The position numbers were made by a program, and so were the translations under genes. Shown here one piece after another: positions 1 through 64,000 of a DNA stretch of 64,000 nt (position 1 is its first letter; the number at the start of each line of letters is the position of its first letter). Location of the stretch: NCBI GenBank assembly GCA_031408175.1, contig JANOJI010000001.1, forward strand, positions 492 to 64,491. Reading direction: 5' to 3'. Below the pieces are notes generated by a model. The model was given only the letters and a program-made list of their open reading frames with translations, was not told where the DNA came from and did not search any database. This stretch comes from Ilumatobacteraceae bacterium (GTDB taxonomy: Bacteria; Actinomycetota; Acidimicrobiia; Acidimicrobiales; Ilumatobacteraceae).

Positions 1-115
1 TGTCGGCCGCCGAACCGAGAATCGCACCGATCTCGTCGTGCTCGACGCCCTCGACATCGGCGCTGGCCCAGTAACGACCATCCGAATTCCGTTCCGACTC
101 CACGAAGGCTTCCAT
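1..115 (-). CDS. N-terminal part of an unidentified CDS that runs off the left edge
   Basis: ATG at 115-113. The frame stays open to nt 1 (MEAFVESERNSDGRYWASADVEGVEHDEIGAILGSAAD...) and third positions are GC-rich. No family recognised. Confidence 0.3.
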   Translation of the reverse strand, partial: MEAFVESERNSDGRYWASADVEGVEHDEIGAILGSAAD

Positions 116-243
116 GGAACCTGGATCGCAACTTCATGCTGAAGATGACCATTCTCGCGCCTCACCGTGCGGGAAAAGACCCATGAGCGGCGGGGTCTTG
201 GCGCCAGTTCCGGACCGGCACCGCCCCCGAGTGAATCACTCCG

Positions 244-879
244 TTACCTCGCGGTGGGGGTGTTGCCGGCGCGGAGTTCGCGGATGATGGTGTCGATCAC
301 CCACGCCACCACAGGGCCTGACTCGGCACCGGGTACACCGAACTCCTCCCGCATCCGCAGCCACGCCTGCGTCGACACCAAGCAGCGGATCACGGCGGCG
401 ATGCGAAGCTGCTCGCGCTCGCCGAGCTCGGGAAGTCCCTTCGCCAGCAACTCGCGCATCTCGCGTGTGTTGGCCTGGGTGTCGGCTGCGAAGCGGCGCG
501 GATCAGCGTTGAACACCGCCTCGGCGCGAGCGGTCACGTAGTGCTCGTCGAGCAACTCCATCAGGCGGCGGCTGGTGGGAGCGATGGCGTCGAGGCCCCC
601 CACTCCGAACGATGGTTTGACGCCGTCGAGTTTGGGCAACCGTTGTGACAACCCCTCGAGCAGGGCGTCGCGATCGGGAAAATGGCGATACACCGTGCGC
701 TCTGAAACCCCGGCTGCCGCGGCGATGTCGCGCGTGGTCACCTCGTCGGCGCGTCGATCGCCGAGCAGCGTGGTCAGGGCGTCGAGAATGAACTCCCGCG
801 TCTGGGCCACCTGACGGTCGCGTAACGTTGAGGTGTAGGGCTTGCTCGTGGCTCGTTTCGGTGATTCGATCATCGGCAC
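244..879 (-). CDS. TetR-family transcriptional regulator
   Basis: ORF track 211 aa. N-terminal HTH TTRDIAAAAGVSERTVYRHFPDRDALL is typical TetR_N. Divergent from the 960.. gene. Confidence 0.85.
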   Translation of the reverse strand: MPMIESPKRATSKPYTSTLRDRQVAQTREFILDALTTLLGDRRADEVTTRDIAAAAGVSERTVYRHFPDRDALLEGLSQRLPKLDGVKPSFGVGGLDAIAPTSRRLMELLDEHYVTARAEAVFNADPRRFAADTQANTREMRELLAKGLPELGEREQLRIAAVIRCLVSTQAWLRMREEFGVPGAESGPVVAWVIDTIIRELRAGNTPTAR

Positions 880-959
880 TCTCCGGCGATATTGGCACGA
901 CCATCTTGTCAGATCTACGCCATGATGACACCATTTCGTATTGACGGCAGTCGACAGAC

Positions 960-2687
960 ATGATTAAGTCAGTCGCGAGCCAAGGGGGCACCATGATCGA
1001 CCGCACCACGCGCACCGCACCACCCGCCGTGACGTTCGAACCGCCGGCACCCGGCCAATGGGAACTCGAGACCGCCCACCACGGGCTACGGCCGCTCTCC
1101 CCCTTCCTGCGCGACACCTATCAGCGAGCGTTCGAAGCAGGCATCGTCGAGCCGATGCAGCGCTACGGCCTGCCGCTCGTCACCGTGCAGGCCAAGTTCG
1201 TCCACGGCTGCCTGTACATGCGCCCGCTGGCCGTTGGCGAGAAACCCGGTTCTACGCCCAAGGCACCGCCGCCGACGTTCGTGATGAAGCTGATCGCCCG
1301 CTTGCACCCCGAGCTGCGCCGGCGCGCCAAGACTGCCGAGCAGGCGTTCGCGCAACGGCGTTGGCGCCAGGAGGTCGACCAGTGGTTCAACCGCGACCGG
1401 TCTGCGCAGCTGGAGAAGAACCGTGCGCTGGAGGCTGTCGAGCCCGGCGCCCTCGACGATGTCGAGCTTGCGGCACACATTGCGAGCGCGCTGTCGCACT
1501 TCGAACAATCGGCACGCAGGAACCTGGCGACACACGGCGGCGATCTTGTGCCGACCGGCGATCTTTTGGCTCACTGCGAGAGGTGGGGAATCAGCGCCAA
1601 CGAGGCGGCCGGCCTGCTCGCCGGCGGCTCACCGGCAACGGTCGAGACGGCCGTGATGCTGCGCCCGGTGGCCCGCGCCATCAAGCACAGCGGGGTGCCA
1701 GAGGCGTCGCTCGATTCGGTGGACGACGTGCGAGCACTCGGCCCCGACGCCCGAGCAGCCGTCGATGCCTGGCTCGAGCTGCACATGTGGCGCACAGTCA
1801 CGAGCGACGACGTCGACCGGCCCACACTGGCCGAGGTTCCAGCGCTGCAGCTGGCGGCGTTGCTCGGTGCCACCGAGCATCTCTACGTGGCCGAACCCGA
1901 CGACGCAGCTGTTCGCGCCCGCGTCCCTGCCGAGCACCGAGCACACTTCGACGAGTTGCTGGCCGAAGCTCGCTACGGACATCGCCAGCGCGAAGACATC
2001 CGCGGCCTGTGTTGGAACTGGCCGTGCGGACTGGTGCGGCGCGCCCTACTGGAAGCAGGGCGACGCGTCCTCGCAGCCGGAGGCGTGCACGATGTTGCGC
2101 ACATCGTCGAGCTGTTCCCCGACGAGCTCGACCGTGTGCTGCGCGGTCGCGTGCTGCGAGGCGCAGACGGACCATCGGCCGACGAGCTCGCCGAGCGTGC
2201 TGCCGAGCGCGACCGCATCGAAGCCACACCCCCGCCCCGACTGCTCGGCGAGCCCGAGGCTCCTCCCCCACTCGATGCACTCCCGAAGGCGATGGCTCGC
2301 GCCACCGCAGCGATCATGGCCATCCTCGCTGCCGACGCCACGCCACCGCCCGCAGACGACGAGCCATCCACCGTGAGCGGCATCGGCATCGGCGACACCA
2401 CCTACCGCGGGCGGGCGTGCGTGGTACGCGACCTGATGCTCGCCTTCGATCAGCTCGAGCCCGGCGATGTGTTGGTCGCGCCGTTCACCGGACCGTCGGT
2501 GAACTCGTTGCTGCCCGTGATCGGCGCCCTCGTGGTGGAAGAGGGCGGAGCGCTGTGCCACGCCGCGATCGTGTCGCGCGAGTTCGGCCTTGCGGCGGTG
2601 ATCGGCGCCCACGGAGCCACCACCCGCATCCCCCACGGCGCACACGTCGAAGTCGATCCCAAGCAAGGCACCGTCCGCCTGCTCTGA
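960..2687 (+). CDS. PEP-utilising-enzyme mobile-domain protein (phosphohistidine swivel domain at C-terminus, unassigned N-terminal region)
   Basis: C-terminus GRACVV...PGDVLVAPFTGPS...VVEEGGALCHAAIVSREFGLAAVIG matches the PEP-utilising swivel domain with its conserved His. Alternative start ATG 993. Confidence 0.7.
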   Translation: MIKSVASQGGTMIDRTTRTAPPAVTFEPPAPGQWELETAHHGLRPLSPFLRDTYQRAFEAGIVEPMQRYGLPLVTVQAKFVHGCLYMRPLAVGEKPGSTPKAPPPTFVMKLIARLHPELRRRAKTAEQAFAQRRWRQEVDQWFNRDRSAQLEKNRALEAVEPGALDDVELAAHIASALSHFEQSARRNLATHGGDLVPTGDLLAHCERWGISANEAAGLLAGGSPATVETAVMLRPVARAIKHSGVPEASLDSVDDVRALGPDARAAVDAWLELHMWRTVTSDDVDRPTLAEVPALQLAALLGATEHLYVAEPDDAAVRARVPAEHRAHFDELLAEARYGHRQREDIRGLCWNWPCGLVRRALLEAGRRVLAAGGVHDVAHIVELFPDELDRVLRGRVLRGADGPSADELAERAAERDRIEATPPPRLLGEPEAPPPLDALPKAMARATAAIMAILAADATPPPADDEPSTVSGIGIGDTTYRGRACVVRDLMLAFDQLEPGDVLVAPFTGPSVNSLLPVIGALVVEEGGALCHAAIVSREFGLAAVIGAHGATTRIPHGAHVEVDPKQGTVRLL

Positions 2688-2968
2688 GTCCACGAGGACG
2701 CCACCGGGACCGTCCGGCTCAGTCCGGGCAGGCCGTCCAGTGCGCTGCTGTATCGCCGAGTGCGCTCCAGTCCCGTGCAGCTTTGGTGCACATCGGACGG
2801 GCGTCCCGTCACTGTGACTCCGTCGTAAGCGGTTCGGGTGGAAGATGGGGGATCTTCCCGATGCTCTCAAGATCGTCGAGCGCGAGGGTGACGGCGAGAA
2901 CATGACCAGCACCCGCGTGCACTTCTCCCACTGAAGGCCCGCCCAACCTCATTCGCTCATTCGCCGGC

Positions 2969-3742
2969 TCAGCGGACGAGATACACGATCGCCACGATCA
3001 CTCCGAACACAATCACGCCGAAGCGCATCTTCTTCGGTGGCAGCGAACTAGCGACCCTGCCACCGAGATGACCACCGATCAGGCTGGCCGGAGCCATGAC
3101 CGCGACAATCGTCCACTCGACCTTGCCAGAGAAGACCAGGAACAGCGCGGCCGAAACATTGACCAGGAACGACAACAACTGCTTGACGGCATTCAAGCGG
3201 TTGAACGGAAGCTCCGAGAACAGGCCGAGTACCGCCATCAGCATGATGCCGAGGCCTGCACCGAAGTATCCCCCGTAGATCGATGCGACCGTCACGGCCG
3301 AGACTTCAAGAACGGCGTGCGAGCCGCCGGAACGTGTCCTCGACAGCAGCAAACTGCGCAGACGGTCCTGTAGCGCAAGCAGCGCGCAGGCACCGAGAAT
3401 GAGATAGGGCACGATGTTGCGAAACACGGCCTCACTGCTGATGATCAGCAGCACAGAACCTGTCAGTCCACCCAGTACCGCAGTGATCAGCTGCGGCCGC
3501 AAGCCGCGCTGAAGGCCTGCGAGGTCTCTACGCTGCCCGTACGTTCCACCGATGTAGCCCGGGCACAGCGAGACGGTGTTGGTGGCGTTCGCACGGATCG
3601 CCGGCACGCCGATAGCGGTCAGAACAGGGAACGAGATCAACGTTCCGCCACCGGCGACGGCATTCACGACGCCCGCCCCGACGGCCGCCACCCCGGCCGC
3701 GAGATGCGCCAGTCCTGAGATGTCCGACACGATTGCCTCCAT
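2969..3742 (-). CDS. TauE/SafE-family sulfite/anion exporter (membrane protein)
   Basis: 257 aa, highly hydrophobic. Internal duplication with [11 protein letters not shown] and [16 protein letters not shown] motifs typical of the family. Confidence 0.8.
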
Positions 3743-3760
3743 TCGTATACATTATGCAAC
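3741..3760. promoter_or_regulatory. AT-rich GTATA-core site (ATTCGTATACATTATGCAAC) in the TauE / GntR-1 divergent region
   Basis: Read directly; its reverse complement TTGCATAATGTATACGAAT closely matches the 16141 site. Confidence 0.5.
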
Positions 3761-3783
3761 ACCGAGAAGGCCCGCCCACGATC

Positions 3784-4512
3784 ATGAGACGAGTCGCGGG
3801 TCTCGGAGAGACCTATCGTGAGGTCGTGACCATCGGCGAATCGCATCGAACCCTTCGCGAGGTCGTGGCAGACGAGATCCGGGGCATGATCACCCGAGGA
3901 GAGCTGCAGCAAGGCGAGCGTCTGTTCGAGGACCGCTTGGCCGAACAGCTCGGCGTGTCACGCAACCCTGTCCGCGAAGCAATCCGCGCACTCGAAGGCA
4001 CCGGATTGGTGGAAGTCGTGTCCAGGCGCGGCGCTTACGTCAGCAAGCTCGATCCGATGAAGATCCGCCAACTGCTCGATCTACGTAGCGTGATCGAGGC
4101 ATACGCCGCAGAACAGGCCGCCCAGAACCGAAGCGACGACGATCTGAAGGCCCTCCACGACTGCCTCGAGGCTGGCCGGCGAGCATCGGCGAACAACGAT
4201 CTCGTGACTGCAGCAGCAATGCACCGCGAGTTCCACATCGCGATCGAGAGAGCATCCGGCAACGAGTATCTGGAGACCGTCGTTGCGCCGCTTCGCCACA
4301 AGACCGAGCTGGTGTTCAGCATGCTGGCCGACTCGCGCGGCCTGATGGGATGGGACGAGCACCAGAGGATTTTCGATGCGATCGAGCAGGGCGACACCGA
4401 GCACGCCCGTAGTTGCACGTTCCAGCACATGGCGTCGGTGAAGCGAGACCTCGCGGTGTCCACATCGACAACGGATGAACGTCACGAATCCGGTGTCCGC
4501 TCCTCGACATGA
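3784..4512 (+). CDS. GntR-family regulator, FadR/FCD subfamily (GntR-1)
   Basis: w[45 protein letters not shown] followed by a helical FCD-like domain. Start chosen at M18 of ORF 3733..4512; stop overlaps the next start (ATGA). Confidence 0.85.
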
Positions 4513-5648
4513 CGGGTAGCTCGGAAGCCTCGATCATCGTCATCGGGGCCGGCATTGCCGGTGCATCGGCTGCATGGGCATTGGCGGCGCACTGCAGCGT
4601 GATTCTCCTCGAGCAGGCCGATGCGCCCGGTTACCACGCGTCCGGAAGATCTGCGTCCGTGCTGTCGGAAACATCGGGCCATCGGGTCGTGTGCGCGCTC
4701 GCCGCGGCCAGCCGTTCGTTCTTCGAATCACCGCCAGCGGGCTTCGTCGACCATTCGCTGCTCTCGCCGCGCGGTCTGCTGTGGGTCGGCGAACTCGCTG
4801 ATGCCGAACTGTTGGACGAGCTCGCCCACTCGGCTCGCGGTATCGCTCCGTCGGTACGGCGGCTGACGCCCGCCGAGGTTCTCGAACTGGTTCCGCACTT
4901 CCATCCTGAAGCCATCGCCGGTGGGGGCACGTTCGAACCCGATGCCATGGCCATCGACACCGACGCTCTCCTGCAAGGCTTCGTACGTGGCTTTCGACAA
5001 CGCGGCGGCCAACTGATCACGTCGTCAGAGGTCACAAAGCTCCGAAGAGACGGCGACATGTGGGAGGTGACGACGTCGGCGCACACGCTGCGCGCCCCAG
5101 TCGTGATCAACGCCGCGGGAGCCTGGGGCGACGTGATCGCCGAGCGTGCCGGCGTGCCAACGCTCGGTCTGGAACCGATGCGACGGACGGCATGCATCGC
5201 GGCGCTCGCCGACGTGGATCCGAGCTGGCCACTGGTCATGGATGTGGCCAGTCGCTACTACTTCGAGCCGGAATCCGGAGGCCTGTTGATCTCGCCGGCG
5301 GATGCCACACGTAGCGAGCCGTGTGACGCTCGGGCCGAGGAGATCGACGTCGCACTGGCACTCGATCGTGTCCAACAGGCGACGACACTACCGGTGCGCA
5401 GCGTTCGACGAGCGTGGGCAGGTCTGCGAACGTTCAGCCCCGATGCGGCTCCTGTCGTAGGTGAGGAGCCGACCGAGTCAGGCTTCTGGTGGCTCGTCGG
5501 GCAGGCCGGAGGTGGTATCAAAACCGCACCGGCCATTGCACAAGCAATCGCCTCAATGGTTCATGGCGAGCAGCTGCCGGCGGCGATCACCGAACGGATG
5601 GTGACCGTCGCCGACCTCTCGCCCGCTCGCTTCCGATCCTCGTGTTGA
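4509..5648 (+). CDS. FAD-dependent oxidoreductase (DAO family)
   Basis: N-terminal dinucleotide fold [18 protein letters not shown], ~380 aa. ATGA overlap with GntR-1. Confidence 0.8.
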
Positions 5649-5669
5649 GACCCTGCGGATCGGCGGAGA

Positions 5670-6707
5670 TCAACGAACGAAGCATGCGGCCCAATGGCCC
5701 GGTGCCTTCTCCTCGAGTGGCGGGCTCTCGACGCGGCATCGATCCTGGACGAGCGGGCATCGGGTCTGGAACCGGCAACCCATGGGAGGGTTGACGGGGT
5801 TCGGGATTTCGCCTTGCAGCACGATGCGCCGCCGCGCCCGTTGCAGCGGCGGATCAGGGATCGGCACGCTCGAGAGCAACGCCTCGGTATACGGATGCAG
5901 CGGCGTTTCGTACAGCGCATGCGTGGGAGCGATCTCGACGAGCTTGCCCGAATACAGAATCGCGATGCGGTGCGAGATGTGGCGCACCACCGACAGGTCG
6001 TGGGCGATGAACAGATAGGTGAGTCCGAGTTCGGTCTGGAGGTCCTGCAACAGGTTCACGACCTGGGCGCGCACCGAGACGTCGAGTGCGGAAACCGGCT
6101 CGTCGGCAACGATGAAGTCGGGACTCAACGCGAGCGCACGAGCGATACCGACTCGTTGACGCTGCCCCCCACTGAACGCGTGGGCGTAGCGGTCGATGGT
6201 GTCGACCGGCAGTCCGCATCGATCGAGGAGATCTCGAACGATTGGGCGGGCCTCCTCGCTGTTCTTCGCGAGGCCGTGAACGATCAGCGGTTCACCAACC
6301 AGTTGGAGAATGGTCTTACGCGGATTGAGGCTTGCATACGGGTCTTGAAAGACGAGTTGCATGTGGCGGCGGAGCTTGCGCAAGGGTTCGCCGGTGGTCT
6401 GGGTGATGTCGTCGCCACGGAAACGAATCGTGCCCTCAGCTGGCGTGATCCGCCGCAGAACGGCGCGCCCGACCGTTGTCTTGCCGGATCCGCTCTCGCC
6501 GACCAAACCGAGCGTCTCGCCCTTTGCAATCGAGAACGAGACGTCGTCGAGTGCACGGACGTACTTGACCTGCTTGCCCCAGAATCCGCTCCGTCCGACG
6601 GGGAAGCGAATGCTGAGATGGTCGACTTCGATCAGCGGAACGGCGCCGTGAGCAGCAGCGCCAGGCGCGGCGACCGCCTGGCGGGCAGCAATCGTCGAGT
6701 CAGACAT
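5670..6707 (-). CDS. ABC transporter ATP-binding protein (OppF/DppF type)
   Basis: Walker [10 protein letters not shown], signature FSGGQRQRV, Walker [14 protein letters not shown]-terminal GCRFQTRCP. Start at the internal ATG, overlapping the upstream stop by 8 nt. Confidence 0.9.
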
Positions 6708-7725
6708 CGGCGGCCTCGAATGCGCGCCAGCAGGCCACTTTGCGTCCGTCGGGATGCGTCTTGAGACCCGGCGTCTCCTGCAGGCAGGGCGTGATCGCCA
6801 GCGCACACCGCGGCGCGAACGAGCAACCCGCCTGGGGCTCGACCAGATCGGGAGGCGAACCCTCGATGCACACCAGCCGGGGCATGACAATGTCGAGCCG
6901 TGGCGTGCTTCGCAGCAGACCGGCCGAGTACGGATGGCCCGGTTTGGAATACAGCTCGTCTGCCGTACACAGCTCGACGATCTTGCCCGAGTACATCACC
7001 GCGACGCGGTCGCAGAGACCTGCCACCACGCCCAGGTCGTGTGTGATCAACAGAACGGCCAGCCCGAGCCGCTGCTGAAGATCGGCGATCAGATCGAGGA
7101 TCTGGGCCTGGATCGTGACGTCGAGCGCCGTGGTGGGCTCATCGGCGACCAACAGTTGCGGTTCGCAAGCGAGCGCCATGGCAATGAGGACGCGTTGACG
7201 CATACCTCCCGACATTTCGTGTGCGTACTGCTTGACGCGGTCGCGAGGATTGGCGATACCGACGAGGTCCAGCAGTTCCACGGCTCGCTCGCGAGCCTGG
7301 CGCCTGTTCATTCCCATGTGCCGCCGCAGGACTTCGGTGATCTGCATCCCGATGCTGAACACCGGGTTGAGCGATGTCATTGGATCCTGGAACACCATCG
7401 CGATCTCGTTGCCGCGGACCCGTGCCAAGGTTGCCTCGGCATTGTTGACCAGTGATTGGCCCTTCCAGCGCACATCGCCACCGGTGATCTTTCCTGGGAG
7501 CTCGGTCAGACCGATCAAGGCCTGGGCGGTCACGCTCTTGCCGGATCCGCTCTCGCCGACCAAACCGAGTGTCTCGCCCTTGGAAACGGTGAAGCTGACA
7601 TCGCGGACCGCGTGCACAATCCCTCGCCGTGTGAAGAATTTGATGGTGAGGTGTTCGACCTCGAGAATCGTCTCGCCTATGGAGGTCCCCTCAGTCTCAG
7701 TCGCCCCGAGATGCTCGACGCTCAC
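6700..7725 (-). CDS. ABC transporter ATP-binding protein (OppD/DppD type)
   Basis: [33 protein letters not shown] start in a GTGA overlap with the permease stop; the longer ORF-track N-terminus is Arg/Gly-rich and unlikely. Confidence 0.9.
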
Positions 7726-8720
7726 AGCGCGCCCTTCCCGGACCCGATGACCGTCGCCGCGAACTTCTTCTCCCGCTCCTGCGGGTCGAGCGCCACGCGC
7801 AACCAACTGCTCAGGAGGTTGACCGCGAGCACTGTCAGGCTGAGCAGAAGACCCGGATAGATGATCAGCCATTGGTTGCCGAACAGCTCATGGTCGCCGG
7901 CGCGGCTGATGTCGAGACCCCACGAGACCCCCGGGTATTGGATACCGAGACCGAGGAAGCTCAGCGCCGCTTCGGCGAGGATGATTCGGGCGAACTCGAG
8001 GACGCCAAGAGTCGCCAGCGGAGTCACGAGGTTCGGCAGGATGTGGGTGAACACCACTCGTTTGGGCTTGCAGCCGATGATCTCGGCCGCCTCGACGAAT
8101 GGGCGCTCGCGGATCGAGAGCACGACACCGCGGGTCATTCTGGCGTAGACCATCCATCCGTTGACGGCGAGGATGATGGTAATCGTCGTGATGCTGCCGC
8201 CAACGAGCGCGATCAGCAGCATCGCCAACAGCAGGCCCGGAAACGACACCTGGACGTCGACCCAGCCCATCAACCAACGGTCGACGCGGCCACCCTTGTA
8301 GCCCGACAGCAAACCGACAAGCACGCCGAACGTTCCTGCGAGGAGCACGACAAGCACACCGATCGTCAGCGAAGTACGCGCACCGGACAACAGCCTGGCG
8401 AGGATGTCGTATCCCTGCCAGTCGGTGCCGAGCGGATTGCTCCAGGATCCACCGTGCCACACTGGCGAGGCCAACGCGTTGGAGAGATTGCCTTCGTTCG
8501 GATCGACGTGCCTCAGGATCGGAGCGATGATCGCCCCGCCGACGAGCACGACGAGAAACACGAGAGAGGCGAGGCCGAGCTTGTCGCGAACGAGGTCGGG
8601 CAGGAGCCCTTTGCTGCGCACAGCGGCGAGCTCGAACGGTCGACCGTGCAGCGCCTCTTCTAAATGCTCTGCCTCTTCGACATCGTGCTGTTGAGCGGTG
8701 TGTTCGTCTGGCATGGTCAT
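7722..8720 (-). CDS. ABC transporter permease (OppC/DppC type)
   Basis: 332 aa multi-TM protein. AAEIIGCKPKRVVFTHILPN loop is typical of binding-protein-dependent permeases. Confidence 0.9.
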   Translation of the reverse strand: MTMPDEHTAQQHDVEEAEHLEEALHGRPFELAAVRSKGLLPDLVRDKLGLASLVFLVVLVGGAIIAPILRHVDPNEGNLSNALASPVWHGGSWSNPLGTDWQGYDILARLLSGARTSLTIGVLVVLLAGTFGVLVGLLSGYKGGRVDRWLMGWVDVQVSFPGLLLAMLLIALVGGSITTITIILAVNGWMVYARMTRGVVLSIRERPFVEAAEIIGCKPKRVVFTHILPNLVTPLATLGVLEFARIILAEAALSFLGLGIQYPGVSWGLDISRAGDHELFGNQWLIIYPGLLLSLTVLAVNLLSSWLRVALDPQEREKKFAATVIGSGKGAL

Positions 8721-9640
8721 TGCAGGTCCACCCTCGGGTCGAGGAGCTTGTAGGCAATGTCGATCACTATGTTGAGAATGACGACCACGACGGCGATGAC
8801 GAATACGATCGCTTGAATGAGGTAGAAGTCTTGGTTCTGGATCGCGGTTTTGGCCATGAACCCGAGGCCCGGCCAGTTGAAGACGGATTCGACGACGACG
8901 GTGTAGCCGGCGAGGGCGCGGATGATCTCCCAGCCGAGCAGCGTGACGTATGGAATCCCGGCGTTGCGCATCGCGTGCACGCCGAGGATGCGTCGCTGCG
9001 ACATCCCCTTGGCCCTAGCCACCTTCACATACTGCGTGTTGAGCTCATCGATCATCGACGATCGCACGACGATCGCTAGTCGACCGATTGCCGGCAGGGC
9101 CAGGCACACAGCCGGAAGGACAAGATTGCGGGTCCATGGGCCAGGCCCGGACTCGAACCAGTGCAGCTTCACGGTGAACGCGATGAGGAGTACGAACCCG
9201 ACGAAGAACTGCGGCATCGACAGCCCGATCAGGCTGAGGGTCGTGAGGACCCGGTCGGTCAGGCCACCCGGCTTGCGGCTGGCCAAAAGGCCGAGCGGGA
9301 TGCTGACCACGATTGCAAACAGCATTCCGAGGCCGACGAGTTGCAGGGTGCGGGGGATGTAGTCGAACACGACCGACAGCGCCGAGCGTCCCCGTACATA
9401 CGTGCTGTCACCGAGGTCGAGACGAATCAAACCGCCGAGGAAGTGCACGAACTGAACTGGGATGCTCTTGTCGAGTCCCAGTGCCGCGCTTCGAGCAGCT
9501 CGCTGTTCGGCAGTCGCCGAGAGCGGCAGCATGAACTTCACGGGATCGCCCACCAGGCGAGTGATCACGAAGACGAACACGGTCACTCCGAAGATGACCA
9601 CGAGGCCTTGTGCCAGTCGTCGGGCGATGTAGCGTCCCAT
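8717..9640 (-). CDS. ABC transporter permease (OppB/DppB type)
   Basis: 307 aa. N-terminus MGRYIARRL... and YVKVARAKGMSQRRILGVHAMRNA are typical of DppB-like permeases. 4-nt overlap with the next gene. Confidence 0.9.
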   Translation of the reverse strand: MGRYIARRLAQGLVVIFGVTVFVFVITRLVGDPVKFMLPLSATAEQRAARSAALGLDKSIPVQFVHFLGGLIRLDLGDSTYVRGRSALSVVFDYIPRTLQLVGLGMLFAIVVSIPLGLLASRKPGGLTDRVLTTLSLIGLSMPQFFVGFVLLIAFTVKLHWFESGPGPWTRNLVLPAVCLALPAIGRLAIVVRSSMIDELNTQYVKVARAKGMSQRRILGVHAMRNAGIPYVTLLGWEIIRALAGYTVVVESVFNWPGLGFMAKTAIQNQDFYLIQAIVFVIAVVVVILNIVIDIAYKLLDPRVDLQ

Positions 9641-9675
9641 GACGTTGTGCTGCCGCTCCGGCGTCGTTCACCAGC

Positions 9676-11268
9676 TCAGCTGGTGACGGACATTTCCTTG
9701 ACGAGGAGCTTCGAGTCGACTCGAGGCGTCCAGGTGAGGCGAGTCGAGAGTCCGTAGAGATCCTGGTTGTTGACCAGCCAGACGAAGTACGCGCCGTCGT
9801 AGGCCATCTTGACGGCCTCCTGGTAGGTGGTGGCACGCACCGCAGGATCCAACTCCTGACGACCTTGGTCGATGAGGGCCGAGAGGTCGGCGTCGGTGTT
9901 CGACGAGCCGATTCCACCGGCTTGGTAGTAGGTCGACAGCTGACGATCAGGGTCGAGGATGTCGTTCGAACTCGACACGAAGATGGCGTCGGCTCGGCTC
10001 TCACGATCGAACAACACGTCGAGGTAGGCGCCGAACTCGAGGATGTCGAGCTTCACATCGAGGCCAGCGGCCTTCCAGTAGCCAGCAACCGCCTCGAGGA
10101 GGTCCCGGTCGTTCAACCACCGGCCTGCCTCACCGACGAGGTTGATGGTCTTGCCGGCGAGGCCCGCATCCGTGATCAGTTGCTTGGCCTTGTCGGCATC
10201 GTACGGATAGGCATCGATCGAATCGTTGAAGCCGAGCACCGATTCGCTGAGCAGCTGACCCTTGTCGGCGGCAGCGAATCCTCCGAAGACCTGATCGACG
10301 ATCGCCTGCTTGTCGACAGCCAGGTTGAGCGCGAGGCGAACATTCGGATCGGCAGTGATGCCTTCGTCGCTATCGAGAATGAGAATTGGGTGTTCCTGAC
10401 CCTGCACCTTCGCCGACTGGGGGGCTTGGTCGACGTCTTGCGGTGGCAAGTTGGTGATCAGATCATACTTGCCGGACTTCAGCCCGGCCAGCCTGGTGCC
10501 ACCCTCTGCCACGAACTCGTACGTGACCTTGGCGATGGAGGGAGCGTCGCCCCAATAGTCCGCGTTGGCTTCCACCGTGACGTCGGACCCGACCGTTCGG
10601 CTGACGAACTTGTACGGGCCAGTGCCGTTCGGCGCATCGGACAGGTCTTCGGTCGTCTCGGCCGATGTCGGGATCATCTTCAGCCAGTACATCCGAGCCG
10701 GCATGACACCGTCTGGCTTTGCCGTGGTGATGTTCACCGTGGTGTCGTCGACCTTGGTTGCCCCGGTGATGCTGGAATAGAAGCCGTCGTTGTCGGTCTT
10801 CTTGTCGGCGATCAACTTCACCATTCTGGTGATGCTCGCGACGACCGAGTCGGCGTTGAACGCCGAGCCATCGTGGAAGGCGACACCCTCGCGGAGCTTG
10901 AACTGCCAGGTCAGATCATCGACCTGGGTCGGCAGCTCGGTTGCGAGTCCTGGCTCCAGATCCCCGCTAGCAGTGCGGGTCAGCAGCGTCTCGTAGACGT
11001 TGTCATTGACAGCTCGTTCTGCGCCGTCGTCGACCAGATACGGATCGAGGCTGGTGGGCTCCGATCCAAGTGCGATGGTGATCTCCCCACCGGCAGCCAC
11101 AGTCCCTTCGGTGGACGGAGTGGTGTCGCCTGTCGAGCTCGCCGTGGTGCCACCGCTGGCAGTAGTACCGCCAGTGGCCGTGGAGTTGCTGCTTCCATCG
11201 CTGCCGCAGGCGGCTGCGACGAAACTCACGGCGAGCAGCGAACCAAACAACCGGTAACGCTTCTTCAA
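9676..11268 (-). CDS. ABC transporter substrate-binding lipoprotein, family 5 (peptide/opine/nickel type)
   Basis: Lipobox LLAVSFVAAACGS, Thr/Gly/Ser-rich linker, then a family-5 SBP body. Start placed at TTG 11268, preceded by AAGGGGGAATAAC (the ORF track begins at 11310). Confidence 0.85.
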   Translation of the reverse strand: MKKRYRLFGSLLAVSFVAAACGSDGSSNSTATGGTTASGGTTASSTGDTTPSTEGTVAAGGEITIALGSEPTSLDPYLVDDGAERAVNDNVYETLLTRTASGDLEPGLATELPTQVDDLTWQFKLREGVAFHDGSAFNADSVVASITRMVKLIADKKTDNDGFYSSITGATKVDDTTVNITTAKPDGVMPARMYWLKMIPTSAETTEDLSDAPNGTGPYKFVSRTVGSDVTVEANADYWGDAPSIAKVTYEFVAEGGTRLAGLKSGKYDLITNLPPQDVDQAPQSAKVQGQEHPILILDSDEGITADPNVRLALNLAVDKQAIVDQVFGGFAAADKGQLLSESVLGFNDSIDAYPYDADKAKQLITDAGLAGKTINLVGEAGRWLNDRDLLEAVAGYWKAAGLDVKLDILEFGAYLDVLFDRESRADAIFVSSSNDILDPDRQLSTYYQAGGIGSSNTDADLSALIDQGRQELDPAVRATTYQEAVKMAYDGAYFVWLVNNQDLYGLSTRLTWTPRVDSKLLVKEMSVTS

Positions 11269-11307
11269 GTTATTCCCCCTTGATAAGGTGGACCCGTTGG
11301 CCCATCG

Positions 11308-11332
11308 CATACTTTATACAATCTACATATTC
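11308..11332. promoter_or_regulatory. AT-rich GTATA-core site (CATACTTTATACAATCTACATATTC) in the SBP-1 / GntR-2 divergent region
   Basis: Read directly; the reverse complement contains AGATTGTATAAAG. Confidence 0.45.
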
Positions 11333-11420
11333 CGAACGTCAATGTCCACACTCGACGTTCACCAGCCCGAAACAGGCGCCAGGAGAGGTCCCAAGTGGAA
11401 CATGCCAAGGCGAACGTGCC

Positions 11421-12107
11421 ATGACCGAATCGAAACCGACGCCATCGCTTGCCGTGCGGGTCGGCAGCGCCCATCAGCCTCTGCGTCGCGCTGTGTACGA
11501 CGAAGTCCAGCGGCGTATCGTCGACGGTCGCTTGCAACAGGGCGAACGCATCTTCGAAGACCAGTTGGCACACGAGTTGGACGTCTCCCGGAACCCGGTG
11601 CGCGAAGCATTGCAAGCGTTGGAGGCGGAAGGCTTTGTCGAGTTGGAACCACGCCGCGGGGCGCGCGTCGCGATGATCTCGACGGAGCGGGCGAACGATC
11701 TCTTCGAACTGCGAGAGGCGCTGGAGGGAATGGTCGCGCGCCTTGCCGCGCAGCGGCGCACACCGGAGCAACTGCTCGACTTGCAACGTCTCACACAACT
11801 CGGCGCCGACGCCGCCGGTGCCGGCGATGTGTCGGCGTTGCCAGCACTCAACACCGAGTTTCATCGACTCCTCTGTGACGCCGCGAACAACTCGATGCTC
11901 GCGGACACGGTCGAGCGGATGTCGCAACTCATCCAGTGGGTGTACACGAAGCGGATCACACAACGCGGCAGCGAGTCGTGGACAGAGCATCAGCGAATCG
12001 TCGACGCAATCGCTGACGGCGACGGCGATCGCGCCTTCAGCCAGGCATGCGAACACATCTCCAATGCGCGTCGCGCCTACGTCAACGACCGGCTCGCGAC
12101 CGGCTAA
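11421..12107 (+). CDS. GntR-family regulator, FCD subfamily (GntR-2)
   Basis: [42 protein letters not shown] wHTH plus FCD-like C-terminal domain. Start at the internal ATG (MTESKP...). Confidence 0.85.
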   Translation: MTESKPTPSLAVRVGSAHQPLRRAVYDEVQRRIVDGRLQQGERIFEDQLAHELDVSRNPVREALQALEAEGFVELEPRRGARVAMISTERANDLFELREALEGMVARLAAQRRTPEQLLDLQRLTQLGADAAGAGDVSALPALNTEFHRLLCDAANNSMLADTVERMSQLIQWVYTKRITQRGSESWTEHQRIVDAIADGDGDRAFSQACEHISNARRAYVNDRLATG

Positions 12108-12120
12108 TCGAGGAACGCAC

Positions 12121-12423
12121 ATGACCAAGACCTACGTCGTCAATCAGGTCGTCGTTCACGATCCGGTGCGCTATGCCGACTACGCCACCCGCGGCCGAGA
12201 CGCTGTCGTGCTGTACGGCGGTCGGATCCTCTCGGGTGGCGGACGGGTCGAAACTCTGGAGGGCGAACCAATTCCGTCGCGCGTGGTCGTGATTGAGTTC
12301 CCGAGCTACGACGCGGCCATCGCGTACTACCGGTCACCCGAGTATCAAGCTGCCAAGGCATTGCGCGGCGATGCTGCAACTGTTCGCTTCGCGCTCGTCG
12401 AGGGCATTGCCGAACCGAACTAA
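12121..12423 (+). CDS. DUF1330-family small protein
   Basis: 100 aa, MTKTYVVNQVVVHDPVRYADY...VVVIEFPSYDAAIAYYRSPEYQAAKALR is typical DUF1330. GAGGAA RBS upstream. Confidence 0.7.
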   Translation: MTKTYVVNQVVVHDPVRYADYATRGRDAVVLYGGRILSGGGRVETLEGEPIPSRVVVIEFPSYDAAIAYYRSPEYQAAKALRGDAATVRFALVEGIAEPN

Positions 12424-12427
12424 CCCG

Positions 12428-13195
12428 TCAGAAGCCGCGGACTGCTCCACCGTCGACGCGAACGACCGTGCCGGTGATGAAGCTGGCGCGCTGGCTGGCC
12501 AGGAAGACCACGACGTCGGCCAGTTCGTCGGCGCGACCAAGCCGTCCCATGGGGATCGCGGCGATGTGCTGCCTGCGGATTTCGTCGACCGATACCGACT
12601 CGCTCGCGGCGCGCGCCGTTTCAAAGCGCCCGAGCGCCGGCGTCGCGAACTGTCCGGTCACGATCACGTTGACGGTCGCGCGCGGAGCGAGTTCCAGTGC
12701 CAGCGACCTTGCTGCCGCCGTGACACCGCTGCGAAACACAGAGCTCAATGCAAGATCCGGTGAGGCCTCGACAACCGATCGAGCGGTGAGATAGATCAGT
12801 CGACCATGTTCCGTTGCGGTGACATGAGGCGCCACGGCACGGCTAACTTCCAACACGGGTCGCAACATCGCGTGGTAGGCGGCATCGTCGGCTCCGTCGG
12901 TTGCAAGGATCGATCCCGGTTTGCCGCCACCCGTGTTGACGACGCAGATGTCGAGTCCACCGAGCGCTTCCACGGCGTCAGCCACGAGACGTGCAGCGTC
13001 GCCGGCGACGGTCAGGTCGGCGACCAGTGAGGCAGCAGCGTTGATCGACTCGCGCGCCTCAAGGCTGCGATCTGCGCTGCGGCTGACAACAGCAACCTGG
13101 GCACCCTCGGCGACGAGACCGGCGGCGACTGCGCGTCCGAGGCCGCTCGACGAGCCGAGCACCAGCGCTCGACGCCCCGCCAGCATCAGGTCCAT
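12428..13195 (-). CDS. SDR-family oxidoreductase
   Basis: RRALVLGSSSGLGRAVA Rossmann motif, ~255 aa. ATG 13195 overlaps the ALDH stop (TGATG). Confidence 0.8.
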   Translation of the reverse strand: MDLMLAGRRALVLGSSSGLGRAVAAGLVAEGAQVAVVSRSADRSLEARESINAAASLVADLTVAGDAARLVADAVEALGGLDICVVNTGGGKPGSILATDGADDAAYHAMLRPVLEVSRAVAPHVTATEHGRLIYLTARSVVEASPDLALSSVFRSGVTAAARSLALELAPRATVNVIVTGQFATPALGRFETARAASESVSVDEIRRQHIAAIPMGRLGRADELADVVVFLASQRASFITGTVVRVDGGAVRGF

Positions 13196-14655
13196 CAGCT
13201 GCCCATCCAAACGGTTCGCATGATCGTGTAGAAGTCCATCACGGTCGGCCCGAGCTGCTCCTTGTGGGTACCGGTGCCCGACTGCTTGATCCCGCCGAAC
13301 GGCGCGTTGAATGCCGCACCGACGGTGGCCCGATTGATCCGCACCATTCCCGCCTGGATCTCAGCGGCGAAGTGTTGCGCGGCGCGGAGGTCACGAGTGC
13401 AGATGGCCGCCGACAACCCGTACTCGACCGAATTCGCGGATGCGATTGCATCGTCGATGCCCTCGATCCGCTCGAAACCGACGACTGGCCCGAACACCTC
13501 GCGACGACTCAGTTCCATCTCGGGTCTGGCGTCCGACAACACCGTCGGAGAGAAGTAGCAACCGTGTGCGTACTGGTCGCCCGCCGGTCGCGTGCCGCCA
13601 CATGCAACTCGAGCTCCGTCTCTCACAGCTTGAGCGACCGCCCACTCCATCCCCGTCACAGCACTCTCGTCGATCAGCGGGCCCATCGTGATGCCCGACT
13701 GGTCTCCTGGGCCGATCGCATAGGCGTTGGCCAAGGCGACGACACGCTCGATGAGTTCGTCGTAGACACTCGTATCCACAAGGATGCGCCCTGCACCGGT
13801 GCAGGCCTGCCCGGAGAGGCTGAAACTCGATCGAGCAACGATGGATGCAGCGGCGTCCAGATCGGCGTCGGCAAGGACGATCACGGGGTTCTTGCCGCCG
13901 AGCTCCAACTGCACGCGGCGACCGACACCGATCGCTGCATGGATCTTGGAACCGGTCGCGTTCGAACCGGTGAAGCTGATCGCACCGACCCGCTCGTCTG
14001 ACACGAGGTGCGCACCCGCAGCGAATCCATGCACGACGTTGAGGACACCCGGTGGCAGACCCGCGTCGATGAAGGCAGCAGCCAAACGATCCCCCATCAG
14101 CGGCGTCATCGGCGATGGCTTGAACACCACAGTGTTGCCTGCCGCGAGCGCGGGACCGATCTTGCGGCTGGCCAGGTTGAGGGGAAAGTTCCACGGCGTG
14201 ATGACTCCGACCACGCCGACCGGATCGCAGACCGAGTACACCAGCGGCGTGTCGTCACTGGGGAACGTCGCACCCGTCAGCCGGTAGGCCTCGCCGGCGT
14301 ACAGCTCGAGGTTGCGCGGCGTTCGGCTCGATTCATTCTTTGCGTCGGCCAGCGGCTTGCCCTCCTCGGCCACCATTTCCGCAGCGATGGAATCGCCTCG
14401 CTCGGCGAGCAGCCGGGCAGCCCCGGTCAACAACTCGGCGCGTCGACTCGGTGTCGTGCGTCGCCATTCAACACTCGCCTCGCTCGCTGCGTCGACTGCC
14501 GCCTGCACATCCGCAGGCGTGCTTTCCGGTGCGACCGACACCACGTGGCGTATGTCCGCCGGATTGCGCCGAACGAACTCGGCGCCGTCTGCTGCCGGAC
14601 GGAGGTCACCGCCGATTCGATTGTGTACTGGTGTCGATGAACCGATGGCGGCCAC
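13195..14655 (-). CDS. Aldehyde dehydrogenase family protein
   Basis: VQLELGGKNP and SGQACTGAGR (catalytic Cys) motifs. GTG start 14655 gives ~486 aa; the ORF-track N-terminal extension is Ser/Arg-rich shadow. Confidence 0.85.
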   Translation of the reverse strand: MAAIGSSTPVHNRIGGDLRPAADGAEFVRRNPADIRHVVSVAPESTPADVQAAVDAASEASVEWRRTTPSRRAELLTGAARLLAERGDSIAAEMVAEEGKPLADAKNESSRTPRNLELYAGEAYRLTGATFPSDDTPLVYSVCDPVGVVGVITPWNFPLNLASRKIGPALAAGNTVVFKPSPMTPLMGDRLAAAFIDAGLPPGVLNVVHGFAAGAHLVSDERVGAISFTGSNATGSKIHAAIGVGRRVQLELGGKNPVIVLADADLDAAASIVARSSFSLSGQACTGAGRILVDTSVYDELIERVVALANAYAIGPGDQSGITMGPLIDESAVTGMEWAVAQAVRDGARVACGGTRPAGDQYAHGCYFSPTVLSDARPEMELSRREVFGPVVGFERIEGIDDAIASANSVEYGLSAAICTRDLRAAQHFAAEIQAGMVRINRATVGAAFNAPFGGIKQSGTGTHKEQLGPTVMDFYTIMRTVWMGS

Positions 14656-14656
14656 G

Positions 14657-15136
14657 TCAGTCGGCCGTCGGCTTCGGCGGCTGCCAGCTGTCCCACTTCG
14701 AGAAGTCGACCGGCTTACCGAGATGCTCGAGCAGCGCTGTGATGCCGGATTTACAGCATGCGATGTCTTCGCGCGTGTGACCGCCGGAGACGCCAACGCC
14801 ACCGACCACCTCACCGTCAACTTCGATCGGCCATCCGCCGACGAAGATCGAGAATCGTCCACCGTGCATGTTCATGATGCCGAACGCCTCTTGTCCCGGA
14901 TGGGCGTTGGTGTAGGTGTGCGTCGGACGCTTGTGGCACGCCGCTGTGAAGGCCTTGTTGATCGCGATTTCCACACTGGTCGGCTTGCCGTTGTCCGGGC
15001 GCTTGATGACCAGTGGCCACCCGCCGGCGTCGCACACGCAAACAACTGTGCCGACACCAAGTTCTTTCGCAGTGGCGAGCGCGGCATCGACGACCAATTC
15101 GGCCTCGGCCATGGAGAGTCGGTTGATCTGGATCAC
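14657..15136 (-). CDS. GlcG/HbpS-like (DUF336) heme-binding family protein
   Basis: AEAELVVDAALATAKELGV...VVCVCDAGGWPLVIKRPDNGK...GGVGVSGG is typical DUF336. GTG start preceded by GGAGA, GTGA overlap with the upstream stop. Confidence 0.75.
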   Translation of the reverse strand: MIQINRLSMAEAELVVDAALATAKELGVGTVVCVCDAGGWPLVIKRPDNGKPTSVEIAINKAFTAACHKRPTHTYTNAHPGQEAFGIMNMHGGRFSIFVGGWPIEVDGEVVGGVGVSGGHTREDIACCKSGITALLEHLGKPVDFSKWDSWQPPKPTAD

Positions 15137-16101
15137 GGTGTTGTCTCCCTGATGTGTTGATGCTGACGAATGAAGTCGTGTGAGTTGTATCGCTGCCATG
15201 CAAGACCTGCGGCCGCGACGTCCTGCAACGCCACACCCTGAGTCTCGAACAGCACCGGAGCTCGACCGGCACCCTCGACGACAACAGTTCCGGCGAGCAC
15301 AGCGTGCAACTCGACGGCACGATCCCAATCGAATGCGCCGGCTCGATGCGCTTGGATCAAGTCCCCGCACTCCATTCGGCTGCCGACGACATCGTCGCAG
15401 ACCACAGTCGCGCAGCGCGCAATGACATCGGCGCCGATCTCGCGGCGGTCGTACTTGGTCGCCCCGACCGCGCAGATCAGCGCGCCGTTGCCAACCATCT
15501 CGGCTGGGAACAGCGGCGCTGTGCTGCGGGTGACGGTCACGATCACATCGGCACCATCCACCGCCGAAGCGGCACTCACCGCAGCAGTGGCCGGAATACC
15601 CACCTGGCACGCACGGTCGACCATTGTCGCAACGGCGGCGGGATTGAGATCGGCGATGCGCACCTCGTGGAGGCCAGGCAGTTCGGCAGCAAGCATCTCG
15701 AGGTGATACCAACCCTGGCGCCCGGCGCCGACGAGTGCAGCGGTCGTGCGGGGAGAACTCGGCGCATCACACAAGGTGCGGATCGCGAGGGCGCAGGCGG
15801 CGGGTGTTCGGAAGGCTGTCAGTGCGTCGCCAGCGAGAGTGCACAGCAGGTGGCCCTCGGTGTCGAACAGCACGTTGACGAAGGTGAACTTGCCGTTTGT
15901 GGTGGCATAGATCTTGCCGCCACTGAACGGTGGCACGACCGCAGCCATCGCGCTGGCCATCGCATTCGGCGTGGACGCACGGACCCGCTGCGTGGTGTCG
16001 GCTTCGCCGCGGCCCCAGGCGATGAAGGCGTCTCCGACTACCTGAGTGACACCCGCGAGGTCGAGTAGCCCTTCGATCGCGTCGTCGTCGAGATGGATCA
16101 T
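15133..16101 (-). CDS. Ornithine cyclodeaminase / mu-crystallin family protein
   Basis: 322 aa from MIHLDDDAIEGLLD. Rossmann stretch AALVGAGRQGWYHLEML and overall OCD-like layout. Confidence 0.8.
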   Translation of the reverse strand: MIHLDDDAIEGLLDLAGVTQVVGDAFIAWGRGEADTTQRVRASTPNAMASAMAAVVPPFSGGKIYATTNGKFTFVNVLFDTEGHLLCTLAGDALTAFRTPAACALAIRTLCDAPSSPRTTAALVGAGRQGWYHLEMLAAELPGLHEVRIADLNPAAVATMVDRACQVGIPATAAVSAASAVDGADVIVTVTRSTAPLFPAEMVGNGALICAVGATKYDRREIGADVIARCATVVCDDVVGSRMECGDLIQAHRAGAFDWDRAVELHAVLAGTVVVEGAGRAPVLFETQGVALQDVAAAGLAWQRYNSHDFIRQHQHIRETTP

Positions 16102-16140
16102 GCTGCGCCAATCATCCAGTCTCTCTTCGCATCTGCCACA

Positions 16141-16160
16141 GAATTGCATATTGTATCCGA
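16141..16160. promoter_or_regulatory. AT-rich GTATA-core site (GAATTGCATATTGTATCCGA) in the OCD / MFS divergent region
   Basis: Read directly. Confidence 0.5.
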
Positions 16161-16161
16161 G

Positions 16162-17325
16162 ATGCCAATCCCTGTACACGCTCCGCCGGAAGTCCGGCCG
16201 CGCTGGGGATCATTCGCTCTCGTGTGCGTCGCCTATCTGGTCGCGACCACCGGCGAACAGCTGCTATCGCCCGTGTATCCCACGGCATCGAAGGACCTGG
16301 GGCTCAGCGTCGGCCAAGGCGGCATCGTGTTCGGGCTGCTCACTGGATCGATCGCGGTGTTCAACCTGGTTGCGGGTTTGTTGCTGCGTCGGATCAGCCC
16401 CGGGACGCTGATCCGGTGCGCGGCGCTCGTCGGCGTGGCGGGTAGCGTCGCGACCGCTACCGCACACAACTTCGTTCACCTGATTGTTGGTCAGGTCGTG
16501 CTGGGTTCGAGCGCCGGGCTGTTCTTTCCGGCAGGTTTACAGGCCGTGGCATTGCTCGCCGGTCCGGCAAAGAAGGGCTTTGCAATGGGCATCTACGGCG
16601 TTGCCTTCAGCGGCGGCCTCACCCTCGCCGCGGTGCTCGGCGCGGTCGGATCCAGCTACAACTGGCGGATCTCCTTTTGGGTCGCCGCCGGGCTCGGCGC
16701 GATCGCGTTTGTCGGCGGTGCCGGCGAAGCGAAGGCCAGACCTGTGCGAGGCAGCCATTCGCGGTTCTCGTTGCGAACGGTGATGGCACTGCCTACGGCA
16801 GTGGGCACCGTGCTCGCCGTCTGTCAGTACGGTGCCATTCCGTTCCTCACCACATTCGCGGTCGTCGAGTGGGGTCTCTCTGCAACCCGCGCTGCAACCG
16901 TGCTGGTGATCGGGCGTGTCATTTCGATCGTGGCCAAAGTGGTGGGCGGCGCGAGCGCCGATCGGGTGGGCGCCAAGACCAGCGCCCGCCGCACCGGCGT
17001 CGTGTTGACGTTGACCGGCCTGGCGTGGGTCCTGCTCCCCGGTTCTCTTTTGGCGTACGGGCTCGCCGCGCTCTTTGCAGGCATGGTCAGTTCACTCGGC
17101 CCGGTCGCGAACGTGCTCGCCGTCGAACGGTTCGGCGGAGACGGCATGGCATTGGGGGCCTATCGCTCAGTGCAGATCGCGCTCGGCGCCGCAGCGAGTG
17201 CGCTGATCGGCCTTGCCGGCGACATGTTCGGTCTCAGGCCGACCTTGGCCGTGGCGACACTGACACCGCTGGCCTTGCTGTGGATCTGTCGCGAGCGCGG
17301 CAACGAGTGTGCTCCTGTGAGTTGA
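16162..17325 (+). CDS. MFS transporter
   Basis: About 12 hydrophobic segments. Start at ATG 16162 (MPIPVHAPP...). Confidence 0.8.
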   Translation: MPIPVHAPPEVRPRWGSFALVCVAYLVATTGEQLLSPVYPTASKDLGLSVGQGGIVFGLLTGSIAVFNLVAGLLLRRISPGTLIRCAALVGVAGSVATATAHNFVHLIVGQVVLGSSAGLFFPAGLQAVALLAGPAKKGFAMGIYGVAFSGGLTLAAVLGAVGSSYNWRISFWVAAGLGAIAFVGGAGEAKARPVRGSHSRFSLRTVMALPTAVGTVLAVCQYGAIPFLTTFAVVEWGLSATRAATVLVIGRVISIVAKVVGGASADRVGAKTSARRTGVVLTLTGLAWVLLPGSLLAYGLAALFAGMVSSLGPVANVLAVERFGGDGMALGAYRSVQIALGAAASALIGLAGDMFGLRPTLAVATLTPLALLWICRERGNECAPVS

Positions 17326-17334
17326 ACCGTCGCC

Positions 17335-18795
17335 TCAGACGCCGAGGGCAAGGCCGACCGTCCGCGGATCTGCAGCTGCCATCCATGGCTCGTCGGCGCG
17401 CCGAATTCGTACCACCTGCTGAGCGGACTTGCATCCCCAACGCGGCGCATCGATCATCCGCTCGACCTCGGCGCGCAGCGACTCGACCTCGGCAGGCTCG
17501 AATCCGGCCTCGATCCGCAGGCCATCGTCCTCTGGCAGCCATTCCCAGATCGGTGAGGCCACGAGCACGCCGGGATGCGTCTCCCCCGCGGCAATGCGAG
17601 CAAGCGTTTGGGCGTTCCACGGCATTTGATTGGCGCCGCCAGGCGTGGCGCCGATGAACCGGGGGCGACCGTCGATGCCGGCGACCGCCCACGCGTGCAG
17701 GGTGGTCGCCGGCCGCCGGCCCGCGCTGGGAAAGTTCGGGTGACCCGGCTCCGGGGTGAACCCGCGGCCGGCGCGATTGGCCAATGGGAGGTCGTACCCG
17801 GGGACGACGATCCCGCTGCCAAACCGGGGGAACGAGTTCGAGTGCACGACAACGACGACATTGCCGTCGCCGTCGGCGGCACTGACCATCGAGGTGCCAC
17901 TCGGGTCGGCGAGAGTGGATCGCCTCTCCGCAATAGACCTCATTACCGCACGAAGTACGTCGGCAGCCGACGCAGTTGCGTTGAGCCCTGCAACGGCGTC
18001 GAGCAGCGATGGTCCGTGCGTCGGAGCCGGCGTTGCCCAGGTCGTCACGTCTCCCTGCACCGTAGCGGCTCGACCAGCTACGCAGGGCGCCCACTCGGCT
18101 CGGGCAAAGCCGAAATCGTCGTGCTCCAGCACGCCGCCGCGCCCGCGAACCTCGGCCACCACCGCTGACCCGAGTGGTCCGTGCATGAGCTCGGCGCCGC
18201 GAACGACGAACTCTTCGAGCACTCTGGCCAGACCTGGCAGCCGAGTGATCGTGCCAGGGATGATCGGCGAGCCTCCGGGATAGTACGCACAGCCTTCCGG
18301 GTTCATCTCGCGTACCAGCGCTGCGGCTTGCCGGCTGAGGCGCGAACACACCTCTGCCCATGGGAACCCATGGGTGGCAAGATCGATGGCGGGCGCGGCG
18401 AGACGGGCGCGACCGAGACGGCCGAGGTCGACGAGTGCGGCGTAGCCCGGCGCTGCCGCCGGCGGGCCGACCGACATCGGACCCACTTCGCGCCATGTTC
18501 CGGAGCGGGCGACGTCGGAGAGCCCTGCAGGCGCTCCGCCGATCGCGAGGAGCGCGTCGGGAGCCGGAGAGTTGGCGACGAGGCGGATCGCGATCAGGTC
18601 TCCACCGAAGCCGCACTTCGGTGGGAGCAACACAGTCTCGGCCAAGGCAGCGGCCACCACTGCGTCGTAGGCATTGCCTCCGTCGCGAAGGGCCGCTGCG
18701 CCGGCCTGCGCCGCCAGTGGGGCTGCTGCGCACACGACGCCGGACCTGCCGAGGGCTGCGCATTGTTCCGCCATCACTGCAACTTCGTTCGCCAT
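17335..18795 (-). CDS. Gamma-glutamyltransferase-family (Ntn hydrolase) protein, no obvious signal peptide
   Basis: PLAAQAGAAALRDGGNAYDAVVAAAL N-terminal motif and nucleophile region SGTSMVSAADGDGNVVVVVHSNS. Start at ATG 18795 (alternative GTG 18840). Confidence 0.8.
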   Translation of the reverse strand: MANEVAVMAEQCAALGRSGVVCAAAPLAAQAGAAALRDGGNAYDAVVAAALAETVLLPPKCGFGGDLIAIRLVANSPAPDALLAIGGAPAGLSDVARSGTWREVGPMSVGPPAAAPGYAALVDLGRLGRARLAAPAIDLATHGFPWAEVCSRLSRQAAALVREMNPEGCAYYPGGSPIIPGTITRLPGLARVLEEFVVRGAELMHGPLGSAVVAEVRGRGGVLEHDDFGFARAEWAPCVAGRAATVQGDVTTWATPAPTHGPSLLDAVAGLNATASAADVLRAVMRSIAERRSTLADPSGTSMVSAADGDGNVVVVVHSNSFPRFGSGIVVPGYDLPLANRAGRGFTPEPGHPNFPSAGRRPATTLHAWAVAGIDGRPRFIGATPGGANQMPWNAQTLARIAAGETHPGVLVASPIWEWLPEDDGLRIEAGFEPAEVESLRAEVERMIDAPRWGCKSAQQVVRIRRADEPWMAAADPRTVGLALGV

Positions 18796-18861
18796 GGTCA
18801 ACGATCCCACGTCGCCAGTTGCTTCGCGGAGGTCGGGCACAAACCTGCTTGCATCATCGGA

Positions 18862-18884
18862 AATCTAGTATACAATATACGAAC
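18862..18884. promoter_or_regulatory. AT-rich GTATA-core site (AATCTAGTATACAATATACGAAC) in the GGT / di-iron-cassette divergent region
   Basis: Read directly; contains GTATAC and, on the other strand, TCGTATATTGTATAC. Confidence 0.5.
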
Positions 18885-18925
18885 TGCCGCGACCTGGCGG
18901 CGCTTCCTTCGAAAGGTACACGACA

Positions 18926-19669
18926 ATGGCCGAGTTGCTGTCCAAGCCCGAGTTCCGTACAGCACTGGAAGACGCGATCAAGGGTCGCGAAGCGAAGAAC
19001 GCCTCGTTCTCGCAGGCGTGGGCCAATGGCGAGCTCGAGCGCGAGCACTTCGCCCGTTGGGCAGAGAATCACTATCACTACGTCGGCCCGTTCGCTGACT
19101 ACCTCGGGTACATCTACTCGAACACACCCGACTACGCGACCGATGCGAAGGACTTCCTCCTCCAGAACATGTACGAAGAGGAGTTGTCCGATGTGCGTCA
19201 CACCGATCTGTTGATTCGCTTCGCCGAAGCTGCAGGCACAACCCGCGAGCGAGTGATGGACATCGACAACGCGACGGCTGTGACCCGCGGTCTGCAGGGC
19301 TGGTGCTACGCAATCGCGATGCGCGAGCACTTCGCTGTCGCCACCGCTGCTCTCGTGGTCGGTCTCGAGTCCCAGGTCCCGTCGATCTACCGCCGGCAAT
19401 ACCCGGTACTCCTCGAGAAGTACGGCTTCACCGAGGAGGAGGCCGAGTTCTTCGACCTGCACATCACATCCGACGAGATCCATGGTGAGCGTGGCTACCA
19501 AATCGTGCTCGAGCACGCGACGACGCCCGAGTTGCAGGCGCGCTGCCTCCAGTTGGTCCGTCACGGGGCGGAGGCGCGGTTCTCGTACACCAAGGCCCTC
19601 TACGACACCTACGTCGCGCCGGAACCGCCAGTTCCCGTCGGCACCCCGGTCGCACCAGCCCTCGCCTGA
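18926..19669 (+). CDS. Heme-oxygenase-like di-iron protein (CADD/PqqC/TenA-like fold)
   Basis: 247 aa all-helical. Ligand pattern E85-x6-H92 (YEEELSDVRH), E148 (GLESQ), H179-x3-D183-x2-H186 (HITSDEIH). Confidence 0.75.
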   Translation: MAELLSKPEFRTALEDAIKGREAKNASFSQAWANGELEREHFARWAENHYHYVGPFADYLGYIYSNTPDYATDAKDFLLQNMYEEELSDVRHTDLLIRFAEAAGTTRERVMDIDNATAVTRGLQGWCYAIAMREHFAVATAALVVGLESQVPSIYRRQYPVLLEKYGFTEEEAEFFDLHITSDEIHGERGYQIVLEHATTPELQARCLQLVRHGAEARFSYTKALYDTYVAPEPPVPVGTPVAPALA

Positions 19670-19691
19670 CGACCGTCGCCGCGGCCGTCCG

Positions 19692-20054
19692 ATGCCCACC
19701 ATCCACTTCTCGACAACCGGCCGCGACGTCACCTTCGCCGATGGCGACGAGGTCAACCTGCTACGCGTCGCCATCCGCAACGATTGTGGCATCCCTTTCA
19801 AATGCGCCAGTGGCAATTGCGGAACAGATCGCGTTCGAGTGGAGTCAGGCGCGGAAAACTGCTCGACCCTCCGCCGCCGCGAACGCGAACGACTAGCCGA
19901 ACTCGTCGATCAGGGCTACCGGCTCGCCTGCCAGACCTACGTCAACGGCGATGTAACCGTCGCCTGGGATCCCGACCAGATCGGCTTGGACGAGGGAAGC
20001 AAGGTCTACGACAAGCTGCGGCAAGTTTGGTTGGCCAAGGACGACTGTGGATGA
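19692..20054 (+). CDS. 2Fe-2S ferredoxin-like protein with atypical ligand spacing
   Basis: 120 aa. C32-x5-C38-ASGN-C43-GT-D46 ... LAC80Q, where the usual CxxGxCGxC third Cys is Asp. Confidence 0.7.
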   Translation: MPTIHFSTTGRDVTFADGDEVNLLRVAIRNDCGIPFKCASGNCGTDRVRVESGAENCSTLRRRERERLAELVDQGYRLACQTYVNGDVTVAWDPDQIGLDEGSKVYDKLRQVWLAKDDCG

Positions 20055-20863
20055 GCACTCCTGACGAGTTCGCCGGGTCGCCGGTTAGAGACTCGGGCGT
20101 ATCCGAGGCTGGAAAATGGGTCGTGGTCGGTACGGCTGCAGACATCGCCAAACGAAAGAAGGTCGTCGTCGAGATCGACGGCCGCCAAGTCCTCATGATC
20201 GCCCACGAGGGACAGTTCTTCGCCGTCGACAACATCTGCATGCACCGCCAACGCGAACTCTCCAAAGGCGTCATCCTCAACGGCAAGATCGTTTGTCCCG
20301 GGCACCAGTGGGCGTTTGCTCTCGACACCGGATGGGAAGCCGTGAAGCAGGAATGCCAGCCCACCCACCCAGTTCGGCTCACCGGCGATTTGGTCAAAGT
20401 GTTCGTGGCCTCGATCTTGCCGGCCACTACCGACAGCCAATCCGTGAAAGCCTGGATTGACGACTGGGGTGTCGAGGTTGCCGCAGTCGACCTGGCTGCT
20501 GCGCGGCTGCGCTTTGCCACGGACGTGTCGGCCTTCGGCACCCACGCCGATGTAGTGATCGGTCGTGACAATCTCGAGACCGAGCAATGGTCGCAGATCT
20601 GGCCAGCGATCGAAGACTTCCGTTTCGTTACCGACGAGATGCAGATACTGATGTCGCCCGACCGCCTCCAGGCGATAGCGGTGGTTGGTTGGACGTCGAT
20701 CGGCATCGCTCGGGACGGTCACCGCTTCGATCGACCAGGCCGAGCAACCGTGGTGCTGACACGAGATTCGATCGACAAGCCGTGGCTTGGGATCCACACG
20801 CACTTCTCGCTCAGCCGCGACGTCCCACACAGCACGCACGGCGCACGACCGCGCATCCACTGA
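20051..20863 (+). CDS. Rieske [2Fe-2S] domain fused to an NTF2-like (SnoaL/DUF4440-type) domain
   Basis: C63-M-H65 ... C82-P-G-H85 Rieske motif. C-terminal half ends ...GRATVVLTRDSIDKPWLGIHTHFS, typical of DUF4440/SnoaL. ATGA overlap with the ferredoxin stop. Confidence 0.75.
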   Translation: MSTPDEFAGSPVRDSGVSEAGKWVVVGTAADIAKRKKVVVEIDGRQVLMIAHEGQFFAVDNICMHRQRELSKGVILNGKIVCPGHQWAFALDTGWEAVKQECQPTHPVRLTGDLVKVFVASILPATTDSQSVKAWIDDWGVEVAAVDLAAARLRFATDVSAFGTHADVVIGRDNLETEQWSQIWPAIEDFRFVTDEMQILMSPDRLQAIAVVGWTSIGIARDGHRFDRPGRATVVLTRDSIDKPWLGIHTHFSLSRDVPHSTHGARPRIH

Positions 20864-20867
20864 CCAC

Positions 20868-21362
20868 AATGGTGAAATCACTTGTCGATCGGGACATCGC
20901 ATCGCGCGACAGCTTGGGATGCACGCTTTGCCCGCCCGCTGAGGCGGAGACCGAGCGCAGTCAAGGCAGCGGTCAATCTGCTCGCAGTGGTGCCCGGGTG
21001 GGTTCGAAAGAGCAGGTCGATCGAGTCGACGCCGAGTCGGCGCAGGGATCCTTCGGTCGTCTCCTTGATCAGTTCAGGACGGCTCGAGACCGTCGGTTTC
21101 CACTGGCGTCACACAGCCCAAACTTGGTGGCGATGATCACGCCGTCGCACATGGGCGCGAGGCCTTGGCCGACGAGTTCTTCGTTGGTGAACGGCCCGTA
21201 CACCTGGACCGTGTCGAAGAACGTCACACCCAGATCAACGGCTGTGCGAAGCAGTGAGCTTGCGTCGTCGGGGCTGAGTAGGACGCTGCGGTGAAGCTCA
21301 TTCCCATACAGCCCAGGCCAAGCGCGGAGACCTTCAACCCACTGGTTCCCAACTCTCTGCAT
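20868..21362 (-). pseudogene. Aldo/keto reductase pseudogene (multiple frameshifts, 3'-truncated)
   Basis: AKR pieces lie in three frames: LKVSALGLGCMGMSF (shifted), AVDLGVTFFDTVQVYGPFTNEELVGQGL...VIIATKFG (ORF 21069..21422), and RPELIKETTEGSLRRLGVDSIDLLF (shifted). It ends abruptly next to 20863. Confidence 0.7.
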
Positions 21363-21589
21363 TGCATGTCGGCCTCCACCTCGATTCAGGTCGCCGAGCA
21401 GCCAATCAGCGCCGAACAGCATCAGATCGGCTTGGCCCTAAGCGGCAGACCACACCGTACGCCTCGCGCGATGCGCTGGACTCCGCGGCGGCTTCCACGA
21501 CGCGGGCTTGTCTTGGTGGTGTGTGCAGCTGACGCCTGGCGTGCCGTACGGCGACCCGCGATCGAACGTCGCGACATCTCGCGCGACCG

Positions 21590-21671
21590 ACGTTGTGTCG
21601 AGCAGGTGACTGGACAGCTGCGAGAGTGCGAAGACGAAGACGAGGTCGAAGAGCCGCTCGATCGGTGACAC
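21590..21671 (-). pseudogene. Short N-terminal remnant of an LtrA-like membrane protein gene
   Basis: MSPIERLFDLVFVFALSQLSSHLL resembles the conserved LtrA N-terminus. The frame then becomes Pro/Arg-rich, and there is no room for a full gene. Confidence 0.3.
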
Positions 21672-21803
21672 CGCGTCGCCATTGCGTGACCGGTCGGTTG
21701 TCGCGCGTGCTTCGAGCCGGCTGGTGGGTCAAGACTTCTACGGCGACCTGGCGCCGACATGACCGCACTTGGAGCAAGCGTGATCCAACCTAACCTCACC
21801 AGA

Positions 21804-22670
21804 ATGCAGATCGGTGTCGTCTATCCCCAGATCGAGCTTCGTGGCGATCCCACCGCTGTTCGACGGTTCGGGCGGGCGGTCGAGGAACTGGGGTTCGATC
21901 ATCTCCTCGCCTACGACCACGTGCTCGGTGCCGTTCACGCCGATCGGATGCGCCCGCTGCAGGGCCCCTACACGGAGCACGACCCGTTCCACGATCCTCT
22001 GGTGATGTTTGCCTACCTCGCTGGCATCACCGAGCGAATCGGGTTCGCCACCGGGGTGCTGATCTTGCCGCAGCGACAGACCGCACTCGTGGCGCGGCAG
22101 GCCGCCGATGTGGATCTTCTGTCGGGCGGTCGGCTTCGACTGGGCGTGGGCATCGGCTGGAACCACGTCGAGTACGAAGCCTTGGGACAGGACTTCGGCA
22201 CCCGAGGCGCACGCCAAGAGGAGCAGATCGCACTGCTTCGCCAGTTGTTCACCGATCCTGTCGTCGACTTCTCGGGTCGCTTCGACCGAGTCGACCGCGC
22301 CGCACTTGTGCCGAGACCGACTCGGCCCGTACCGATCTGGATCGGTGGCGGCGACGCGGCGCTCGAACGAGCCGCCCGCCTCGCGGATGGATTCATCTTC
22401 TTCGGTGGCGGAACGGACCACACCGTCGGCGCGTGGAACCGACTTCGTGATCGAATCACCGACCTCGGACGATCCGCAGACGACTTCGGCGGCGACTACG
22501 TGGCACTCAGCGGATCAAACCTCGACAACCTCACGGCCGAAATCAACGCCTGGCGCGAGGCACATGGTACTCACGTCTCAATCGTCACCATGGACCTCGG
22601 CTTGGACTCGGTCGACGCCCACATCGACTACCTCGCCTCTGTCGCAGACGCGCTCAGCATCACCCCATGA
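21804..22670 (+). CDS. LLM-class (luciferase-like) F420-dependent oxidoreductase
   Basis: MQIGVVYPQIELRGDP...LLSGGRLRLGVGIGWNHVEYEALG...PVPIWIGGG is typical of the Rv2161c-type LLM family. Confidence 0.8.
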   Translation: MQIGVVYPQIELRGDPTAVRRFGRAVEELGFDHLLAYDHVLGAVHADRMRPLQGPYTEHDPFHDPLVMFAYLAGITERIGFATGVLILPQRQTALVARQAADVDLLSGGRLRLGVGIGWNHVEYEALGQDFGTRGARQEEQIALLRQLFTDPVVDFSGRFDRVDRAALVPRPTRPVPIWIGGGDAALERAARLADGFIFFGGGTDHTVGAWNRLRDRITDLGRSADDFGGDYVALSGSNLDNLTAEINAWREAHGTHVSIVTMDLGLDSVDAHIDYLASVADALSITP

Positions 22671-22724
22671 GCGACCCGGTCCTCAGCACGGCGTTGCCTT
22701 CTCGGAGGTCCTACGATCTCGTCA

Positions 22725-23582
22725 ATGGTCGACCGGCGAGTGTGGATGATCACCGGCGCCAGTCGCGGCATGGGAGTCGCTTTCTCCAAGGCGGCATTGG
22801 CGGCTGGTGACGCAGTCGTCGCGACCGGTCGTCGCCCCGACGAAATCGCAACTGTTCTGGGAGCGTCGGACAGCCTGCTCGCCGTCAAACTCGACGTCAC
22901 CAGCGTCGACGATGCTCAGGAGGCCGCGGACGCTGCGGTGGAGCGGTTCGGCCGGATCGACGTGGTCGTCAACAACGCCGGTGCCTCCTTCAAGGGTTAC
23001 TTCGAAGAGATGTCGTCCGAGCAGGTCGACCAGCAACTGGCGACGAACCTGCTCGGACCGATGAACGTCACTCGAGCTGTTCTTCCCGTGATGCGCAGGC
23101 AACGTTCGGGCCATGTGATCGCGATCTCCTCCGGTGCCGGGCTGATCGGGTTCGAGTATTCGTCGGTCTACGCGGCGTCCAAGTCAGGGTTGGAAGGCTG
23201 GATGGGCGCACTCGACCAAGAGGTGGCCCCGTTCGGGATCCGCACCACGATCATCAACCCGGGCTTCTTCCGCACGACCCTGGCAAGTCCCGAATCGCTG
23301 ATCTGGCCGGCGCTGGCTATCGACGACTATGCCGAGCGAAGCGCGGCGCAACGCACATGGTGGGCAGCGCAAGACGGCCAGCAGGCCGGCGATCCCGTCA
23401 AGCTCGCCCAAGCGTTGCTCGCGATCGTCGACGAGGATCCGCCACCTCGACGCTTCATCGCCGGCGCCGACGTCATGGCACTGGCACAACGCAAGATCGA
23501 CGAGCTGCGCGACCAGATCGAATCGCATCGCGAGCTGTCGACCTCGCTCACCGTCGATCCCCACGAAGACAACGACGACTGA
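22725..23582 (+). CDS. SDR-family oxidoreductase
   Basis: VWMITGASRGMGVAFSKAAL, NNAG, YAASKSGLEGW (YxxxK). Confidence 0.85.
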   Translation: MVDRRVWMITGASRGMGVAFSKAALAAGDAVVATGRRPDEIATVLGASDSLLAVKLDVTSVDDAQEAADAAVERFGRIDVVVNNAGASFKGYFEEMSSEQVDQQLATNLLGPMNVTRAVLPVMRRQRSGHVIAISSGAGLIGFEYSSVYAASKSGLEGWMGALDQEVAPFGIRTTIINPGFFRTTLASPESLIWPALAIDDYAERSAAQRTWWAAQDGQQAGDPVKLAQALLAIVDEDPPPRRFIAGADVMALAQRKIDELRDQIESHRELSTSLTVDPHEDNDD

Positions 23583-23619
23583 ACACCCTCCTCGAGGATT
23601 GATCAAGCAGCCCGGGGAC

Positions 23620-23942
23620 CGTATAGGGGGGTTTACGTCGCCGGATTCGCCGCAGCGTTCGATGATCCAGCATTCATCCCTCGGCTGCAAACGGCAGCAG
23701 CCGAAGTGGGCGCGAGCATCGGCGTCGCCGCCAACATTCTCGACCCGAAGCGGATTGTAATCGGAGGGAGCCTAGGCACCACCGCCACGTACTTCCGTCG
23801 GCTCACCGCCAGCATTCGTGCGTCGATCTACGCCGAGGACACCCGTCAACTGCTCATCGACCGATCACAGCTGGGCCCTGATGCGGCCGCCCTCGGCGCC
23901 GCCATGGTCGCCATCGACCACCTCCACGAGCTCGAGAGCTAG
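23620..23942 (+). pseudogene. C-terminal fragment of a ROK-family gene
   Basis: GVYVAGFAAAFDDPAFIPRLQTAAAEVGASIGVAANILDPKRIVIGGSLG...LGPDAAALGAAMVAI equals the ROK C-terminal third. No N-terminal two-thirds and no start. Confidence 0.55.
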
Positions 23943-24199
23943 CCATTCTGGCGGAATGCGGACGTGCGGACGTCTTGGATTCTGAGCTACTCGTCAACAT
24001 GCCGATGCCTCGCAGCGTTACCCGAGGACGGCGGATTGCAGGACACGGGTTTGGCCACGAGCCGCAGTTCGGCTGCCTGCTCGGCGTAGGCGGAGGGAAC
24101 GGCAGGGGACCTCGATGCCGTGCTGGGCACACACCTCGAGTGACGCGTGTTACTCGCTCCGGGTAGAAGGACGCGAACTACCGGTGTTCGACCAGCAAG

Positions 24200-25207
24200 C
24201 TACCGAACTGGCCGACTACTACGCCCATTAGCGCGAACAGACCGCTGAAGGTCGCCACCTTCCACCACTCGACCGTGGCGGCGGTCTCCTGCGCGACGAG
24301 CATCACGTGTCTCACCGCTGGGTGAGGCCAGGATGCACGCCGTGTCACCGGCGGATACCCGGGCATCCCGTCGGAGCAGCATGACGAACCCTGTGTACGG
24401 TGCCACGATCGGTGCCAAGGGTGCGCCTTCGACATCGATGATCGTCGCGATCACGTCACCACAGCTGACGAGATCCCCCACCCGGCAGTTGACCACCAAG
24501 TAGCCGGTTGCGGGAGCGGCGATCCCAGCGTCGGTGTTGCCGTCGCCGAGCACGTGGACGGTGGTGTTCGACGGAAGCGGGGACTCAATCAGCATCCCGA
24601 GAACATGGAGCACTCGACGAACCCCGTCCAAGTATCCCTGCAGGTCGCTGGCACGGATGGAGCGACCCCCGTGGCCCTCCACATAGATCGCGGGTATGCC
24701 GAGATCGTAGGCTACGGTCAACGACCGTCCCGGGGCGGGCGGACCTTCGTGGTGCCAGGTGAACTTCGCCGCGAGCGCATCGGCACACCACCGAGACTCG
24801 GCGCCTCGTCGGTCATCGCCGCCGTGATAACCGCAGAGAAAAGGCATCTCGAAGTTCGCACCTGCAGAGTGCAGGTCCACCAAGAGGTCGGCGCCTCGGA
24901 TCAGTTGCTCGGTGAGTACGTAGGCCACCTGTTCGGTCGGACTACCATCGGGTCGACCGGGGAACACCCGGGCCAGGTTCGCTCCGTCGACCGGGCTCTC
25001 TCGGGTTCGTGCTGTCCACGCAGCTGGATGTGCAGGCGCAGCAACGAGCACCTCTCCGCTGACCAGGTCAGTGCGGAACATCCGTACGAGCGACGCGGCA
25101 GCGATGACCCCTTCGTACTCGTCGCCGTGAACTCCACCGAGAATGGCAACCCTGGGCCCTGGCGCCGGACCGACCACTGTCTGCACGGTGGGCAACGTCG
25201 CGAACAT
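24200..25207 (-). CDS. Succinylglutamate desuccinylase/aspartoacylase (AstE/AspA) family Zn hydrolase
   Basis: VAILGGVHGDEYEG zinc motif and C-terminal barrel VGDLVSCGDVIATI. The last ~40 aa are Arg-rich and may be run-on. Confidence 0.75.
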   Translation of the reverse strand: MFATLPTVQTVVGPAPGPRVAILGGVHGDEYEGVIAAASLVRMFRTDLVSGEVLVAAPAHPAAWTARTRESPVDGANLARVFPGRPDGSPTEQVAYVLTEQLIRGADLLVDLHSAGANFEMPFLCGYHGGDDRRGAESRWCADALAAKFTWHHEGPPAPGRSLTVAYDLGIPAIYVEGHGGRSIRASDLQGYLDGVRRVLHVLGMLIESPLPSNTTVHVLGDGNTDAGIAAPATGYLVVNCRVGDLVSCGDVIATIIDVEGAPLAPIVAPYTGFVMLLRRDARVSAGDTACILASPSGETRDARRAGDRRHGRVVEGGDLQRSVRANGRSSRPVR

Positions 25208-25213
25208 GTGACC

Positions 25214-26071
25214 CTACGACGCAGCGACAACACGCGACCGGTGGGCGCCTAGCCCGGCGATGCCGAGATGCATGCAGTCACCGGGCGCGAGGAATCGGGG
25301 CGGTCGGAGTCCGAGTCCGACACCGGCGGGCGTACCCGTGTTGATGATGTCACCCGGTTCCAGGACCATGAACTGGCTGAGGTACCAGATCAAGTAGTCG
25401 ACCGGAAAGATCATGTCGGACGTGTTTGCGCTCTGGAGCCTTTCGTCGTTCACGTCGAGGTACATCTCGAGTTGCTGTGGATCGGCGACCTCGTCCGCAG
25501 TCGCGATCCAAGGTCCGAGCGGGTTGAACGTCGCACACGACTTGCCCTTGTCCCATTGACCTCCGCGCTCCAGCTGGAATTCGCGCTCCGAGACGTCATT
25601 GGCGACGGCATAACCGGCGATGCATCGAGCTGCGTCGGCGGGACTGTCCAGATAGGAGGTGGTCGAGTTGATCACCACCGCCAGCTCGACTTCCCAATCG
25701 GTCTTTCGTGAGTTCCGTGGGATGACCACGTCGTCGTTCGGGCCGACGATGGTGTTCGGAGCCTTCATGAAGACGATCGGCTCGCTCGGGATCTCCATCC
25801 CCGACTCGGCTGCGTGCTGTCGGTAGTTCAGCCCGATGCAGACGATCTTTCCGGGCCGCCGAAGCGGAGCAGCGATGCGAAGGCCGGTCGTGTCCAACCG
25901 GGGAAGTGCACCGCTGTCCACGGCCTCGCGCAGCCGGTGGAGTCCGTCGGTGGCGAAGAACGCCTCGTCGTAGTCTGGCGCGACCGCGCGCACGTCGAAC
26001 ACATCCGCAGGGTCTTCGGTGATGACCCCGGGAATCTCGTGACCGGGTACCCCGATTCGAATGAGCTTCAT
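25214..26071 (-). CDS. Fumarylacetoacetate hydrolase (FAH) family protein
   Basis: 285 aa. KIVCIGLNYRQHAAE, DWEVELAVVI, GDIINTGTPAGVG are typical FAH-fold motifs. Confidence 0.85.
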   Translation of the reverse strand: MKLIRIGVPGHEIPGVITEDPADVFDVRAVAPDYDEAFFATDGLHRLREAVDSGALPRLDTTGLRIAAPLRRPGKIVCIGLNYRQHAAESGMEIPSEPIVFMKAPNTIVGPNDDVVIPRNSRKTDWEVELAVVINSTTSYLDSPADAARCIAGYAVANDVSEREFQLERGGQWDKGKSCATFNPLGPWIATADEVADPQQLEMYLDVNDERLQSANTSDMIFPVDYLIWYLSQFMVLEPGDIINTGTPAGVGLGLRPPRFLAPGDCMHLGIAGLGAHRSRVVAAS

Positions 26072-26080
26072 GGCTGTGTA

Positions 26081-26902
26081 CTAGACCTCGTGCCCTGTCA
26101 GCGATCGGCGATCGGTCCGGCGCCCGATCCGCGCAGACGCATCACCGGCCATCGACATGGGCCCGTCCTCAGAGGAAGAGTCGGGGTTCAGGAATGCGGC
26201 GCGGAGCAGGTTGACCGTGCTCGTCAAGTGGCCGCGCATCGCATCGGCAGCGGCGTTGTGGTCGCCGGCCGCAAGGAAATCGATGATCTGACGGTGCTCC
26301 GCGTCGGCGGCATCGTGCCTGAACTTGACGGACATGTGCTGATACCGCGCGGCATGCGACCACAGTTGCTCGATGATCTTGAGTCGGCGCGGGGAGTTGC
26401 TCCGACGGTAGATGAGGAAGTGGAGGTCGCTGTTCAAGGCGACGACCTTGGGCACCTCGTTGCGCTGATTGGCGATGCCGATCCGATCGACGATCTCGCG
26501 GAGCAACTCGATGTCGCGCTCTTCGCAGGGACGGGCCCGACGAACAGCCTGACCCTCCAGCTCGATGCGAAGCTCGTACAGATCCTCTAGATCGGAGATC
26601 GACAGCGTGGTGACCCAGGCACCACGGTTGTGGCGAAAGATGACGAATCCTTCGGACTCGAGGATCCTCAGCGCTTCGCGTACCGGAATGAAGCTGGTTC
26701 CGCAACGTTCGGCGATCGTCTTCGGGAGGAGTTTGGTGTTGTGCCGGTACTCGCCACTGATGATGCCTTGGCGGAGATGCTGGACCACCCGGTCGACCGA
26801 GCTGTCTCCATGTCGATCAGCGGTACCGGGCGCGCCGCCAGCTGCCGATTTCCGGGTCCTCACCACAACCAAATCATATACTATCTGATTGGAGGCCCGC
26901 AT
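26081..26902 (-). CDS. GntR-family regulator, FCD subfamily (GntR-3)
   Basis: KLLPKTIAERCGTSFIPVREALRILESEGFVIFRHNRGAWV plus FCD-like domain. Start uncertain (ATG 26902, or TTG/GTG at 26872-26863). Confidence 0.8.
   Translation of the reverse strand: MRASNQIVYDLVVVRTRKSAAGGAPGTADRHGDSSVDRVVQHLRQGIISGEYRHNTKLLPKTIAERCGTSFIPVREALRILESEGFVIFRHNRGAWVTTLSISDLEDLYELRIELEGQAVRRARPCEERDIELLREIVDRIGIANQRNEVPKVVALNSDLHFLIYRRSNSPRRLKIIEQLWSHAARYQHMSVKFRHDAADAEHRQIIDFLAAGDHNAAADAMRGHLTSTVNLLRAAFLNPDSSSEDGPMSMAGDASARIGRRTDRRSLTGHEV
26871..26892. promoter_or_regulatory. AT-rich site (AAATCATATACTATCTGATTGG) at the 5' end of GntR-3
   Basis: Read directly; weaker match (ATAGTATAT). Confidence 0.35.
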
Positions 26903-27053
26903 TGAAATCCAATGCTGTATCAGACTGCCAGCAGACCGTCATGGTACTGCACCTCGGCGTCGGCCGGCGCTCGTCCCACGAATACACCGCCGCGCCGTCA
27001 GGCAAAGCCGGCCGTCGCAGGCGCAGCGTCGTCCAACGTGGGATTGGGCCGCA

Positions 27054-27992
27054 GTGCACGTGATCCGTGTCGGGCTTCTCGTGGTTGAAGTGAACGAGTG
27101 CCGTGGCGGTGAGATCGCTCGAGTTCGCTATCGCGATCACGACATCCTCGCATCGTACGACTGGACCTCCCCCGTTGGTGTGTCACAGAGCGTGACCTAC
27201 GGAGACGCGAAGCTGGATTGGCTATCCGAATACCGCGGAGGTTGGCAGCTGCTCGTGCCCAATGCGGGTGCGGCGTGCGAGGTCGACGGCGTTCCTTTGC
27301 CGTTCCACGGCGAGTGGTCCCGTACTCGCGTCACGGTGACCGAACGAGCCACCGACCGTGTCGTGATGACGGCTGGCACCCGGCTGCCTCTCACGGTCGA
27401 GCGCGAGGTGCGCGTCGAAGCCCGACCTGCCCGTGTGCTGGTGCGCACCACCGTCGACAACGTTTCCGGCGAACCCGTGTCGTTTGTCTGGGGCGAACAC
27501 CCCGCGTTCGCGGTCGGACAGGGCGACCGGATCGACTTCCCGCCGGCCGAGATCTTCGATGCCCACGGTGTCGGCGTCGGCCGTTGGCCCTCGTTGTCCC
27601 ATGGGCGACATCTCGGTCGGGTTGACACCGCTGATCCGTCCGAGTCGGTGCACTTCCTCGTCGGCTTCTCGGCGGGGTGGGCGGCGGTCCGTCGCGAACA
27701 TCTCGGCGTTGCGCTGGCATGGAACGTCGCGGATTTCCCGTACGCGTGGTTGTGGCACGAGGTCGCCAGTCCTGGGTTCCCGTTCTACGGGCGGACGTCC
27801 CTTGTTGCGATCGAACCGGCATCGAGTTGGCCCGGAACCGGGCTGAGGGGTGCGATCGAGCGTGGTCAGGCGATCGTTCTCCAGCCCGACGAACGACGTT
27901 CCACCACCGTCGCCTTGATTCCGTTCACACCCGACGGACGTGCTCTGTCGGGCGCTTCGATCTCCGGCCGACTGGAGTACTCCCCGTCATGA
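27054..27992 (+). CDS. Aldose-1-epimerase-like (galactose-mutarotase fold) protein
   Basis: Beta-rich sequence ...GGWQLLVPNAGAACEVDGVPLPFHGEW...FVWGEHPAF...SLVAIEP. Start uncertain (GTG 27054/27060); ATGA coupling to the next gene. Confidence 0.55.
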   Translation: MHVIRVGLLVVEVNECRGGEIARVRYRDHDILASYDWTSPVGVSQSVTYGDAKLDWLSEYRGGWQLLVPNAGAACEVDGVPLPFHGEWSRTRVTVTERATDRVVMTAGTRLPLTVEREVRVEARPARVLVRTTVDNVSGEPVSFVWGEHPAFAVGQGDRIDFPPAEIFDAHGVGVGRWPSLSHGRHLGRVDTADPSESVHFLVGFSAGWAAVRREHLGVALAWNVADFPYAWLWHEVASPGFPFYGRTSLVAIEPASSWPGTGLRGAIERGQAIVLQPDERRSTTVALIPFTPDGRALSGASISGRLEYSPS

Positions 27993-29230
27993 TCCGGAGG
28001 TCCTTCGACGCGAGCAACAAGGGGATCCCCTTCACCCACCGTGCTGCCAGCGGTTGGAACGTCTTCGGCGACGACACCACCCTGCCTGCCGCGGTGATCC
28101 TCGGCGCTGTCCTCGAGAGGAACAGCGCCGCGATGGCTGACTACTGCCAACGCAACGGAGTCTCTCTCGCGCCGCACGGGAAGACGACCATGTCCCCCGA
28201 GTTGTTCGAACTCCAGATGCGCGATGGGGCCTGGGCGATCACGGCGGCCAACGTGCACCAGGCCCGGGTCATCAGGGAGAGCGGGCTGCCACGGGTCCTG
28301 ATCGCCAACGAGGTCACGGCTCCCGGGGATGTCGCCTGGTTGGCACGGCAGGTCGAGTCGGGCTTCGACGTTCTCTGCTACGTCGACTCGCTGGCCGGGG
28401 TGCGACTATTGCAAGAGGGGATGACCGGCCATGCTCGGGGCGGGCGTCTGGGGGTCCTTGTCGAACTGGGTGTAGTCGGCGGGCGCACCGGGGCGCGATC
28501 CGTCGAGGAGGCGCTGCAGGTCGCACGCTCAGTCGCCGACACCCCGTCACTCCGCATCGCCGGCGTCTCCGGGTTCGAGGGCATCATCGTCGCGACCGAC
28601 GAGGCGACCGCCGAGGAACGCGTCGACGCGTTCCTGACCCGGTTGGTGCATCTTGCGGAGGCGATCAACGACGAACGACTGGCGGACGACGCCGAGGAGT
28701 TCATCGTGAGTGCCGGCGGCAGCGTCTTCTTCGACCGGGTCGTGGCAACATTGACGCAGGTCCGTTTGTCCTTGCCGGTCCGGGTGGTCGTGAGAAGCGG
28801 GTGCTACCTGAGCCACGACGACGGTGTCATCGACGACCTGTCGCCGCTCGGAGCGCACCCACGAGTCGTGGGTGATGTCTTTCATGCGGCGCTCGAGGTG
28901 TGGTCGCCCGTGCTCTCCCGCCCTGAATCCACCCGGTTGATCCTCGGCGCCGGAAAGCGTGACCTCTCCACCGACAACACCTTCCCGGTCGCGAAGAAGT
29001 GGGTGCAGCGGGGCACGCGCGTGGTGCGGGACCTCGACGCTCGACCACGTGCGATCAAGGTCGATGATCAGCATGCTTACGTGGACATCGATCCCTCGTG
29101 CGACATCGCGGTAGGTGATTACGTAGGTCTTGGCATCTCCCATCCGTGCACGACGTTCGACAAGTGGAGGGTCATGCTCGTCGTCGACGAGGCGTACGAC
29201 GTCGTCGACGTCGTCACCACCCGCTTCTGA
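27989..29230 (+). CDS. PLP-dependent amino-acid deaminase (alanine-racemase-N fold, D-serine-dehydratase-like)
   Basis: LAPHGKTTMSPEL (PHxKT PLP-Lys motif), 413 aa, C-terminal beta domain ...VGLGISHPCTTFDKW. Confidence 0.7.
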   Translation: MIRRSFDASNKGIPFTHRAASGWNVFGDDTTLPAAVILGAVLERNSAAMADYCQRNGVSLAPHGKTTMSPELFELQMRDGAWAITAANVHQARVIRESGLPRVLIANEVTAPGDVAWLARQVESGFDVLCYVDSLAGVRLLQEGMTGHARGGRLGVLVELGVVGGRTGARSVEEALQVARSVADTPSLRIAGVSGFEGIIVATDEATAEERVDAFLTRLVHLAEAINDERLADDAEEFIVSAGGSVFFDRVVATLTQVRLSLPVRVVVRSGCYLSHDDGVIDDLSPLGAHPRVVGDVFHAALEVWSPVLSRPESTRLILGAGKRDLSTDNTFPVAKKWVQRGTRVVRDLDARPRAIKVDDQHAYVDIDPSCDIAVGDYVGLGISHPCTTFDKWRVMLVVDEAYDVVDVVTTRF

Positions 29231-29240
29231 GCGTCCGACC

Positions 29241-30767
29241 TCAGTCGGTCGGCTCGGCTGGGCCGTACGAGGTTTCGGGTTCGAACGGGAACATCGGTCG
29301 CCGCCGGCGCCGATACGTGAGGGACAACAGATCGGCGCTGGTACACCCTCGGGTGTCAAGTTGGATCATTTCGGCGGCGATCGGTTCGTACGCCCCACGC
29401 GGGGAGTGGACTCCTTTGGCGACGATGATCTGCAGGTCCGACGGGTCCAGTCCGATGCTCGTGAGTTCAGCGCGGCTCGTGTTCCCCATCGGGCGCGACG
29501 TGAGCAGGACGAAGTGACCGTCGTCGGTCTCGAGCAGCGCACGCCGACCGGCGTCGAAGAACCGGAATCCACCGTGCGTGACACCGGGATCCTCGAACTT
29601 GCCGTCGTCGAGAAGACGAACTCGTGCCGTCACGGTGACCGGTGCTCCGTGCAGGTCGTCGGTTCGGGCGCCGACGCTCAACGTCAACGAAGCCCCGACA
29701 CCCGCTGTGGCGCACAGCTGTACCGCTGCGGGATCGCAGAGCGAGTGGAAGAGATCCCGGATCCCGAGGCGTTGGGCGGCCGCCAGAACGTGGGTCGAGT
29801 CGCCCGGGCTGCCTCCGCCCACGTTGTCGCCAACGTCGAGCAGCACCACGGGTCGCTCCGATGATCCGGCCGCGCGTCGGAGCGCCACGTCGGTGTCGAC
29901 CGCCTGCCCGACGAACTCTTCACGGAGGTGCCAAGCCTCATCGGCGAGTTGCCCGACGACATCTTCTGCGAGGACTCGGTCCCCGTCGGTGACCGCGACG
30001 AACGACATGCCCATCTCGGCAACGTCGGCGTAGGGGAACCCTTCGAGCACGCTCACTGAGAGCACTCCATCGCGAGCACCGAGCTCGGCGGCGCGACCGA
30101 CCAACTGACTCATCGGCCAATCGCTGGTGCCCTGCCGAAGGATTCCGATGGCCACCGGTGGCGTGGCGAGCGCCATAACGGGCCGGATCGTCCCTCGGGC
30201 CGCGGCGAGTGCGAGGTCGGCGACCTGACGCGCTCGCGGCCTGGGATCGACGTGGGGATTGGTGAGGTAGGCGTTGAGGACGTCGCAGTTCCTCACCATT
30301 CGGTGCGACACGTTGCCATGCATGTCGAGTGCAACGCCGATGATGACGGTAGGTCCAACGAGAGCACGGACTCGGGAGATGATTTCACCGTCTGCATCGG
30401 GCTGGTGCATCGCAACGGAGGCCCCGTGCAGGGCGAGCAGCACGACGTCCCATGGTCCCCGCTCGGTGAGGGCACGGGTCATCCGTCCCACGAGATGTTC
30501 GAACGCCTCTTCGGTGATCGTACCCATCGGGTTCAAGTCGGCGTGCACGAGCGGCGTGCAGTCGACGTCGCCGAGAGCCATCACCTCGAGAAATCCGGCC
30601 AGCGTCGCCTGGGAAGTCCCATACCGCTCGATGATTTCGGCGCCCTCGGTCACCCCTCCGGCGAGAAAGCGTTCCAGGGAGGCCGGCACCGGTGCGAAGG
30701 TGTTGGATTCGTGGTGGAACCCGAGCACGGCAACTCGCAACGGGTGTTCGGCAGTGCGTGCATTCAT
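29241..30767 (-). CDS. MlrC-like M81-family metallopeptidase (paralogue 1)
   Basis: LRVAVLGFHHESNTFAP N-terminal motif; 508 aa two-domain layout. ATGA overlap with the upstream gene. Confidence 0.8.
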   Translation of the reverse strand: MNARTAEHPLRVAVLGFHHESNTFAPVPASLERFLAGGVTEGAEIIERYGTSQATLAGFLEVMALGDVDCTPLVHADLNPMGTITEEAFEHLVGRMTRALTERGPWDVVLLALHGASVAMHQPDADGEIISRVRALVGPTVIIGVALDMHGNVSHRMVRNCDVLNAYLTNPHVDPRPRARQVADLALAAARGTIRPVMALATPPVAIGILRQGTSDWPMSQLVGRAAELGARDGVLSVSVLEGFPYADVAEMGMSFVAVTDGDRVLAEDVVGQLADEAWHLREEFVGQAVDTDVALRRAAGSSERPVVLLDVGDNVGGGSPGDSTHVLAAAQRLGIRDLFHSLCDPAAVQLCATAGVGASLTLSVGARTDDLHGAPVTVTARVRLLDDGKFEDPGVTHGGFRFFDAGRRALLETDDGHFVLLTSRPMGNTSRAELTSIGLDPSDLQIIVAKGVHSPRGAYEPIAAEMIQLDTRGCTSADLLSLTYRRRRRPMFPFEPETSYGPAEPTD

Positions 30768-32362
30768 GGTTGGCGCCTCAACACCTTCCCGGGTCGATGA
30801 CCCGTCACCACACCGTCCTCGAGCACGAGGGTTCCGCCGACCATCACGTGACTGATGCCGATCGGCGCGCAGGCGGGCTGTTCAAAGGTCGCCCGATCCT
30901 CCACGATTCCGGGGTCGAAGACGACGAGATCCGCCGCCATGCCGACCTCGATGGTGCCACGATCACGAATACCAAGACGCCGCGCTGGTTCGGCGGTCAT
31001 CTTGCGAATGGCGTCCGGAAGTTCCAACAGGCCGCGGTCGCGTACATAGCGACCGAGGACTCGGGGAAATGTCCCGAAACTCCGCGGATGAGGCTTGGCC
31101 AAGGCTTGTTCGAGTGGAATCGCGTTGCCGTCGGACCCGACCACGGCCAGCGGATGTCGCAGGAACGCCGCCACATCCGCGTCGGTCCGGTAGAAGAGCA
31201 CCATCTGAATTTCGTTCCCGTACTGCTCGCACAACCTCAGGGTGAGTTCGTCAGGCGACAGACGCCGGGCCTCGGCGAGTTGGGCGAGGCTCTGGCCGAC
31301 GAAGGCACCGTCCGGAGTGCTCGACACCAAGAATCGGTCCCACAACCAGGGAATCCCGTTGAACCAGCCGGCCTGCATGTCCGCGACGGCCCGCCGGCGG
31401 GTATCGGGCTCTGCCAGGCGTCGCCGCATCTCGTCGGTGCCGCCCTCCTGTACCCACGGCGGCAGGTACTGCGTGAGGGAGGACGACGACGCGTCGTAAG
31501 GGTAGACGTCGAACAGGATGTCGACCCCGTCCCTGCGGGCTTGCTCGAACATCTCGAGGAGTTCGTGGCCGGTACCCCATCGTTCGGGGCGGTTGATCGC
31601 GAGGTGGCTGAACTCCACGGTTACACCGGTCATCCGTCCCACCTCGATCGCCTCGGCGACTGCGTCCCGTTCGTCGTTGCCGATTGCGCGGGAGTGCGTG
31701 GCGTACAGCGCACGATGTTCGGCGAGGACCTCGGCGAGTGCCATCACCTCCTCGAAATCCCCGTACGAGCTCGGGACGTGCGTGAGTCCGGTGCTCATTC
31801 CGAAGGCACCCTGCGCCAACGACTCGCCGAGATCGCCGATCATCCGCTGGAGTTCGACGGGGCTGGGAGGTCGCGCATCGACACCCATCGCTGCGACACG
31901 GAGGGTGCCGTGTCCAGCGAGCGCTGCGACGTTGAGCGCAATGCCCTCGTGCTCCAGTGCGCGGGCGTAACCGTCATAGTCGGTCCACCACGGACGCACC
32001 GGCGCAGTGGCACGTGCGAGGTGGTCGGCGTGAAGATCAAGACGTGACGGCTCGATGGGGAAAGCGGAGAAGGAGCAATTGCCCACGACCTCCGTCGTGA
32101 CGCCCTGGCGGAGTTTGCTCTCGCCCGCTCCGTCCACGAGCAGCGTGAGGTCTGAATGGGTGTGGATGTCGACGAATCCAGGGCACAGGACCGCTCCGTG
32201 AACATCGATGACGCGGGCGGCGTCGGGGAGGGTGGGGTCGGCACTCGCGTCGTTGCCGATCCATGCGATTCGACGATCGGCGATGCCCACCTGACCGGGC
32301 CGAGCCGGCGCACCCGAGCCATCGACGATCGATGCGTTCACAATGGCTACGTCGTACCTCAT
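30764..32362 (-). CDS. N-acyl-D-amino-acid deacylase (D-aminoacylase) family amidohydrolase
   Basis: MRYDVAIVNASIVDGSG...VLCPGFVDIHTHSD metal motif, ~530 aa. Confidence 0.8.
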   Translation of the reverse strand: MRYDVAIVNASIVDGSGAPARPGQVGIADRRIAWIGNDASADPTLPDAARVIDVHGAVLCPGFVDIHTHSDLTLLVDGAGESKLRQGVTTEVVGNCSFSAFPIEPSRLDLHADHLARATAPVRPWWTDYDGYARALEHEGIALNVAALAGHGTLRVAAMGVDARPPSPVELQRMIGDLGESLAQGAFGMSTGLTHVPSSYGDFEEVMALAEVLAEHRALYATHSRAIGNDERDAVAEAIEVGRMTGVTVEFSHLAINRPERWGTGHELLEMFEQARRDGVDILFDVYPYDASSSSLTQYLPPWVQEGGTDEMRRRLAEPDTRRRAVADMQAGWFNGIPWLWDRFLVSSTPDGAFVGQSLAQLAEARRLSPDELTLRLCEQYGNEIQMVLFYRTDADVAAFLRHPLAVVGSDGNAIPLEQALAKPHPRSFGTFPRVLGRYVRDRGLLELPDAIRKMTAEPARRLGIRDRGTIEVGMAADLVVFDPGIVEDRATFEQPACAPIGISHVMVGGTLVLEDGVVTGHRPGKVLRRQP

Positions 32363-32403
32363 CACGCTCGACCCAGCGACGAGGGGCAGACCGTCCACTT
32401 CGC

Positions 32404-32451
32404 GATTGTAGATACCGCGACGCGCATGGACGCACTTTATAAAGTTGGTGC
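32404..32451. promoter_or_regulatory. GATTGTAGATACC plus CACTTTATAAAGTTGGTGC in the D-aminoacylase / RidA divergent region
   Basis: Read directly. Confidence 0.35.
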
Positions 32452-32487
32452 CACACTGTCCACATGGTTCCCGAGGAGGTCCGAACG

Positions 32488-32910
32488 ATGAACGAGGAGC
32501 CCGGGTCCAGCCCGGTTCACGCCGCCGAGTCTGCGCGAGGCTGGATGCAGATCACGACGGACAGCGCCAGCCACTTGCCGTTCTCGGCCGCCGTCGAGGC
32601 CAACGGCTTCGTCTTCGTTTCCGGGCAAGCGTCGGTGGACGGCAACGGCGTCATCGTCCCAGGGGACTTCGAGGCGGAGATGCGGCGCTCGATGCAGAAC
32701 GTGACCGACATCCTGCAGTCGGCCGGGCTCACATTGAGCAATGTGGTTCGCGTAACGAGCTACGTCCACGACCCCACCGACCTGCCGCTCTACAACCAAC
32801 TCTACCGCGAATACTTTTCCCGCCCGTATCCGGCACGGTCGACGATTACCAGCTGCCTGTCCGGCGCTCTGAAGTTCGAAATCGACGTGATCGCCGTCAG
32901 GCCGAACTAA
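32488..32910 (+). CDS. RidA/YjgF-family reactive-intermediate deaminase
   Basis: FSAAVEANGFVFVSGQ...VVRVTSYV...PARSTI...EIDVIAV. GAGGAGG RBS 8 nt upstream of the ATG. Confidence 0.85.
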   Translation: MNEEPGSSPVHAAESARGWMQITTDSASHLPFSAAVEANGFVFVSGQASVDGNGVIVPGDFEAEMRRSMQNVTDILQSAGLTLSNVVRVTSYVHDPTDLPLYNQLYREYFSRPYPARSTITSCLSGALKFEIDVIAVRPN

Positions 32911-32967
32911 CAGGGATGCTGAACATCTGCACTCGAGACAGCGATGGCGACACGTGCAGCGCCCGGT

Positions 32968-33930
32968 TCAACAGCAGTGCCGTTCGGTGGCGTGCAACAT
33001 GCCCCGGATGTAGCCGTAGGCGAACAGTCGACCGAGCATCGTGTAGCCGGGCTCACCGTCGTCCTCTCCGAGCATCTGGGGCACGTGGTCGGGGCGTATC
33101 GGGCCGTCAAACCCGACGTCCCGGTAGGCGCGCATGGCCTCGGCCATATCGGTCTGCCCGTTGTCCTGCCACGTCTCGCGGAAGTCGTCAGCGGTGCCGA
33201 TGACGTCGCGGAAGTGCACGTAGGCGATGTGCGGGCCGAGCCGCCGGATCGTCGCCGGGATGTCGACCCCCATCTCGGAGAAGGTGCCCTGACAAAACGT
33301 GATCTTGTTGCAAGGTGACTCGACGAGGTCGACGAGCCGTTCGAACCCGGCGACGTCGTGCATGATCCGATCGTTGCCCAACAGTTGCGAAAGGGGCGGG
33401 TCGTCGGGGTGCATCGCCATCACCACGCCGGATTGCTCGGCGACTGGAATGATCTCGTCGAGAAAGCGCTGCAGGTTCTTCCAGAGCTCCGGGCGCTCGG
33501 CTCCTGGCTCGAGTTCGGCAGAGAAGGCGGGACGACCCGGGATCCGGGCATGATCGAGGTCCGCCAGGCGGAAGGCCGTGGTCTTTGCGCCGCCCCGCTC
33601 AGGTGCATCGACGGCCGTACGGATCCAGTCGGTTCCCGCCATGAAGTTGTAGCAGACCAACCGGATGTCGAGATCGCCCAGATGGCGAACGAGAGCCTTC
33701 ATCGCCACGAGGTCGGAACCGTCGTCGGTACCAAGCTTGATCCGATCGATCGGCAGGTAGCCTTCGACCGCCCCGATCTCCATCCCGAACGATCGGACAC
33801 GACCTCGGAGGCGATCGAACTCCGAGAGGTCTGGTCCCGGATACCGCACGATCACCTGGTCGACACCGCACTGTGCAGCCAGCGTCAGGTTCTCGTCGGA
33901 CAGCGGGGTGAGGACAGATGCCAGCTTCAT
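32968..33930 (-). CDS. Mannonate-dehydratase (UxuA)-like TIM-barrel protein
   Basis: CYNFMAGTDWIRT, VVMAMHPDDPP, AYVHFRDV, GPIRPDH motifs match the UxuA family (short form). Confidence 0.7.
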   Translation of the reverse strand: MKLASVLTPLSDENLTLAAQCGVDQVIVRYPGPDLSEFDRLRGRVRSFGMEIGAVEGYLPIDRIKLGTDDGSDLVAMKALVRHLGDLDIRLVCYNFMAGTDWIRTAVDAPERGGAKTTAFRLADLDHARIPGRPAFSAELEPGAERPELWKNLQRFLDEIIPVAEQSGVVMAMHPDDPPLSQLLGNDRIMHDVAGFERLVDLVESPCNKITFCQGTFSEMGVDIPATIRRLGPHIAYVHFRDVIGTADDFRETWQDNGQTDMAEAMRAYRDVGFDGPIRPDHVPQMLGEDDGEPGYTMLGRLFAYGYIRGMLHATERHCC

Positions 33931-33981
33931 GGTGCAAACCTTCCGACGTTGCTCCGGTCGACGACCGAACAGAAGAACCGA

Positions 33982-35073
33982 TCAGAAGACGATCAGGCCG
34001 CGAGCTTGTTCGCCGGCGGCCAGCGAGCGAAAGGCCTCGTCGGCTTCATCCAAATCGTACCGCTTGGTGACGAGCTCGTCGATCTTGATCCTTCCGGCCA
34101 TCGCCAGCTCGACGAGTTTCGGGAACTCGACCAGCGGATTGCCCGTCCCGTAGCGCGAACCGACGATGCGACGCTCGCCGCCCATGAGCAGCCACGGATC
34201 GACCTGAAACTTGGCCCCCGACTCCGGAAGACCGAGCACCACTTCGATGCCCTGCTTGGCAAGGATGGCGAGCCCCTGCTCGAGCGCCGTGATGTTGCCG
34301 ACAGCGATGATCGTCGCATCGACCCCTGTGCCCGTGAGCGTCTGGATCTCTGCCTCGAGGTCTTGACGCACGGTGTTGATCGTGTGCGTCGCCCCGAACG
34401 CCCTGGCGAGTTCGAGCTTCGAGTCGAGCACGTCGACACCGATGATCGGGTAGGCGCCAGTCGCCACCGCACCTTGGATCGCGTTGAGGCCGACCCCACC
34501 GCAACCGAACACGGCAACGCTCTGTCCGGCCCGCAGGCCGGCACTGTTGACCGCCGATCCGAACCCCGTTGCCACCGAACAGCCGATCAGCGCCGCGACC
34601 TCGAGCGGGAAGTCCTTTCGGATCTTCACCGCAGCTGACTCTGGCACCACGATGTACGACCCATAGGTGGCAGGTCCGTAATGATGTACGTCCTCACCAT
34701 CGTGGTGGAAGAGCGTCACGTCACCGTTGGCCTTTCCGATTGCCGGTGTGTTCAGGCACAGCGCGGGGAAGCCGAGATTGCAGTACTTGCAGGCGCCGCA
34801 TGTGGGGGCCCAGGAAATGACGACGTGGTCGCCTGTTTGCAGCTGTGTCACGCCGGCTCCGACAGCGTCGACCACACCCGAGCCCTCGTCGCCCAGCACG
34901 ATGGGCATCGGAATACCCGAATGCGAGCCGTCGTAGGCGTGGAGGCAGCTGTGGCAGACGCCGCTCGCCACCATCTTCACCCGGACCTCGCCGAAACGAG
35001 GTTCGTCGAGTTCGAGTTCCGTCATCTGCATCGGCTCGCGGGGCTTGATGAGCACCGGCGCATTGATCAACAT
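33982..35073 (-). CDS. Zn-dependent alcohol dehydrogenase family protein
   Basis: GVCHSCLH...VLGDEGSGVV Zn site, GCGGVGLNAIQGA Rossmann motif. AGGAGGGGA RBS upstream of ATG 35073. Confidence 0.85.
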   Translation of the reverse strand: MLINAPVLIKPREPMQMTELELDEPRFGEVRVKMVASGVCHSCLHAYDGSHSGIPMPIVLGDEGSGVVDAVGAGVTQLQTGDHVVISWAPTCGACKYCNLGFPALCLNTPAIGKANGDVTLFHHDGEDVHHYGPATYGSYIVVPESAAVKIRKDFPLEVAALIGCSVATGFGSAVNSAGLRAGQSVAVFGCGGVGLNAIQGAVATGAYPIIGVDVLDSKLELARAFGATHTINTVRQDLEAEIQTLTGTGVDATIIAVGNITALEQGLAILAKQGIEVVLGLPESGAKFQVDPWLLMGGERRIVGSRYGTGNPLVEFPKLVELAMAGRIKIDELVTKRYDLDEADEAFRSLAAGEQARGLIVF

Positions 35074-35162
35074 AAGCGGTCCCCTCCTGGAGTGTGTCGT
35101 GGGTCGTGAAGTGAGGTCGCACCGCCTTGGGGCCACCCGGGTGTCGGCGGACTATGGTTCAA

Positions 35163-35180
35163 CGAACTATATAACAGAAC
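35163..35180. promoter_or_regulatory. AT-rich site (CGAACTATATAACAGAAC) in the ADH / SMP-30 divergent region
   Basis: Read directly; weak match. Confidence 0.3.
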
Positions 35181-35221
35181 GGGAGAGCGACAGCCATGCG
35201 AAGAGTGCACTCCGAGGTCTC

Positions 35222-36094
35222 ATGAGACGGGAGGCGGTCCCGGACGTCGCGGTCGACTGCCGCTCGTTCCTGGGTGAGGGGGTCACATGGGACGCGGATA
35301 CCGGCACGTTGCTATGGCTCGACATCGACCAGCGCCTGTTCCATCGCCTTCGCGCTGATGGCCGCCACGAGAGCACGACGCTCGAGCGAACGACAAGCGT
35401 GGTGGTGCCCCGCCGTGACGGTGGATTCCTCGCAGTCGCCGGACGTGAGGTGGTGAAGATGGATGAACGCGGGCATTTCGGAGCCGTCATCGCGACATTG
35501 CCCGCCGACGGCGATGGTCGGGCCAACGACGGGCGGTGCGATCCGCACGGCCGTCTGTGGGTGGGAACGGTCGATCGGTCCGGCGCCCGTCAGGCCGGAC
35601 TGTTCCGCGTGGACGATGTGGGCGAGGTCGTCGAGGTGCTCTCGGATCGGGCGCTGCCCAACGGCATCGACTGGAGTCCGGATGGTCGACGGTGCTACCA
35701 CGCGGATTCCTTGCTGAGACGAATCGACGTGCTCCTGCTCGACCAGCAGGGGCACCTGACCGAAACACGGGAGTTCGCGGCGTTTGCGGCGATGCCCGAC
35801 GGTCTCACCGTCGACGCGGAGGGCGGAGTATGGGTCGCGCTCTGGGATGGTGGCGTGGTTCAGCGATTCGACCCCGACGGGCGGCTCGATCGCACGTTGA
35901 CGGTTCCCGGCGGCTGGATCACGAGCTGTGCCTTCGGTGGTGCCGGGCTACGCACCCTCTACATCACCACGGCGCGAGTCGACCTCGATGCCGAGGCGCA
36001 ACAGCGACAGCCGCACGCCGGTTCACTGTTCGCGATCGAACTCGACGTCGCGGGTCGGAGCTACACACCGTTCGGATCCCGAGCATCGGTCTGA
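35222..36094 (+). CDS. SMP-30/gluconolactonase/LRE-family protein
   Basis: GEGVTWDADTGTLLWLDI, NDGRCDPHGRLWVGT, PNGIDWSPDG, PDGLTVDAEGGVWVA propeller repeats. Confidence 0.85.
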   Translation: MRREAVPDVAVDCRSFLGEGVTWDADTGTLLWLDIDQRLFHRLRADGRHESTTLERTTSVVVPRRDGGFLAVAGREVVKMDERGHFGAVIATLPADGDGRANDGRCDPHGRLWVGTVDRSGARQAGLFRVDDVGEVVEVLSDRALPNGIDWSPDGRRCYHADSLLRRIDVLLLDQQGHLTETREFAAFAAMPDGLTVDAEGGVWVALWDGGVVQRFDPDGRLDRTLTVPGGWITSCAFGGAGLRTLYITTARVDLDAEAQQRQPHAGSLFAIELDVAGRSYTPFGSRASV

Positions 36095-36104
36095 CGCGGC
36101 AGTC

Positions 36105-37085
36105 TCAGGCGCAAGCGGGCGCGTTCGAACTCCAGCGGTTGAACTGCCGGTCGCGCCCGGCGGCGCCGAGCTGTTCGCGCGCCGCCACCCACATCTGCGC
36201 CCACTCCTCAGCGTCGTGGAGTTCCGTCTCCGGAGCCTGACGGCTCCGGGCAACGAAGCCGGGGAACGCGTCGCGGCCGGTGGGCTGCCCGATCGGGTTG
36301 TACCGCAGGTCGAAGCTGATCCGGACCTCGTCGCTCAGATTAGGGAGCGAGTTGTGCAGCGTCAGCTTGTGGATGAACAGCAGGTCGCCGGGATCCATCG
36401 GCAGCGGGGTCGCCCCGTCGCGCGGCCCGATGTGTTCGGGGACTTGGAGGCCTCCCGGGCCGGCCGGACAGTGCGCCATCAGCCCTCGGCAGTGCGAGCC
36501 GGGTACGACCTGGAGGCAGCCGTGCTCGACCCCTACGTGCTTGAGCGGGAACCACACCGTCAGGATCTGCGTGTCGTCGGCTTCCGGCAGCACGACCCCG
36601 TTGTCCTGGTGCCAGTTGGTGGCTCCCATCTTCAACGCGCCGGTCACGGGGTCGCGTGCCTCGCGAGACTCCGGAGCCTTGATACGCACGTGTTGCACCG
36701 GGTTCGAGTGGATCTCGGGTCCGATGAAGCCTTCGACCAGATCGAGCAGGTCGGGACACCGCAGCATGTCGAACACCGCCGGGCCGTGCCACATCGGGGT
36801 GTCGTGCCGGATGCCGGCCTGCGGCAACGAGAAGTCGAAGAACTGGGCGTTGGTCTCGTTGGACTCCGCGCAGATCTCCACGAATTGTTCGCCGAACGGC
36901 AAGTCGTCGTAGAGGCTGGTGATCCGACCTGCGACGAGCAGGTGTTCCGCCACACGATCAAGCACCGATTCGTACTCGCGCAGGATCGGCGCGATCCAGC
37001 GGTCCGGGTCGATCGCGCTACGAACGACGACATACCCCTCCCGCTCGAAGTGATCCTGGTGCGATCGGGACAAAGTGGTGGTCAC
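36105..37085 (-). CDS. Phytanoyl-CoA dioxygenase (PhyH) family Fe(II)/2OG oxygenase
   Basis: FEREGYVVV N-terminus, NWHQDNG (HxD), LQVVPGSH. 4-nt overlap with the upstream ABC ATPase gene. Confidence 0.8.
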   Translation of the reverse strand: MTTTLSRSHQDHFEREGYVVVRSAIDPDRWIAPILREYESVLDRVAEHLLVAGRITSLYDDLPFGEQFVEICAESNETNAQFFDFSLPQAGIRHDTPMWHGPAVFDMLRCPDLLDLVEGFIGPEIHSNPVQHVRIKAPESREARDPVTGALKMGATNWHQDNGVVLPEADDTQILTVWFPLKHVGVEHGCLQVVPGSHCRGLMAHCPAGPGGLQVPEHIGPRDGATPLPMDPGDLLFIHKLTLHNSLPNLSDEVRISFDLRYNPIGQPTGRDAFPGFVARSRQAPETELHDAEEWAQMWVAAREQLGAAGRDRQFNRWSSNAPACA

Positions 37086-37882
37086 CCGTCAGCCTCTCGG
37101 TCCAGACTCGCAGCGCGCGCGGCATGGAGCAGCGCACGTGTGTAGTCCGACTCGGGCGTGCCGAGCAATGCGTCGGTGCGTCCCGACTCGACGATGATTC
37201 CGTCGCGCATCACGATGATCTCGGCGCACATGCGGCTTACCACACCGAGGTCGTGTGACACCATCACTAGGGTGAGGCCGAGCTCCTCACGGAGGTCCAT
37301 CAGGAGGTTGAGGACCTGCGCCTGGACCGAGACGTCGAGTGCGCTGACCGGCTCGTCGGCGTACAGGATCGTCGGGTTCACGGACAGCGATCGCGCGATC
37401 CCGATGCGCTGGAGCTGTCCACCCGAGAGCTGGTGTGGGAATCGTGGGAGAACCTCACGTCCGAGGCCCACGCGCTCCAGCCACGTGACGAGCTCGGCCT
37501 CTTCCGGAGTGCGATCCTGCAACGCCCGAATCGGCTCACTCAACGACCGTCGGACGGTCATCCTCGGATCCAACGACCGGCGCGGGTTCTGGAACACGAT
37601 CTGGTTACGACGATGCAGCTCCAAGGCGTCTCGACCCGTGAGCTCGGAGATGTCGCGACCGTCGAAGCGCACGGTGCCGCGTTGGTGACGCAGCAGACCG
37701 CACATGACGCGGATGAGCGTCGACTTGCCCGAACCCGACTCACCGACGACGCCGAGGGTCGACTGGGGCCGGACGTCGAGCGAGATGTCCTTGAGCGTCC
37801 AGCCTTCGTTGTTCGCGCCGAGACGTGCTCGGGGGTAGTGGAACGACATGTCGTTGACTTCGACGAGTGACATGACGGTCAT
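37082..37882 (-). CDS. ABC transporter ATP-binding protein (DppF type)
   Basis: [34 protein letters not shown] overlap at 37879-37882. Confidence 0.9.
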   Translation of the reverse strand: MTVMSLVEVNDMSFHYPRARLGANNEGWTLKDISLDVRPQSTLGVVGESGSGKSTLIRVMCGLLRHQRGTVRFDGRDISELTGRDALELHRRNQIVFQNPRRSLDPRMTVRRSLSEPIRALQDRTPEEAELVTWLERVGLGREVLPRFPHQLSGGQLQRIGIARSLSVNPTILYADEPVSALDVSVQAQVLNLLMDLREELGLTLVMVSHDLGVVSRMCAEIIVMRDGIIVESGRTDALLGTPESDYTRALLHAARAASLDREADG

Positions 37883-38841
37883 TCCTCGGCGGGGTTCCAA
37901 CACGAGTACCGATGGTCTCTGCCCACCGTCACCGGTTCGGGCGCGGCGGTGCAGGCCTCAGTCGCGTGCGCGCAGCGATTCCGGAACCGGCAGCCGGTGG
38001 GGAAGTTGCCGACTGCGGGCACCGAGCCCGGGATGGTCTGCAACCGCTGCCCGATGAAGGCCGAGAAGTTGGCGTCCTTCGGCATCCCCGGGTTCGCCGC
38101 GAGCAACGCGATGGTGTACCGGTGCTTCGGATTCGCGATCACGTCCTCGACCCAACCCGTCTCGACGATGTGCCCGCCATAGATCACCGCGACGCGGTCG
38201 CACACGAAGCGGATCACCCCGAGATCGTGGCTGACGAACAGGACGCTCATCTTGCGTTGCTCGCTCAACGAGATGAGCAGCCGCAGGATCTCCTCCTGGA
38301 CGGTGACGTCGAGGGCTGTCGTGGGTTCGTCGGCGATGAGCAGTTCCGGGTCGGCCGCGATCGCTGCCGCGATCATGACTCGTTGCTGCTGGCCGCCAGA
38401 GAGCTGGTGCGGGTACCGACGCACCAGTGTCGGCGGGTCGGGCAGCTGGACCTGCTCGAGCAGTTCGATGACCTTGTCGGCAACGGCAGCCTTCTTGAGC
38501 CCTGTGTGCAGGCGGATGGCCTCGGAGACCTGCCGTCCGATCCGCATCATGGGGTTCAGCGAGCGAGCCGGGTCCTGGAACACGAATCCGATCTTCCGGC
38601 CCCGGATCTCGGACAGCTGGCGGTCGTCCATCGTGAGCAGCTCGCGACCTGCGAACCGGACGGAGCCGGAGACCCTGGCCACGTCGGGGAGCAGCCCGGC
38701 GATGGCCGTCGCCGTCATCGTCTTGCCGGATCCGGATTCGCCGACGAGCCCGAGACGGGTGCCGGGCTCGAGCGCGAGCCGGTCGATGTGGATGATCTCG
38801 TGTCCGTCGATCCGCACCCGTACATCGTCGAGCTCGAGCAT
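37879..38841 (-). CDS. ABC transporter ATP-binding protein (DppD type)
   Basis: [31 protein letters not shown]-terminal GCRFRNRC. Confidence 0.9.
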   Translation of the reverse strand: MLELDDVRVRIDGHEIIHIDRLALEPGTRLGLVGESGSGKTMTATAIAGLLPDVARVSGSVRFAGRELLTMDDRQLSEIRGRKIGFVFQDPARSLNPMMRIGRQVSEAIRLHTGLKKAAVADKVIELLEQVQLPDPPTLVRRYPHQLSGGQQQRVMIAAAIAADPELLIADEPTTALDVTVQEEILRLLISLSEQRKMSVLFVSHDLGVIRFVCDRVAVIYGGHIVETGWVEDVIANPKHRYTIALLAANPGMPKDANFSAFIGQRLQTIPGSVPAVGNFPTGCRFRNRCAHATEACTAAPEPVTVGRDHRYSCWNPAEE

Positions 38842-39788
38842 CAGGAGAGCCCACTTCGCGCTTGCTGTGGATCGAGCACGGTCCGCAGGCCGTCACCGAG
38901 CAGGTTGAACCCGAGCGCTGTGAGGACGATGGCCAGCCCCGGGAAGAACATGAGGTACGGAGCCGCTTCGAGCAGTGACTGCGTCTCGTTGAGGAACCGT
39001 CCCCATGAGGAGGTCGGTGGCTGCACGCCGACGCCGAGGAACGCGAGTGCCGCTTCGATGAGAATCGCGGCCGCGAACATGACGGAGCCGAGCACGATCA
39101 GGAGGGAGCTGATGTTGGGGAGCACGTGCCGCAGCAGCACGTACGACTTGCGTCGCCCGTACCCGTAGGCCGCCTCGACGAAGTCGAGGGCGAGCACTTG
39201 GCGCGCCGGACCGATCGTGACACGAGCCGCGACTGGCACCTGCCACGTGATGATCGCGAGGGTCGCGGTGGTGTTGCCGGCCCCCAACTTGGCGCCGAGG
39301 ACGAGGGCGGTCAGGATGCCCGGGAACGCGAGCCCGGCGTCGACGAGGCGCGTCAACGGACCCTGCAGGACGCGGTGCGAGCCGGCGATCGCGAGCCCGA
39401 TCGTGGAGCCGAGGAACATCGCGACGACCGTCGAAACGACGCTCACATACAGGGAGTTCCGAGCCCCGAGCATGAGCTCGGTGACGACGTCGCGTCCGGC
39501 TCGATCGGTGCCCAACGGGAATCCCCGGGTACCCGGGCTCGCCAGACGGTTCGTCAGGTTCAGCTGATTCGGCGGGTACGGGGTCCACACGAACGACACC
39601 AGAGCCACGAGTACGAACAGCGACACCAGCGTTCCACCGAGGTAGAGCGTGATTGGCCAGCGACGTAGGCGCCATCCCAGCGATCGCCGGTCGGCTGGCG
39701 TGGACGGTATCCCGGCGTCGGCGTCGATCGGCTGTGTTTCAGGCACCGGCGGCCTCTTTGTCTCGGATTCGCGGGTCGAGGAAGCCAT
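38841..39788 (-). CDS. ABC transporter permease (DppC type)
   Basis: Multi-TM permease. An alternative GTG start at 39746 would reduce the 50-nt overlap with the upstream gene. Confidence 0.85.
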   Translation of the reverse strand: MASSTRESETKRPPVPETQPIDADAGIPSTPADRRSLGWRLRRWPITLYLGGTLVSLFVLVALVSFVWTPYPPNQLNLTNRLASPGTRGFPLGTDRAGRDVVTELMLGARNSLYVSVVSTVVAMFLGSTIGLAIAGSHRVLQGPLTRLVDAGLAFPGILTALVLGAKLGAGNTTATLAIITWQVPVAARVTIGPARQVLALDFVEAAYGYGRRKSYVLLRHVLPNISSLLIVLGSVMFAAAILIEAALAFLGVGVQPPTSSWGRFLNETQSLLEAAPYLMFFPGLAIVLTALGFNLLGDGLRTVLDPQQARSGLS

Positions 39789-40698
39789 AGGCGATGTCGA
39801 CCAAGAAGTTGAGGATCAGGATGATCAACATGATCACGAGTGCCAGGGACTGCACCACGACGACCTCGCGACCGAGCGTCGCCGTGACGATCAGACGACC
39901 GATGCCCGGGAGCACGAACACGTTCTCCACGACCACCGCGCCGGCGATCAACTGACCGAACTGCAGAGCTGCCACGGTGACCAACGGGATCGACGCGTTG
40001 CGCACCCCGTGGACGAGCGCGGCACCACGCCGGGTACGACCCCGCGCCATCGCCGACCGGATCAAGTCCTCGTTCATCACATCGATCATCGCTGTGCGGA
40101 CGTACCGCGTGAACACCGACGTGACGCCCAGGCTCAGCGCCATAACGGGCAAGATCACCGAGCGAATCGAGCCGATGGGGTCCTCGGTGAAGGGCACGTA
40201 TCCACCCGTCGGCAGCCATCCCAGACGCACTGCGAACACGAGAACCAACAACAGACCGGCCCAAAACGCAGGGATCGAGGTGCCGACTTGAGCGAAGACG
40301 TCGACGACTCCACCGCGGACCTTCTTGGCGTTGATCGCCGAGTAGGTGCCGAGCGCCAACGAGAGGGGAACGGAGATGAGCAGCCCGCCGATCGTCAGCA
40401 TGAGCGTCGGGCCCATACGGCGCACGATCTCATCGAAGATGTCGTACCCCATGCCGTAAGAGGTGCCGAGGTCGCCCGTTACGACTCCCCGGAGCCAGTC
40501 CAGATACTGAACGACCAACGGCCGGTCCAGACCGAGCTCCTCGCGCATGAACTCCACGTCGCCCGGAGCGGCCTCACGACCGAGCAGCACCGTCACGATG
40601 TCGCCACCGAGCATGTTGACGAGCACGAACACAGCGATCGACCCCACGAGCGCTGCAAACGCCAACGTGAACAATGAGCGGAGTGCGTGGCGGATCAT
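39739..40698 (-). CDS. ABC transporter permease (DppB type)
   Basis: 319 aa multi-TM protein with FTRYVRTAMIDVMNEDLIRSAMARG loop. Confidence 0.9.
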   Translation of the reverse strand: MIRHALRSLFTLAFAALVGSIAVFVLVNMLGGDIVTVLLGREAAPGDVEFMREELGLDRPLVVQYLDWLRGVVTGDLGTSYGMGYDIFDEIVRRMGPTLMLTIGGLLISVPLSLALGTYSAINAKKVRGGVVDVFAQVGTSIPAFWAGLLLVLVFAVRLGWLPTGGYVPFTEDPIGSIRSVILPVMALSLGVTSVFTRYVRTAMIDVMNEDLIRSAMARGRTRRGAALVHGVRNASIPLVTVAALQFGQLIAGAVVVENVFVLPGIGRLIVTATLGREVVVVQSLALVIMLIILILNFLVDIAYGFLDPRIRDKEAAGA

Positions 40699-40710
40699 GA
40701 GTCTCCCCTA

Positions 40711-40744
40711 CATCGTTGCATTCAGAACATCGTTGCATTCAAAA
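40711..40744. repeat. Tandem 17-bp direct repeat (CATCGTTGCATTCAGAA / CATCGTTGCATTCAAAA) just upstream of the permease start
   Basis: Read directly. Two adjacent copies differ at one position and are AT-rich relative to their surroundings. Confidence 0.8.
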
Positions 40745-40888
40745 CGTCAACGGCCGTCTGGCGGCGTGAAGCCGCCGGACGACCGTCGATACACCTGGTG
40801 GTCCAGCGCTAGGAATCCCAATCACCACAACAGAGGGGCTAGCTGCGCATGACGGCGCGAGTGGGGGATCGCGCCTCACGCTGTGTCA

Positions 40889-42520
40889 TTACTCCGACCA
40901 ACGCGCCGAGCGAACGTCGACGGCGTTGTTGATTCGAACCTCCTGGATCCCCTCGAGATCGCCACGCATGAGCTGTGGCACCCTCGGTGCGGCGATGACC
41001 GTGACCCACGCCAGATCGGCGAAGGTCTTCACCAGGTCGGACATGGCGGCGAGGTACGCTTCATTGTCCGTGTTGGCGTCTGCCACGGCCAACTTGTCCT
41101 CGAACTCCGGGATGCACAGCTCGGAGCTCTTGCCCAACGGCTCGCGGCCACCCTTGCAGCCGTACTGGAGGATGTTGGCCGAGTCACGGATCTCGCTCAT
41201 CCAATAGTCGCCCTGCGCCCATGTCGTGTCCAGCCACGTGGTGAGTTCCTGGCTACGGCTGTTGACCTTGATGCCGACTGCTCCAAGCTGCTGTGTCAGA
41301 ACTTCCATCGTGAATGGGTGCGACGCCACATTGGCGAACGGGTAGTCGACCTCGAGAGTCTCGTAGCCGGCTTCCGCCAGCAGCGCCTTGGCCTTCTCCG
41401 GGTCGTACGGGTACGGGCAGTAGTCGCTGTTGTAGGGCTCTGCGTAAGGCACGACCATCAGGCAGGTCGGGTCGGCGTAGCCGTCGTAGACGGCGATCGC
41501 TTCTTCGCGGTTGATCGCGTGGGCGATCGCCTGGCGGACACGGATGTCCTGGAACGGCTTCTCGTTGACGTTGAGCCACATGTACGAGACCTCACCGGCG
41601 CTCTCGAAGAGCACCTTGAAGTTCGCATCCGCGGAGAACGTGGCGACGCGTTCGATGCCCTCGGCGAGCACCGCCGTGACGAAGTCGTACTCACCGGCGA
41701 GCAGACCATTGAGGGCTGCCGTCTCGTCGTCGACGAAGCGCCAGTCGATGACCTCGAAGTACGGCTTCTCGCCCCAGTAGTCCTCGAAACGAGTCAACGT
41801 GAGGCTCGTGTCAGGCTTGTAGTCGCTGAACACGAACGGACCGGTGCCGATCATCACGCTGTTGGCGTCGTTGTCCTCGAGGAAGTTCTCGGGAACGACG
41901 TAGCCGGCGGAGTTCCCGAGCTCCTTCAAGAACGACGCACTCGGCTGACTCACCACGATCTCAACGGTTTTGGCGTCCACTGCCTCGACGCTCGTCACGT
42001 TGACATGTGGCGCGCTCAGCTTGCTGAGCGGCGACTCGGCGTTCTTCTTCATCGAGTACACGACGTCGGCCGAGTCGAGATCGGACCCGTCATGGAACTT
42101 GGCGGCGCGGATCGTGAAGGTGTACGTCAGGCCATCGTCGCTGATCGACCACTTTTCGGCGAGCATCGGGACCATGCTGCCGTCGGGCTTGACCTCGACG
42201 AGCGTCTCCTGAACGTTATAGAACGTCGGTACGCGCAGCGCGTTGGCACCGACCTCCCAGTAGTTCCAGCTCGCGGGCTCCTGGGGAAGCGTCGCGATCA
42301 GCGTCGTGGACTTCGACCCGTCGGTCGCCGCGGCCGTGTCCGCTGTGGCGGTGTCGTCGGGCGCTACGGTGTCGTTTGCCGCAGCCGTGTCGTTTGCCGC
42401 AGCCGTGTCGGCGCCGGTTCCGGCGTCATCGCTGCCGCACGCGGCGACCACGAGAGCCGTGGCCACCACGAGAGCGAGTCGGCGCCGACCCGACGTACGG
42501 GTCGTTCGGATTGCCGTCAT
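40889..42520 (-). CDS. ABC transporter substrate-binding lipoprotein, family 5
   Basis: Signal/lipobox LALVVATALVVAACGS, Asp/Thr/Ala-rich linker, family-5 SBP body. AGGGGGAG RBS upstream of ATG 42520. Confidence 0.85.
   Translation of the reverse strand: MTAIRTTRTSGRRRLALVVATALVVAACGSDDAGTGADTAAANDTAAANDTVAPDDTATADTAAATDGSKSTTLIATLPQEPASWNYWEVGANALRVPTFYNVQETLVEVKPDGSMVPMLAEKWSISDDGLTYTFTIRAAKFHDGSDLDSADVVYSMKKNAESPLSKLSAPHVNVTSVEAVDAKTVEIVVSQPSASFLKELGNSAGYVVPENFLEDNDANSVMIGTGPFVFSDYKPDTSLTLTRFEDYWGEKPYFEVIDWRFVDDETAALNGLLAGEYDFVTAVLAEGIERVATFSADANFKVLFESAGEVSYMWLNVNEKPFQDIRVRQAIAHAINREEAIAVYDGYADPTCLMVVPYAEPYNSDYCPYPYDPEKAKALLAEAGYETLEVDYPFANVASHPFTMEVLTQQLGAVGIKVNSRSQELTTWLDTTWAQGDYWMSEIRDSANILQYGCKGGREPLGKSSELCIPEFEDKLAVADANTDNEAYLAAMSDLVKTFADLAWVTVIAAPRVPQLMRGDLEGIQEVRINNAVDVRSARWSE
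42369..42411. repeat. 18-bp in-frame tandem repeat inside the SBP linker (encodes AAANDT x2+)
   Basis: GTGTCGTTTGCCGCAGCC occurs twice in tandem, followed by a partial third copy. Confidence 0.8.
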
Positions 42521-42554
42521 TCTACTCCCCCTTAGAAATGTTCAAGCACTGATC

Positions 42555-42576
42555 AATCGTATAGCATTCGTACCAC
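42555..42576. promoter_or_regulatory. AT-rich site (AATCGTATAGCATTCGTACCAC) in the SBP-2 / SDR divergent region
   Basis: Read directly; shares the TCGTATA half-site with 3741 and 18862. Confidence 0.4.
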
Positions 42577-42660
42577 AAGTCGTGAAGCGAGCGCAAGTGA
42601 CACTTCGTGACCCCCGGCAAACGGTCTCGCGATCCCGTGCGACCAATGACGAGGAAGGGC

Positions 42661-43437
42661 ATGGTTATGACAGACGCGAGCAAGCTGTTCGACCTCACCG
42701 GTCATACCGCGTTGGTAACGGGCGGGGGGTATGGCCTCGGGCGTGGGCTCGTCCACGGTCTTGCGAATCACGGGGCCACGGTGATCGGGCTGGCGCGAAG
42801 CGAGGCGGCCTTGCGCGAGACCTTCTCGACGCTGGGTTCCCCCCATCGCTACATCGTGGGTGATCTCACGACCAACGAGGTGTACGAGGAACTCGACACG
42901 ATCTCCGAGCACATCGACATCGTGGTGAACAATGCCGGCGGGGATCCGCACTCCAAGCCGTGGACCGAACAGACGACGCAGGAGTGGCGGAACACGTACG
43001 AGATCAACGTGATCGCGGCCGAGCGCCTCTGTCGACTGTTGATCCCCAAGATGGCCGAGAGAGGCTGGGGACGCATCATCAACATCTCGTCGATCTACGG
43101 CTCGATCGGTCAGAACCCGAACAACACGGGAAAGAACGCCGGAGCCGGGGCGTACACGGCTGCGAAACACGGTCTCATCGGACTCACGAACTACCTGGCG
43201 TGTCAGATTGGTGGCACTGGGGTCACCATCAACACCTTGAGCCCGGGCATGATCACCTGGATGGAAACGCCGGACGGCGAACCCGCGCTCTGGCAGCACC
43301 TGGCGGACCAGACGCCGGTCGGGCGGAACAGTCAGCCGGAGGACTATGTGACCTCGGTGGTCTTCCTGGCGTCGGAAGGCTCGTCGTTCGTGCACGGCAC
43401 GAACCTCGTCGTCGATGGTGGTTGGAGCGTCTGGTGA
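42661..43437 (+). CDS. SDR-family oxidoreductase
   Basis: TALVTGGGYGLGRGL, NNAG, YTAAKHGLIGL. GAGGAAGG RBS. Confidence 0.85.
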   Translation: MVMTDASKLFDLTGHTALVTGGGYGLGRGLVHGLANHGATVIGLARSEAALRETFSTLGSPHRYIVGDLTTNEVYEELDTISEHIDIVVNNAGGDPHSKPWTEQTTQEWRNTYEINVIAAERLCRLLIPKMAERGWGRIINISSIYGSIGQNPNNTGKNAGAGAYTAAKHGLIGLTNYLACQIGGTGVTINTLSPGMITWMETPDGEPALWQHLADQTPVGRNSQPEDYVTSVVFLASEGSSFVHGTNLVVDGGWSVW

Positions 43438-44228
43438 CCGATTCGTCGCACCCGACCGAGGGGCGGCGACTCGATGGTCGTGTCGCCCTCATCACCGGGG
43501 CGTCGTGGGGCATCGGTGCTGCTGTGGCCAGGGTGTTCGCCCGGGAAGGCGCGAGCGTCGTCGTCAGCTCGTACCCCGACGCGCAGATGGAGTCCCTCGC
43601 CGACGAGGTGGTGCAGTCCATCGCGGACGCAGGAGGGGACGCGATCAGACTGTCCGCCGACGTCACCTCGCGCCAGCAGATCGATCAGGTGGTCGATGCG
43701 ACCCGGCAGGAGTTCGGTGACATCGACGTACTCGTGGCGAACGCTGCCTTCTCGAACCGGCTTCCCTGGCACCAGATCTCGGTGGAGCAGTGGGATCACA
43801 CCCACGCGGTGAACCTCCGCGGGGCGTTCGTGTGCGCCCAGGCGTGCTACGACGGAATGCTGCGCAAGGGACGCGGCAGCATCATCGCGGTGACCAGTGT
43901 CACGGTCGAGCTCGGCATGCCCGGTCTGCTCGACTACGTCTCGTCGAAAGCTGGACTCATCGGCTTCACGCGAGCCCTGGCGCGCGAGGTGGGTACGGAC
44001 GGGATCCGTGTGAATGCGGTGATGCCCGGTGCGATTCGCACAGAACAAGAGATCGAGTTGGGCTTCGACGAGGAGGAGCTGAAGGTTCTCTCCGCACAAC
44101 GCCAGTGCATTCCCCGACGCGGATTCGCGGATGACCTGACGGGAGCATTCCTGTTCCTGGCCTCGGACGAGAGCAGTTTCGTCACAGGACAGGTGATCAA
44201 TGTCGATGGTGGCTGGATCCACTACTGA
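43434..44228 (+). CDS. SDR-family oxidoreductase
   Basis: VALITGASWGIGAAVA, YVSSKAGLIGF. GTGA overlap with the upstream stop. Confidence 0.85.
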   Translation: MTDSSHPTEGRRLDGRVALITGASWGIGAAVARVFAREGASVVVSSYPDAQMESLADEVVQSIADAGGDAIRLSADVTSRQQIDQVVDATRQEFGDIDVLVANAAFSNRLPWHQISVEQWDHTHAVNLRGAFVCAQACYDGMLRKGRGSIIAVTSVTVELGMPGLLDYVSSKAGLIGFTRALAREVGTDGIRVNAVMPGAIRTEQEIELGFDEEELKVLSAQRQCIPRRGFADDLTGAFLFLASDESSFVTGQVINVDGGWIHY

Positions 44229-44246
44229 GATGCCAGGAGGCAACCA

Positions 44247-45734
44247 GTGACCGATACCGTGCGCATCGCGCTGATTCACGTGATGCATGAGACGGACACG
44301 TTCAACCCGGTACCGACAACGCTCGCGGACTTTGAGAACGTTGCGCTGCTCGAAGGTGACGCGATGCTCACCAGAGTCGATTCCAACGGTCCGATCGCCG
44401 GCTACCGCGATGCCGTCGCCGCGAGTGGCACGGACGTTCGTACGATCCCCGTGTTGCGCGCGGATGCGCAATCGGGCGGGCGGCTGAGCCGCGAGACCCT
44501 CGATGAGCTGTGTCGAAGGGTCGGCCGACGGTTGCGGGAGTCGTTACCGGTTGACGGATTGGTGGTCTTTCTCCACGGTGCGGCATCGGCCGCGGGAGTC
44601 GACGACGTCGAGGGACACATCTTGGCGACGATCCGCGAGATGGTCGGCCCGACGGTCCCACTTGCGCTGATGCTCGATCACCACGCCAACGTGACGAACG
44701 AAATGATGCGTCACTCCGACTATCTCATGGCTTTTCGCACCCAACCGCACGATCCGTTCGAGACGGCGCGCGACCTGACGCGCCTCGCGTTGCGTCACTT
44801 CGCCGGCGAAGTTCGTCCGACGACGGCATGGCGAAAGATCCCCATGATCACGCACCAAGAGCAGTACCTGACGGCTCGCGGACCGATGAAGGAGTGGTTC
44901 GACCGTGCTCGCGGCATCGAGGCGAACGGTTGTGCCCTCACCGTGTCACTGTTTCCCATGCAGCCGTGGCTCGACGTCGAGGAAGCCGGATGGTCGGTGG
45001 TGGTGGTGACCGATGACGACCAGGAAGCCGCCGAAGTGCTCGCCGACGAACTCGCCGATCATGCATGGAGCATGAGGAACCGCTTCATGGAGCAGGAGAA
45101 TCTCGCCACGGACGCTGCGATCCGATACGCCGACGACCCGCGTCACGGCGTCGTGCTGTTGAGCGATACCGGCGACTCGGTGCTCGGTGGTTCGACCGGA
45201 GACAGCACCGTGATCCTCGGTGCGCTCCTGCAGAACCCGCCGCGACACCCAGTGCTGGTGCCGATCGCCGATCCCGTAGCAGCACGCCGACTCGCCGGAT
45301 GTCGCACCGGTGATTCCGTCACGCTCAACCTCGGTGGTTGGGCGAACTCGTTCTACTCGCCGTTGCGAGTCACGGGCACGGTGTGCACGGCACGCGACGG
45401 CAAGGTCGTGCTGGACGGGCTCCCACAAGGGTCGGTCGACATGGGGAAGACGACGATCCTGAAAATCGACAACGTCACCGTGCTCGTCACGGAGCACTCC
45501 GGCGTCGGTGGGATCCACCCGGGCGTGTACCGCCACATGGGTGTCGAACCGTCCGAGTACAAGATGATCGTGATGAAGACGGCCTCGAACTTCCAGTACA
45601 TGAGGGACATCACGACGACGTTCGTCCGAGTGGCGACCCCTGGCCCGACGCAGTCGGACGTGGAATCCCTGCCGTGGTCGCGCATCCCGCGTCCGATGTT
45701 TCCACTGGACCCGATGGAAGACTGGCGATCGTGA
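44247..45734 (+). CDS. MlrC-like M81-family metallopeptidase (paralogue 2)
   Basis: VRIALIHVMHETDTFNP N-terminal motif, 495 aa. Confidence 0.8.
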   Translation: MTDTVRIALIHVMHETDTFNPVPTTLADFENVALLEGDAMLTRVDSNGPIAGYRDAVAASGTDVRTIPVLRADAQSGGRLSRETLDELCRRVGRRLRESLPVDGLVVFLHGAASAAGVDDVEGHILATIREMVGPTVPLALMLDHHANVTNEMMRHSDYLMAFRTQPHDPFETARDLTRLALRHFAGEVRPTTAWRKIPMITHQEQYLTARGPMKEWFDRARGIEANGCALTVSLFPMQPWLDVEEAGWSVVVVTDDDQEAAEVLADELADHAWSMRNRFMEQENLATDAAIRYADDPRHGVVLLSDTGDSVLGGSTGDSTVILGALLQNPPRHPVLVPIADPVAARRLAGCRTGDSVTLNLGGWANSFYSPLRVTGTVCTARDGKVVLDGLPQGSVDMGKTTILKIDNVTVLVTEHSGVGGIHPGVYRHMGVEPSEYKMIVMKTASNFQYMRDITTTFVRVATPGPTQSDVESLPWSRIPRPMFPLDPMEDWRS

Positions 45735-47461
45735 ACGAGCCAGAGGGTACGCCGGTCACCTTGCGGACCGCACGTTGGTACGACGGCTCGTCGAGGGACA
45801 ATTACATCCACCGCAGTTGGATGAAGCGGGGCCTCCCCGACGACGTCTTCTCCGGCAAGCCCATGATCGGAATCTGCAATTCGGCATCTGATCTCACCCC
45901 GTGCAACCAACACCTGGACGACTTGGCGGAGCACGTCAAGCGCGGCGTCTGGGAAGCGGGCGGGGTTCCGCTCGAATTTCCGGTGATGTCGCTCGGCGAG
46001 ACCCAGATCCAGCCCACCGCCATGTTGTTGCGCAACCTGATGGCGATGGACGTCGAGGAGTCGCTGCGCTGTAATCCGCTGGACGGCGTTGTGTTGCTCT
46101 CGGGGTGCGACAAGACGACCCCGGCCATGCTCATGGGTGCCGCTTCGGTGGATCTGCCGGCGATCATGCTGACCGGCGGGCCCATGCTGACCGGACGTCA
46201 TGACGGCCGACCCCTCGGCTCGGCGACAGACATGTGGCGAATGAGCGAGGAGGTGCGCGCCGGCCGCATGAGCGCCGAGGACTTCGTGGCGACCGAGTCC
46301 TCCATGACGCGCAGCGCGGGCCACTGCAACCCGATGGGAACGGCGTCGACGATGGCATCGATGGCGGAGGCCCTCGGAATGACGCTGCCACAGAGTGCTG
46401 CCATACCCGCTCCCGACACTCGCCGGCGGCGGCTCGCTCACCTCACCGGACGTCGCGTGGTCGACTTGGTTCGCGAAGACCTTCGGCCGAGCAAGGTCCT
46501 GACCATGCCGGCGTTCGAGAACGCCATACGCGTGTTGTCGGCCGTTGGTGGATCAACCAACGCCGTCATCCACCTGCTCGCGATCGCGGGCCGGGTCGGA
46601 GTGCCGCTCACGCTCGACGACTTCGACCGCATCGGTTCACGCTTGCCGTTGCTCGTCGACATCATGCCTGCCGGTTCACGCCTGATGGACGACTTCTTCG
46701 AGGCCGGAGGAATTCCAGCCGTCATGTCGGAACTCGAGTCGGTGTTGAACGGCGAGGTCCTGACCGTGTCGGGTGGCCCATTGCGCGCCTCGTGGCATGG
46801 CTGCAAGAGCAGCGACGAGAGCATGATCCGCCCGCTACACGATCCACTGGTCGCCGAAGCGGGCATCGCAGTGCTCCGAGGCAACCTGTGCCCACAAGGG
46901 GCCGTGGTGAAGCCGTCGGCGGCTTCCTCGGAGCTGCTGGTGCACACCGGGCCGGCGCTCGTGTTCCACTCGATCGAGGACTTCAAGGCGCGGATCGACG
47001 ATCCAGCGCTCGAGGTGACACCCGACACCGTGCTCGTCCTGCGTGGCTGCGGTCCGCGCGGTTACCCCGGTATGCCCGAGGTGGGGAACATGCCGCTCCC
47101 CACGAAACTCCTACGGGCCGGGGTGCGAGACATGGTTCGCATCAGCGATGCGCGTATGAGTGGGACCGCCTTCGGCACGACCGTGCTTCACGTGGCTCCC
47201 GAGTCGGCCGTGGGCGGGCCGTTGGCACACGTACGAACCGGGGACGTCATCACCCTCGACGTGCCTGGGCGGACGCTGACGCTGCACGTTACGGATGACG
47301 AAGTCGAACAGCGCCGCCGTGCCTGGCGACCGGAGCCACCGATCGCCACCCGCGGATGGTCCCGCCTCTACGTCGACCACGTGTTGCAAGCCGACCAAGG
47401 ATGCGACCTCGATTTCCTGGTTGGTTCATCGGGTTCCGAGGTGACCCGCGAAAGCCATTGA
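45731..47461 (+). CDS. IlvD/Edd-family dehydratase
   Basis: KPMIGICNSASDLTPCN, LSGCDKTTPAMLMGAA, GHCNPMGTASTM, GGSTNAVIHL. GTGA overlap with the MlrC-2 stop. Confidence 0.85.
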   Translation: MNEPEGTPVTLRTARWYDGSSRDNYIHRSWMKRGLPDDVFSGKPMIGICNSASDLTPCNQHLDDLAEHVKRGVWEAGGVPLEFPVMSLGETQIQPTAMLLRNLMAMDVEESLRCNPLDGVVLLSGCDKTTPAMLMGAASVDLPAIMLTGGPMLTGRHDGRPLGSATDMWRMSEEVRAGRMSAEDFVATESSMTRSAGHCNPMGTASTMASMAEALGMTLPQSAAIPAPDTRRRRLAHLTGRRVVDLVREDLRPSKVLTMPAFENAIRVLSAVGGSTNAVIHLLAIAGRVGVPLTLDDFDRIGSRLPLLVDIMPAGSRLMDDFFEAGGIPAVMSELESVLNGEVLTVSGGPLRASWHGCKSSDESMIRPLHDPLVAEAGIAVLRGNLCPQGAVVKPSAASSELLVHTGPALVFHSIEDFKARIDDPALEVTPDTVLVLRGCGPRGYPGMPEVGNMPLPTKLLRAGVRDMVRISDARMSGTAFGTTVLHVAPESAVGGPLAHVRTGDVITLDVPGRTLTLHVTDDEVEQRRRAWRPEPPIATRGWSRLYVDHVLQADQGCDLDFLVGSSGSEVTRESH

Positions 47462-47509
47462 CATGTTGGGGCTTTCAGCAGCGCGATGCGGCAGAGACCG
47501 ATGCCCTGG

Positions 47510-48808
47510 TCAGATCATCGCCAGGGCCGCGTCGGTGCGCTCGAGCGTCAGGTCGATGACGGCGTCGTCGTGGGCGGTCGAGACGAAACACAGCCCACGG
47601 CTCGTCGGCCGCACACCGAGATCCTGTAAGGCGTCCATGAAGCGCAGGAGCAGGGCGTGGTCGGAATGCTGTGCGAACTCTGCCCGCGAACGAATCGTGT
47701 CCGACGTGCCGAAGCGGAACTGGAAGAGTGAGCCCCCGACCCAGTCGATGGCGAGACCCTTGTCCGCGCCCATCGATCGGAGCTCGTCCACGAGGCGTTT
47801 GGTGCGCTGCTGCAACTCGGCGTACGGATTCGTCTCGGTGAGGATCCGCAGCGTCTCGACGCCCGCTGCAACGGAGAGGGTGCCCGAGTTATAGGTGCCG
47901 GAGTGGTTCACCTCACCCCGGCCTACGGCGGCGAGCAGGTCTTGCGTGGTTCCCAACACGGCCATCGGGTAGCCAGAAGCCACGGCCTTCGCGTACAGCG
48001 TGATGTCGCCGTGGATTCCCAAGAACCCTTGGGCACCCGTCAAGCCGAGCCTGAAGCCCGTGATCACCTCGTCGATGACGAGGAGCGCGCCGTGCCGGTG
48101 ACAGAGATCCCGAACTCCCTCGAGGTAGCCGGGTGCGGGCGGGATCACGCCTGTGTTACACATGATCGGCTCCATGATCACGCAGGCGATCTGTTCGGTC
48201 CTCAGGACGTCTTCGACGAGCGCGAGGTCGTTCCACTCGCAGATGATGACGTCGTCCGATGCGGCGAGTGACTGCCCCGCGTCGACCGGCGGGTGGCCGA
48301 AGGGTTCGGGGATCGGTCCGGAGCCCACCAGAAGCGGATCGAGCCATCCGTGGTAGTGGCCGACGAATCGGAGCACACGCGCGCGACCCGTGACTGCGCG
48401 CGCGATCCGCACTGCTAGCAAGTCGACATCGGACCCAGCGAGTCCGATGCGGATGCTCTCGATCCATGGCACGGCATCGACGAGGCGTTCTCCGAACTCG
48501 GCCTCGAACTCGTTCTGACCGGCGAAACACTGGCCCATCTCCAGCGCCTGCCGGACCGCTGCGAGGACACGCGGGTGATTGTGCCCGAGGATCATCGGTC
48601 CCATCCCGCCCGCGTAGTCGATGTAGTCGTTTCCGTCGACGTCCCACATGAGGGCGCCGGCCGCGCGGGTGAACGTGAGTGGCACCGGACGACTCGCCAG
48701 GCGGACGTTGGAGTTCACGCCACCAGCGATCACCCGTGATCGTCGAGCGTGCGCCTCAATGCTCTTCGTGTATCGCTCCGAAGTAACTCGGCCCGTGGTC
48801 ACCGACAT
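47510..48808 (-). CDS. Class-III (GSA-aminomutase-like) PLP aminotransferase
   Basis: GGVNSNVR, YIDYAGGMGPMILGHNHP, LVIDEVITGFR. AAGGAGCAGG RBS. Confidence 0.85.
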   Translation of the reverse strand: MSVTTGRVTSERYTKSIEAHARRSRVIAGGVNSNVRLASRPVPLTFTRAAGALMWDVDGNDYIDYAGGMGPMILGHNHPRVLAAVRQALEMGQCFAGQNEFEAEFGERLVDAVPWIESIRIGLAGSDVDLLAVRIARAVTGRARVLRFVGHYHGWLDPLLVGSGPIPEPFGHPPVDAGQSLAASDDVIICEWNDLALVEDVLRTEQIACVIMEPIMCNTGVIPPAPGYLEGVRDLCHRHGALLVIDEVITGFRLGLTGAQGFLGIHGDITLYAKAVASGYPMAVLGTTQDLLAAVGRGEVNHSGTYNSGTLSVAAGVETLRILTETNPYAELQQRTKRLVDELRSMGADKGLAIDWVGGSLFQFRFGTSDTIRSRAEFAQHSDHALLLRFMDALQDLGVRPTSRGLCFVSTAHDDAVIDLTLERTDAALAMI

Positions 48809-48850
48809 CCTGCTCCTTTGGACAGCAGCGCACGCCAGCTGGAACCGCTT

Positions 48851-48871
48851 GGATTCTATAATGTATGAGCC
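48851..48871. promoter_or_regulatory. AT-rich site (GGATTCTATAATGTATGAGCC) upstream of the aminotransferase gene
   Basis: Read directly; contains ATAATGTAT as in the 3741 site. Confidence 0.45.
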
Positions 48872-48961
48872 ACTCGGTCAATCTCGTGGTGGTCGAGGCA
48901 TTTGATCGGGTCCACCGGCGGCGGCGAGCGCCGACGCTTTGAAGAGGGGCTCAAGCAGCTG

Positions 48962-48983
48962 TCGCCTCCCTCCAAGGAGGCGA
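48962..48983 (-). terminator. Perfect 8-bp GC-rich hairpin 3 nt downstream of the PMI-like stop (possible terminator; no T-tract)
   Basis: TCGCCTCC-ctccaa-GGAGGCGA read directly. Confidence 0.35.
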
Positions 48984-48986
48984 TCT

Positions 48987-50063
48987 TCATCCCTCCGGAG
49001 GCAGGCACACCAAGGCTTCGACGGTGCCTGTGAAACTCAACGGTCCAGCACCGAAAGGTACAACCCACGTCTCCCCTCGTTGCACGGGTTCCGAACCTCC
49101 ATCCCAACCGAGTTGACCGGAACCCTGTGTGACGACGAGAACTGCGAAGCTCGGCTGGTCGAGTTCGACACGGTCCGAACATCTCACGAGGCGAGCGGAG
49201 AAGAACGTGCGCGCCGCAGGTGGGAAGAGGTCGAATACCGTTCCGCCACTTTGACGCGACGATGCCACCCGAGCTGGAACAAGCTCGGAGATCCGGTCAC
49301 CCCGATATCCACCGAGATCGAAGCACGAGAGCGCGACCTCCCAGCCCAGACCAAGAGTTGCTTGATCTTCGGTGACCCCGAAGTTCTCGAACTCGGCGAG
49401 CACCGAGAACGACGTCGGCTCTTGGAGTTCTGTCAAAGTGACGCCCGGGCCGATCGAGTGTGGAAGTCCCGCCTTGACGAAGTAGACGTGGCCACGCTCG
49501 ACCTCGAATTCATTCATTGCCGAGAGCATGGCGGCTACGTCGTGACCCTCGATCCAGCGCCGAAGCGTTGCGCGATCGATGTCCTCCCGCAGGCCGAGCC
49601 AAACCTTGGCACCAGGAGTTGCGTCCATGATGATCCAGCCTTCGGTCTTACCGAAGACACTCCCGAGGTTTCTCGCCGCGAAGGACCGAGTGGGGTGGCA
49701 ATGCACGGGGAGGCGCTCACCGGCATCGAGGATCTTGACCAGCAGCCCACTCTCGCCTCCAAACCGCTCGAACAGGTTCCGGCCCAGCCAGCCGTGGGGG
49801 TCGCGATCGACGAGGTCGCGGAGGCTTTCGGACTCGACCGTCATGGACACACCAGTGTCAGGAGAAACATCGGCACCCAGTATCGACTTTGGCAACCGCG
49901 TCAACGAGCCGACCCAGTCCTCCGGCCCGTGGAAGCCTCCAGGTTCCACCCGAAATCTGTCGATACCGTCGCCACCCTTGTAGTAGACGGGTACCCGATT
50001 GTCCGGCATTCTTCGCGGTGCGTGCACGAGTTCTACAACCCTTCTCAGAGCCGGCCGAGCCAC
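48987..50063 (-). CDS. Class-I mannose-6-phosphate-isomerase-like cupin protein
   Basis: LLVKILDAGERLPVHCHP...GKTEGWII...YFVKAGLPHSIGPGVTLTELQEPT pattern. GTG start (alternative ATG 50009). Confidence 0.6.
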   Translation of the reverse strand: MARPALRRVVELVHAPRRMPDNRVPVYYKGGDGIDRFRVEPGGFHGPEDWVGSLTRLPKSILGADVSPDTGVSMTVESESLRDLVDRDPHGWLGRNLFERFGGESGLLVKILDAGERLPVHCHPTRSFAARNLGSVFGKTEGWIIMDATPGAKVWLGLREDIDRATLRRWIEGHDVAAMLSAMNEFEVERGHVYFVKAGLPHSIGPGVTLTELQEPTSFSVLAEFENFGVTEDQATLGLGWEVALSCFDLGGYRGDRISELVPARVASSRQSGGTVFDLFPPAARTFFSARLVRCSDRVELDQPSFAVLVVTQGSGQLGWDGGSEPVQRGETWVVPFGAGPLSFTGTVEALVCLPPEG

Positions 50064-50123
50064 GAGGTGTCCGAATGAGCCCCCCGGGGTCTGCCATGAA
50101 CTTGGTATGACTGGTCTGGCTGG

Positions 50124-50441
50124 TTATTGGTTGCTGGGATCGTAGGGTCTTGCACCACTTGCCGCCGCAAGGACATGGCGATCCTTCGCGTGAGTTCGCG
50201 TCAGCGTCGCCTCGAGTTCGACCGACGCTGGTGGAACGAGCGGATCTCGCACCAGGTTGAGACTCTGTTCGAACGCCGCGAGAGCTCTAGGCCCGTCCTT
50301 CTCGATGAGACTCCTTCGCGCTTCATCCACAACGGCTTGTGACCAGGCGGCTCGATAGTCGCCGGCTTGGGCCGCGCCAAGGAGAAACCGCGTGACGGCG
50401 GATTTGAAGAGAACTGAAGCGTCAAAGAAAACAATGCACAT
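50124..50441 (-). pseudogene. PIN-domain toxin gene, 3'-truncated copy
   Basis: First ~96 aa are near-identical to the 174-aa PIN protein at 53583..54107, then an unrelated 9-aa tail and a stop. Confidence 0.7.
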
Positions 50442-50459
50442 GCATTGACCCCAAACCGT

Positions 50460-51601
50460 CTACTTCGAGCTTCCGTAGATACGGGAGGCGATGAGTTCGG
50501 CGGCGTCGGCGTCGAGGCCCTGAGCGACGTGGGAGTAGAGATCAAGGGTGATCCGCGAAGGTCGAATGTCCGAGGCGCTCAGAGACGATCTTGGGGCGCT
50601 CTCCGGCCTTCAGGGCGAGCGTCGCGTAGCTGTGGCGGAGGTCGTGCAGACGGATCCTCGGGAGCTCTGCGTCGCGGACGATTCGGTCGAACGACTGCGA
50701 GAACCGGTTCGGGTGAACCGGATCGCCGAACTCGGCGGTGAAGACGAGATCGCCCTCGTTCGGCCAAACGTCGGCTGCCGCGATCCGCTCCACACGCTGT
50801 CGCTTGCGATGGGTCTTCAGCGCGTCGAGTGTCACGCCGTCTATCGACACTGTGCGTCGGCTCTTGCCGGTTTTGGGTGGGCCGATGTGCTTGTCGCCGC
50901 GCACGGTCGTCAACGTCTGCACGATCGACAACGCTCGACCTGCGAAGTCCACGTCCTCCCATCGAAGGCCGAGCACCTCGCCTCGACGCATGCCCGTGGT
51001 CGAAAGAAGAACGAACGCCATCGACAGCCGCTCCCCCGCCAGCGCCTCGAAGAAACGCTGGATCTCCTCGGACGACCAGGTCCGCTGCTCGGCTCTCGGA
51101 GCCGCGACAGCACGAGCCGCCGCGGCCGGGTTGCGGCTGACAAGGCCGAACCGTTCGGCGTCGGCCAATGCACGACGTAGGACGATGTGACAGTTACGAA
51201 CCATCTTCGGTGCCAGCGGTCGCCCGCCGGCACCACCGCTCGCGAGCAACGTCGCGTAGAGAGACTCGACCTGCAATGGAGTCAACGCCTGCAACGAAAC
51301 CGCACCGATCTGCCGAGCGATGCGATTGGCAGCCATCTCGTAGCTGACCCAGGTCGTCTCGCGGAGGCGCGGTCGCATCGTCTCGAGCCACTCGGTCAAG
51401 AACCCGACACAGTGGTGCGATCGCGAACCGCTCTCCCTGCATCCGATGCGGTGGCAAGCGTGCGCAGCGCTGCTTCGGCTGCCTTCTTCGTGGCGAACCC
51501 TGAACGGCGAGCTTGTCGACGACGGCCGCTCGCGGATCCGGCCCGAGGTCGACGACGAACGACCACACCGTTCCCTTGCGCTGCACCGACCCCTTCGCCA
51601 T
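50460..51601 (-). pseudogene. int: Tyrosine integrase pseudogene (at least two frameshifts)
   Basis: N-terminus MAKGSVQRKGTVWSFVVDLGPDP is in one frame and the core in another (ORF 50542..51606). A 1-nt insertion near 50550-50570 relative to copy 2 destroys the GHST..LYSHV C-terminus. Confidence 0.8.
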
Positions 51602-51621
51602 CCCACAACCGTAGATCGAGG

Positions 51622-51641
51622 GTGTCACAGAGTTGTGACAC
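51622..51641. promoter_or_regulatory. Perfect palindrome GTGTCACAGAGTTGTGACAC upstream of the integrase pseudogene
   Basis: Read directly. An identical copy lies at 55293-55312. Confidence 0.6.
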
Positions 51642-51671
51642 GGACCCGCGCTATCAGCCCAGCTAAGAGCA

Positions 51672-51724
51672 GTGCCCGGGGTGGGGTTCGAACCCACATG
51701 ACCCGAAGGTCAGGGGGGTTTAAG
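51672..51724 (-). other. tRNA-Leu(UAA) 3' half (anticodon loop to discriminator) = att-type fragment 1
   Basis: Minus strand reads CTTAAAC-CCCCC-TGACCTTCGGGTCA-T-GTGGG-TTCGAAC-CCCAC-CCCGGGC-A. There is no complementary 5' acceptor or anticodon-stem strand upstream. Confidence 0.75.
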
Positions 51725-51917
51725 TTCGGTCGATTCGTGCTGGGCTGTGCCGCTCAATGTCGCCCAGTCCCGTTGAGCTGCCCGGATTGCTACCCGATCG
51801 TCCGTCGAGTACCGGCTCGTCGTGGCCATTTCGGCCAGTCCCGTGACACCGGATGTGACACGAAGACGCGCAGCGTCAACACAGCCGACGACCGCGTCGA
51901 TCGGCTCTCGGGTTCAC

Positions 51918-52547
51918 TCAGCCTTCACGAGCCATTCGTTTGGAGGGCTGAGAGAGGTAGAGCGCGGCGAGGGCGCCGAACGCCATCAGGTGTCCAGAGA
52001 ACTTCCGCGAATCCTCTGTTCGGGAGCGTATCCATTCATCCTTCGTTACCTCTCTCTCGTCACCGCCCGACGTGAGGAAGTACCTCCCGTTTCGCTCCAG
52101 GGGCGCGCCGGAGACATCGCTAGCGAAGGTTGTTACGAGGAAGGTCGCCATCACGACGACGAACAGCACGACTCCAACGGGCATCCGCCATCCCGTGAGC
52201 GGCAATGGCAGTCGACCGCGTCGCGGTCCCGACCCAACTTGCTCCCACCTGACATCACGAACTGTGAGCCACCACACGGGAAACAGCAATACAAGACCGG
52301 GCACGAAGACCCAGCGCCACCAGCCACCGACCGACGGGGTCAGGAACGACAGCAGCCACACCACGCCGGCAACAAGCGCCACCGCTGCGCCCGCGACAGT
52401 CGCCAGCCTCCGCGACTCGGACGAAGGTCGCTCGACCGGCTGAGCACGGTTCGACAGAAATCGCCGAAATTCAAAGCGCTCTGATTGAGTCACACTGGCA
52501 TCGTACGAGCGGGCGGGCCATCGAGGTCCAGGACTGGCACAAACCAT
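51918..52547 (-). CDS. Hypothetical membrane protein (about 4 TM segments)
   Basis: 209-aa ORF with hydrophobic stretches (LATVAGAAVALVAGVVWLLSFL, VFVPGLVLLFPVWWL, VGVVLFVVVMATFLVTTF, LMAFGALAALYL). No family recognised. Confidence 0.5.
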   Translation of the reverse strand: MVCASPGPRWPARSYDASVTQSERFEFRRFLSNRAQPVERPSSESRRLATVAGAAVALVAGVVWLLSFLTPSVGGWWRWVFVPGLVLLFPVWWLTVRDVRWEQVGSGPRRGRLPLPLTGWRMPVGVVLFVVVMATFLVTTFASDVSGAPLERNGRYFLTSGGDEREVTKDEWIRSRTEDSRKFSGHLMAFGALAALYLSQPSKRMAREG

Positions 52548-52652
52548 TGGTGCAGATGTCCAGAAGGTTCAGATTCGCGCGTCACGAAATCGCGATTCGG
52601 GAGGCATGTGTAGGTGAGGTTGGCAAGCGGATCGATCGAGAGGAGCAACTCG

Positions 52653-52871
52653 ATGACAAGACGGATGACGATGACAGTCGAGGAGGCGGCGGAGATCGTT
52701 GGGATTTCGCGAACGTCGGCTTACCTGTGCGCGGCACGCGGCGAGCTCCCGACTTGCCGCTTCGGTCGACGCGTGGTGGTGCTCGTAGACCCCTTCTTGG
52801 CAATGCTCGGTCATGATCGCGACGAGGCGCGCTCACCGGACCGAAACGAGAACGAGGACGATGCCCGGTGA
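52653..52871 (+). CDS. xis: Excisionase/AlpA-type HTH_17 DNA-binding protein
   Basis: MTVEEAAEIVGISRTSAYLCAARGELPTCRFGRRVVV. AGGAG RBS 7 nt upstream of ATG 52653. Confidence 0.65.
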   Translation: MTRRMTMTVEEAAEIVGISRTSAYLCAARGELPTCRFGRRVVVLVDPFLAMLGHDRDEARSPDRNENEDDAR

Positions 52872-52875
52872 CCGG

Positions 52876-53109
52876 CTACAGGCGGCCCGCCGCTTCCTCG
52901 ACGGTGTCGTGCAACTCGTCGAAGTCGTCGCGGGCGTCAGACCAGGCGACGCTGTGATGCACGATCTCCTTGGCCTGTGCCAGGCTGACCCCTCCCACGG
53001 CACGTGTGATCTTGATCATCTCAATCGGCGAGAAGCCGTCGGACCTGAGCCGGTCGAGGACGACGTCCCATTCCTCGCCCAAGGAATCCACACCCAAACT
53101 GTATTCCAC
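52876..53109 (-). CDS. Small acidic hypothetical protein with L7/L12-C-terminal-domain-like segment
   Basis: 77 aa with a GTG start. SPIEMIKITRAVGGVSLAQAKEIV resembles the L7/L12 CTD helix pattern. Assignment is weak. Confidence 0.4.
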   Translation of the reverse strand: MEYSLGVDSLGEEWDVVLDRLRSDGFSPIEMIKITRAVGGVSLAQAKEIVHHSVAWSDARDDFDELHDTVEEAAGRL

Positions 53110-53159
53110 TACGACCGCCAGGAGTTGCGTTTAATCGCACCACGTGGTTGACTGCAGTC

Positions 53160-53576
53160 ATGGGAACGAAGTCCGCCCGGAAGGTGAAGTCGGCGCCGGC
53201 CGCTGCCGCGGAGTTGGCCGATGCGTTGATGTCCGCAATGGGTACCGACGGCTCTGCCACTCTCTCCATCGAGGATCGCACGATCACTGTTCCCGCGGAG
53301 CTTGCCAATTCGCTCGTGGAGTTGCTCGAAGACATCAGCGAAGGTCGGGACGTAACGTCGGCGCCGGCGGGACTCCCCCTGGGAACCGAGGTCGCGTCCG
53401 ATCTGCTCGGTGTGTCTCGTCCCTGGCTGACCACGCTGCTTGACCGAGGCGACATCCCGTCCAGCAAGGTTGGAAGCAAGCGACGAGTTCGTCTCGGGGA
53501 TCTCCTGGCATATCGGCGCTCTGACGACATTCGGCGTCGTGAGGGACTGACGTGGGAGTTCATCGACGAGGAGTGA
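53160..53576 (+). CDS. HTH_17 (excisionase-family) DNA-binding protein, putative antitoxin partner of the PIN protein
   Basis: C-terminal EVASDLLGVSRPWLTTLLDRGDIPSSKVGSKRRVRLGDLLAY. Start uncertain (TTG 53148 / ATG 53160). Confidence 0.6.
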   Translation: MGTKSARKVKSAPAAAAELADALMSAMGTDGSATLSIEDRTITVPAELANSLVELLEDISEGRDVTSAPAGLPLGTEVASDLLGVSRPWLTTLLDRGDIPSSKVGSKRRVRLGDLLAYRRSDDIRRREGLTWEFIDEE

Positions 53577-53582
53577 GGCTCG

Positions 53583-54107
53583 TCACTGGAGGAGCATCGG
53601 AGCGATGATGCGCATCGCTTCCGGCAGTTCGTCACTCAGAATGTGCACATATTGCTCGAAGCGATCCGTCGGCACGCGCTGCACCGCCCGAATCAAGGCG
53701 TGCGGGTTGCGGAGAGCGATCGAGGTTGCGAACTGATCGGAAGTGAGCACGGTGATGCCGAGTCGGCGAGCCTCATTGACATCGAAGTCTTTGGGATTGT
53801 CGGTGACGAGAATCGTTGCACCACTCGCCGCCGCCAGGACATGCCGATCTTTCGTGTGAGTTCGCGTCAGCATCGCCTCGAGTTCGACCAAGGCTGGTGG
53901 GACGAGCGGATCTCGAACCAGGTTGATGTTTTGTTCCAGGGCCGCGAGAGCTCCTGGCCTGTCCTTCTCGAGAAGGCTCCTCCGGGCTTCATCGACGACG
54001 GCTTGTGACCAGACGGCTCGATAGTCGCCAGCTTGGGCCGCTCCAAGTAGAAACCGCGTGACGGCGGATTTGAAGAGAACTGAAGCGTCAAAGAAAACAG
54101 TGTCCAT
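53583..54107 (-). CDS. PIN-domain protein (PIN_3-like putative toxin)
   Basis: MDTVFFDASVLF (N-terminal Asp), KDRHVLAAA, ILVTDNPKDF motifs. 174 aa from the internal ATG of ORF 53583..54269. Confidence 0.75.
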   Translation of the reverse strand: MDTVFFDASVLFKSAVTRFLLGAAQAGDYRAVWSQAVVDEARRSLLEKDRPGALAALEQNINLVRDPLVPPALVELEAMLTRTHTKDRHVLAAASGATILVTDNPKDFDVNEARRLGITVLTSDQFATSIALRNPHALIRAVQRVPTDRFEQYVHILSDELPEAMRIIAPMLLQ

Positions 54108-54126
54108 ACATAGACCCCCAAACCGT

Positions 54127-55272
54127 CTACTTCGAGCTGCCGTAGATGCGGGAGGCGATGAGTTCGGCGGCGTCGGCGTCGAGGCCCTGGGCGACGTGGG
54201 AGTAGAGATCGAGGGTGATTGCGATGGTCGAGTGGCCGAGGCGCTCAGAGACGATCTTGGGGTGCACACCGGCCTTCAGAGCGAGGGTTGCGTAGCTGTG
54301 GCGGAGGTCGTGTAGGCGGATCCTCGGGAGCTCTGCGGCCCTCACGATTCGGTCAAACGACTGCGATAGACGATTCGGGTGGACCGGCTCGCCGAGCTCT
54401 TCGGTGAAGACGAGGTCGCCCTCATTCGACCAAACGTCAGCCGCAGCGATCCGCTCGACGCGTTGCCGCTTGCGATGGGCCTTCAGGGCATCCAGCGTGA
54501 CTGCGTCAATCGCGACTCGGCGGCGGCTTTTGCCGGTCTTCGGTGGGCCGATGTGTTTGTCGCCGCGCACGGTCGTCAACGTCTGGACGATCGACAACGC
54601 TCGACCTGCGAAGTCCACGTCCTCCCATCGAAGGCCGAGCACCTCGCCTCGACGCATCCCTGTCGTCGCCAGCAGCACGAAGGCCATCGACAGTCGCTCC
54701 CCCGCCAGTGCTTCGAAGAACCGCTGGATCTCTTCGGACGACCAGGTCCGCTGTTCTGCTCTCGGAGCGGCGACGGCACGAGCTGCAGCGGCTGGGTTGC
54801 GGCCGACGAGACCGAGCCGCTCGGCATCGGCGAATGCACGTCGCAGAACGATGTGACAGTTGCGAACTGTCTTCGGTGCCAACCGTCGCCCGCCGGCGCC
54901 ACCGCTCGCGAGCAACGTCGCGTACAACGACTCGATTTGCAATGGCGTCAACGCTTGCAACGGGACCGCACCGATCTGTCGAGTAATGCGATTGGCCGCC
55001 ATCTCATAACTGACCCATGTCGTCTCGCGGATTCGCGGTCGCATCGTCTCGAGCCACTCGGCCAAGAACCCGGAGACTGTCGTGCGATTTCGAGCGACGG
55101 CTGTCCCCGCGTCGGAAGCTGTCGCCAATGAACGCAACGCGGCGTCGGCAGCCTTCTTCGTCGCGAATCCCGAACGGCGAGCTTGGCGACGACGACCGGT
55201 CGCTGGATCGGGCCCGAGGTCGACGACGAACGACCACACCGTTCCCTTGCGCTGCACCGAGCCTTTCGCCAT
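54127..55272 (-). CDS. int: Tyrosine recombinase / phage-type integrase (intact)
   Basis: 381 aa from MAKGSVQRKG. SAM-like N-terminal domain; catalytic TGMRRGE, HDLRHSYATL, GHSTIAITLDLYSHV. Confidence 0.9.
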   Translation of the reverse strand: MAKGSVQRKGTVWSFVVDLGPDPATGRRRQARRSGFATKKAADAALRSLATASDAGTAVARNRTTVSGFLAEWLETMRPRIRETTWVSYEMAANRITRQIGAVPLQALTPLQIESLYATLLASGGAGGRRLAPKTVRNCHIVLRRAFADAERLGLVGRNPAAAARAVAAPRAEQRTWSSEEIQRFFEALAGERLSMAFVLLATTGMRRGEVLGLRWEDVDFAGRALSIVQTLTTVRGDKHIGPPKTGKSRRRVAIDAVTLDALKAHRKRQRVERIAAADVWSNEGDLVFTEELGEPVHPNRLSQSFDRIVRAAELPRIRLHDLRHSYATLALKAGVHPKIVSERLGHSTIAITLDLYSHVAQGLDADAAELIASRIYGSSK

Positions 55273-55292
55273 CCCACAACCGTAGATCGAGG

Positions 55293-55323
55293 GTGTCACA
55301 GAGTTGTGACACGGATGTGACAC
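55293..55323. promoter_or_regulatory. Palindrome GTGTCACAGAGTTGTGACAC plus an adjacent direct GTGACAC repeat, between int and att
   Basis: Read directly. GTGACAC at 55306-55312 and 55317-55323; a related pair lies at 51843-51861. Confidence 0.6.
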
Positions 55324-55384
55324 GCGCAGCGACCCGGGCACTACCCGAGTCACTACCCAGGCTTATCAGACCAGCTCAAACCAT

Positions 55385-55437
55385 GTGCCCGGGGTGGGGT
55401 TCGAACCCACATGACCCGAAGGTCAGGGGGGTTTAAG
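55385..55437 (-). other. tRNA-Leu(UAA) 3' half = att-type fragment 2 (identical to fragment 1)
   Basis: The same 53 nt as 51672-51724. The upstream flank (GAAGT) cannot pair with CCCCC. Confidence 0.75.
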
Positions 55438-55625
55438 ACTTCACATTCTGGTCCGTCTGGTGTCACCGAATCCGTCGAGCCTGCTCCCGTCCGCCGCCGT
55501 CGCCCGTTTCGTCCGTCTGATCCGTCCAGTACCGCTAGGTATCGCCGAATCCTGTGCAGGAATGGTGCAGCCGCAGGTTGCCCACACCCGAACCGGGATC
55601 AAGACGCGGTGGACGGTCGCCGCGA

Positions 55626-56864
55626 TCAGTCCGCCCAGAGCATCGAGACGGGGAGGGCCCAGATTCGCTCACCGAGCGGGACCACCCGGTCGCCGAGGTA
55701 GAGCACCACACCGGCCGTGAACCGATCGCCGAGCTTGTCGCGAAGATCTTGAAGGTGCTTGACGTCCCTCGGCGACACAGTGGATGCTGCCTTGACCTCG
55801 ACGCCACCGATGCTGCCGCTGTCGTCTTCGATGATCAGATCGACCTCGGCACCGTTGCGGTCACGCCAGTGACGAATCATCGGCTGCCGCTCGGACCAGC
55901 CCCGTTGCTTGACCAGCTCCATCGTCACGAACGACTCGAGCATCGGCCCTGTCAGCGGACTCGTCGCCATCCCGAGGCCGTCCACGTTGCGGCCCAACAA
56001 TCCGCAGGCAAGTCCGGTGTCGGTGATCACAACCTTCGGATGACGCTTCTCACGGCTCGTCAGACTCGGCGTCCACGCCCTGATGCGCACCACGAACCCG
56101 ACGAGCTCCAGCAACCCCACATATCGAGAGACTGTGTCAGCGCTCATCCGCGCGTCGTCGGCAAGTCGGGCCGTCACCATTTCACCCGAAGTGTTCGCCG
56201 CGAGGAGGCGCAGCAGCGTCGGCAACTCGTCGGCTTGCGTGATCGCCGAGGCTTCGACGATGTCGCGCTCGACCACGGTTCGCACATAGTTCCGGTACCA
56301 ACGTGCCGCTTGCGCCGGCGAAGCATCGACGAGCTCCGGATAGCCACCCCGCACCAGCCGACCGAACAACCTTGGCCGATCGACCTGCTCGAACCGTCGG
56401 CGGGCAAGCTGATCGAGGTCGGTCAGCAACGTGTCGAGGAACGACTCGCGAACACCCGCCAGCTCCCCTTGCGAAAAGGGCCACAGATCCAAGATCTCCG
56501 CTCGACCGGCCAGCGACTCCGACAACTGAGGGACAGACAAGAAGCGAGTCGACCCTGCAAGAACGAATTGGCCACGGTCATTGCGACGATCGACGACCGA
56601 CTTGACCGCCAGGACCACATCGTTGCCACCGCGTTGCACCTCATCGATCGCCATCGGCGAACTGCCCTGCTCGACGAACCCGTGTGGGTCCAATCGGGCA
56701 GCGGCACGGACAGACTCATCGTCGAGGCTCCAGTAGCTGCCGACACCAGTGACCAACTGTTTCGCCAAGGTCGTCTTGCCTGACTGTCGCGGCCCGTTGA
56801 TCACCGTCACCCGGAATCCGCGCAACGATTCCTCAGCGACACTCAACAGATGGCGCTCGATCAC
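55626..56864 (-). CDS. AAA+ ATPase with C-terminal DUF4143 (PD-(D/E)xK-like) domain
   Basis: Walker A INGPRQSGKTT, Walker B AIDEVQ, C-terminal GAEVDLIIEDDSGSIGGVEVKAAS. GTG start. Confidence 0.8.
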   Translation of the reverse strand: MIERHLLSVAEESLRGFRVTVINGPRQSGKTTLAKQLVTGVGSYWSLDDESVRAAARLDPHGFVEQGSSPMAIDEVQRGGNDVVLAVKSVVDRRNDRGQFVLAGSTRFLSVPQLSESLAGRAEILDLWPFSQGELAGVRESFLDTLLTDLDQLARRRFEQVDRPRLFGRLVRGGYPELVDASPAQAARWYRNYVRTVVERDIVEASAITQADELPTLLRLLAANTSGEMVTARLADDARMSADTVSRYVGLLELVGFVVRIRAWTPSLTSREKRHPKVVITDTGLACGLLGRNVDGLGMATSPLTGPMLESFVTMELVKQRGWSERQPMIRHWRDRNGAEVDLIIEDDSGSIGGVEVKAASTVSPRDVKHLQDLRDKLGDRFTAGVVLYLGDRVVPLGERIWALPVSMLWAD

Positions 56865-56953
56865 ACTCCGACGCTACCACGAAACGCTGAACCCATGTGC
56901 GTGAAACGCTGACAATATCTGCGACAAACGCTACGCGCGTCTGCGCAGTTCGC

Positions 56954-56992
56954 GTGGGGGTTCGCACATGACCCGAAGTCAGGCAGGTCTAG
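56954..56992 (-). other. Degenerate tRNA-Leu 3'-half fragment 4
   Basis: GTGGGGGTTCGCACATGACCCGAAGTCAGGCAGGTCTAG aligns to fragments 1/2 with indels. Its right flank resembles the flank of fragment 1. Confidence 0.55.
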
Positions 56993-57271
56993 TTCGGTTG
57001 GTTCATCCTGGGCTGCGTCGGCGCGTGGTGCGCACCCGGGTTCCTGGGGATTCAGTTCACGTCCGCCGTGAATCGCCGAATCCTGTGCAGGAATCGTGCA
57101 GCTCTCTCGGTAGGTCGTGCGCCGGCTGGTCAGAGGGTCCCGGCGGCGACAACCAGGATGGCCCGCATCTGGTTCGCCTCCCACTTGCCGCCGCCGGAGA
57201 ACGCCGGTGGTGGCGCCTCGGCGACGGCGTCGAGCACGGCCTCGAACTCGGCAACGCGAAGTGTCAAGCAG

Positions 57272-57337
57272 CTACCGGAGTCACTGTCGCCCAGCTACCG
57301 GAGTTGCGTCCCGAAACTGTCACCCACCTACCGGAGT
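57272..57337. repeat. Three direct copies of CTACCGGAGT (starts 57272, 57295, 57328)
   Basis: Read directly. A related CTACCCGAGTCACTACCCAG lies at 55341-55360, next to int of element B. Confidence 0.7.
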
Positions 57338-57465
57338 CACACTGTCAAGCATGAACCGAAGTCACACACACCATCCCACGAGGTTCTGTGCACATTTCGT
57401 GCACATCGACCTCCGTTGCGACCGGCCGCGGCCGGCCGCAGCCACATATCGCCTGCTCACGATCG

Positions 57466-57518
57466 GTGCCCGGGGTGGGATTCGAACCCACACGTCCTTT
57501 CGGACAAGGAGGTTTACG
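57466..57518 (-). other. Diverged tRNA-Leu-like 3' half = fragment 3 (not a functional tRNA)
   Basis: T-arm GTGGG-TTCGAAT-CCCAC and acceptor CCCGGGC-A are intact, with a variable-arm hairpin GTCC-GAAA-GGAC. The loop reads CGTAAAC (U33 replaced by G) and no GCCCGGG 5' strand lies upstream. Confidence 0.6.
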
Positions 57519-58003
57519 ACCGCCAGTTGGTGTCTTTGTGGTGTTCGCCAGTCCGTCGAGTGTGCTGTGGCTGCGACTCCAGTCCGTGCAGCCTCTGTAG
57601 TGCGCTGCAGTGGTGCTGAGTGCTCGCAAATCCTGTGCACCTTTTGTGCACCTATCGGCGACTGACGGGCGCGACTGAAGGAGCACACCTCAGCGGATCC
57701 GCGTTCGTTACGTAGGGCCGCCCGAAGGGAAAGAAGGATCATGCGTTTCGCTGTTCTTGTCCGTTTGCCCGGATCTGAATGGCGTGCTTGCCTGGCCCGC
57801 CCGTCGGCTTAGAACAGTGCGCCCGAGTCGACGTTGCCGATTATCTGGCGCCGAGCTCGATGTCAGTGATGGCGGGCCGTTCGGTCAAGACGGTCGTTGG
57901 TGTGCGGTTGCCGTACATGTTGAAGGTGATCGCCGCGTTCGTTTCGCACGTGCTTCGGCCACAGTCCAGACGGAAGCGGCAGCGCGCGTCCAGTTCGTTC
58001 AGC

Positions 58004-58399
58004 TCACGACATGGGGCTGAGGTGTTCGTGAACAGCGAGCCACGCTCCCGATGGCTCGCGACGAAACACGATGCTCTCTCGCTCGACCAGGTCGTGAGTG
58101 CCGTCGGCATCGGCCACTGCGGTGAGCACGCGGTGTGTGAACACCGCGACGTCAGGGGTGACCAGGTCGATCCGCTGATCATGTGTGGCGCAACTCACAA
58201 CCTCGAAGCCGGCGTCGACCCAGCTCGCCCACTCCCGCTCGTATTCTGCCCGGGAGCCGAGCAGACGGTTGGTCGCGTGGAACAGGAACGTTGCCTCCGG
58301 CGCGAAGCAGGCGAAGTAGGCTTCACCATCGAACGCTCCGAAGCGTTCGATCAGGTGATTCGCTGCACCTCGAACGTGATCGATGTCGTCGTTGCTCAT
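58004..58399 (-). CDS. SnoaL-like / DUF4440 (NTF2 fold) protein
   Basis: 131 aa. ...FAPEATFLFH...ESIVFRREPSGAWLAVHEHLS is typical. ATGA overlap with the upstream gene. Confidence 0.7.
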   Translation of the reverse strand: MSNDDIDHVRGAANHLIERFGAFDGEAYFACFAPEATFLFHATNRLLGSRAEYEREWASWVDAGFEVVSCATHDQRIDLVTPDVAVFTHRVLTAVADADGTHDLVERESIVFRREPSGAWLAVHEHLSPMS

Positions 58400-59322
58400 G
58401 GTGTCTCCATGTCGGGATAGTACGGCCCCAAAGCGAGGTCGGGGATGTCAGGGAAACGCTCGGCGATGTCGGGTGACGCCAGCGTTGCGTCAGCGATCTC
58501 ACCGAGCGGCGCGATCCAAACATCACCGCACGACCGGGCGTAGCCGATTATCTCGCGCAGTACCTCGGCGCGCGACGCCCGACCCGACAGGAACGGGTGC
58601 ATCGTGCCGACCACCAGTCCCCCCTCATTGCGCTGGGCGTCGAGCTCGCAACGCCACAACTCGAGCACCTTCGAGGGTGGCTCGATGTTGGAGCCGATCA
58701 TCGGATCGGGTAAGAACGCGTACTGCTCCCAGTCGTCCAACGACCAGTGAGGTGGCAGCTCAGCCAGGCGGTGTTCGCCGATGCGCAGCACATAGGGGCG
58801 ATCATCGTCCATCAAACTCGAGTCATAGGTCAGGCCGTGCTCGGCGAGCAGATCGAGTGTGTGCCACGTGGCCTGCCACCATGCCGCGCGATATCCGCGC
58901 ACATCCGCACCTTGTGATCGCAGGGTTTTGAGTGCCCGTTCGAAGTCGCGACGCTCCTCATCCTTGGTCATCTGGGGCGCTGGTATGTGCAGGTCGGAGT
59001 GGTGGCCGATCTCGTGGCCCGCTTCCATCAAGGTGGCGACGAGGGTCGGGTATCGGCGCGCCGTCCAGCCGGGCACGAAGAACGTCGCCCGCACGTCCTC
59101 CTCGGCGAGGATCCTCATCAGCCGTGGGATCCCGACCTTGGGACCGAAGGCTTGGTGGGTCATCGCCATGGCGTCGTTCCACCCCGACGGCTTAGGGACC
59201 AACACTGCTGTCTCGGCATCGGCATCGAAGGTCAACGACAGGGCGGCTCTGCAACCCGGCGGGAAGGCCGGGGACGGGTAGGGGGCGCGATCCGGCGTGC
59301 CGGTCGGCGACATCGACGTCAT
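58396..59322 (-). CDS. Polysaccharide-deacetylase (NodB-homology) family protein
   Basis: LSLTFDAD, RATFFVPG, GHEIGHHSDLH motifs. Starts at ATG 59322 (ATGA overlap); the rest of ORF 58396..60096 is Arg-rich shadow. Confidence 0.75.
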   Translation of the reverse strand: MTSMSPTGTPDRAPYPSPAFPPGCRAALSLTFDADAETAVLVPKPSGWNDAMAMTHQAFGPKVGIPRLMRILAEEDVRATFFVPGWTARRYPTLVATLMEAGHEIGHHSDLHIPAPQMTKDEERRDFERALKTLRSQGADVRGYRAAWWQATWHTLDLLAEHGLTYDSSLMDDDRPYVLRIGEHRLAELPPHWSLDDWEQYAFLPDPMIGSNIEPPSKVLELWRCELDAQRNEGGLVVGTMHPFLSGRASRAEVLREIIGYARSCGDVWIAPLGEIADATLASPDIAERFPDIPDLALGPYYPDMETP

Positions 59323-60080
59323 GTCAGGCTTCCTCCATTGGCACTGATGACCTGGCCGACCAGAGCCCCGGCCGGTTCCGAGACAAGATAGGCGGCGACG
59401 GCGGCAATGTCGGATGGCCGGCCGAGGCGCCCGAGCGGCACGTTTCGGGCGTAGACGGCGACCATTTCGTCGTACGAGATGCCGGCCGAGTCGGCGTCGA
59501 CTTGCAGTTGTGGTGTGAGCGTCACACCAGGAGCGATGGCGTTGACGGTGACGCCATGCGGGCCGAGCGCACGCGCGGCCGAACGCACAAGAGAAATGAT
59601 GCCGCCCTTCGACGTGGCGTAGGCACCGGCTTGAGGCCAGCCGGTGATACCCCACTCCGAAGTGATGCATACGATGCGTCCGTAGCCGCCGGCAACCATT
59701 GGCCTGGCCGTCGTCTGCAGCACCCACAGCGCGCCCTTCAGATTGACGTCCATGGTGCGTTGCCAGTCGACCGGGTCTTCGTCGACGAACGGCGCCATCT
59801 TCATGTAGGCATGATTGACGACGCAGAGTTCGATCGGTCCAAGTGTCTCGGCGGCGACCTGTACGCCGCGTTGTACGCCGGCGCGATCGGCGCAGTCGAA
59901 CGGAACGGCGATGCCGCCGATCACCTCGGCCACTTCGGTGGCGGTGTCCGGGTTTAGGTCGTTGACGACGACTCGTGCGCCTTCGGCGGCTAACCGTTCG
60001 GCGATGGCCCGGCCGATTCCCTGGCCGGCGCCCGTGACCATGGCCACTCGGCCGGCAATGCCCGTCAACTTGCGGGTCAT
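59319..60080 (-). CDS. SDR-family oxidoreductase
   Basis: VAMVTGAGQGIGRAIA, YATSKGGIISL. ATGA overlaps at both ends. Confidence 0.85.
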   Translation of the reverse strand: MTRKLTGIAGRVAMVTGAGQGIGRAIAERLAAEGARVVVNDLNPDTATEVAEVIGGIAVPFDCADRAGVQRGVQVAAETLGPIELCVVNHAYMKMAPFVDEDPVDWQRTMDVNLKGALWVLQTTARPMVAGGYGRIVCITSEWGITGWPQAGAYATSKGGIISLVRSAARALGPHGVTVNAIAPGVTLTPQLQVDADSAGISYDEMVAVYARNVPLGRLGRPSDIAAVAAYLVSEPAGALVGQVISANGGSLT

Positions 60081-60766
60081 ACGACGGCCCCGGCATTCGG
60101 CGAGATGATCTGGCCTACCAGGTTGTGGCCGTCTGCGTCGAGCACGAACGCGACCATATGGGCGATCTCGCCGGGTTCGACGAGTCGTTGCAATACCAGC
60201 GAAGCGATGTACGACGGGTCGCGCATCTCGGTGGTCATCAGCGGAGTGTCGGTCGGTCCAGGAGCTACGCAATTCACCCGCACCCCCAGCGGCGCCGCCT
60301 CGCGGGCGATGGTCTTGGTCATGGCATGCACGGCGCCCTTGCAAGCCGCATAGTGAGCCGCATCGGCGTCACCGCACAGGCCAAGCTCGGAGCCGATGGT
60401 GCAAATCGAACCCCTACCGCGGGGAAGCATGCGACGCAGTGCCGATCGGCCCACGTTGGCCGTTCCGTCGATCAAAACCGCCACCATACGGTCGACTGCT
60501 GATTCGTCGAGATCAAGAATGTCGATGCGCTCGTAGTAGCCCGCCGCAGCAACGACCGCATCGATCGGGCCGAGTTCCCGCTCGACGGTCGCAAACGCAT
60601 CGTCTACTGCTCGGGCGTCGGAAACGTCGACAACAATCGAGCGAGCGCACGCCGGTGCCTGGCGCAGATCAAGACCGACAACGGTGAAGCCGAGCCCGGT
60701 GAGTACCTGAGCGCACGACGCGCCGATGCCCGAGGCGGCGCCCGTGACAATCGCGATCGGCCCCAC
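60077..60766 (-). CDS. SDR-family oxidoreductase (short)
   Basis: IAIVTGAASGIGASCA, YAACKGAVHAM. Confidence 0.8.
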   Translation of the reverse strand: MGPIAIVTGAASGIGASCAQVLTGLGFTVVGLDLRQAPACARSIVVDVSDARAVDDAFATVERELGPIDAVVAAAGYYERIDILDLDESAVDRMVAVLIDGTANVGRSALRRMLPRGRGSICTIGSELGLCGDADAAHYAACKGAVHAMTKTIAREAAPLGVRVNCVAPGPTDTPLMTTEMRDPSYIASLVLQRLVEPGEIAHMVAFVLDADGHNLVGQIISPNAGAVV

Positions 60767-60769
60767 CGC

Positions 60770-62227
60770 TCAGTCCGGGGCCAAGACAGTGCTGTGCTCA
60801 GAGACGGCCTCATGCCGTGCTGCTTCGGCGACCACCTGTTGGCGGCCCAGCGCCCAGTAGATGCCGCCGGCCACGAGGGGTCCCGCAGCCCAGGACAGGT
60901 CGGTGTCGAGTGCCTTGGCGATCGGCCCGTTGAACTTCGGTGAGGCGATGGTCAACAACGCTGCGACGATGCCTGCGATGGTGGCGATCCAGGCGCTCCG
61001 GCGTGGGCCGCTGATGCCGGTGAACGGACTGGAGCTGCCGCCGTGGACGTATTCGGGCCTCACGCGCCAGTTCCGCCACCACAGGTCGAGCAAATAGACG
61101 GCGCCGAATGGCCCGACCCATGCGATGGCCAACACGATGTAAGAGTTCAGGTTGGCGAAGAAGTTGCCGTTGTCGATGAACAGCACGTACACCAGACCGG
61201 CGATGGCCACGATGCCGTCGACCACCGTCGCCTGCCAGCGCTTCAGCGGCAGGCCGGCGGCCTGCGCGGCGAGCCCGGCGGAGTACAAGGTCAGCGCGTT
61301 GTTCGAAATCGAGCCGCCAATCGCAGCGAGGATCCAAATGACGTAGATCCAATAGGGGATGATCGGCTTGACCCCGGCCACGGGGTCGAGGAAACCGCCC
61401 TCGGTCTGCGCAGCCATCATCGTGCCGACGAGACCGAGGAATCCGGCAGCGAGTACCGAACCTCCCAGCACCTGCCAGAAGATCGCCCTCGACGGCGTGT
61501 TCGCAGGCAAGTACCGCGGGTAGTCGAGGGAAACGATCATGTACGAATAGCCGCCCGCCCAGGCAATACCGATGGCGATCAGTACGACTTGCAAGGTGGC
61601 TTTGCCGCCGAGCGCCTCCCCGGCTCTGGCGCCGAGGTCGAGATTGTCGACAAGCGAGATGAACAGCAACAGAACAGCGATGCCGAGAGCGACGCTGAAG
61701 AAGCGTTGCACGAACACCATCGTTGCGTGGCCGAGCAGCGGCAGGACGATGCACAGGCCGTACACCAGGATCAGCGCGACGACCAAGCCTCCATCACCGC
61801 TGTTGTCCCAGCCCAATTCGTCGAAGATGGCGACCGCCGCGTACACGCCCACCGTGACGTTGATGACCTCGTAAACAATGCCAACGAGCCAGCCGAGCAC
61901 GGCGTTAGCTCGCTGACCATCAATGCCGAACGTCGCCCGGAGCGTGGTGTGTGTGGGCATTCCTGTCCGGGCCCCGGCGATCGAGGCGACCGCCACCGGC
62001 GCATAGCTGGCAGCCGCGCCGAGGACCGTGACGAGAATGGCCAACCACAACGGCATCCCGAGGCTGTAGATCAGCACGCCGATGAACACGTTGAAGGGGT
62101 AGAGGCTGGAGCCCCCCCAAAATACCCCAAGCTCTCTGGGTTTCATCGTTCGTTCCGACTCCGGTACGAACTCGATCCCGCGTTGCTCAACCTCGAACAC
62201 TCGATTGTCTGAACCCATCTCGGTCAC
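60770..62227 (-). CDS. NCS1 / purine-cytosine permease family transporter
   Basis: FEVEQRGIEFVPESER N-terminal motif, then ~12 TM segments. GTG 62227 is preceded by GGGGGG (alternatives ATG 62218 or ORF-track 62347). Confidence 0.75.
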   Translation of the reverse strand: MTEMGSDNRVFEVEQRGIEFVPESERTMKPRELGVFWGGSSLYPFNVFIGVLIYSLGMPLWLAILVTVLGAAASYAPVAVASIAGARTGMPTHTTLRATFGIDGQRANAVLGWLVGIVYEVINVTVGVYAAVAIFDELGWDNSGDGGLVVALILVYGLCIVLPLLGHATMVFVQRFFSVALGIAVLLLFISLVDNLDLGARAGEALGGKATLQVVLIAIGIAWAGGYSYMIVSLDYPRYLPANTPSRAIFWQVLGGSVLAAGFLGLVGTMMAAQTEGGFLDPVAGVKPIIPYWIYVIWILAAIGGSISNNALTLYSAGLAAQAAGLPLKRWQATVVDGIVAIAGLVYVLFIDNGNFFANLNSYIVLAIAWVGPFGAVYLLDLWWRNWRVRPEYVHGGSSSPFTGISGPRRSAWIATIAGIVAALLTIASPKFNGPIAKALDTDLSWAAGPLVAGGIYWALGRQQVVAEAARHEAVSEHSTVLAPD

Positions 62228-62935
62228 CGCGAACCCCCCAGTTCCGTCACGCCCTTCGAAGTGGGCGAACGCAGAGTACGGCGCTGCTGAATCGACGTCA
62301 ACGGAGGATCGAAGCCGGATGGGCGTCAGTCTCAGTTGGGGTGTCACCGATCAGCGACGGTCACAGTCGAGTGTCTCCCGCGAACCTTGGGCGCTTCACT
62401 GTCATCGTCGGCGCGGAGCGCGGCCAGCTCTGCACGGACCTCGTCATGTCTTCCACCCTGTACTTCAGCGACATCCCGGGCGACGCACGATGGCGCTACC
62501 GAGGCGGACGGGATGGAGCGTTGACGGCTCAATAAGGGATCGGTTCGCGATCTGGATGACTCGTCGTCGCATCACCGATGAGTCATTTGAGTTCGCGTGT
62601 CTGATGAGGTCATCGTCCCGCCTGACCAAGCCCAGTTGGACAGACGAAATCGGCGAAGATCAGTCAGCGTCGTCCGACACTCCGCCGCCATTCGCCGCTC
62701 AAAGATCGCCAATGCCTCAGGAACGCACTCTTCGAGAGCCCCCGCATGTGTCGGATCAGCGACGAGCTCGTCGTAGCACCACACCGCGCTCCGGGCAGCA
62801 GCCAGAGTTCCCGCCCAGATGAGCGAATGCCCGTACCGAGGGAGAACCGCCAGCCGTCGGGCAAATCATGCGTACCGAGTCCGAACAGTCCCGCTCAGCG
62901 CGCGACATAGCTTCACGATCAGTCACCGCACCCCA

Positions 62936-63145
62936 TCACTCGTCTTCCGCAACCTGGGAAGGATTGGCGACGTCCCGAATGCATTCCATCCAATCGTCCC
63001 ACGCGGCAGGATCGAACGTGCCGCCGCCCGGCCTGAGCGTGATGTCCCCCAGGAGTGTCAGCAAGTCGTCACCCGCTCATTCCGCAAAGCGGGTCAGAAA
63101 CAGTGTCATTGCCGCGAATGCTTCGCGTTCGTTCAAGCTGTGCAC
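62936..63145 (-). pseudogene. Small immunity-like hypothetical gene interrupted by an in-frame TGA
   Basis: VHSLNEREAFAAMTLFLTRFAE-TGA-AGDDLLTLLGDITLRPGGGTFDPAAWDDWMECIRDV... is one continuous frame with a stop at 63077-63079. Confidence 0.45.
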
Positions 63146-63450
63146 ACCTTCTCCGTTCACTTCGGCGCCGCGTTCACGCCGCCATTTGTTATCTCGACCC
63201 CGTTGCGAACTTCCACCCACACCTGACGACCATCGGGAAGCACGCGCTGGTATGAGCGAAGCACGGATGAGCCAACCGTTGGGACCGTCGACGATCAGGT
63301 TGACATCGCTGAAACCTCGGGTCGAGGCCGCCGACTGAAGTTTCCCGCTGACGCCATTGACTCAGTGCGAAGACGTGTTCGCCATCGTCAAGCAGAAGAA
63401 CGCACCCCTTCCCGCCCAGAGGATGCGAGGCTTTTGGCATCGCAGCACTA

Positions 63451-63896
63451 CCCATCACCCGAGGCGACGTCGTCTACGTTGACCTCGTCGGCGCCGTTGG
63501 CGTCGAGAAGCTGAAGGTCCGGCCGTGCCTCGTCGTCCAGAACGACGCGGGCAACAAGGTGAGTCCGATGACGATAGTGGCTCCGATTACCGATGCCGAT
63601 CAGTACAAGCGGTTGCCGGTTCAGGTATGGCTCGACGCCGCCGAACTCGGACCCAGCGGGAAGGATTCGGTCGTCGAGTGCGGGCATGTGAGAGCCATCG
63701 ATCGCGACCAGCGCATCGATACAACCAAAGGAGTCATCGCCCGCGTGCCGCTGAGCGAATGGTCGATGTCGGCGCAGCCCTACGGTCCAGTTTCGGCCTG
63801 TCGAGCTTGCCGGGCAGTCAGCTCGTCCCGCTTCGACGCTTTGCCGTCGCTCACCTGCATCGAGGCCGAGGTCGATTCGATAGCCCGCTCCGCTGA
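63451..63896 (+). pseudogene. MazF/PemK-like toxin gene, apparently disrupted
   Basis: PITRGDVVYVDL...KVRPCLVVQNDAGNKVSPMTIVAPIT...GKDSVVECGHVRAIDRDQR is typical MazF. No ATG/GTG/TTG lies between the upstream stop (63358-63360) and the motif. The expected C-terminus MVDVGAALRSSFGL is in another frame from ~63758. Confidence 0.55.
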
Positions 63897-64000
63897 GACG
63901 CCGCACCGAACCATTGACATAGGGCACGTTGGCAACCGCTGTGCAGACATGACTCTCAGCAAGGCGCACCGAGGCAGGAGATCCGACATGTACGAGCCAG

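Follow-up and report, generated by a model that had tools for sequence, protein, structure and literature searches.

Three consecutive genes on the + strand, at positions 18926-20863 of the window (the whole 64-kb stretch of DNA analysed here), raise the question of whether a heme-oxygenase-like di-metal protein (HDO) can be an oxygenase with an electron supply encoded beside it. A preliminary description had seen in them a self-contained, undescribed oxygenase system formed by a di-iron protein, a ferredoxin and a Rieske-NTF2 fusion. Taken as a whole, the best explanation, and in our judgement a likely one, is that a dedicated Fe-S electron chain ends in the HDO as its terminal oxygenase, within a catabolic regulon.

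The first gene (18926-19669, + strand) encodes a CADD-like HDO of 247 aa. The profile search that the preliminary description had proposed as a check matched it to Pfam Haem_oxygenas_2 (5e-33) and more weakly to TENA_THI-4 (8e-11), with the PqqC model TIGR02111 at 41.5 bits, below its cut-off of 240. The six-residue ligand set read earlier from the letters is exactly as described: E85, H92, E148, H179, D183 and H186, within YEEELSDVRH, GLESQ and HITSDEIH. The 3-His/3-carboxylate primary ligand motif is complete and aligns with the ligands of CADD and NePabS, and across 43 diverse relatives (alignment A2) five of the residues are invariant and D183 nearly so. To our knowledge, these metal ligands are not a feature of PqqC. 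The AF2 model is all-helical (pLDDT 96.5) and has the seven-helix heme-oxygenase-like fold. In Foldseek it matched CtCADD with TM 0.80/0.91 and rmsd 1.8 A (overall TM 0.80-0.93, rmsd 1.7-1.9 A), and further matches were PqqC, UndA, HrmI, FlcD and BesC. Judged by sequence and model, the protein is of CADD type with a full metal-ligand set, and neither a PqqC nor a TenA. HDO fusions gave no informative Rosetta stone among the four candidates: P0089 (HDO-Fer2) and P0259 resemble read-through or fragmentary gene calls, and P0263 and P0261 contain the HDO domain only, without an identifiable partner domain.

After a gap of 22 nt, the second gene (19692-20054, + strand) encodes a 120-aa ferredoxin of the Fer2 fold, FeSII-like (Shethna protein), with a Pfam Fer2 match of 2e-10 (40.8 bits; cut-off 21). 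It is a free Fer2 protein without a flavin or NAD domain in Pfam and NCBIfam. It had been described as a 2Fe-2S ferredoxin, and the fold bears this out, but the ligand motif is an atypical Cys3-Asp one: in place of the canonical plant-type C-x4-C-x2-C...C, it reads C38-x4-C43-x2-D46...C80, with three conserved Cys and Asp46 where the third Cys usually stands. Because this third canonical Cys is absent, [2Fe-2S] binding is only putative. Asp46 is invariant in 36 orthologues, which also keep CASGNCGTDR and LACQ, and in the closest PDB match, FeSII (5ffi, 1e-6), the third Cys is aligned with it.

The third gene (20051-20863, + strand), which shares an ATGA overlap with the ferredoxin gene, encodes a 270-aa Rieske::SnoaL_3 (NTF2) fusion. 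Its Rieske [2Fe-2S] domain (20051-20425, + strand) matched Pfam Rieske (2e-15) and Rieske_4 (8e-11) and, in the PDB, the naphthalene dioxygenase ferredoxin (1.5e-9) and T4moC (1.6e-6). All four ligands, C63-x-H65 and C82-x-x-H85, are conserved in 81 orthologues. With these ligands present and Ring_hydroxyl_A and SRPBCC domains absent (Pfam), the domain corresponds to a soluble Rieske-type ferredoxin and not to a Rieske non-heme iron oxygenase (alpha/beta), since the fusion has no catalytic domain in Pfam.

The C-terminal NTF2-like domain (SnoaL_3/DUF4440; 20426-20863, + strand; SnoaL_3 1.7e-5) was modelled with an AF2 pLDDT >90, and its best Foldseek matches were CaMKII-association-domain-like and KSI-like NTF2 proteins (TMt 0.74-0.84). 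A role as an analogue of a Rieske-oxygenase beta subunit finds no support in Foldseek, where the 50 best structural matches were all of these two kinds. The fusion is restricted to a subset of Ilumatobacteraceae, with ~25 fusion clusters in the protein database. Among 35 Acidimicrobiia loci, the NTF2 gene is fused or adjacent downstream in eight, separate in 11 (lying between the GGT and HDO genes, upstream and in the opposite orientation), elsewhere in one, and not detected in 15. Members of this NTF2 family also occur as fusions with a VOC/glyoxalase domain, in an unrelated setting.

The spacing of the trio is as the preliminary description gave it, and no intrinsic terminator was found on the + strand between the three genes; together with the short 22-nt gap and the overlapping ATGA, this fits a single HDO-ferredoxin-Rieske transcript.

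The HDO clade of the window is very tight (75-99% identical across two classes) and occurs in at least 546 genome stretches from actinobacterial species representatives, its hosts being hundreds of soil and freshwater actinobacterial species. Cultured hosts include Rhodococcus opacus, R. koreensis, Micromonospora, Streptomyces and Desertimonas flava. Names given to clade members in databases include 'pyrroloquinoline-quinone synthase' and 'TenA family transcriptional regulator'.

An orthologous Rieske gene lies directly downstream of the HDO gene in 80/80 loci from at least two classes; every other gene is rearranged among these loci, and only the HDO-Rieske adjacency is constant. Co-occurrence of all three genes, on which the earlier proposal depended, was found in the order HDO-Fdx-Rieske in 35/35 Acidimicrobiia loci, but the ferredoxin (Fdx) occurs in none of the Actinomycetes loci. 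The universal unit is the HDO-Rieske pair, and not the trio; the Rieske-NTF2 fusion and the ferredoxin, both listed as parts of the system, are present in the window but specific to lineages. The window Rieske protein groups with the Actinomycetes Rieske1 proteins, not with Rieske2. A 49%-identical HDO homologue is likewise followed by a Rieske gene and adjoined by an HbpS-like gene, and related CADD-like clades also accompany aldehyde dehydrogenase (ALDH), GGT, MFS, SBP5 and GntR genes.

In Actinomycetes, 43 loci contain an HcaD-like FAD reductase (FdR; 367 bits to HcaD), and ~40 a second Rieske protein (Rieske2). The natural partner of HcaD is a Rieske ferredoxin. The HcaD-like FdR was absent from the Acidimicrobiia loci. 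Actinomycetes loci also encode a 524-aa membrane protein with no Pfam or NCBIfam match. In both lineages, the HDO is the sole candidate O2-activating enzyme among the conserved cluster genes.

From this arrangement we infer a direction of electron flow. The HDO would activate O2 as the last component of a multi-component oxygenase that uses a heme-oxygenase-like di-metal scaffold, and electrons would reach its di-iron (or Mn/Fe) site through the dedicated Rieske [2Fe-2S] protein encoded just downstream. In Acidimicrobiia, the FeSII-like Cys3-Asp Fer2 ferredoxin would feed the Rieske protein and presumably be reduced by a reductase from outside the identified cluster genes; in Actinomycetes, the HDO-Rieske pair would be served by the HcaD-type NADH:ferredoxin FAD reductase and the second Rieske protein. 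A stoichiometry of substrate + O2 + 2 e- + 2 H+ would make the reaction of monooxygenase type, i.e. a C- or N-hydroxylation or an oxidative C-N cleavage. The claim of a self-contained, undescribed system stands in one half: our literature search turned up no account in which an HDO is coupled to a chain of Rieske or ferredoxin type (the nearest analogues being MboAB and the AibH system), but the cluster genes of the window include no reductase, and a homology search of the 64 kb for the GR-type FdR was negative.

The strongest competitor to this chain, which we nonetheless regard as unlikely, is that the HDO is a four-electron oxidase, a desaturase or a C-C-cleaving enzyme of the UndA/BesC/MboA type, which would use electrons solely for re-reduction or repair of its cofactor, with the Rieske protein and ferredoxin as gating or maintenance partners and not as stoichiometric donors. 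Several HDOs work as oxidases with no net need for external electrons in each turnover, the gating by MboB concerns MboA's second turnover only, and YfaE-like Fer2 proteins maintain di-iron cofactors; the ferredoxin of the window weakly matches YfaE in NCBIfam (3.8e-4). However, the full HcaD-like FdR and Rieske chain beside the HDO in the 43 Actinomycetes loci is the layout of a stoichiometric mono- or dioxygenase.

The terminal-oxygenase reading also has to be placed among known systems. About a dozen HDOs have been functionally characterised, almost all from natural-product or cofactor biosynthesis, and little is known of their reduction in vivo. According to a 2026 review, the HDOs studied to date need no protein effector, and most characterised ones use small-molecule reductants and no protein partner. 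The preliminary description's statement that characterised HDOs generally lack an Fe-S chain of their own is in line with that review, but it has an exception in MboAB, reported in April 2026 as possibly the first dedicated HDO-redox-partner pair (JACS 2026, PMC13185094). As in the window, an HDO is encoded there with a dedicated [2Fe-2S] redox partner, and MboA depends on MboB. MboB, however, is a single flavin and Fe2S2 (BenC/T4moF-like) reductase in a biosynthetic cluster (PMC13185094), a type of protein that is not among the partners encoded with the window HDO; the clade studied here instead combines a Rieske protein with a free Fer2 ferredoxin, or with a GR-type FAD reductase and a second Rieske protein, in a catabolic setting and in hundreds of species.

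The proposed order of carriers, plant-type [2Fe-2S] to Rieske ferredoxin to a carboxylate/His di-iron site, resembles toluene-4-monooxygenase (T4MO) and other four-component BMMs (T4moF to T4moC to hydroxylase). The candidate hydroxylase is heme-oxygenase-like here, whereas theirs is a ferritin-like four-helix bundle, and the Fer2 module is a free protein with no flavin domain. No MmoB/DmpM-like effector was found among the annotated cluster genes, and the system, which would work like a BMM, is not a member of the BMM/SDIMO group.

The three-component alpha-aminoisobutyrate hydroxylase of Rhodococcus wratislaviensis, AibH1H2-AibG-AibF (PMC7782822), is similar in being a non-canonical di-iron hydroxylase of an actinobacterial catabolic cluster; AibH1H2 has a Rieske ferredoxin and a reductase as its partners, and a dehydrogenase and an ALDH follow in this amino-acid catabolic cluster. 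It differs in its oxygenase, of amidohydrolase fold (TIM-barrel) and not an HDO, and in its LysR-type regulator (PMC7782822). Class IIB Rieske dioxygenase chains (HcaD/HcaC, BphA4/BphA3) are matched by the FdR, and the Rieske proteins resemble HcaC, AndAb and NahAb; here there is no Rieske-oxygenase alpha subunit with its mononuclear-iron domain, and the proposed acceptor is the HDO.

The surrounding genes bear on what the enzyme might act on. Divergent from the HDO gene lies a gene for a cytoplasmic GGT-family Ntn hydrolase (17335-18840, - strand; Pfam G_glu_transpept 1e-54), which the preliminary description had recognised as a divergent neighbour. It is more than that: GGT-like genes occur in ~55/80 loci, ALDH in 54/80 and HbpS-like genes in 52/80, each in both lineages, and the GGT gene is a member of a larger conserved catabolic cluster and regulon. 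The GGT versions of Acidimicrobiia and Actinomycetes are only 28-32% identical. In the alignments with its PDB matches, 2nlz and 2i3o, the catalytic Thr motif SGT coincides. The true start of its gene is probably near 18795, and the orthologue in locus L081 has 489 aa.

Next to it are an MFS transporter (16093-17325, + strand; its L081 orthologue matches Pfam MFS_1), which 25 Acidimicrobiia loci share, and an operon of four genes on the - strand. The latter encodes an ornithine-cyclodeaminase/mu-crystallin (OCD) protein (15133-16179; Pfam OCD_Mu_crystall), an HbpS-like/GlcG (DUF336) protein (14657-15136; Pfam HbpS-like), an ALDH (13195-14679; 84% to the L081 ALDH by tblastn) and, last, a short-chain dehydrogenase (12428-13195; Pfam adh_short_C2 1e-35). 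The OCD gene belongs to the Acidimicrobiia version of the cluster only (20 loci), and its product resembles imine reductases and pyrroline-2-carboxylate reductases, the NCBIfam delta1-pyrroline-2-carboxylate reductase family matching at 1.7e-35, below cut-off. Farther on are a GntR/FCD-family regulator (11418-12107, + strand; tblastn 80% to the L081 GntR, PF00392 and PF07729), a DUF1330 gene after it (12121-12423; 6e-27) and an SBP_bac_5 solute-binding protein of a peptide/opine-type ABC transporter (9676-11310, - strand; Pfam 4.5e-72). The SBP_bac_5 gene is the left edge of the putative regulon; in L081, permease genes lie upstream.

The operator-like site noticed earlier near 18862-18884 is confirmed as GTATACAATATAC at 18868-18880, upstream of the HDO gene. 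It is kept in 33/35 Acidimicrobiia loci and absent from the Actinomycetes loci. In the 64-kb window, the motif has four matches (<=2 mismatches) against 0.03 expected, and it stands at three divergent promoters of the cluster. The second copy, GGATACAATATGC (16146-16158, - strand), is in the OCD/MFS divergent region and at the same position in loci L081 and L007; the third, TTATACAATCTAC (11314-11326, + strand), is in the SBP5/GntR divergent region. The GntR/FCD regulator is a candidate binder of these GTATAC-type operators, as suggested by the known shape of FadR-subfamily operators.

With this context in view, a second alternative can be weighed, namely that the HDO is a self-sacrificing CADD/PabS-type p-aminobenzoate synthase, with the Fe-S proteins as its reductants in folate-precursor synthesis. 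CtCADD and NePabS are indeed its closest relatives of solved structure, in sequence (PDB matches NePabS 1e-17, CT610 4e-15) as in fold, with an identical 3-His/3-carboxylate set, and its best NCBIfam model is that of the CADD family, TIGR04305. CADD needs reducing equivalents, and we know of no in-vivo electron donor for it. Nevertheless, we hold this reading to be highly improbable, and a p-aminobenzoate synthase identity was rejected on two residues: the sacrificial Tyr and the amine-donor Lys (Tyr27 and Lys152 in CtCADD) are both missing, their positions being occupied by Ser29 and Gln158. The same state is found in six tight-clade relatives of alignment A2 and in the 66%-identical P0121; remote relatives retain the co-occurring Tyr/Lys pair. 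Moreover, identity to CtCADD and NePabS is only about 23-30%, the TIGR04305 score (90.5 bits) is far below the cut-off of 200, and the context is one of dedicated Fe-S partners, transporters, ALDH, GGT-like hydrolase and a GntR or PucR regulator, with no folate genes.

Just as improbable is a non-functional adjacency, with the Rieske protein and ferredoxin serving another enzyme or a NirD-like non-redox role and the HDO being a metal-free PqqC/TenA-like enzyme or regulator: the PqqC- and TenA-type database names and the additional matches of the Rieske domain to the Rieske_2 and NirD models speak for it, but the PqqC score is far below cut-off, the TenA Pfam match is weaker than Haem_oxygenas_2, the six metal and four Rieske ligands are all conserved, the cluster has no other conserved oxygenase, and the adjacency persists in all 80 loci despite rearrangement elsewhere. 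The neighbours, GGT, MFS, OCD, ALDH, Fdx and Rieske without pqqABDE, are not those of a PqqC operon either.

Returning to the terminal-oxygenase reading, the regulon would comprise a GntR/FCD repressor, ABC and MFS transporters, the GGT-like amidohydrolase, ALDH, the HbpS-like protein and an OCD-type imine reductase or RidA. Its substrate may be a small nitrogenous compound (an acid, an amide or a gamma-glutamyl compound), which would be turned into an aldehyde and then into an acid plus ammonia or glutamate; this substrate class, taken by itself, is a doubtful assignment. The ALDH best fits the models of 2,5-dioxovalerate dehydrogenase and alpha-ketoglutarate-semialdehyde dehydrogenase without reaching either cut-off (NCBIfam 434 bits against 750), and since the ALDH, GGT and OCD family matches all lie below the family cut-offs, the substrate is not deducible from them. 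A gamma-glutamylation pathway of the Puu/Ipu type was considered and is held with low confidence; within 6 kb on either side, no glutamine-synthetase-like gene was found in L078 and L081.

More broadly, we find it plausible, without quite favouring it, that the clade represents an unrecognised class of multi-component monooxygenases: an obligate HDO-Rieske pair (comparable to a Rieske oxygenase or T4MO that has been 'split') with lineage-specific donors, either the Asp-ligated Fer2 ferredoxin or an FAD reductase and second Rieske protein, opening a pathway that is widespread in actinobacteria and directed at an abundant nitrogenous compound. If so, this would be the first HDO assigned to primary catabolism instead of natural-product or cofactor biosynthesis. 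The clade provides a naturally occurring candidate electron chain for an HDO, defined by its genes. Solving the cluster would provide HDO enzymology with a physiological reductant system and probably uncover how an organic nitrogen compound is broken down by a new route. It would also test the function of a [2Fe-2S] ferredoxin with Asp in place of the third Cys.

Finally, some further features flank the trio. Downstream, the genes described earlier as decayed are an aldo-keto-reductase fragment (21069-21422, - strand) and a ROK C-terminal fragment (23706-23942, + strand). Upstream, a scan for consensus sigma-70 promoters did not call the promoter of the HDO operon; conservation points to a putative promoter with operator at 18849-18880 (+ strand), with a -35-like TTGCAT (18849-18854), a 16-nt spacer and a -10 TACAAT (18871-18876) inside GTATACAATATAC. 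The 5' UTR gave no match in Rfam, and its reading as a known riboswitch or leader was rejected. Between the operator and the RBS (GAAAGG), a 5'-UTR hairpin is predicted at 18881-18906 (+ strand; RNAfold -13.1 kcal/mol), and its stem sequences vary in L002-L005, L011 and L016, while the pairing is nevertheless preserved.

The three genes lie co-oriented on the forward strand of the window, and the layout proposed in the preliminary description was borne out. The gene for the heme-oxygenase-like di-metal protein (HDO; 18926-19669, +, 247 aa) matches Pfam Haem_oxygenas_2 at 5e-33 and TENA_THI-4 only at 8e-11. After a 22-nt gap follows a 120-aa Fer2 ferredoxin (19692-20054, +; Pfam Fer2 2e-10), and an ATGA overlap starts a 270-aa Rieske::NTF2 fusion (20051-20863, +; Pfam Rieske 2e-15 and SnoaL_3 1.7e-5). 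A scan for intrinsic terminators gave none on the forward strand within the three genes. The gene divergent from HDO (17335-18840) belongs to the Pfam gamma-glutamyltranspeptidase (GGT) family. The six HDO ligands that had been read from the sequence (E85, H92, E148, H179, D183, and H186) all stand at the positions named, and the fusion protein has the Rieske ligands C63-x-H65 and C82-x-x-H85, which its orthologues conserve.

The window protein is a CADD-branch HDO, because of its sequence matches to NePabS and CtCADD (two self-sacrificing pABA synthases), its NCBIfam scores, and the superposition of its AlphaFold2 model on CtCADD. The closest solved structures were NePabS (9pj4, 1e-17) and CtCADD (4e-15), with PqqC far weaker, and the NCBIfam scores were 90.5 bits for the CADD family (cut-off 200) and 41.5 bits for PqqC (cut-off 240). 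The model (pLDDT 96.5) superposed on CtCADD with a TM score of 0.80-0.93 and an rmsd of 1.7-1.9 Å; PqqC, UndA, HrmI, FlcD, and BesC ranked next. This is in line with the earlier assignment to the CADD type rather than to PqqC/TenA, since in profile searches Haem_oxygenas_2 beats TENA_THI-4 and PqqC stays below its cut-off. The six ligands align with those of NePabS and CtCADD; five are invariant and D183 nearly so in an alignment of 43 relatives with identities down to 24%.

A pABA synthase was ruled out: the sacrificial Tyr27 of CtCADD is replaced by Ser29, and the amine-donor Lys152 by Gln158. Both replacements are shared by the six tight-clade members in the HDO alignment A2 and by the 66%-identical relative P0121. 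Tyr at position 29 and Lys at position 158 co-occur in remote relatives in A2 (P0204, P0221, P0223, P0241, P0247, P0250, and P0266-P0268), which look like unannotated CADD-type pABA synthases.

We compared the best 80 HDO loci by tblastn. A Rieske gene (Rieske1) lies directly 3' of HDO in 80/80 loci, in the order HDO-ferredoxin-Rieske1 or HDO-Rieske1, and the window Rieske domain clusters with Rieske1, not with a second clade, Rieske2. The trio of the preliminary description is syntenic elsewhere in 35/35 Acidimicrobiia loci, with the Fer2 ferredoxin between HDO and Rieske1, but this ferredoxin is absent from the Actinomycetes loci of the sample. In 43 of the 80 loci, all from Actinomycetes, a GR-type FAD reductase follows Rieske1; it combines Pyr_redox_2 and Reductase_C and scores 367 bits to HcaD, a reductase serving a Rieske ferredoxin. 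The phylogenetically distinct Rieske2 was observed in ~40 Actinomycetes loci, after the reductase or an ALDH gene (L078 9868-10212; L037 8337-8714).

The Rieske::NTF2 fusion is real, being carried by ~25 protein clusters of 250-281 aa, but it is lineage-specific. Eight Acidimicrobiia loci have the NTF2 match fused to the Rieske domain or immediately downstream of it, 11 have a separate opposite-strand NTF2 gene upstream, between the HDO and GGT genes, 1 has the match elsewhere, and 15 gave none; tblastn found no NTF2 domain in the Actinomycetes loci of the best 80. The domain is modelled confidently (pLDDT >90), and structurally it comes closest to CaMKII-association-domain-like and ketosteroid-isomerase-like proteins. 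A dioxygenase beta subunit was rejected, as it was not among the best structural matches. In an unrelated locus, this NTF2 family also occurs in fusion with a VOC domain.

The closest match of the ferredoxin is the FeSII (Shethna) ferredoxin (1e-6). In the ferredoxin of the trio, C38, C43, and C80 are conserved, C32 partly and C57 not, and the invariant Asp46 stands at the third cluster-ligating Cys position of FeSII/plant-type ferredoxins. A Cys3-Asp [2Fe-2S] site is possible.

At the mechanistic level, a multi-component oxygenase is the best-supported reading, since HDO is the sole candidate O2-activating protein among the conserved cluster genes of either lineage, the Rieske protein is its universal neighbor, and an HcaD-type reductase is adjacent in Actinomycetes. 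In these, electrons would pass from NAD(P)H to the FAD reductase, perhaps via Rieske2, then to Rieske1 and the di-metal HDO; in Acidimicrobiia, they would pass from a putative reductase to the Fer2 ferredoxin, Rieske1(::NTF2), and HDO. Because the electron supply would be stoichiometric, it points to a reaction of monooxygenase type.

The finding is a variation on already known kinds, the HDO superfamily and the multi-component oxygenases. The electron chain is like those of T4MO, the class IIB/III dioxygenases, and Rhodococcus AibH1H2-AibG-AibF (PMC7782822), but the terminal fold in these systems differs from HDO. According to a 2026 HDO review, about a dozen HDOs have been validated, and those studied so far needed no protein effector. 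In April 2026, MboA/MboB was reported as possibly the first dedicated pair of an HDO and its redox partner, MboB being a flavin and Fe2S2 reductase (PMC13185094). Our literature search found no Rieske partner described for an HDO, CADD-like or PqqC-like protein.

Among the best 80 loci, the genes kept in both lineages were ALDH (54 loci), GGT-like (~55), and HbpS-like/DUF336 (52). Each lineage adds an MFS protein. In Actinomycetes it comes with RidA, a PucR-type regulator, and a 524-aa membrane protein; in Acidimicrobiia, with an ornithine-cyclodeaminase/mu-crystallin (OCD) protein, a GntR/FCD regulator, DUF1330, and a peptide-type ABC transporter, whose SBP_bac_5 protein is encoded at 9676-11310 in the window. 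An SDR gene beside ALDH was found in the window and in only 4/80 loci (L050, L054, L057, and the Actinomycetes L062). Between the window and Rhodococcus, identity was 75-79% for HDO, 36-39% for Rieske, ~50% for ALDH, ~45% for HbpS, and only 28-30% for GGT. The 524-aa multi-pass protein (L078 252-1829, -) is kept in 24 Actinomycetes loci; it matched nothing in Pfam or NCBIfam and may represent a new transporter family.

The ALDH, the cytoplasmic GGT-like Ntn hydrolase, RidA or an OCD-type imine enzyme, and the transporters together suggest the catabolism of a small nitrogenous compound. The best family model of the ALDH is 2,5-dioxovalerate dehydrogenase, below its cut-off. As the substrate class, an acid, amide or gamma-glutamyl compound of this kind is a doubtful guess. 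We consider it probable that HDO is the oxygenase at the end of a dedicated Fe-S chain and works within a catabolic regulon.

A 49%-identical HDO homologue likewise lies beside Rieske and HbpS-like genes. No Rieske gene was found near the 36%-identical CADD-like clades (L085-L087 and L088-L090), whose neighborhoods hold ALDH and GntR-regulator genes together with transport genes of the MFS/SBP_bac_5 or ABC/TonB kind, and GGT in one of the two. L088-L090 (HDO 8001-8717) hold two ALDH, GGT, MFS, SBP_bac_5, GntR/FCD, isochorismatase-family, and VOC/glyoxalase genes, and L085-L087 (HDO 8001-8726) hold ALDH, GntR (UTRA), Amdase, and MmgE/PrpD. Both clusters contain an FAD monooxygenase gene and look catabolic.

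At the regulatory level, an operator-like GTATACAATATAC at 18868-18880, in the GGT/HDO divergent region, covers TACAAT, a likely -10 element separated by 16 nt from a conserved TTGCAT upstream. The consensus promoter scan made no call here, and we infer the HDO promoter from these two elements. The motif lies 5' of HDO in 33/35 Acidimicrobiia loci and is absent in Actinomycetes. Allowing ≤2 mismatches, this AT-rich motif has 4 matches in the window vs. 0.03 expected; the others lie in the divergent regions of SBP_bac_5/GntR (11314-11326) and OCD/MFS (16146-16158, -), and before a paralogous GntR gene (3745-3757). FadR/FCD-type GntR operators have a known shape that GTATACAATATAC fits, and it is likely the operator of a GntR/FCD regulon. 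Since they have common copies at divergent promoters, the HDO operon, the transporter, and the OCD-HbpS-ALDH-SDR operon would form one regulon.

Taken as their longest ORFs, the divergent genes for OCD and MFS share 87 nt (16093-16179). The L081 orthologues measure 324 and 387 aa, which points to later starts and to an intergenic region with the operator copy inside it. Between operator and HDO RBS, a short conserved 5'-UTR hairpin (18881-18906) had no Rfam match; among relatives its stem sequence varies and its pairing is kept.

The HDO clade is strikingly tight, very widespread, and highly conserved. The best 120 protein clusters in a set of 5.8 billion proteins are 77-97% identical to HDO, and in a 50%-identity representative library the full-length matches fall from 67% to 49% and then ≤39%. 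Relatives are encoded in at least 546 stretches of species-representative genomes, and the hosts among the matches listed include Ilumatobacteraceae, other Acidimicrobiia, Pseudonocardia, Micromonospora, Streptomyces, Actinomadura, Rhodococcus, Nocardia, and Nocardioides.

The window and L007, an Ilumatobacteraceae MAG contig, are 97% identical across 8 kb. Synteny with L007 and L001 stops at 20863-20908, just past the fusion gene. The gene decay noted downstream in the preliminary description is visible just beyond this break (~20908) as two remnants, an aldo-keto-reductase N-terminal fragment (21069-21422, -; profile positions 17-71 of 291) and a ROK C-terminal fragment (23706-23942, +; positions 223-293 of 294). 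In L007, an integrase (8337-9475) directly abuts the HDO cluster and is homologous to two tandem integrases of the window. These tyrosine integrases (50545-51606, -, and 54130-55353, -) lie within a direct repeat of ~1.6 kb (50150-51724 and 53816-55437), each followed by one of two identical 53-nt sequences (51672-51724 and 55385-55437) that resemble a tRNA 3' end. ARAGORN found no intact tRNA. The repeats look like tandem integrative elements.

Follow-up and report, generated by a model that had tools for sequence, protein, structure and literature searches.

The 64,000-nt stretch of Ilumatobacteraceae DNA analysed here (the window) carries a conserved, probably catabolic and horizontally mobile island of Acidimicrobiia, whose left half is the module singled out by an earlier, sequence-only reading. 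The island probably digests an imported N-acylated amino-acid or amino-sugar-acid conjugate rather than microcystin, because distant relatives of Ong enzymes are paired in it with MlrC-like hydrolases and sugar-acid enzymes. Our best explanation of the whole, to which we give a probability of about one half, is that of a conserved island for import, amide opening and OngC-type deamination to a 2-keto-3-deoxy acid.

Extent and conservation

The island covers about 26 kb (24.2–50 kb of the window), and the limits earlier set for the module cut through it. To the right of the module lie a Dpp-type importer, a PhyH protein, a lactonase, a UxuA-like dehydratase, a second M81 paralogue with an IlvD-type dehydratase, and an aminotransferase. 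All eight genes listed for the module itself are present and belong to the families claimed, with Pfam scores above the curated cut-offs.

Orthologues of M81 paralogue 1 (MlrC1), at 58–98% identity, keep the same neighbours on independent metagenome contigs and genomes of Acidimicrobiia, so that the arrangement holds outside the host genome and in several genera. The order ZnADH-UxuA-RidA-amidohydrolase-MlrC1-deaminase-DUF4432-GntR-FAH-AstE is retained down to 69–70% MlrC1 identity, in three genera. The deaminase is convergent with MlrC1 or near it at all orthologous loci examined bar two (L012 and L013), and in most the amidohydrolase adjoins MlrC1 or sits at most 8 kb away. Distribution is patchy: nine of 400 other genomes of the class were positive, and the arrangement was absent from all 24 same-genus genomes searched. 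An integrase gene lies at 50542–51606.

Genes of the left half

The leftward unit (minus strand) ends in an AstE/AspA-family zinc deacylase of the N-acyl-L-amino-acid deacylase type (24200–25207; PF24827, 84 bits). It is not a DoeB orthologue, since this top NCBIfam match scores 115 bits against a cut-off of 402. Its C-terminal ~36 residues have no counterpart in the orthologues (57–69% identity, 299–305 aa), after which a PALP gene follows. The FAH-family hydrolase (25214–26071; PF01557, 237 bits) is nearest to 2,4-didehydro-3-deoxy-L-rhamnonate hydrolase (LRA6 type), matching NF053535 of NCBIfam over its full length with 329.6 bits (cut-off 500; runner-up family 159 bits). The regulator GntR-3 (26081 to about 26866; Pfam GntR and FCD) likely starts at a GTG near 26866, just 3' of its own operator box, as judged from aligned orthologous upstream regions.

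That box, an imperfect operator-like palindrome with core AATCRKATAGYAT (26872–26890), occupies the divergent GntR/DUF4432 region and is kept in six orthologous intergenic regions. Its sole good recurrence across the whole window is a second copy at 42555–42569, in the gap separating the importer operon from the SDR-SDR-MlrC2-IlvD operon; the same scan found none in the amidohydrolase/RidA promoter region.

The rightward unit (plus strand) opens with a DUF4432 protein (27054–27992; PF14486, 48 bits). The galactose-mutarotase-like fold ascribed to it agrees with its AlphaFold model (pLDDT 82, pTM 0.85), whose best Foldseek matches are aldose-1-epimerase/galactose-mutarotase-like (3k25, 3ty1, 3nre, 2ciq and GalM); the motifs FHGEW, GEHPAF and IEP are invariant. 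It is translationally coupled to the deaminase by a 4-nt ATGA overlap (27989–27992), one of two such overlaps that had been claimed, both of them real.

The fold-type III PLP deaminase/dehydratase (27989–29230; PF14031, D-ser_dehydrat, and PF01168, Ala_racemase_N) scores 249 bits against PDB 3gwq and at most 80 against D-threonine aldolases and D-serine dehydratases. Over its full length it is 34% identical to OngC of Pseudoalteromonas sp. CF6-2 (E 1e-69). It carries the PHGKT lysine motif that had been noted and an H-P-C motif, with H-x-C at the position of H-x-D in D-threonine aldolase 4v15. By these sequence criteria it is a member of the OngC/3gwq subfamily, of the D-specific fold-III type anticipated, and not the alanine racemase held out as an alternative. 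Elsewhere, subfamily members sit mostly in sugar-acid contexts: Eda-GntP-RidA-amidohydrolase-MurR/deaminase-KdgK in Ralstonia; a lactonase, an SDR and RidA-deaminase-HpcH aldolase in Novosphingobium; and an SBP5 ABC system, RidA, HpcH aldolase, aldose epimerase, deaminase, SDR and GntR in Agrobacterium larrymoorei. In Comamonas, an SBP5 ABC importer accompanies the amidohydrolase/deaminase/RidA trio.

Two presumed amide hydrolases face the deaminase on the minus strand. M81 paralogue 1 (29241–30767; PF07364 and PF07171, DUF1485 and MlrC_C), one of four M81 paralogues in the genome, overlaps by 4 nt (ATGA, 30764–30767) with a D-aminoacylase-family amidohydrolase of the COG3653 type (30764 to 32362 or 32398; Amidohydro_3), assigned from Pfam and PDB matches. 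The latter scores 268 bits against N-acyl-D-Glu deacylase, 244 against D-aminoacylase, 244 against KleDacyl and 208 against PpOngB, and is 33% identical to OngB. It shares metal-ligand and YPY motifs with the first three, its top solved homologues, and differs from solved D-aminoacylase relatives in an insertion of ~45 residues in the mobile alpha/beta domain, after YPY-DA-SSSS. The Ser-Ser-Ser after YPY is common to this enzyme, its orthologues and OngB, where the third Ser binds the C3-OH; AfDam and BbDam have Thr at that position (PMC12017989). KleDacyl, an active N-acetyl-D-amino-acid deacylase, has the Ser-Ser-Ser motif too (PMC12149444). The genomic context of the amidohydrolase is unlike that of every characterised D-aminoacylase relative.

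The divergent RidA-family enamine/imine deaminase (32464 or 32488 to 32910, plus strand; PF01042, 89 bits) scores 83 bits against TIGR00004 (cut-off 106), is 33% identical to OngD and has the PARS arginine motif.

Genes of the right half

A short UxuA-like (mannonate-dehydratase family) protein (32968–33930, minus strand; PF03786, 226 bits; PRK03906, 195 bits against a cut-off of 191) has orthologues at 72–88% identity that adjoin the amidohydrolase in most loci. It is followed by a Zn-dependent alcohol dehydrogenase that is class III/NDMA-ADH-like and not of the sugar-dehydrogenase type (33982–35136, minus), and by an SMP-30/gluconolactonase-family lactonase (35200–36094, plus; PF08450, 231 bits). 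The Dpp/Opp-type ABC importer (36105–42541, minus) comprises SBP_bac_5, two permeases and two ATPases, and its operon ends in a PhyH-family Fe(II)/2OG dioxygenase; the solved structures nearest to its binding protein are GsiB, DppA and AgaA, which are peptide, glutathione and opine binders. An operon on the plus strand (42607–47461) encodes two SDRs, M81 paralogue 2 (MlrC2, 44247–45734) and, across a GTGA overlap, an IlvD/Edd sugar-acid dehydratase resembling L-arabinonate dehydratase (45731–47461). A HemL-like class-III aminotransferase (47510–48808, minus) completes the set. The MlrC2-IlvD pair is also kept in locus L008, and orthologues of the aminotransferase adjoin M81 genes in L020, L013 and L015–L017.

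Relation to known systems

[quoted passage not shown] These enzymes catabolise N-acetyl-D-glucosaminate, an oxidised chitin sugar, in marine bacteria: OngB deacetylates it, OngC turns the product into KDG and NH3, with D-Ser and D-Thr as further substrates, and OngD, a RidA protein, is essential in vivo (PMC9537276). Compared with the canonical cluster (locus L023, Pseudoalteromonas sp. CF6-2, CP091443), the island likewise groups RidA with a deacylase of the D-aminoacylase fold and a fold-III PLP deaminase from the OngC subfamily, and the chemistry would be alike: an N-acyl beta-hydroxy-D-amino acid deacylated, then beta-elimination and imine hydrolysis to a 2-keto-3-deoxy acid. The island proteins are, however, just 33–34% identical to OngB, OngC and OngD; the regulator is GntR/FCD instead of MurR/RpiR, and the importer ABC (SBP5) instead of SSS/TonB. 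The island is not an ong cluster: it lacks GH20, KdgK and LPMO, and it adds M81 hydrolases, AstE, the mutarotase-fold protein, UxuA-like and IlvD dehydratases, lactonase, FAH and PhyH. Its hosts are Acidimicrobiia, whereas the published ong distribution is Gammaproteobacteria and one Betaproteobacterium.

M81 paralogue 1 shares with MlrC (PDB 7YLQ; PMC9982164) the two-domain architecture and all four Zn ligands (E20/D148/H150/H172), and presumably hydrolyses amide bonds in a Zn-dependent way. Unlike MlrC, it has T51 in place of E70, a proposed catalytic or binding residue, and T40 and R48 in place of the Adda-contacting W59 and F67 (PMC9982164), and its 164 bits fall below the 999 that the MlrC equivalog model requires. 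As had been reported, no mlrA/B/D-like genes were found among the window's genes; the partners here are a deaminase and sugar-acid enzymes, and the locus is not one of microcystin degradation.

Non-phosphorylative L-rhamnose and L-fucose routes use an LRA5/LRA6-type dehydrogenase and FAH hydrolase. The island resembles them in its LRA6-like FAH, SDRs, lactonase, sugar-acid dehydratases and mutarotase-fold protein; further genes at locus L018 encode an AKR, a lactate-dehydrogenase-like FAD oxidase and a dehydratase of the enolase superfamily. It differs in that its FAH falls under the equivalog cut-off (330 against 500 bits) and in that the 2-keto-3-deoxy acid is proposed to arise at least partly by deamination, not dehydration.

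Proposed route and alternatives

We infer every substrate in the following route, and the order of its steps. The Dpp-type ABC system would import a small carboxylate-bearing amide conjugate, whose amide bonds would be opened by cytoplasmic metallo-amidases (M81 paralogue 1, the coupled D-aminoacylase-family amidohydrolase and the AstE-type deacylase). The beta-hydroxy-D-alpha-amino acid that the D-aminoacylase-type enzyme would set free is most likely a unit resembling a 2-amino-2-deoxy-aldonate; the OngC-type enzyme would beta-eliminate it, and RidA would hydrolyse the enamine/imine to ammonia and a 2-keto-3-deoxy acid. UxuA-like and IlvD-type enzymes may dehydrate sugar acids, with SDRs oxidising these products and the 2-keto-3-deoxy acid and the LRA6-like FAH hydrolase splitting what results. 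The GntR/FCD repressor would govern at least its own divergent promoters and those of the importer and SDRs. The mutarotase-fold partner, lactonase, UxuA-like and IlvD-type dehydratases and LRA6-like FAH point towards a sugar-acid-like moiety. Against an amino-aldonate stand the amidohydrolase scores, no nearer to OngB than to N-acyl-D-Glu deacylase or D-aminoacylase, and an SSS motif not confined to OngB; the peptide, glutathione and opine binders nearest to the importer protein; the type of Zn-ADH; and the absence of the GntR-3 box at the amidohydrolase/RidA promoter. PhyH, AstE, the aminotransferase and both M81 enzymes are left without an assigned step.

Salvage of D-amino-acid peptides or N-acyl-D-amino acids, as originally suggested, is a possible but unlikely alternative. 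Peptides would enter by the Dpp importer, the M81 and D-aminoacylase-family enzymes would cut beside D-residues, the fold-III enzyme would deaminate free D-Ser or D-Thr, and RidA would quench the enamine. MlrC cuts an acyl-D-Glu-type bond that follows a beta-amino acid (PMC9982164), a specificity that suits this reading, as does the resemblance of the importer protein to DppA and GsiB. Elsewhere, M81 paralogues lie beside SBP5 peptide importers and P1/DmpA-type peptidases, which again favours peptides over an amino-aldonate. In Comamonas an amidohydrolase/deaminase/RidA trio, its D-aminoacylase bearing the classical G-S-T motif, is linked to an SBP5 ABC importer, and in Klebsiella and Pantoea the deaminase lies beside RidA and a polar amino-acid ABC system. 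The deaminase itself cannot discriminate between the two readings, since OngC takes D-Ser and D-Thr. Peptide salvage leaves unexplained, however, the mutarotase-fold protein coupled to the deaminase, the lactonase and LRA6-like FAH, and the UxuA-like and IlvD-type dehydratases, the latter overlapping an M81 gene; nor does the island hold a racemase, a D-amino-acid oxidase or a D-Ala-D-Ala-type peptidase. Peptidoglycan or cyanopeptide fragments as the source drew no specific support. Of the earlier reading, the family assignments and the deaminase type stand, and the lack of precedent and the boundaries do not.

Rather doubtful is a patchwork of independent small catabolic modules on one mobile island (deacylase/deaminase, sugar-acid dehydration, importer with PhyH, aminotransferase) sharing no single substrate. 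The integrase and patchy distribution would fit it, as would the loss of the PALP gene from the window and the differing gene content of loci: L019 has neither amidohydrolase nor lactonase nor UxuA-like gene; in L011 and L014 only MlrC1, AstE, the deaminase and an SDR are left; L018 has its extra enzymes (the oxidase of D-lactate-dehydrogenase type). The divergent promoters also carry two different conserved boxes. Against it, the ZnADH-to-AstE order persists across three genera, the GntR-3 box ties the left unit to importer/SDR promoters 15 kb off, and MlrC1 and MlrC2 are tied by stop/start overlaps to the amidohydrolase and IlvD respectively.

Least probable is a true actinobacterial ong pathway, taking imported C1-oxidised chitin products (GlcNAc1A or chitobionic acid) to KDG: despite homologues for all three Ong core activities, the SSS motif and the ong-like Comamonas modules with SBP5 importers, it is disfavoured by the low identities, an amidohydrolase outside the OngB clade by score, a downstream FAH and SDR of non-phosphorylative type, and the failure to find LPMO_10, GH20, KdgK, OngR-like (MurR) or SSS homologues in the 88%-complete genome.

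The RidA promoter region

What had been described as an operator-like site in the gap between the amidohydrolase and RidA genes is a 12-nt palindrome without mismatch, ACTTTATAAAGT (32434–32445). The palindrome is real, and a related AT-rich box recurs in five orthologous loci out of six compared; it may be a promoter rather than an operator, because it overlaps the sole sigma-70-like -10 hexamer detected in the region.

Gene content of the island

All eight genes named by the sequence-only reading are confirmed, each matching its own Pfam family above the curated cut-off. Leftward run an AstE/AspA deacylase (24200-25207, - strand), an FAH hydrolase (25214-26071, -) and a GntR/FCD regulator, GntR-3 (26081-~26866, -); rightward, a DUF4432 protein (27054-27992, +) and a fold-III PLP enzyme, the candidate deaminase (27989-29230, +). 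An MlrC-like M81 protein (paralogue 1, 29241-30767, -) and a D-aminoacylase-family amidohydrolase (30764-32362, -) converge on these, and a RidA gene (32464-32910, +) is divergent from the amidohydrolase. Both ATGA overlaps are present in the sequence.

This set makes up one half of a conserved island of about 26 kb. Right of RidA, the same-strand series continues through a UxuA-like dehydratase to a Zn alcohol dehydrogenase (Zn-ADH) of class-III type, followed by an SMP-30 lactonase on the opposite strand, a PhyH dioxygenase coupled to a Dpp-type ABC importer and, divergent from the importer operon, an SDR-SDR-M81(2)-IlvD/Edd operon. In the latter, a second M81 paralogue and the IlvD/Edd dehydratase share a GTGA overlap at 45731-45734 (pair at 44247-47461); the dehydratase scores 815 bits against the L-arabinonate dehydratase model, and the pair is kept in another genus (L008:672-3883). 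A HemL-like class-III aminotransferase lies at 47510-48808. Homologues of this aminotransferase (40-61% identity) adjoin M81 genes in five other loci (L013, L015, L016, L017 and L020), which may represent a second recurrent M81 partnership.

The window is close to the whole of its 64.7-kb contig, in a bin of 4.37 Mb (650 contigs, 88% complete, 6% contamination) that holds four M81 paralogues. This contig carries the amidohydrolase, deaminase, RidA, AstE, DUF4432, UxuA-like, lactonase and PhyH genes, for each of which the bin has either no second copy or none closer than 28% identity.

Conservation of the arrangement

The arrangement is conserved in orthologous loci from metagenomes and other genera, so that the possibility of a peculiarity of one genome, a test on which the sequence-only reading had staked itself, is refuted. 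M81 paralogue 1 has many metagenome orthologues at 60-98% identity, and orthologues in 9 of 400 other sampled genomes of the class, a tally that counts one unpublished genome, G291. A candidate island-bearing isolate of the same family in the searched set, G356, has a complete single-contig genome of 5.0 Mb. Three loci (L005, L006/L007 and L018, 70-81% identity) have one common gene order from importer to AstE: importer-PhyH-lactonase-ZnADH-UxuA-RidA-amidohydrolase-M81-deaminase-DUF4432-GntR-FAH-AstE. The core persists in L008, L009 and L010, which come from other genera of the family; L010 is without the DUF4432, GntR, FAH and AstE genes. Contigs of Poriferisodalis type (63-64% identity) keep UxuA-amidohydrolase-M81/deaminase together with PhyH, aminotransferase, M81(2), lactonase and importer, and a further three loci (L011, L014 and L019, 58-63%) keep M81, deaminase, AstE and PhyH or SDR, with RidA fused into the M81 operon in one of them. 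M81 and deaminase therefore form the tightest pair; the amidohydrolase is usually, not always, adjacent.

Some loci carry additions or possible damage. In L018, an enolase-superfamily gene and an aldo-keto reductase are inserted between amidohydrolase and M81 (7726-9920), and a FAD oxidase of D-lactate-dehydrogenase type precedes FAH (14599-16023). Three M81 orthologue matches (G295:C242, G256:C30 and G346:C42) have one in-frame TGA each; the first, in L013, has no island hydrolase or deaminase partners nearby, only the aminotransferase homologue at 40% identity, and may be a pseudogene.

An Ong-like deacylase, deaminase and RidA line

The sequence-only reading recognised no known pathway here, and on this point it needs correction: a characterised route uses the same enzyme trio. 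In the catabolism of N-acetyl-D-glucosaminate (GlcNAc1A) by Pseudoalteromonas prydzensis, OngB, of D-aminoacylase fold, deacetylates the substrate; the fold-III PLP enzyme OngC turns the deacetylated product into KDG and ammonia, and also deaminates D-Ser and D-Thr; and the RidA protein OngD is essential in vivo (PMC9537276). The canonical ong cluster of Pseudoalteromonas sp. CF6-2 (L023), whose accession was deposited with that paper, served as the direct reference. Against it, the deaminase has 34% identity to OngC over its full length (E 1e-69), and the amidohydrolase and RidA have 33% each to OngB and OngD.

The deaminase has PF01168 and C-terminal PF14031 domains and, as previously read, the PHGKT lysine motif. 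It scores 249 bits against the solved structure 3gwq and no more than 80 against D-threonine aldolases, hydroxyaspartate aldolase/dehydratase and D-serine dehydratase, and its SHPC motif aligns with SHPC of 3gwq and SHVD of the aldolase 4v15. In the fold-III superfamily, a metal-binding H-x-C marks dehydratases and H-x-D aldolases. With the 3gwq score and H-P-C where 4v15 has H-V-D, the deaminase belongs, by sequence, to the OngC/3gwq subfamily; the same score and motif rule out a D-threonine aldolase and also an alanine racemase, in keeping with the D-Ser-dehydratase-like assignment made earlier.

The amidohydrolase is equidistant from all characterised members of its family, with scores of 268 bits against BbDam (an N-acyl-D-Glu deacylase), 244 against both AfDam (a D-aminoacylase) and KleDacyl, and 208 against PpOngB. 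Aligned to 3gip, 1m7j and 9g5m, it conserves DIHTHSD, GNCS, ATHSR, FSHL, GSDG and YPY, keeping the H-x-H, Cys, His, His and Asp metal ligands and the carboxylate-binding YPY motif of COG3653 deacylases. Like OngB it carries a Ser-Ser-Ser motif, of which the third Ser in OngB binds the substrate C3-OH and is Thr in classical D-aminoacylases (PMC12017989); because KleDacyl, a deacylase of N-acetyl-D-amino acids, has the same motif (PMC12149444), this is suggestive rather than diagnostic. The OngB clade signature is Ser292 and Gln298, and the equivalent of the latter cannot be placed because of an insertion of about 45 residues after YPY. RidA matches PF01042 at 89 bits, its TIGR00004 score of 83 bits falls short of the cut-off of 106, and its translation contains YPARST; the PARS motif holds the arginine needed for RidA deaminase activity.

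An Acidimicrobiia island that carries M81 hydrolases seems to have taken up an Ong-like deacylase/deaminase/RidA line, extending to this class a deacylate-deaminate-RidA logic until now described only for oxidised chitin in Gammaproteobacteria.

Sugar acid or peptide as substrate

At about even odds only, weighing both sides favours an amide conjugate with an amino-aldonate-like unit as the substrate. Elsewhere, as read on annotated replicons, members of the deaminase subfamily stand mostly in sugar-acid contexts, and peptide-type SBP5 importers accompany such modules. On Ralstonia solanacearum megaplasmids (131 records) the order is Eda-GntP-RidA-amidohydrolase-MurR/deaminase-KdgK, and in Novosphingobium a TonB receptor, lactonase and SDR accompany RidA-deaminase-HpcH aldolase. 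On Agrobacterium larrymoorei plasmid pAlCFBP5477 (L029, 191169-204341), two SBP5 ABC importers, RidA, HpcH aldolase and aldose epimerase stand with aldehyde dehydrogenase, OngC-type deaminase, SDR and GntR regulator; this locus appears to encode an as yet uncharacterised route of amino-sugar or opine oxidation. In Comamonas the deaminase is joined by an SBP5 ABC system, MurR and D-aminoacylase, and in Klebsiella and Pantoea only by RidA and a polar amino-acid ABC system.

Within the island, the lactonase, the SDRs, the UxuA-like and IlvD-type dehydratases, the LRA6-like FAH and the mutarotase-fold protein, whose gene is coupled to that of the deaminase, all speak for a sugar acid. The rival, a peptide, gains from the importer binding protein (40889-42541), which is closest to GsiB, DppA and AgaA, and from M81 paralogues elsewhere, which accompany DmpA-type peptidases; two further points against a sugar acid are that the Zn-ADH is not of sugar-dehydrogenase type and that the aminotransferase is HemL-like.

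Two of the sugar-type partners merit closer description. For the DUF4432 protein, sequence comparisons gave nothing significant (no match in a search of the PDB; BLASTP E 0.11 against the Agrobacterium "aldose 1-epimerase" that neighbours the deaminase), which made modelling necessary; a literature search on DUF4432 likewise found nothing. The model built from an alignment of six orthologues (pLDDT 82, pTM 0.85) finds 3k25, 3ty1, 3nre, 2ciq and GalM in Foldseek at probability 1.0 and TM 0.6-0.7. With aldose-1-epimerase and galactose-mutarotase-like proteins as the best matches, the predicted structure confirms the beta-sandwich mutarotase fold proposed earlier, and H85, H149 and E254 are, judged by their motifs, the putative equivalents of the catalytic residues. 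The FAH protein matches LRA6 (2,4-didehydro-3-deoxy-L-rhamnonate hydrolase) over its full length at 329.6 bits, below the cut-off of 500 yet far ahead of the next family (159 bits), and is thus a relative rather than a member.

Relation to the ong pathway and to MlrC

That the island encodes a true ong pathway is largely rejected. The island's deaminase, amidohydrolase and RidA are 33-34% identical to OngC, OngB and OngD, whereas the ong cluster comes with KdgK, GH20, SSS carrier, MurR/RpiR regulator and AA10 LPMO, none of which was found in the window's genome: tblastn with the L023 proteins gave no match in window or genome for KDG kinase, the GH20 OngA, the SSS carrier OngIT or the MurR/RpiR regulator OngR, and a search of the 88%-complete bin for LPMO_10 (PF03067) and GH20 (PF00728) found neither. 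The bin has two GH18 genes, on contigs other than this one. The published distribution of ong covers Gammaproteobacteria and one Betaproteobacterium. An ong-like cluster with GntP permease, KdgK and Eda in Ralstonia solanacearum CP076416 (L026, 618890-632008) appears to extend the range in Betaproteobacteria; its D-aminoacylase homologue (locus 3454-4895) has no entry in the gene table and its match is split in two, so that it may be frameshifted in this strain.

Microcystin degradation is dismissed: M81 paralogue 1 scores 163.9 bits on the MlrC model NF041767 (cut-off 999), residues for the substrate are replaced, and the window's genes include no mlr partners, mlrA, mlrB and mlrD being absent as first noted. 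It has the two-domain architecture PF07364 + PF07171, and its E20, D148, H150 and H172 align with the MlrC Zn ligands E39, D167, H169 and H191, while E70, W59 and F67 of MlrC become T51, T40 and R48. The aromatic residues replaced are those that contact Adda in MlrC (PMC9982164). Paralogue 1 looks like an active M81 hydrolase whose pocket differs.

A literature search found nothing on M81 functions outside microcystin and gave a known function for the microcystinase alone, and yet M81/MlrC-like proteins are widespread beside peptide-type importers. Because one M81 gene overlaps the amidohydrolase gene and the other the sugar-acid dehydratase gene, the arrangement suggests that these enzymes may release acids from amides. 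A more specific and rather unlikely proposal is that they are amidases for sugar-acid/amino-acid conjugates, one feeding the IlvD-type aldonate dehydratase and the other the deacylase/deaminase/RidA line; candidate substrates would be amides of the aldonoyl or amino-aldonoyl kind and N-aminoacyl amino-sugar acids, of the sort known from bacterial glycans. If true, M81 would gain its first physiological role beyond microcystin breakdown, and Actinomycetota a new non-phosphorylative pathway for amino-sugar acids. The island offers a pairing that is conserved and open to test: M81 beside an OngC-type deaminase, a deacylase of D-aminoacylase type and sugar-acid enzymes. Acidimicrobiia abound in fresh and sea water and in sponges, and the locus hints at a route by which they might use nitrogen-rich acidic conjugates of dissolved organic matter. 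Overall, the earlier observation is confirmed and its interpretation partly supported.

Regulation

The divergent region between GntR-3 and DUF4432 contains an imperfect palindrome (26872-26890) with core AATCRKATAGYAT, kept in six orthologous loci. The only other good match in the 64-kb window (42555-42569) sits in the gap that separates the importer operon from the SDR-SDR-M81(2)-IlvD operon, and this shared box links the left unit to an importer 15 kb away. No such box was found upstream of amidohydrolase/RidA at up to three mismatches. Co-regulation across the whole island is thus only partly supported. The operator-like site reported between amidohydrolase and RidA does correspond to a different conserved, AT-rich palindrome (32434-32445); because it shares bases with the one sigma-70-like -10 element found, we do not call it an operator, and it may be a promoter instead. 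An Rfam scan of 20-52 kb found no RNA family, and a terminator scan gave no signal above shuffles.

Edges of the island

A phage-type integrase (50542-51606) lies at the right edge, and the island was not found in 24 genomes of the same genus, among which M81 paralogue 1 has no orthologue (best identity 33%); together these suggest horizontal transfer. GC is not deviant, at about 64% across the whole window, and the closest homologues bear the names Ilumatobacteraceae, Acidimicrobiia bacterium and Candidatus Poriferisodalis, which would put the bin in Acidimicrobiia. At the left edge, a PALP-family PLP gene accompanies AstE in four loci, after it with overlapping stop and start in L005, L006 and L018 and before it in L019; no homologue is present on the window's contig or in the bin. 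The window's AstE reading frame is about 36 residues longer than its orthologues, with an unrelated tail (edge region 24100-24330), and the missing PALP and this tail suggest a deletion here. Left of the island lies a gamma-glutamyltranspeptidase gene (17335-18840), and L019 has one too, beside an M81 paralogue.
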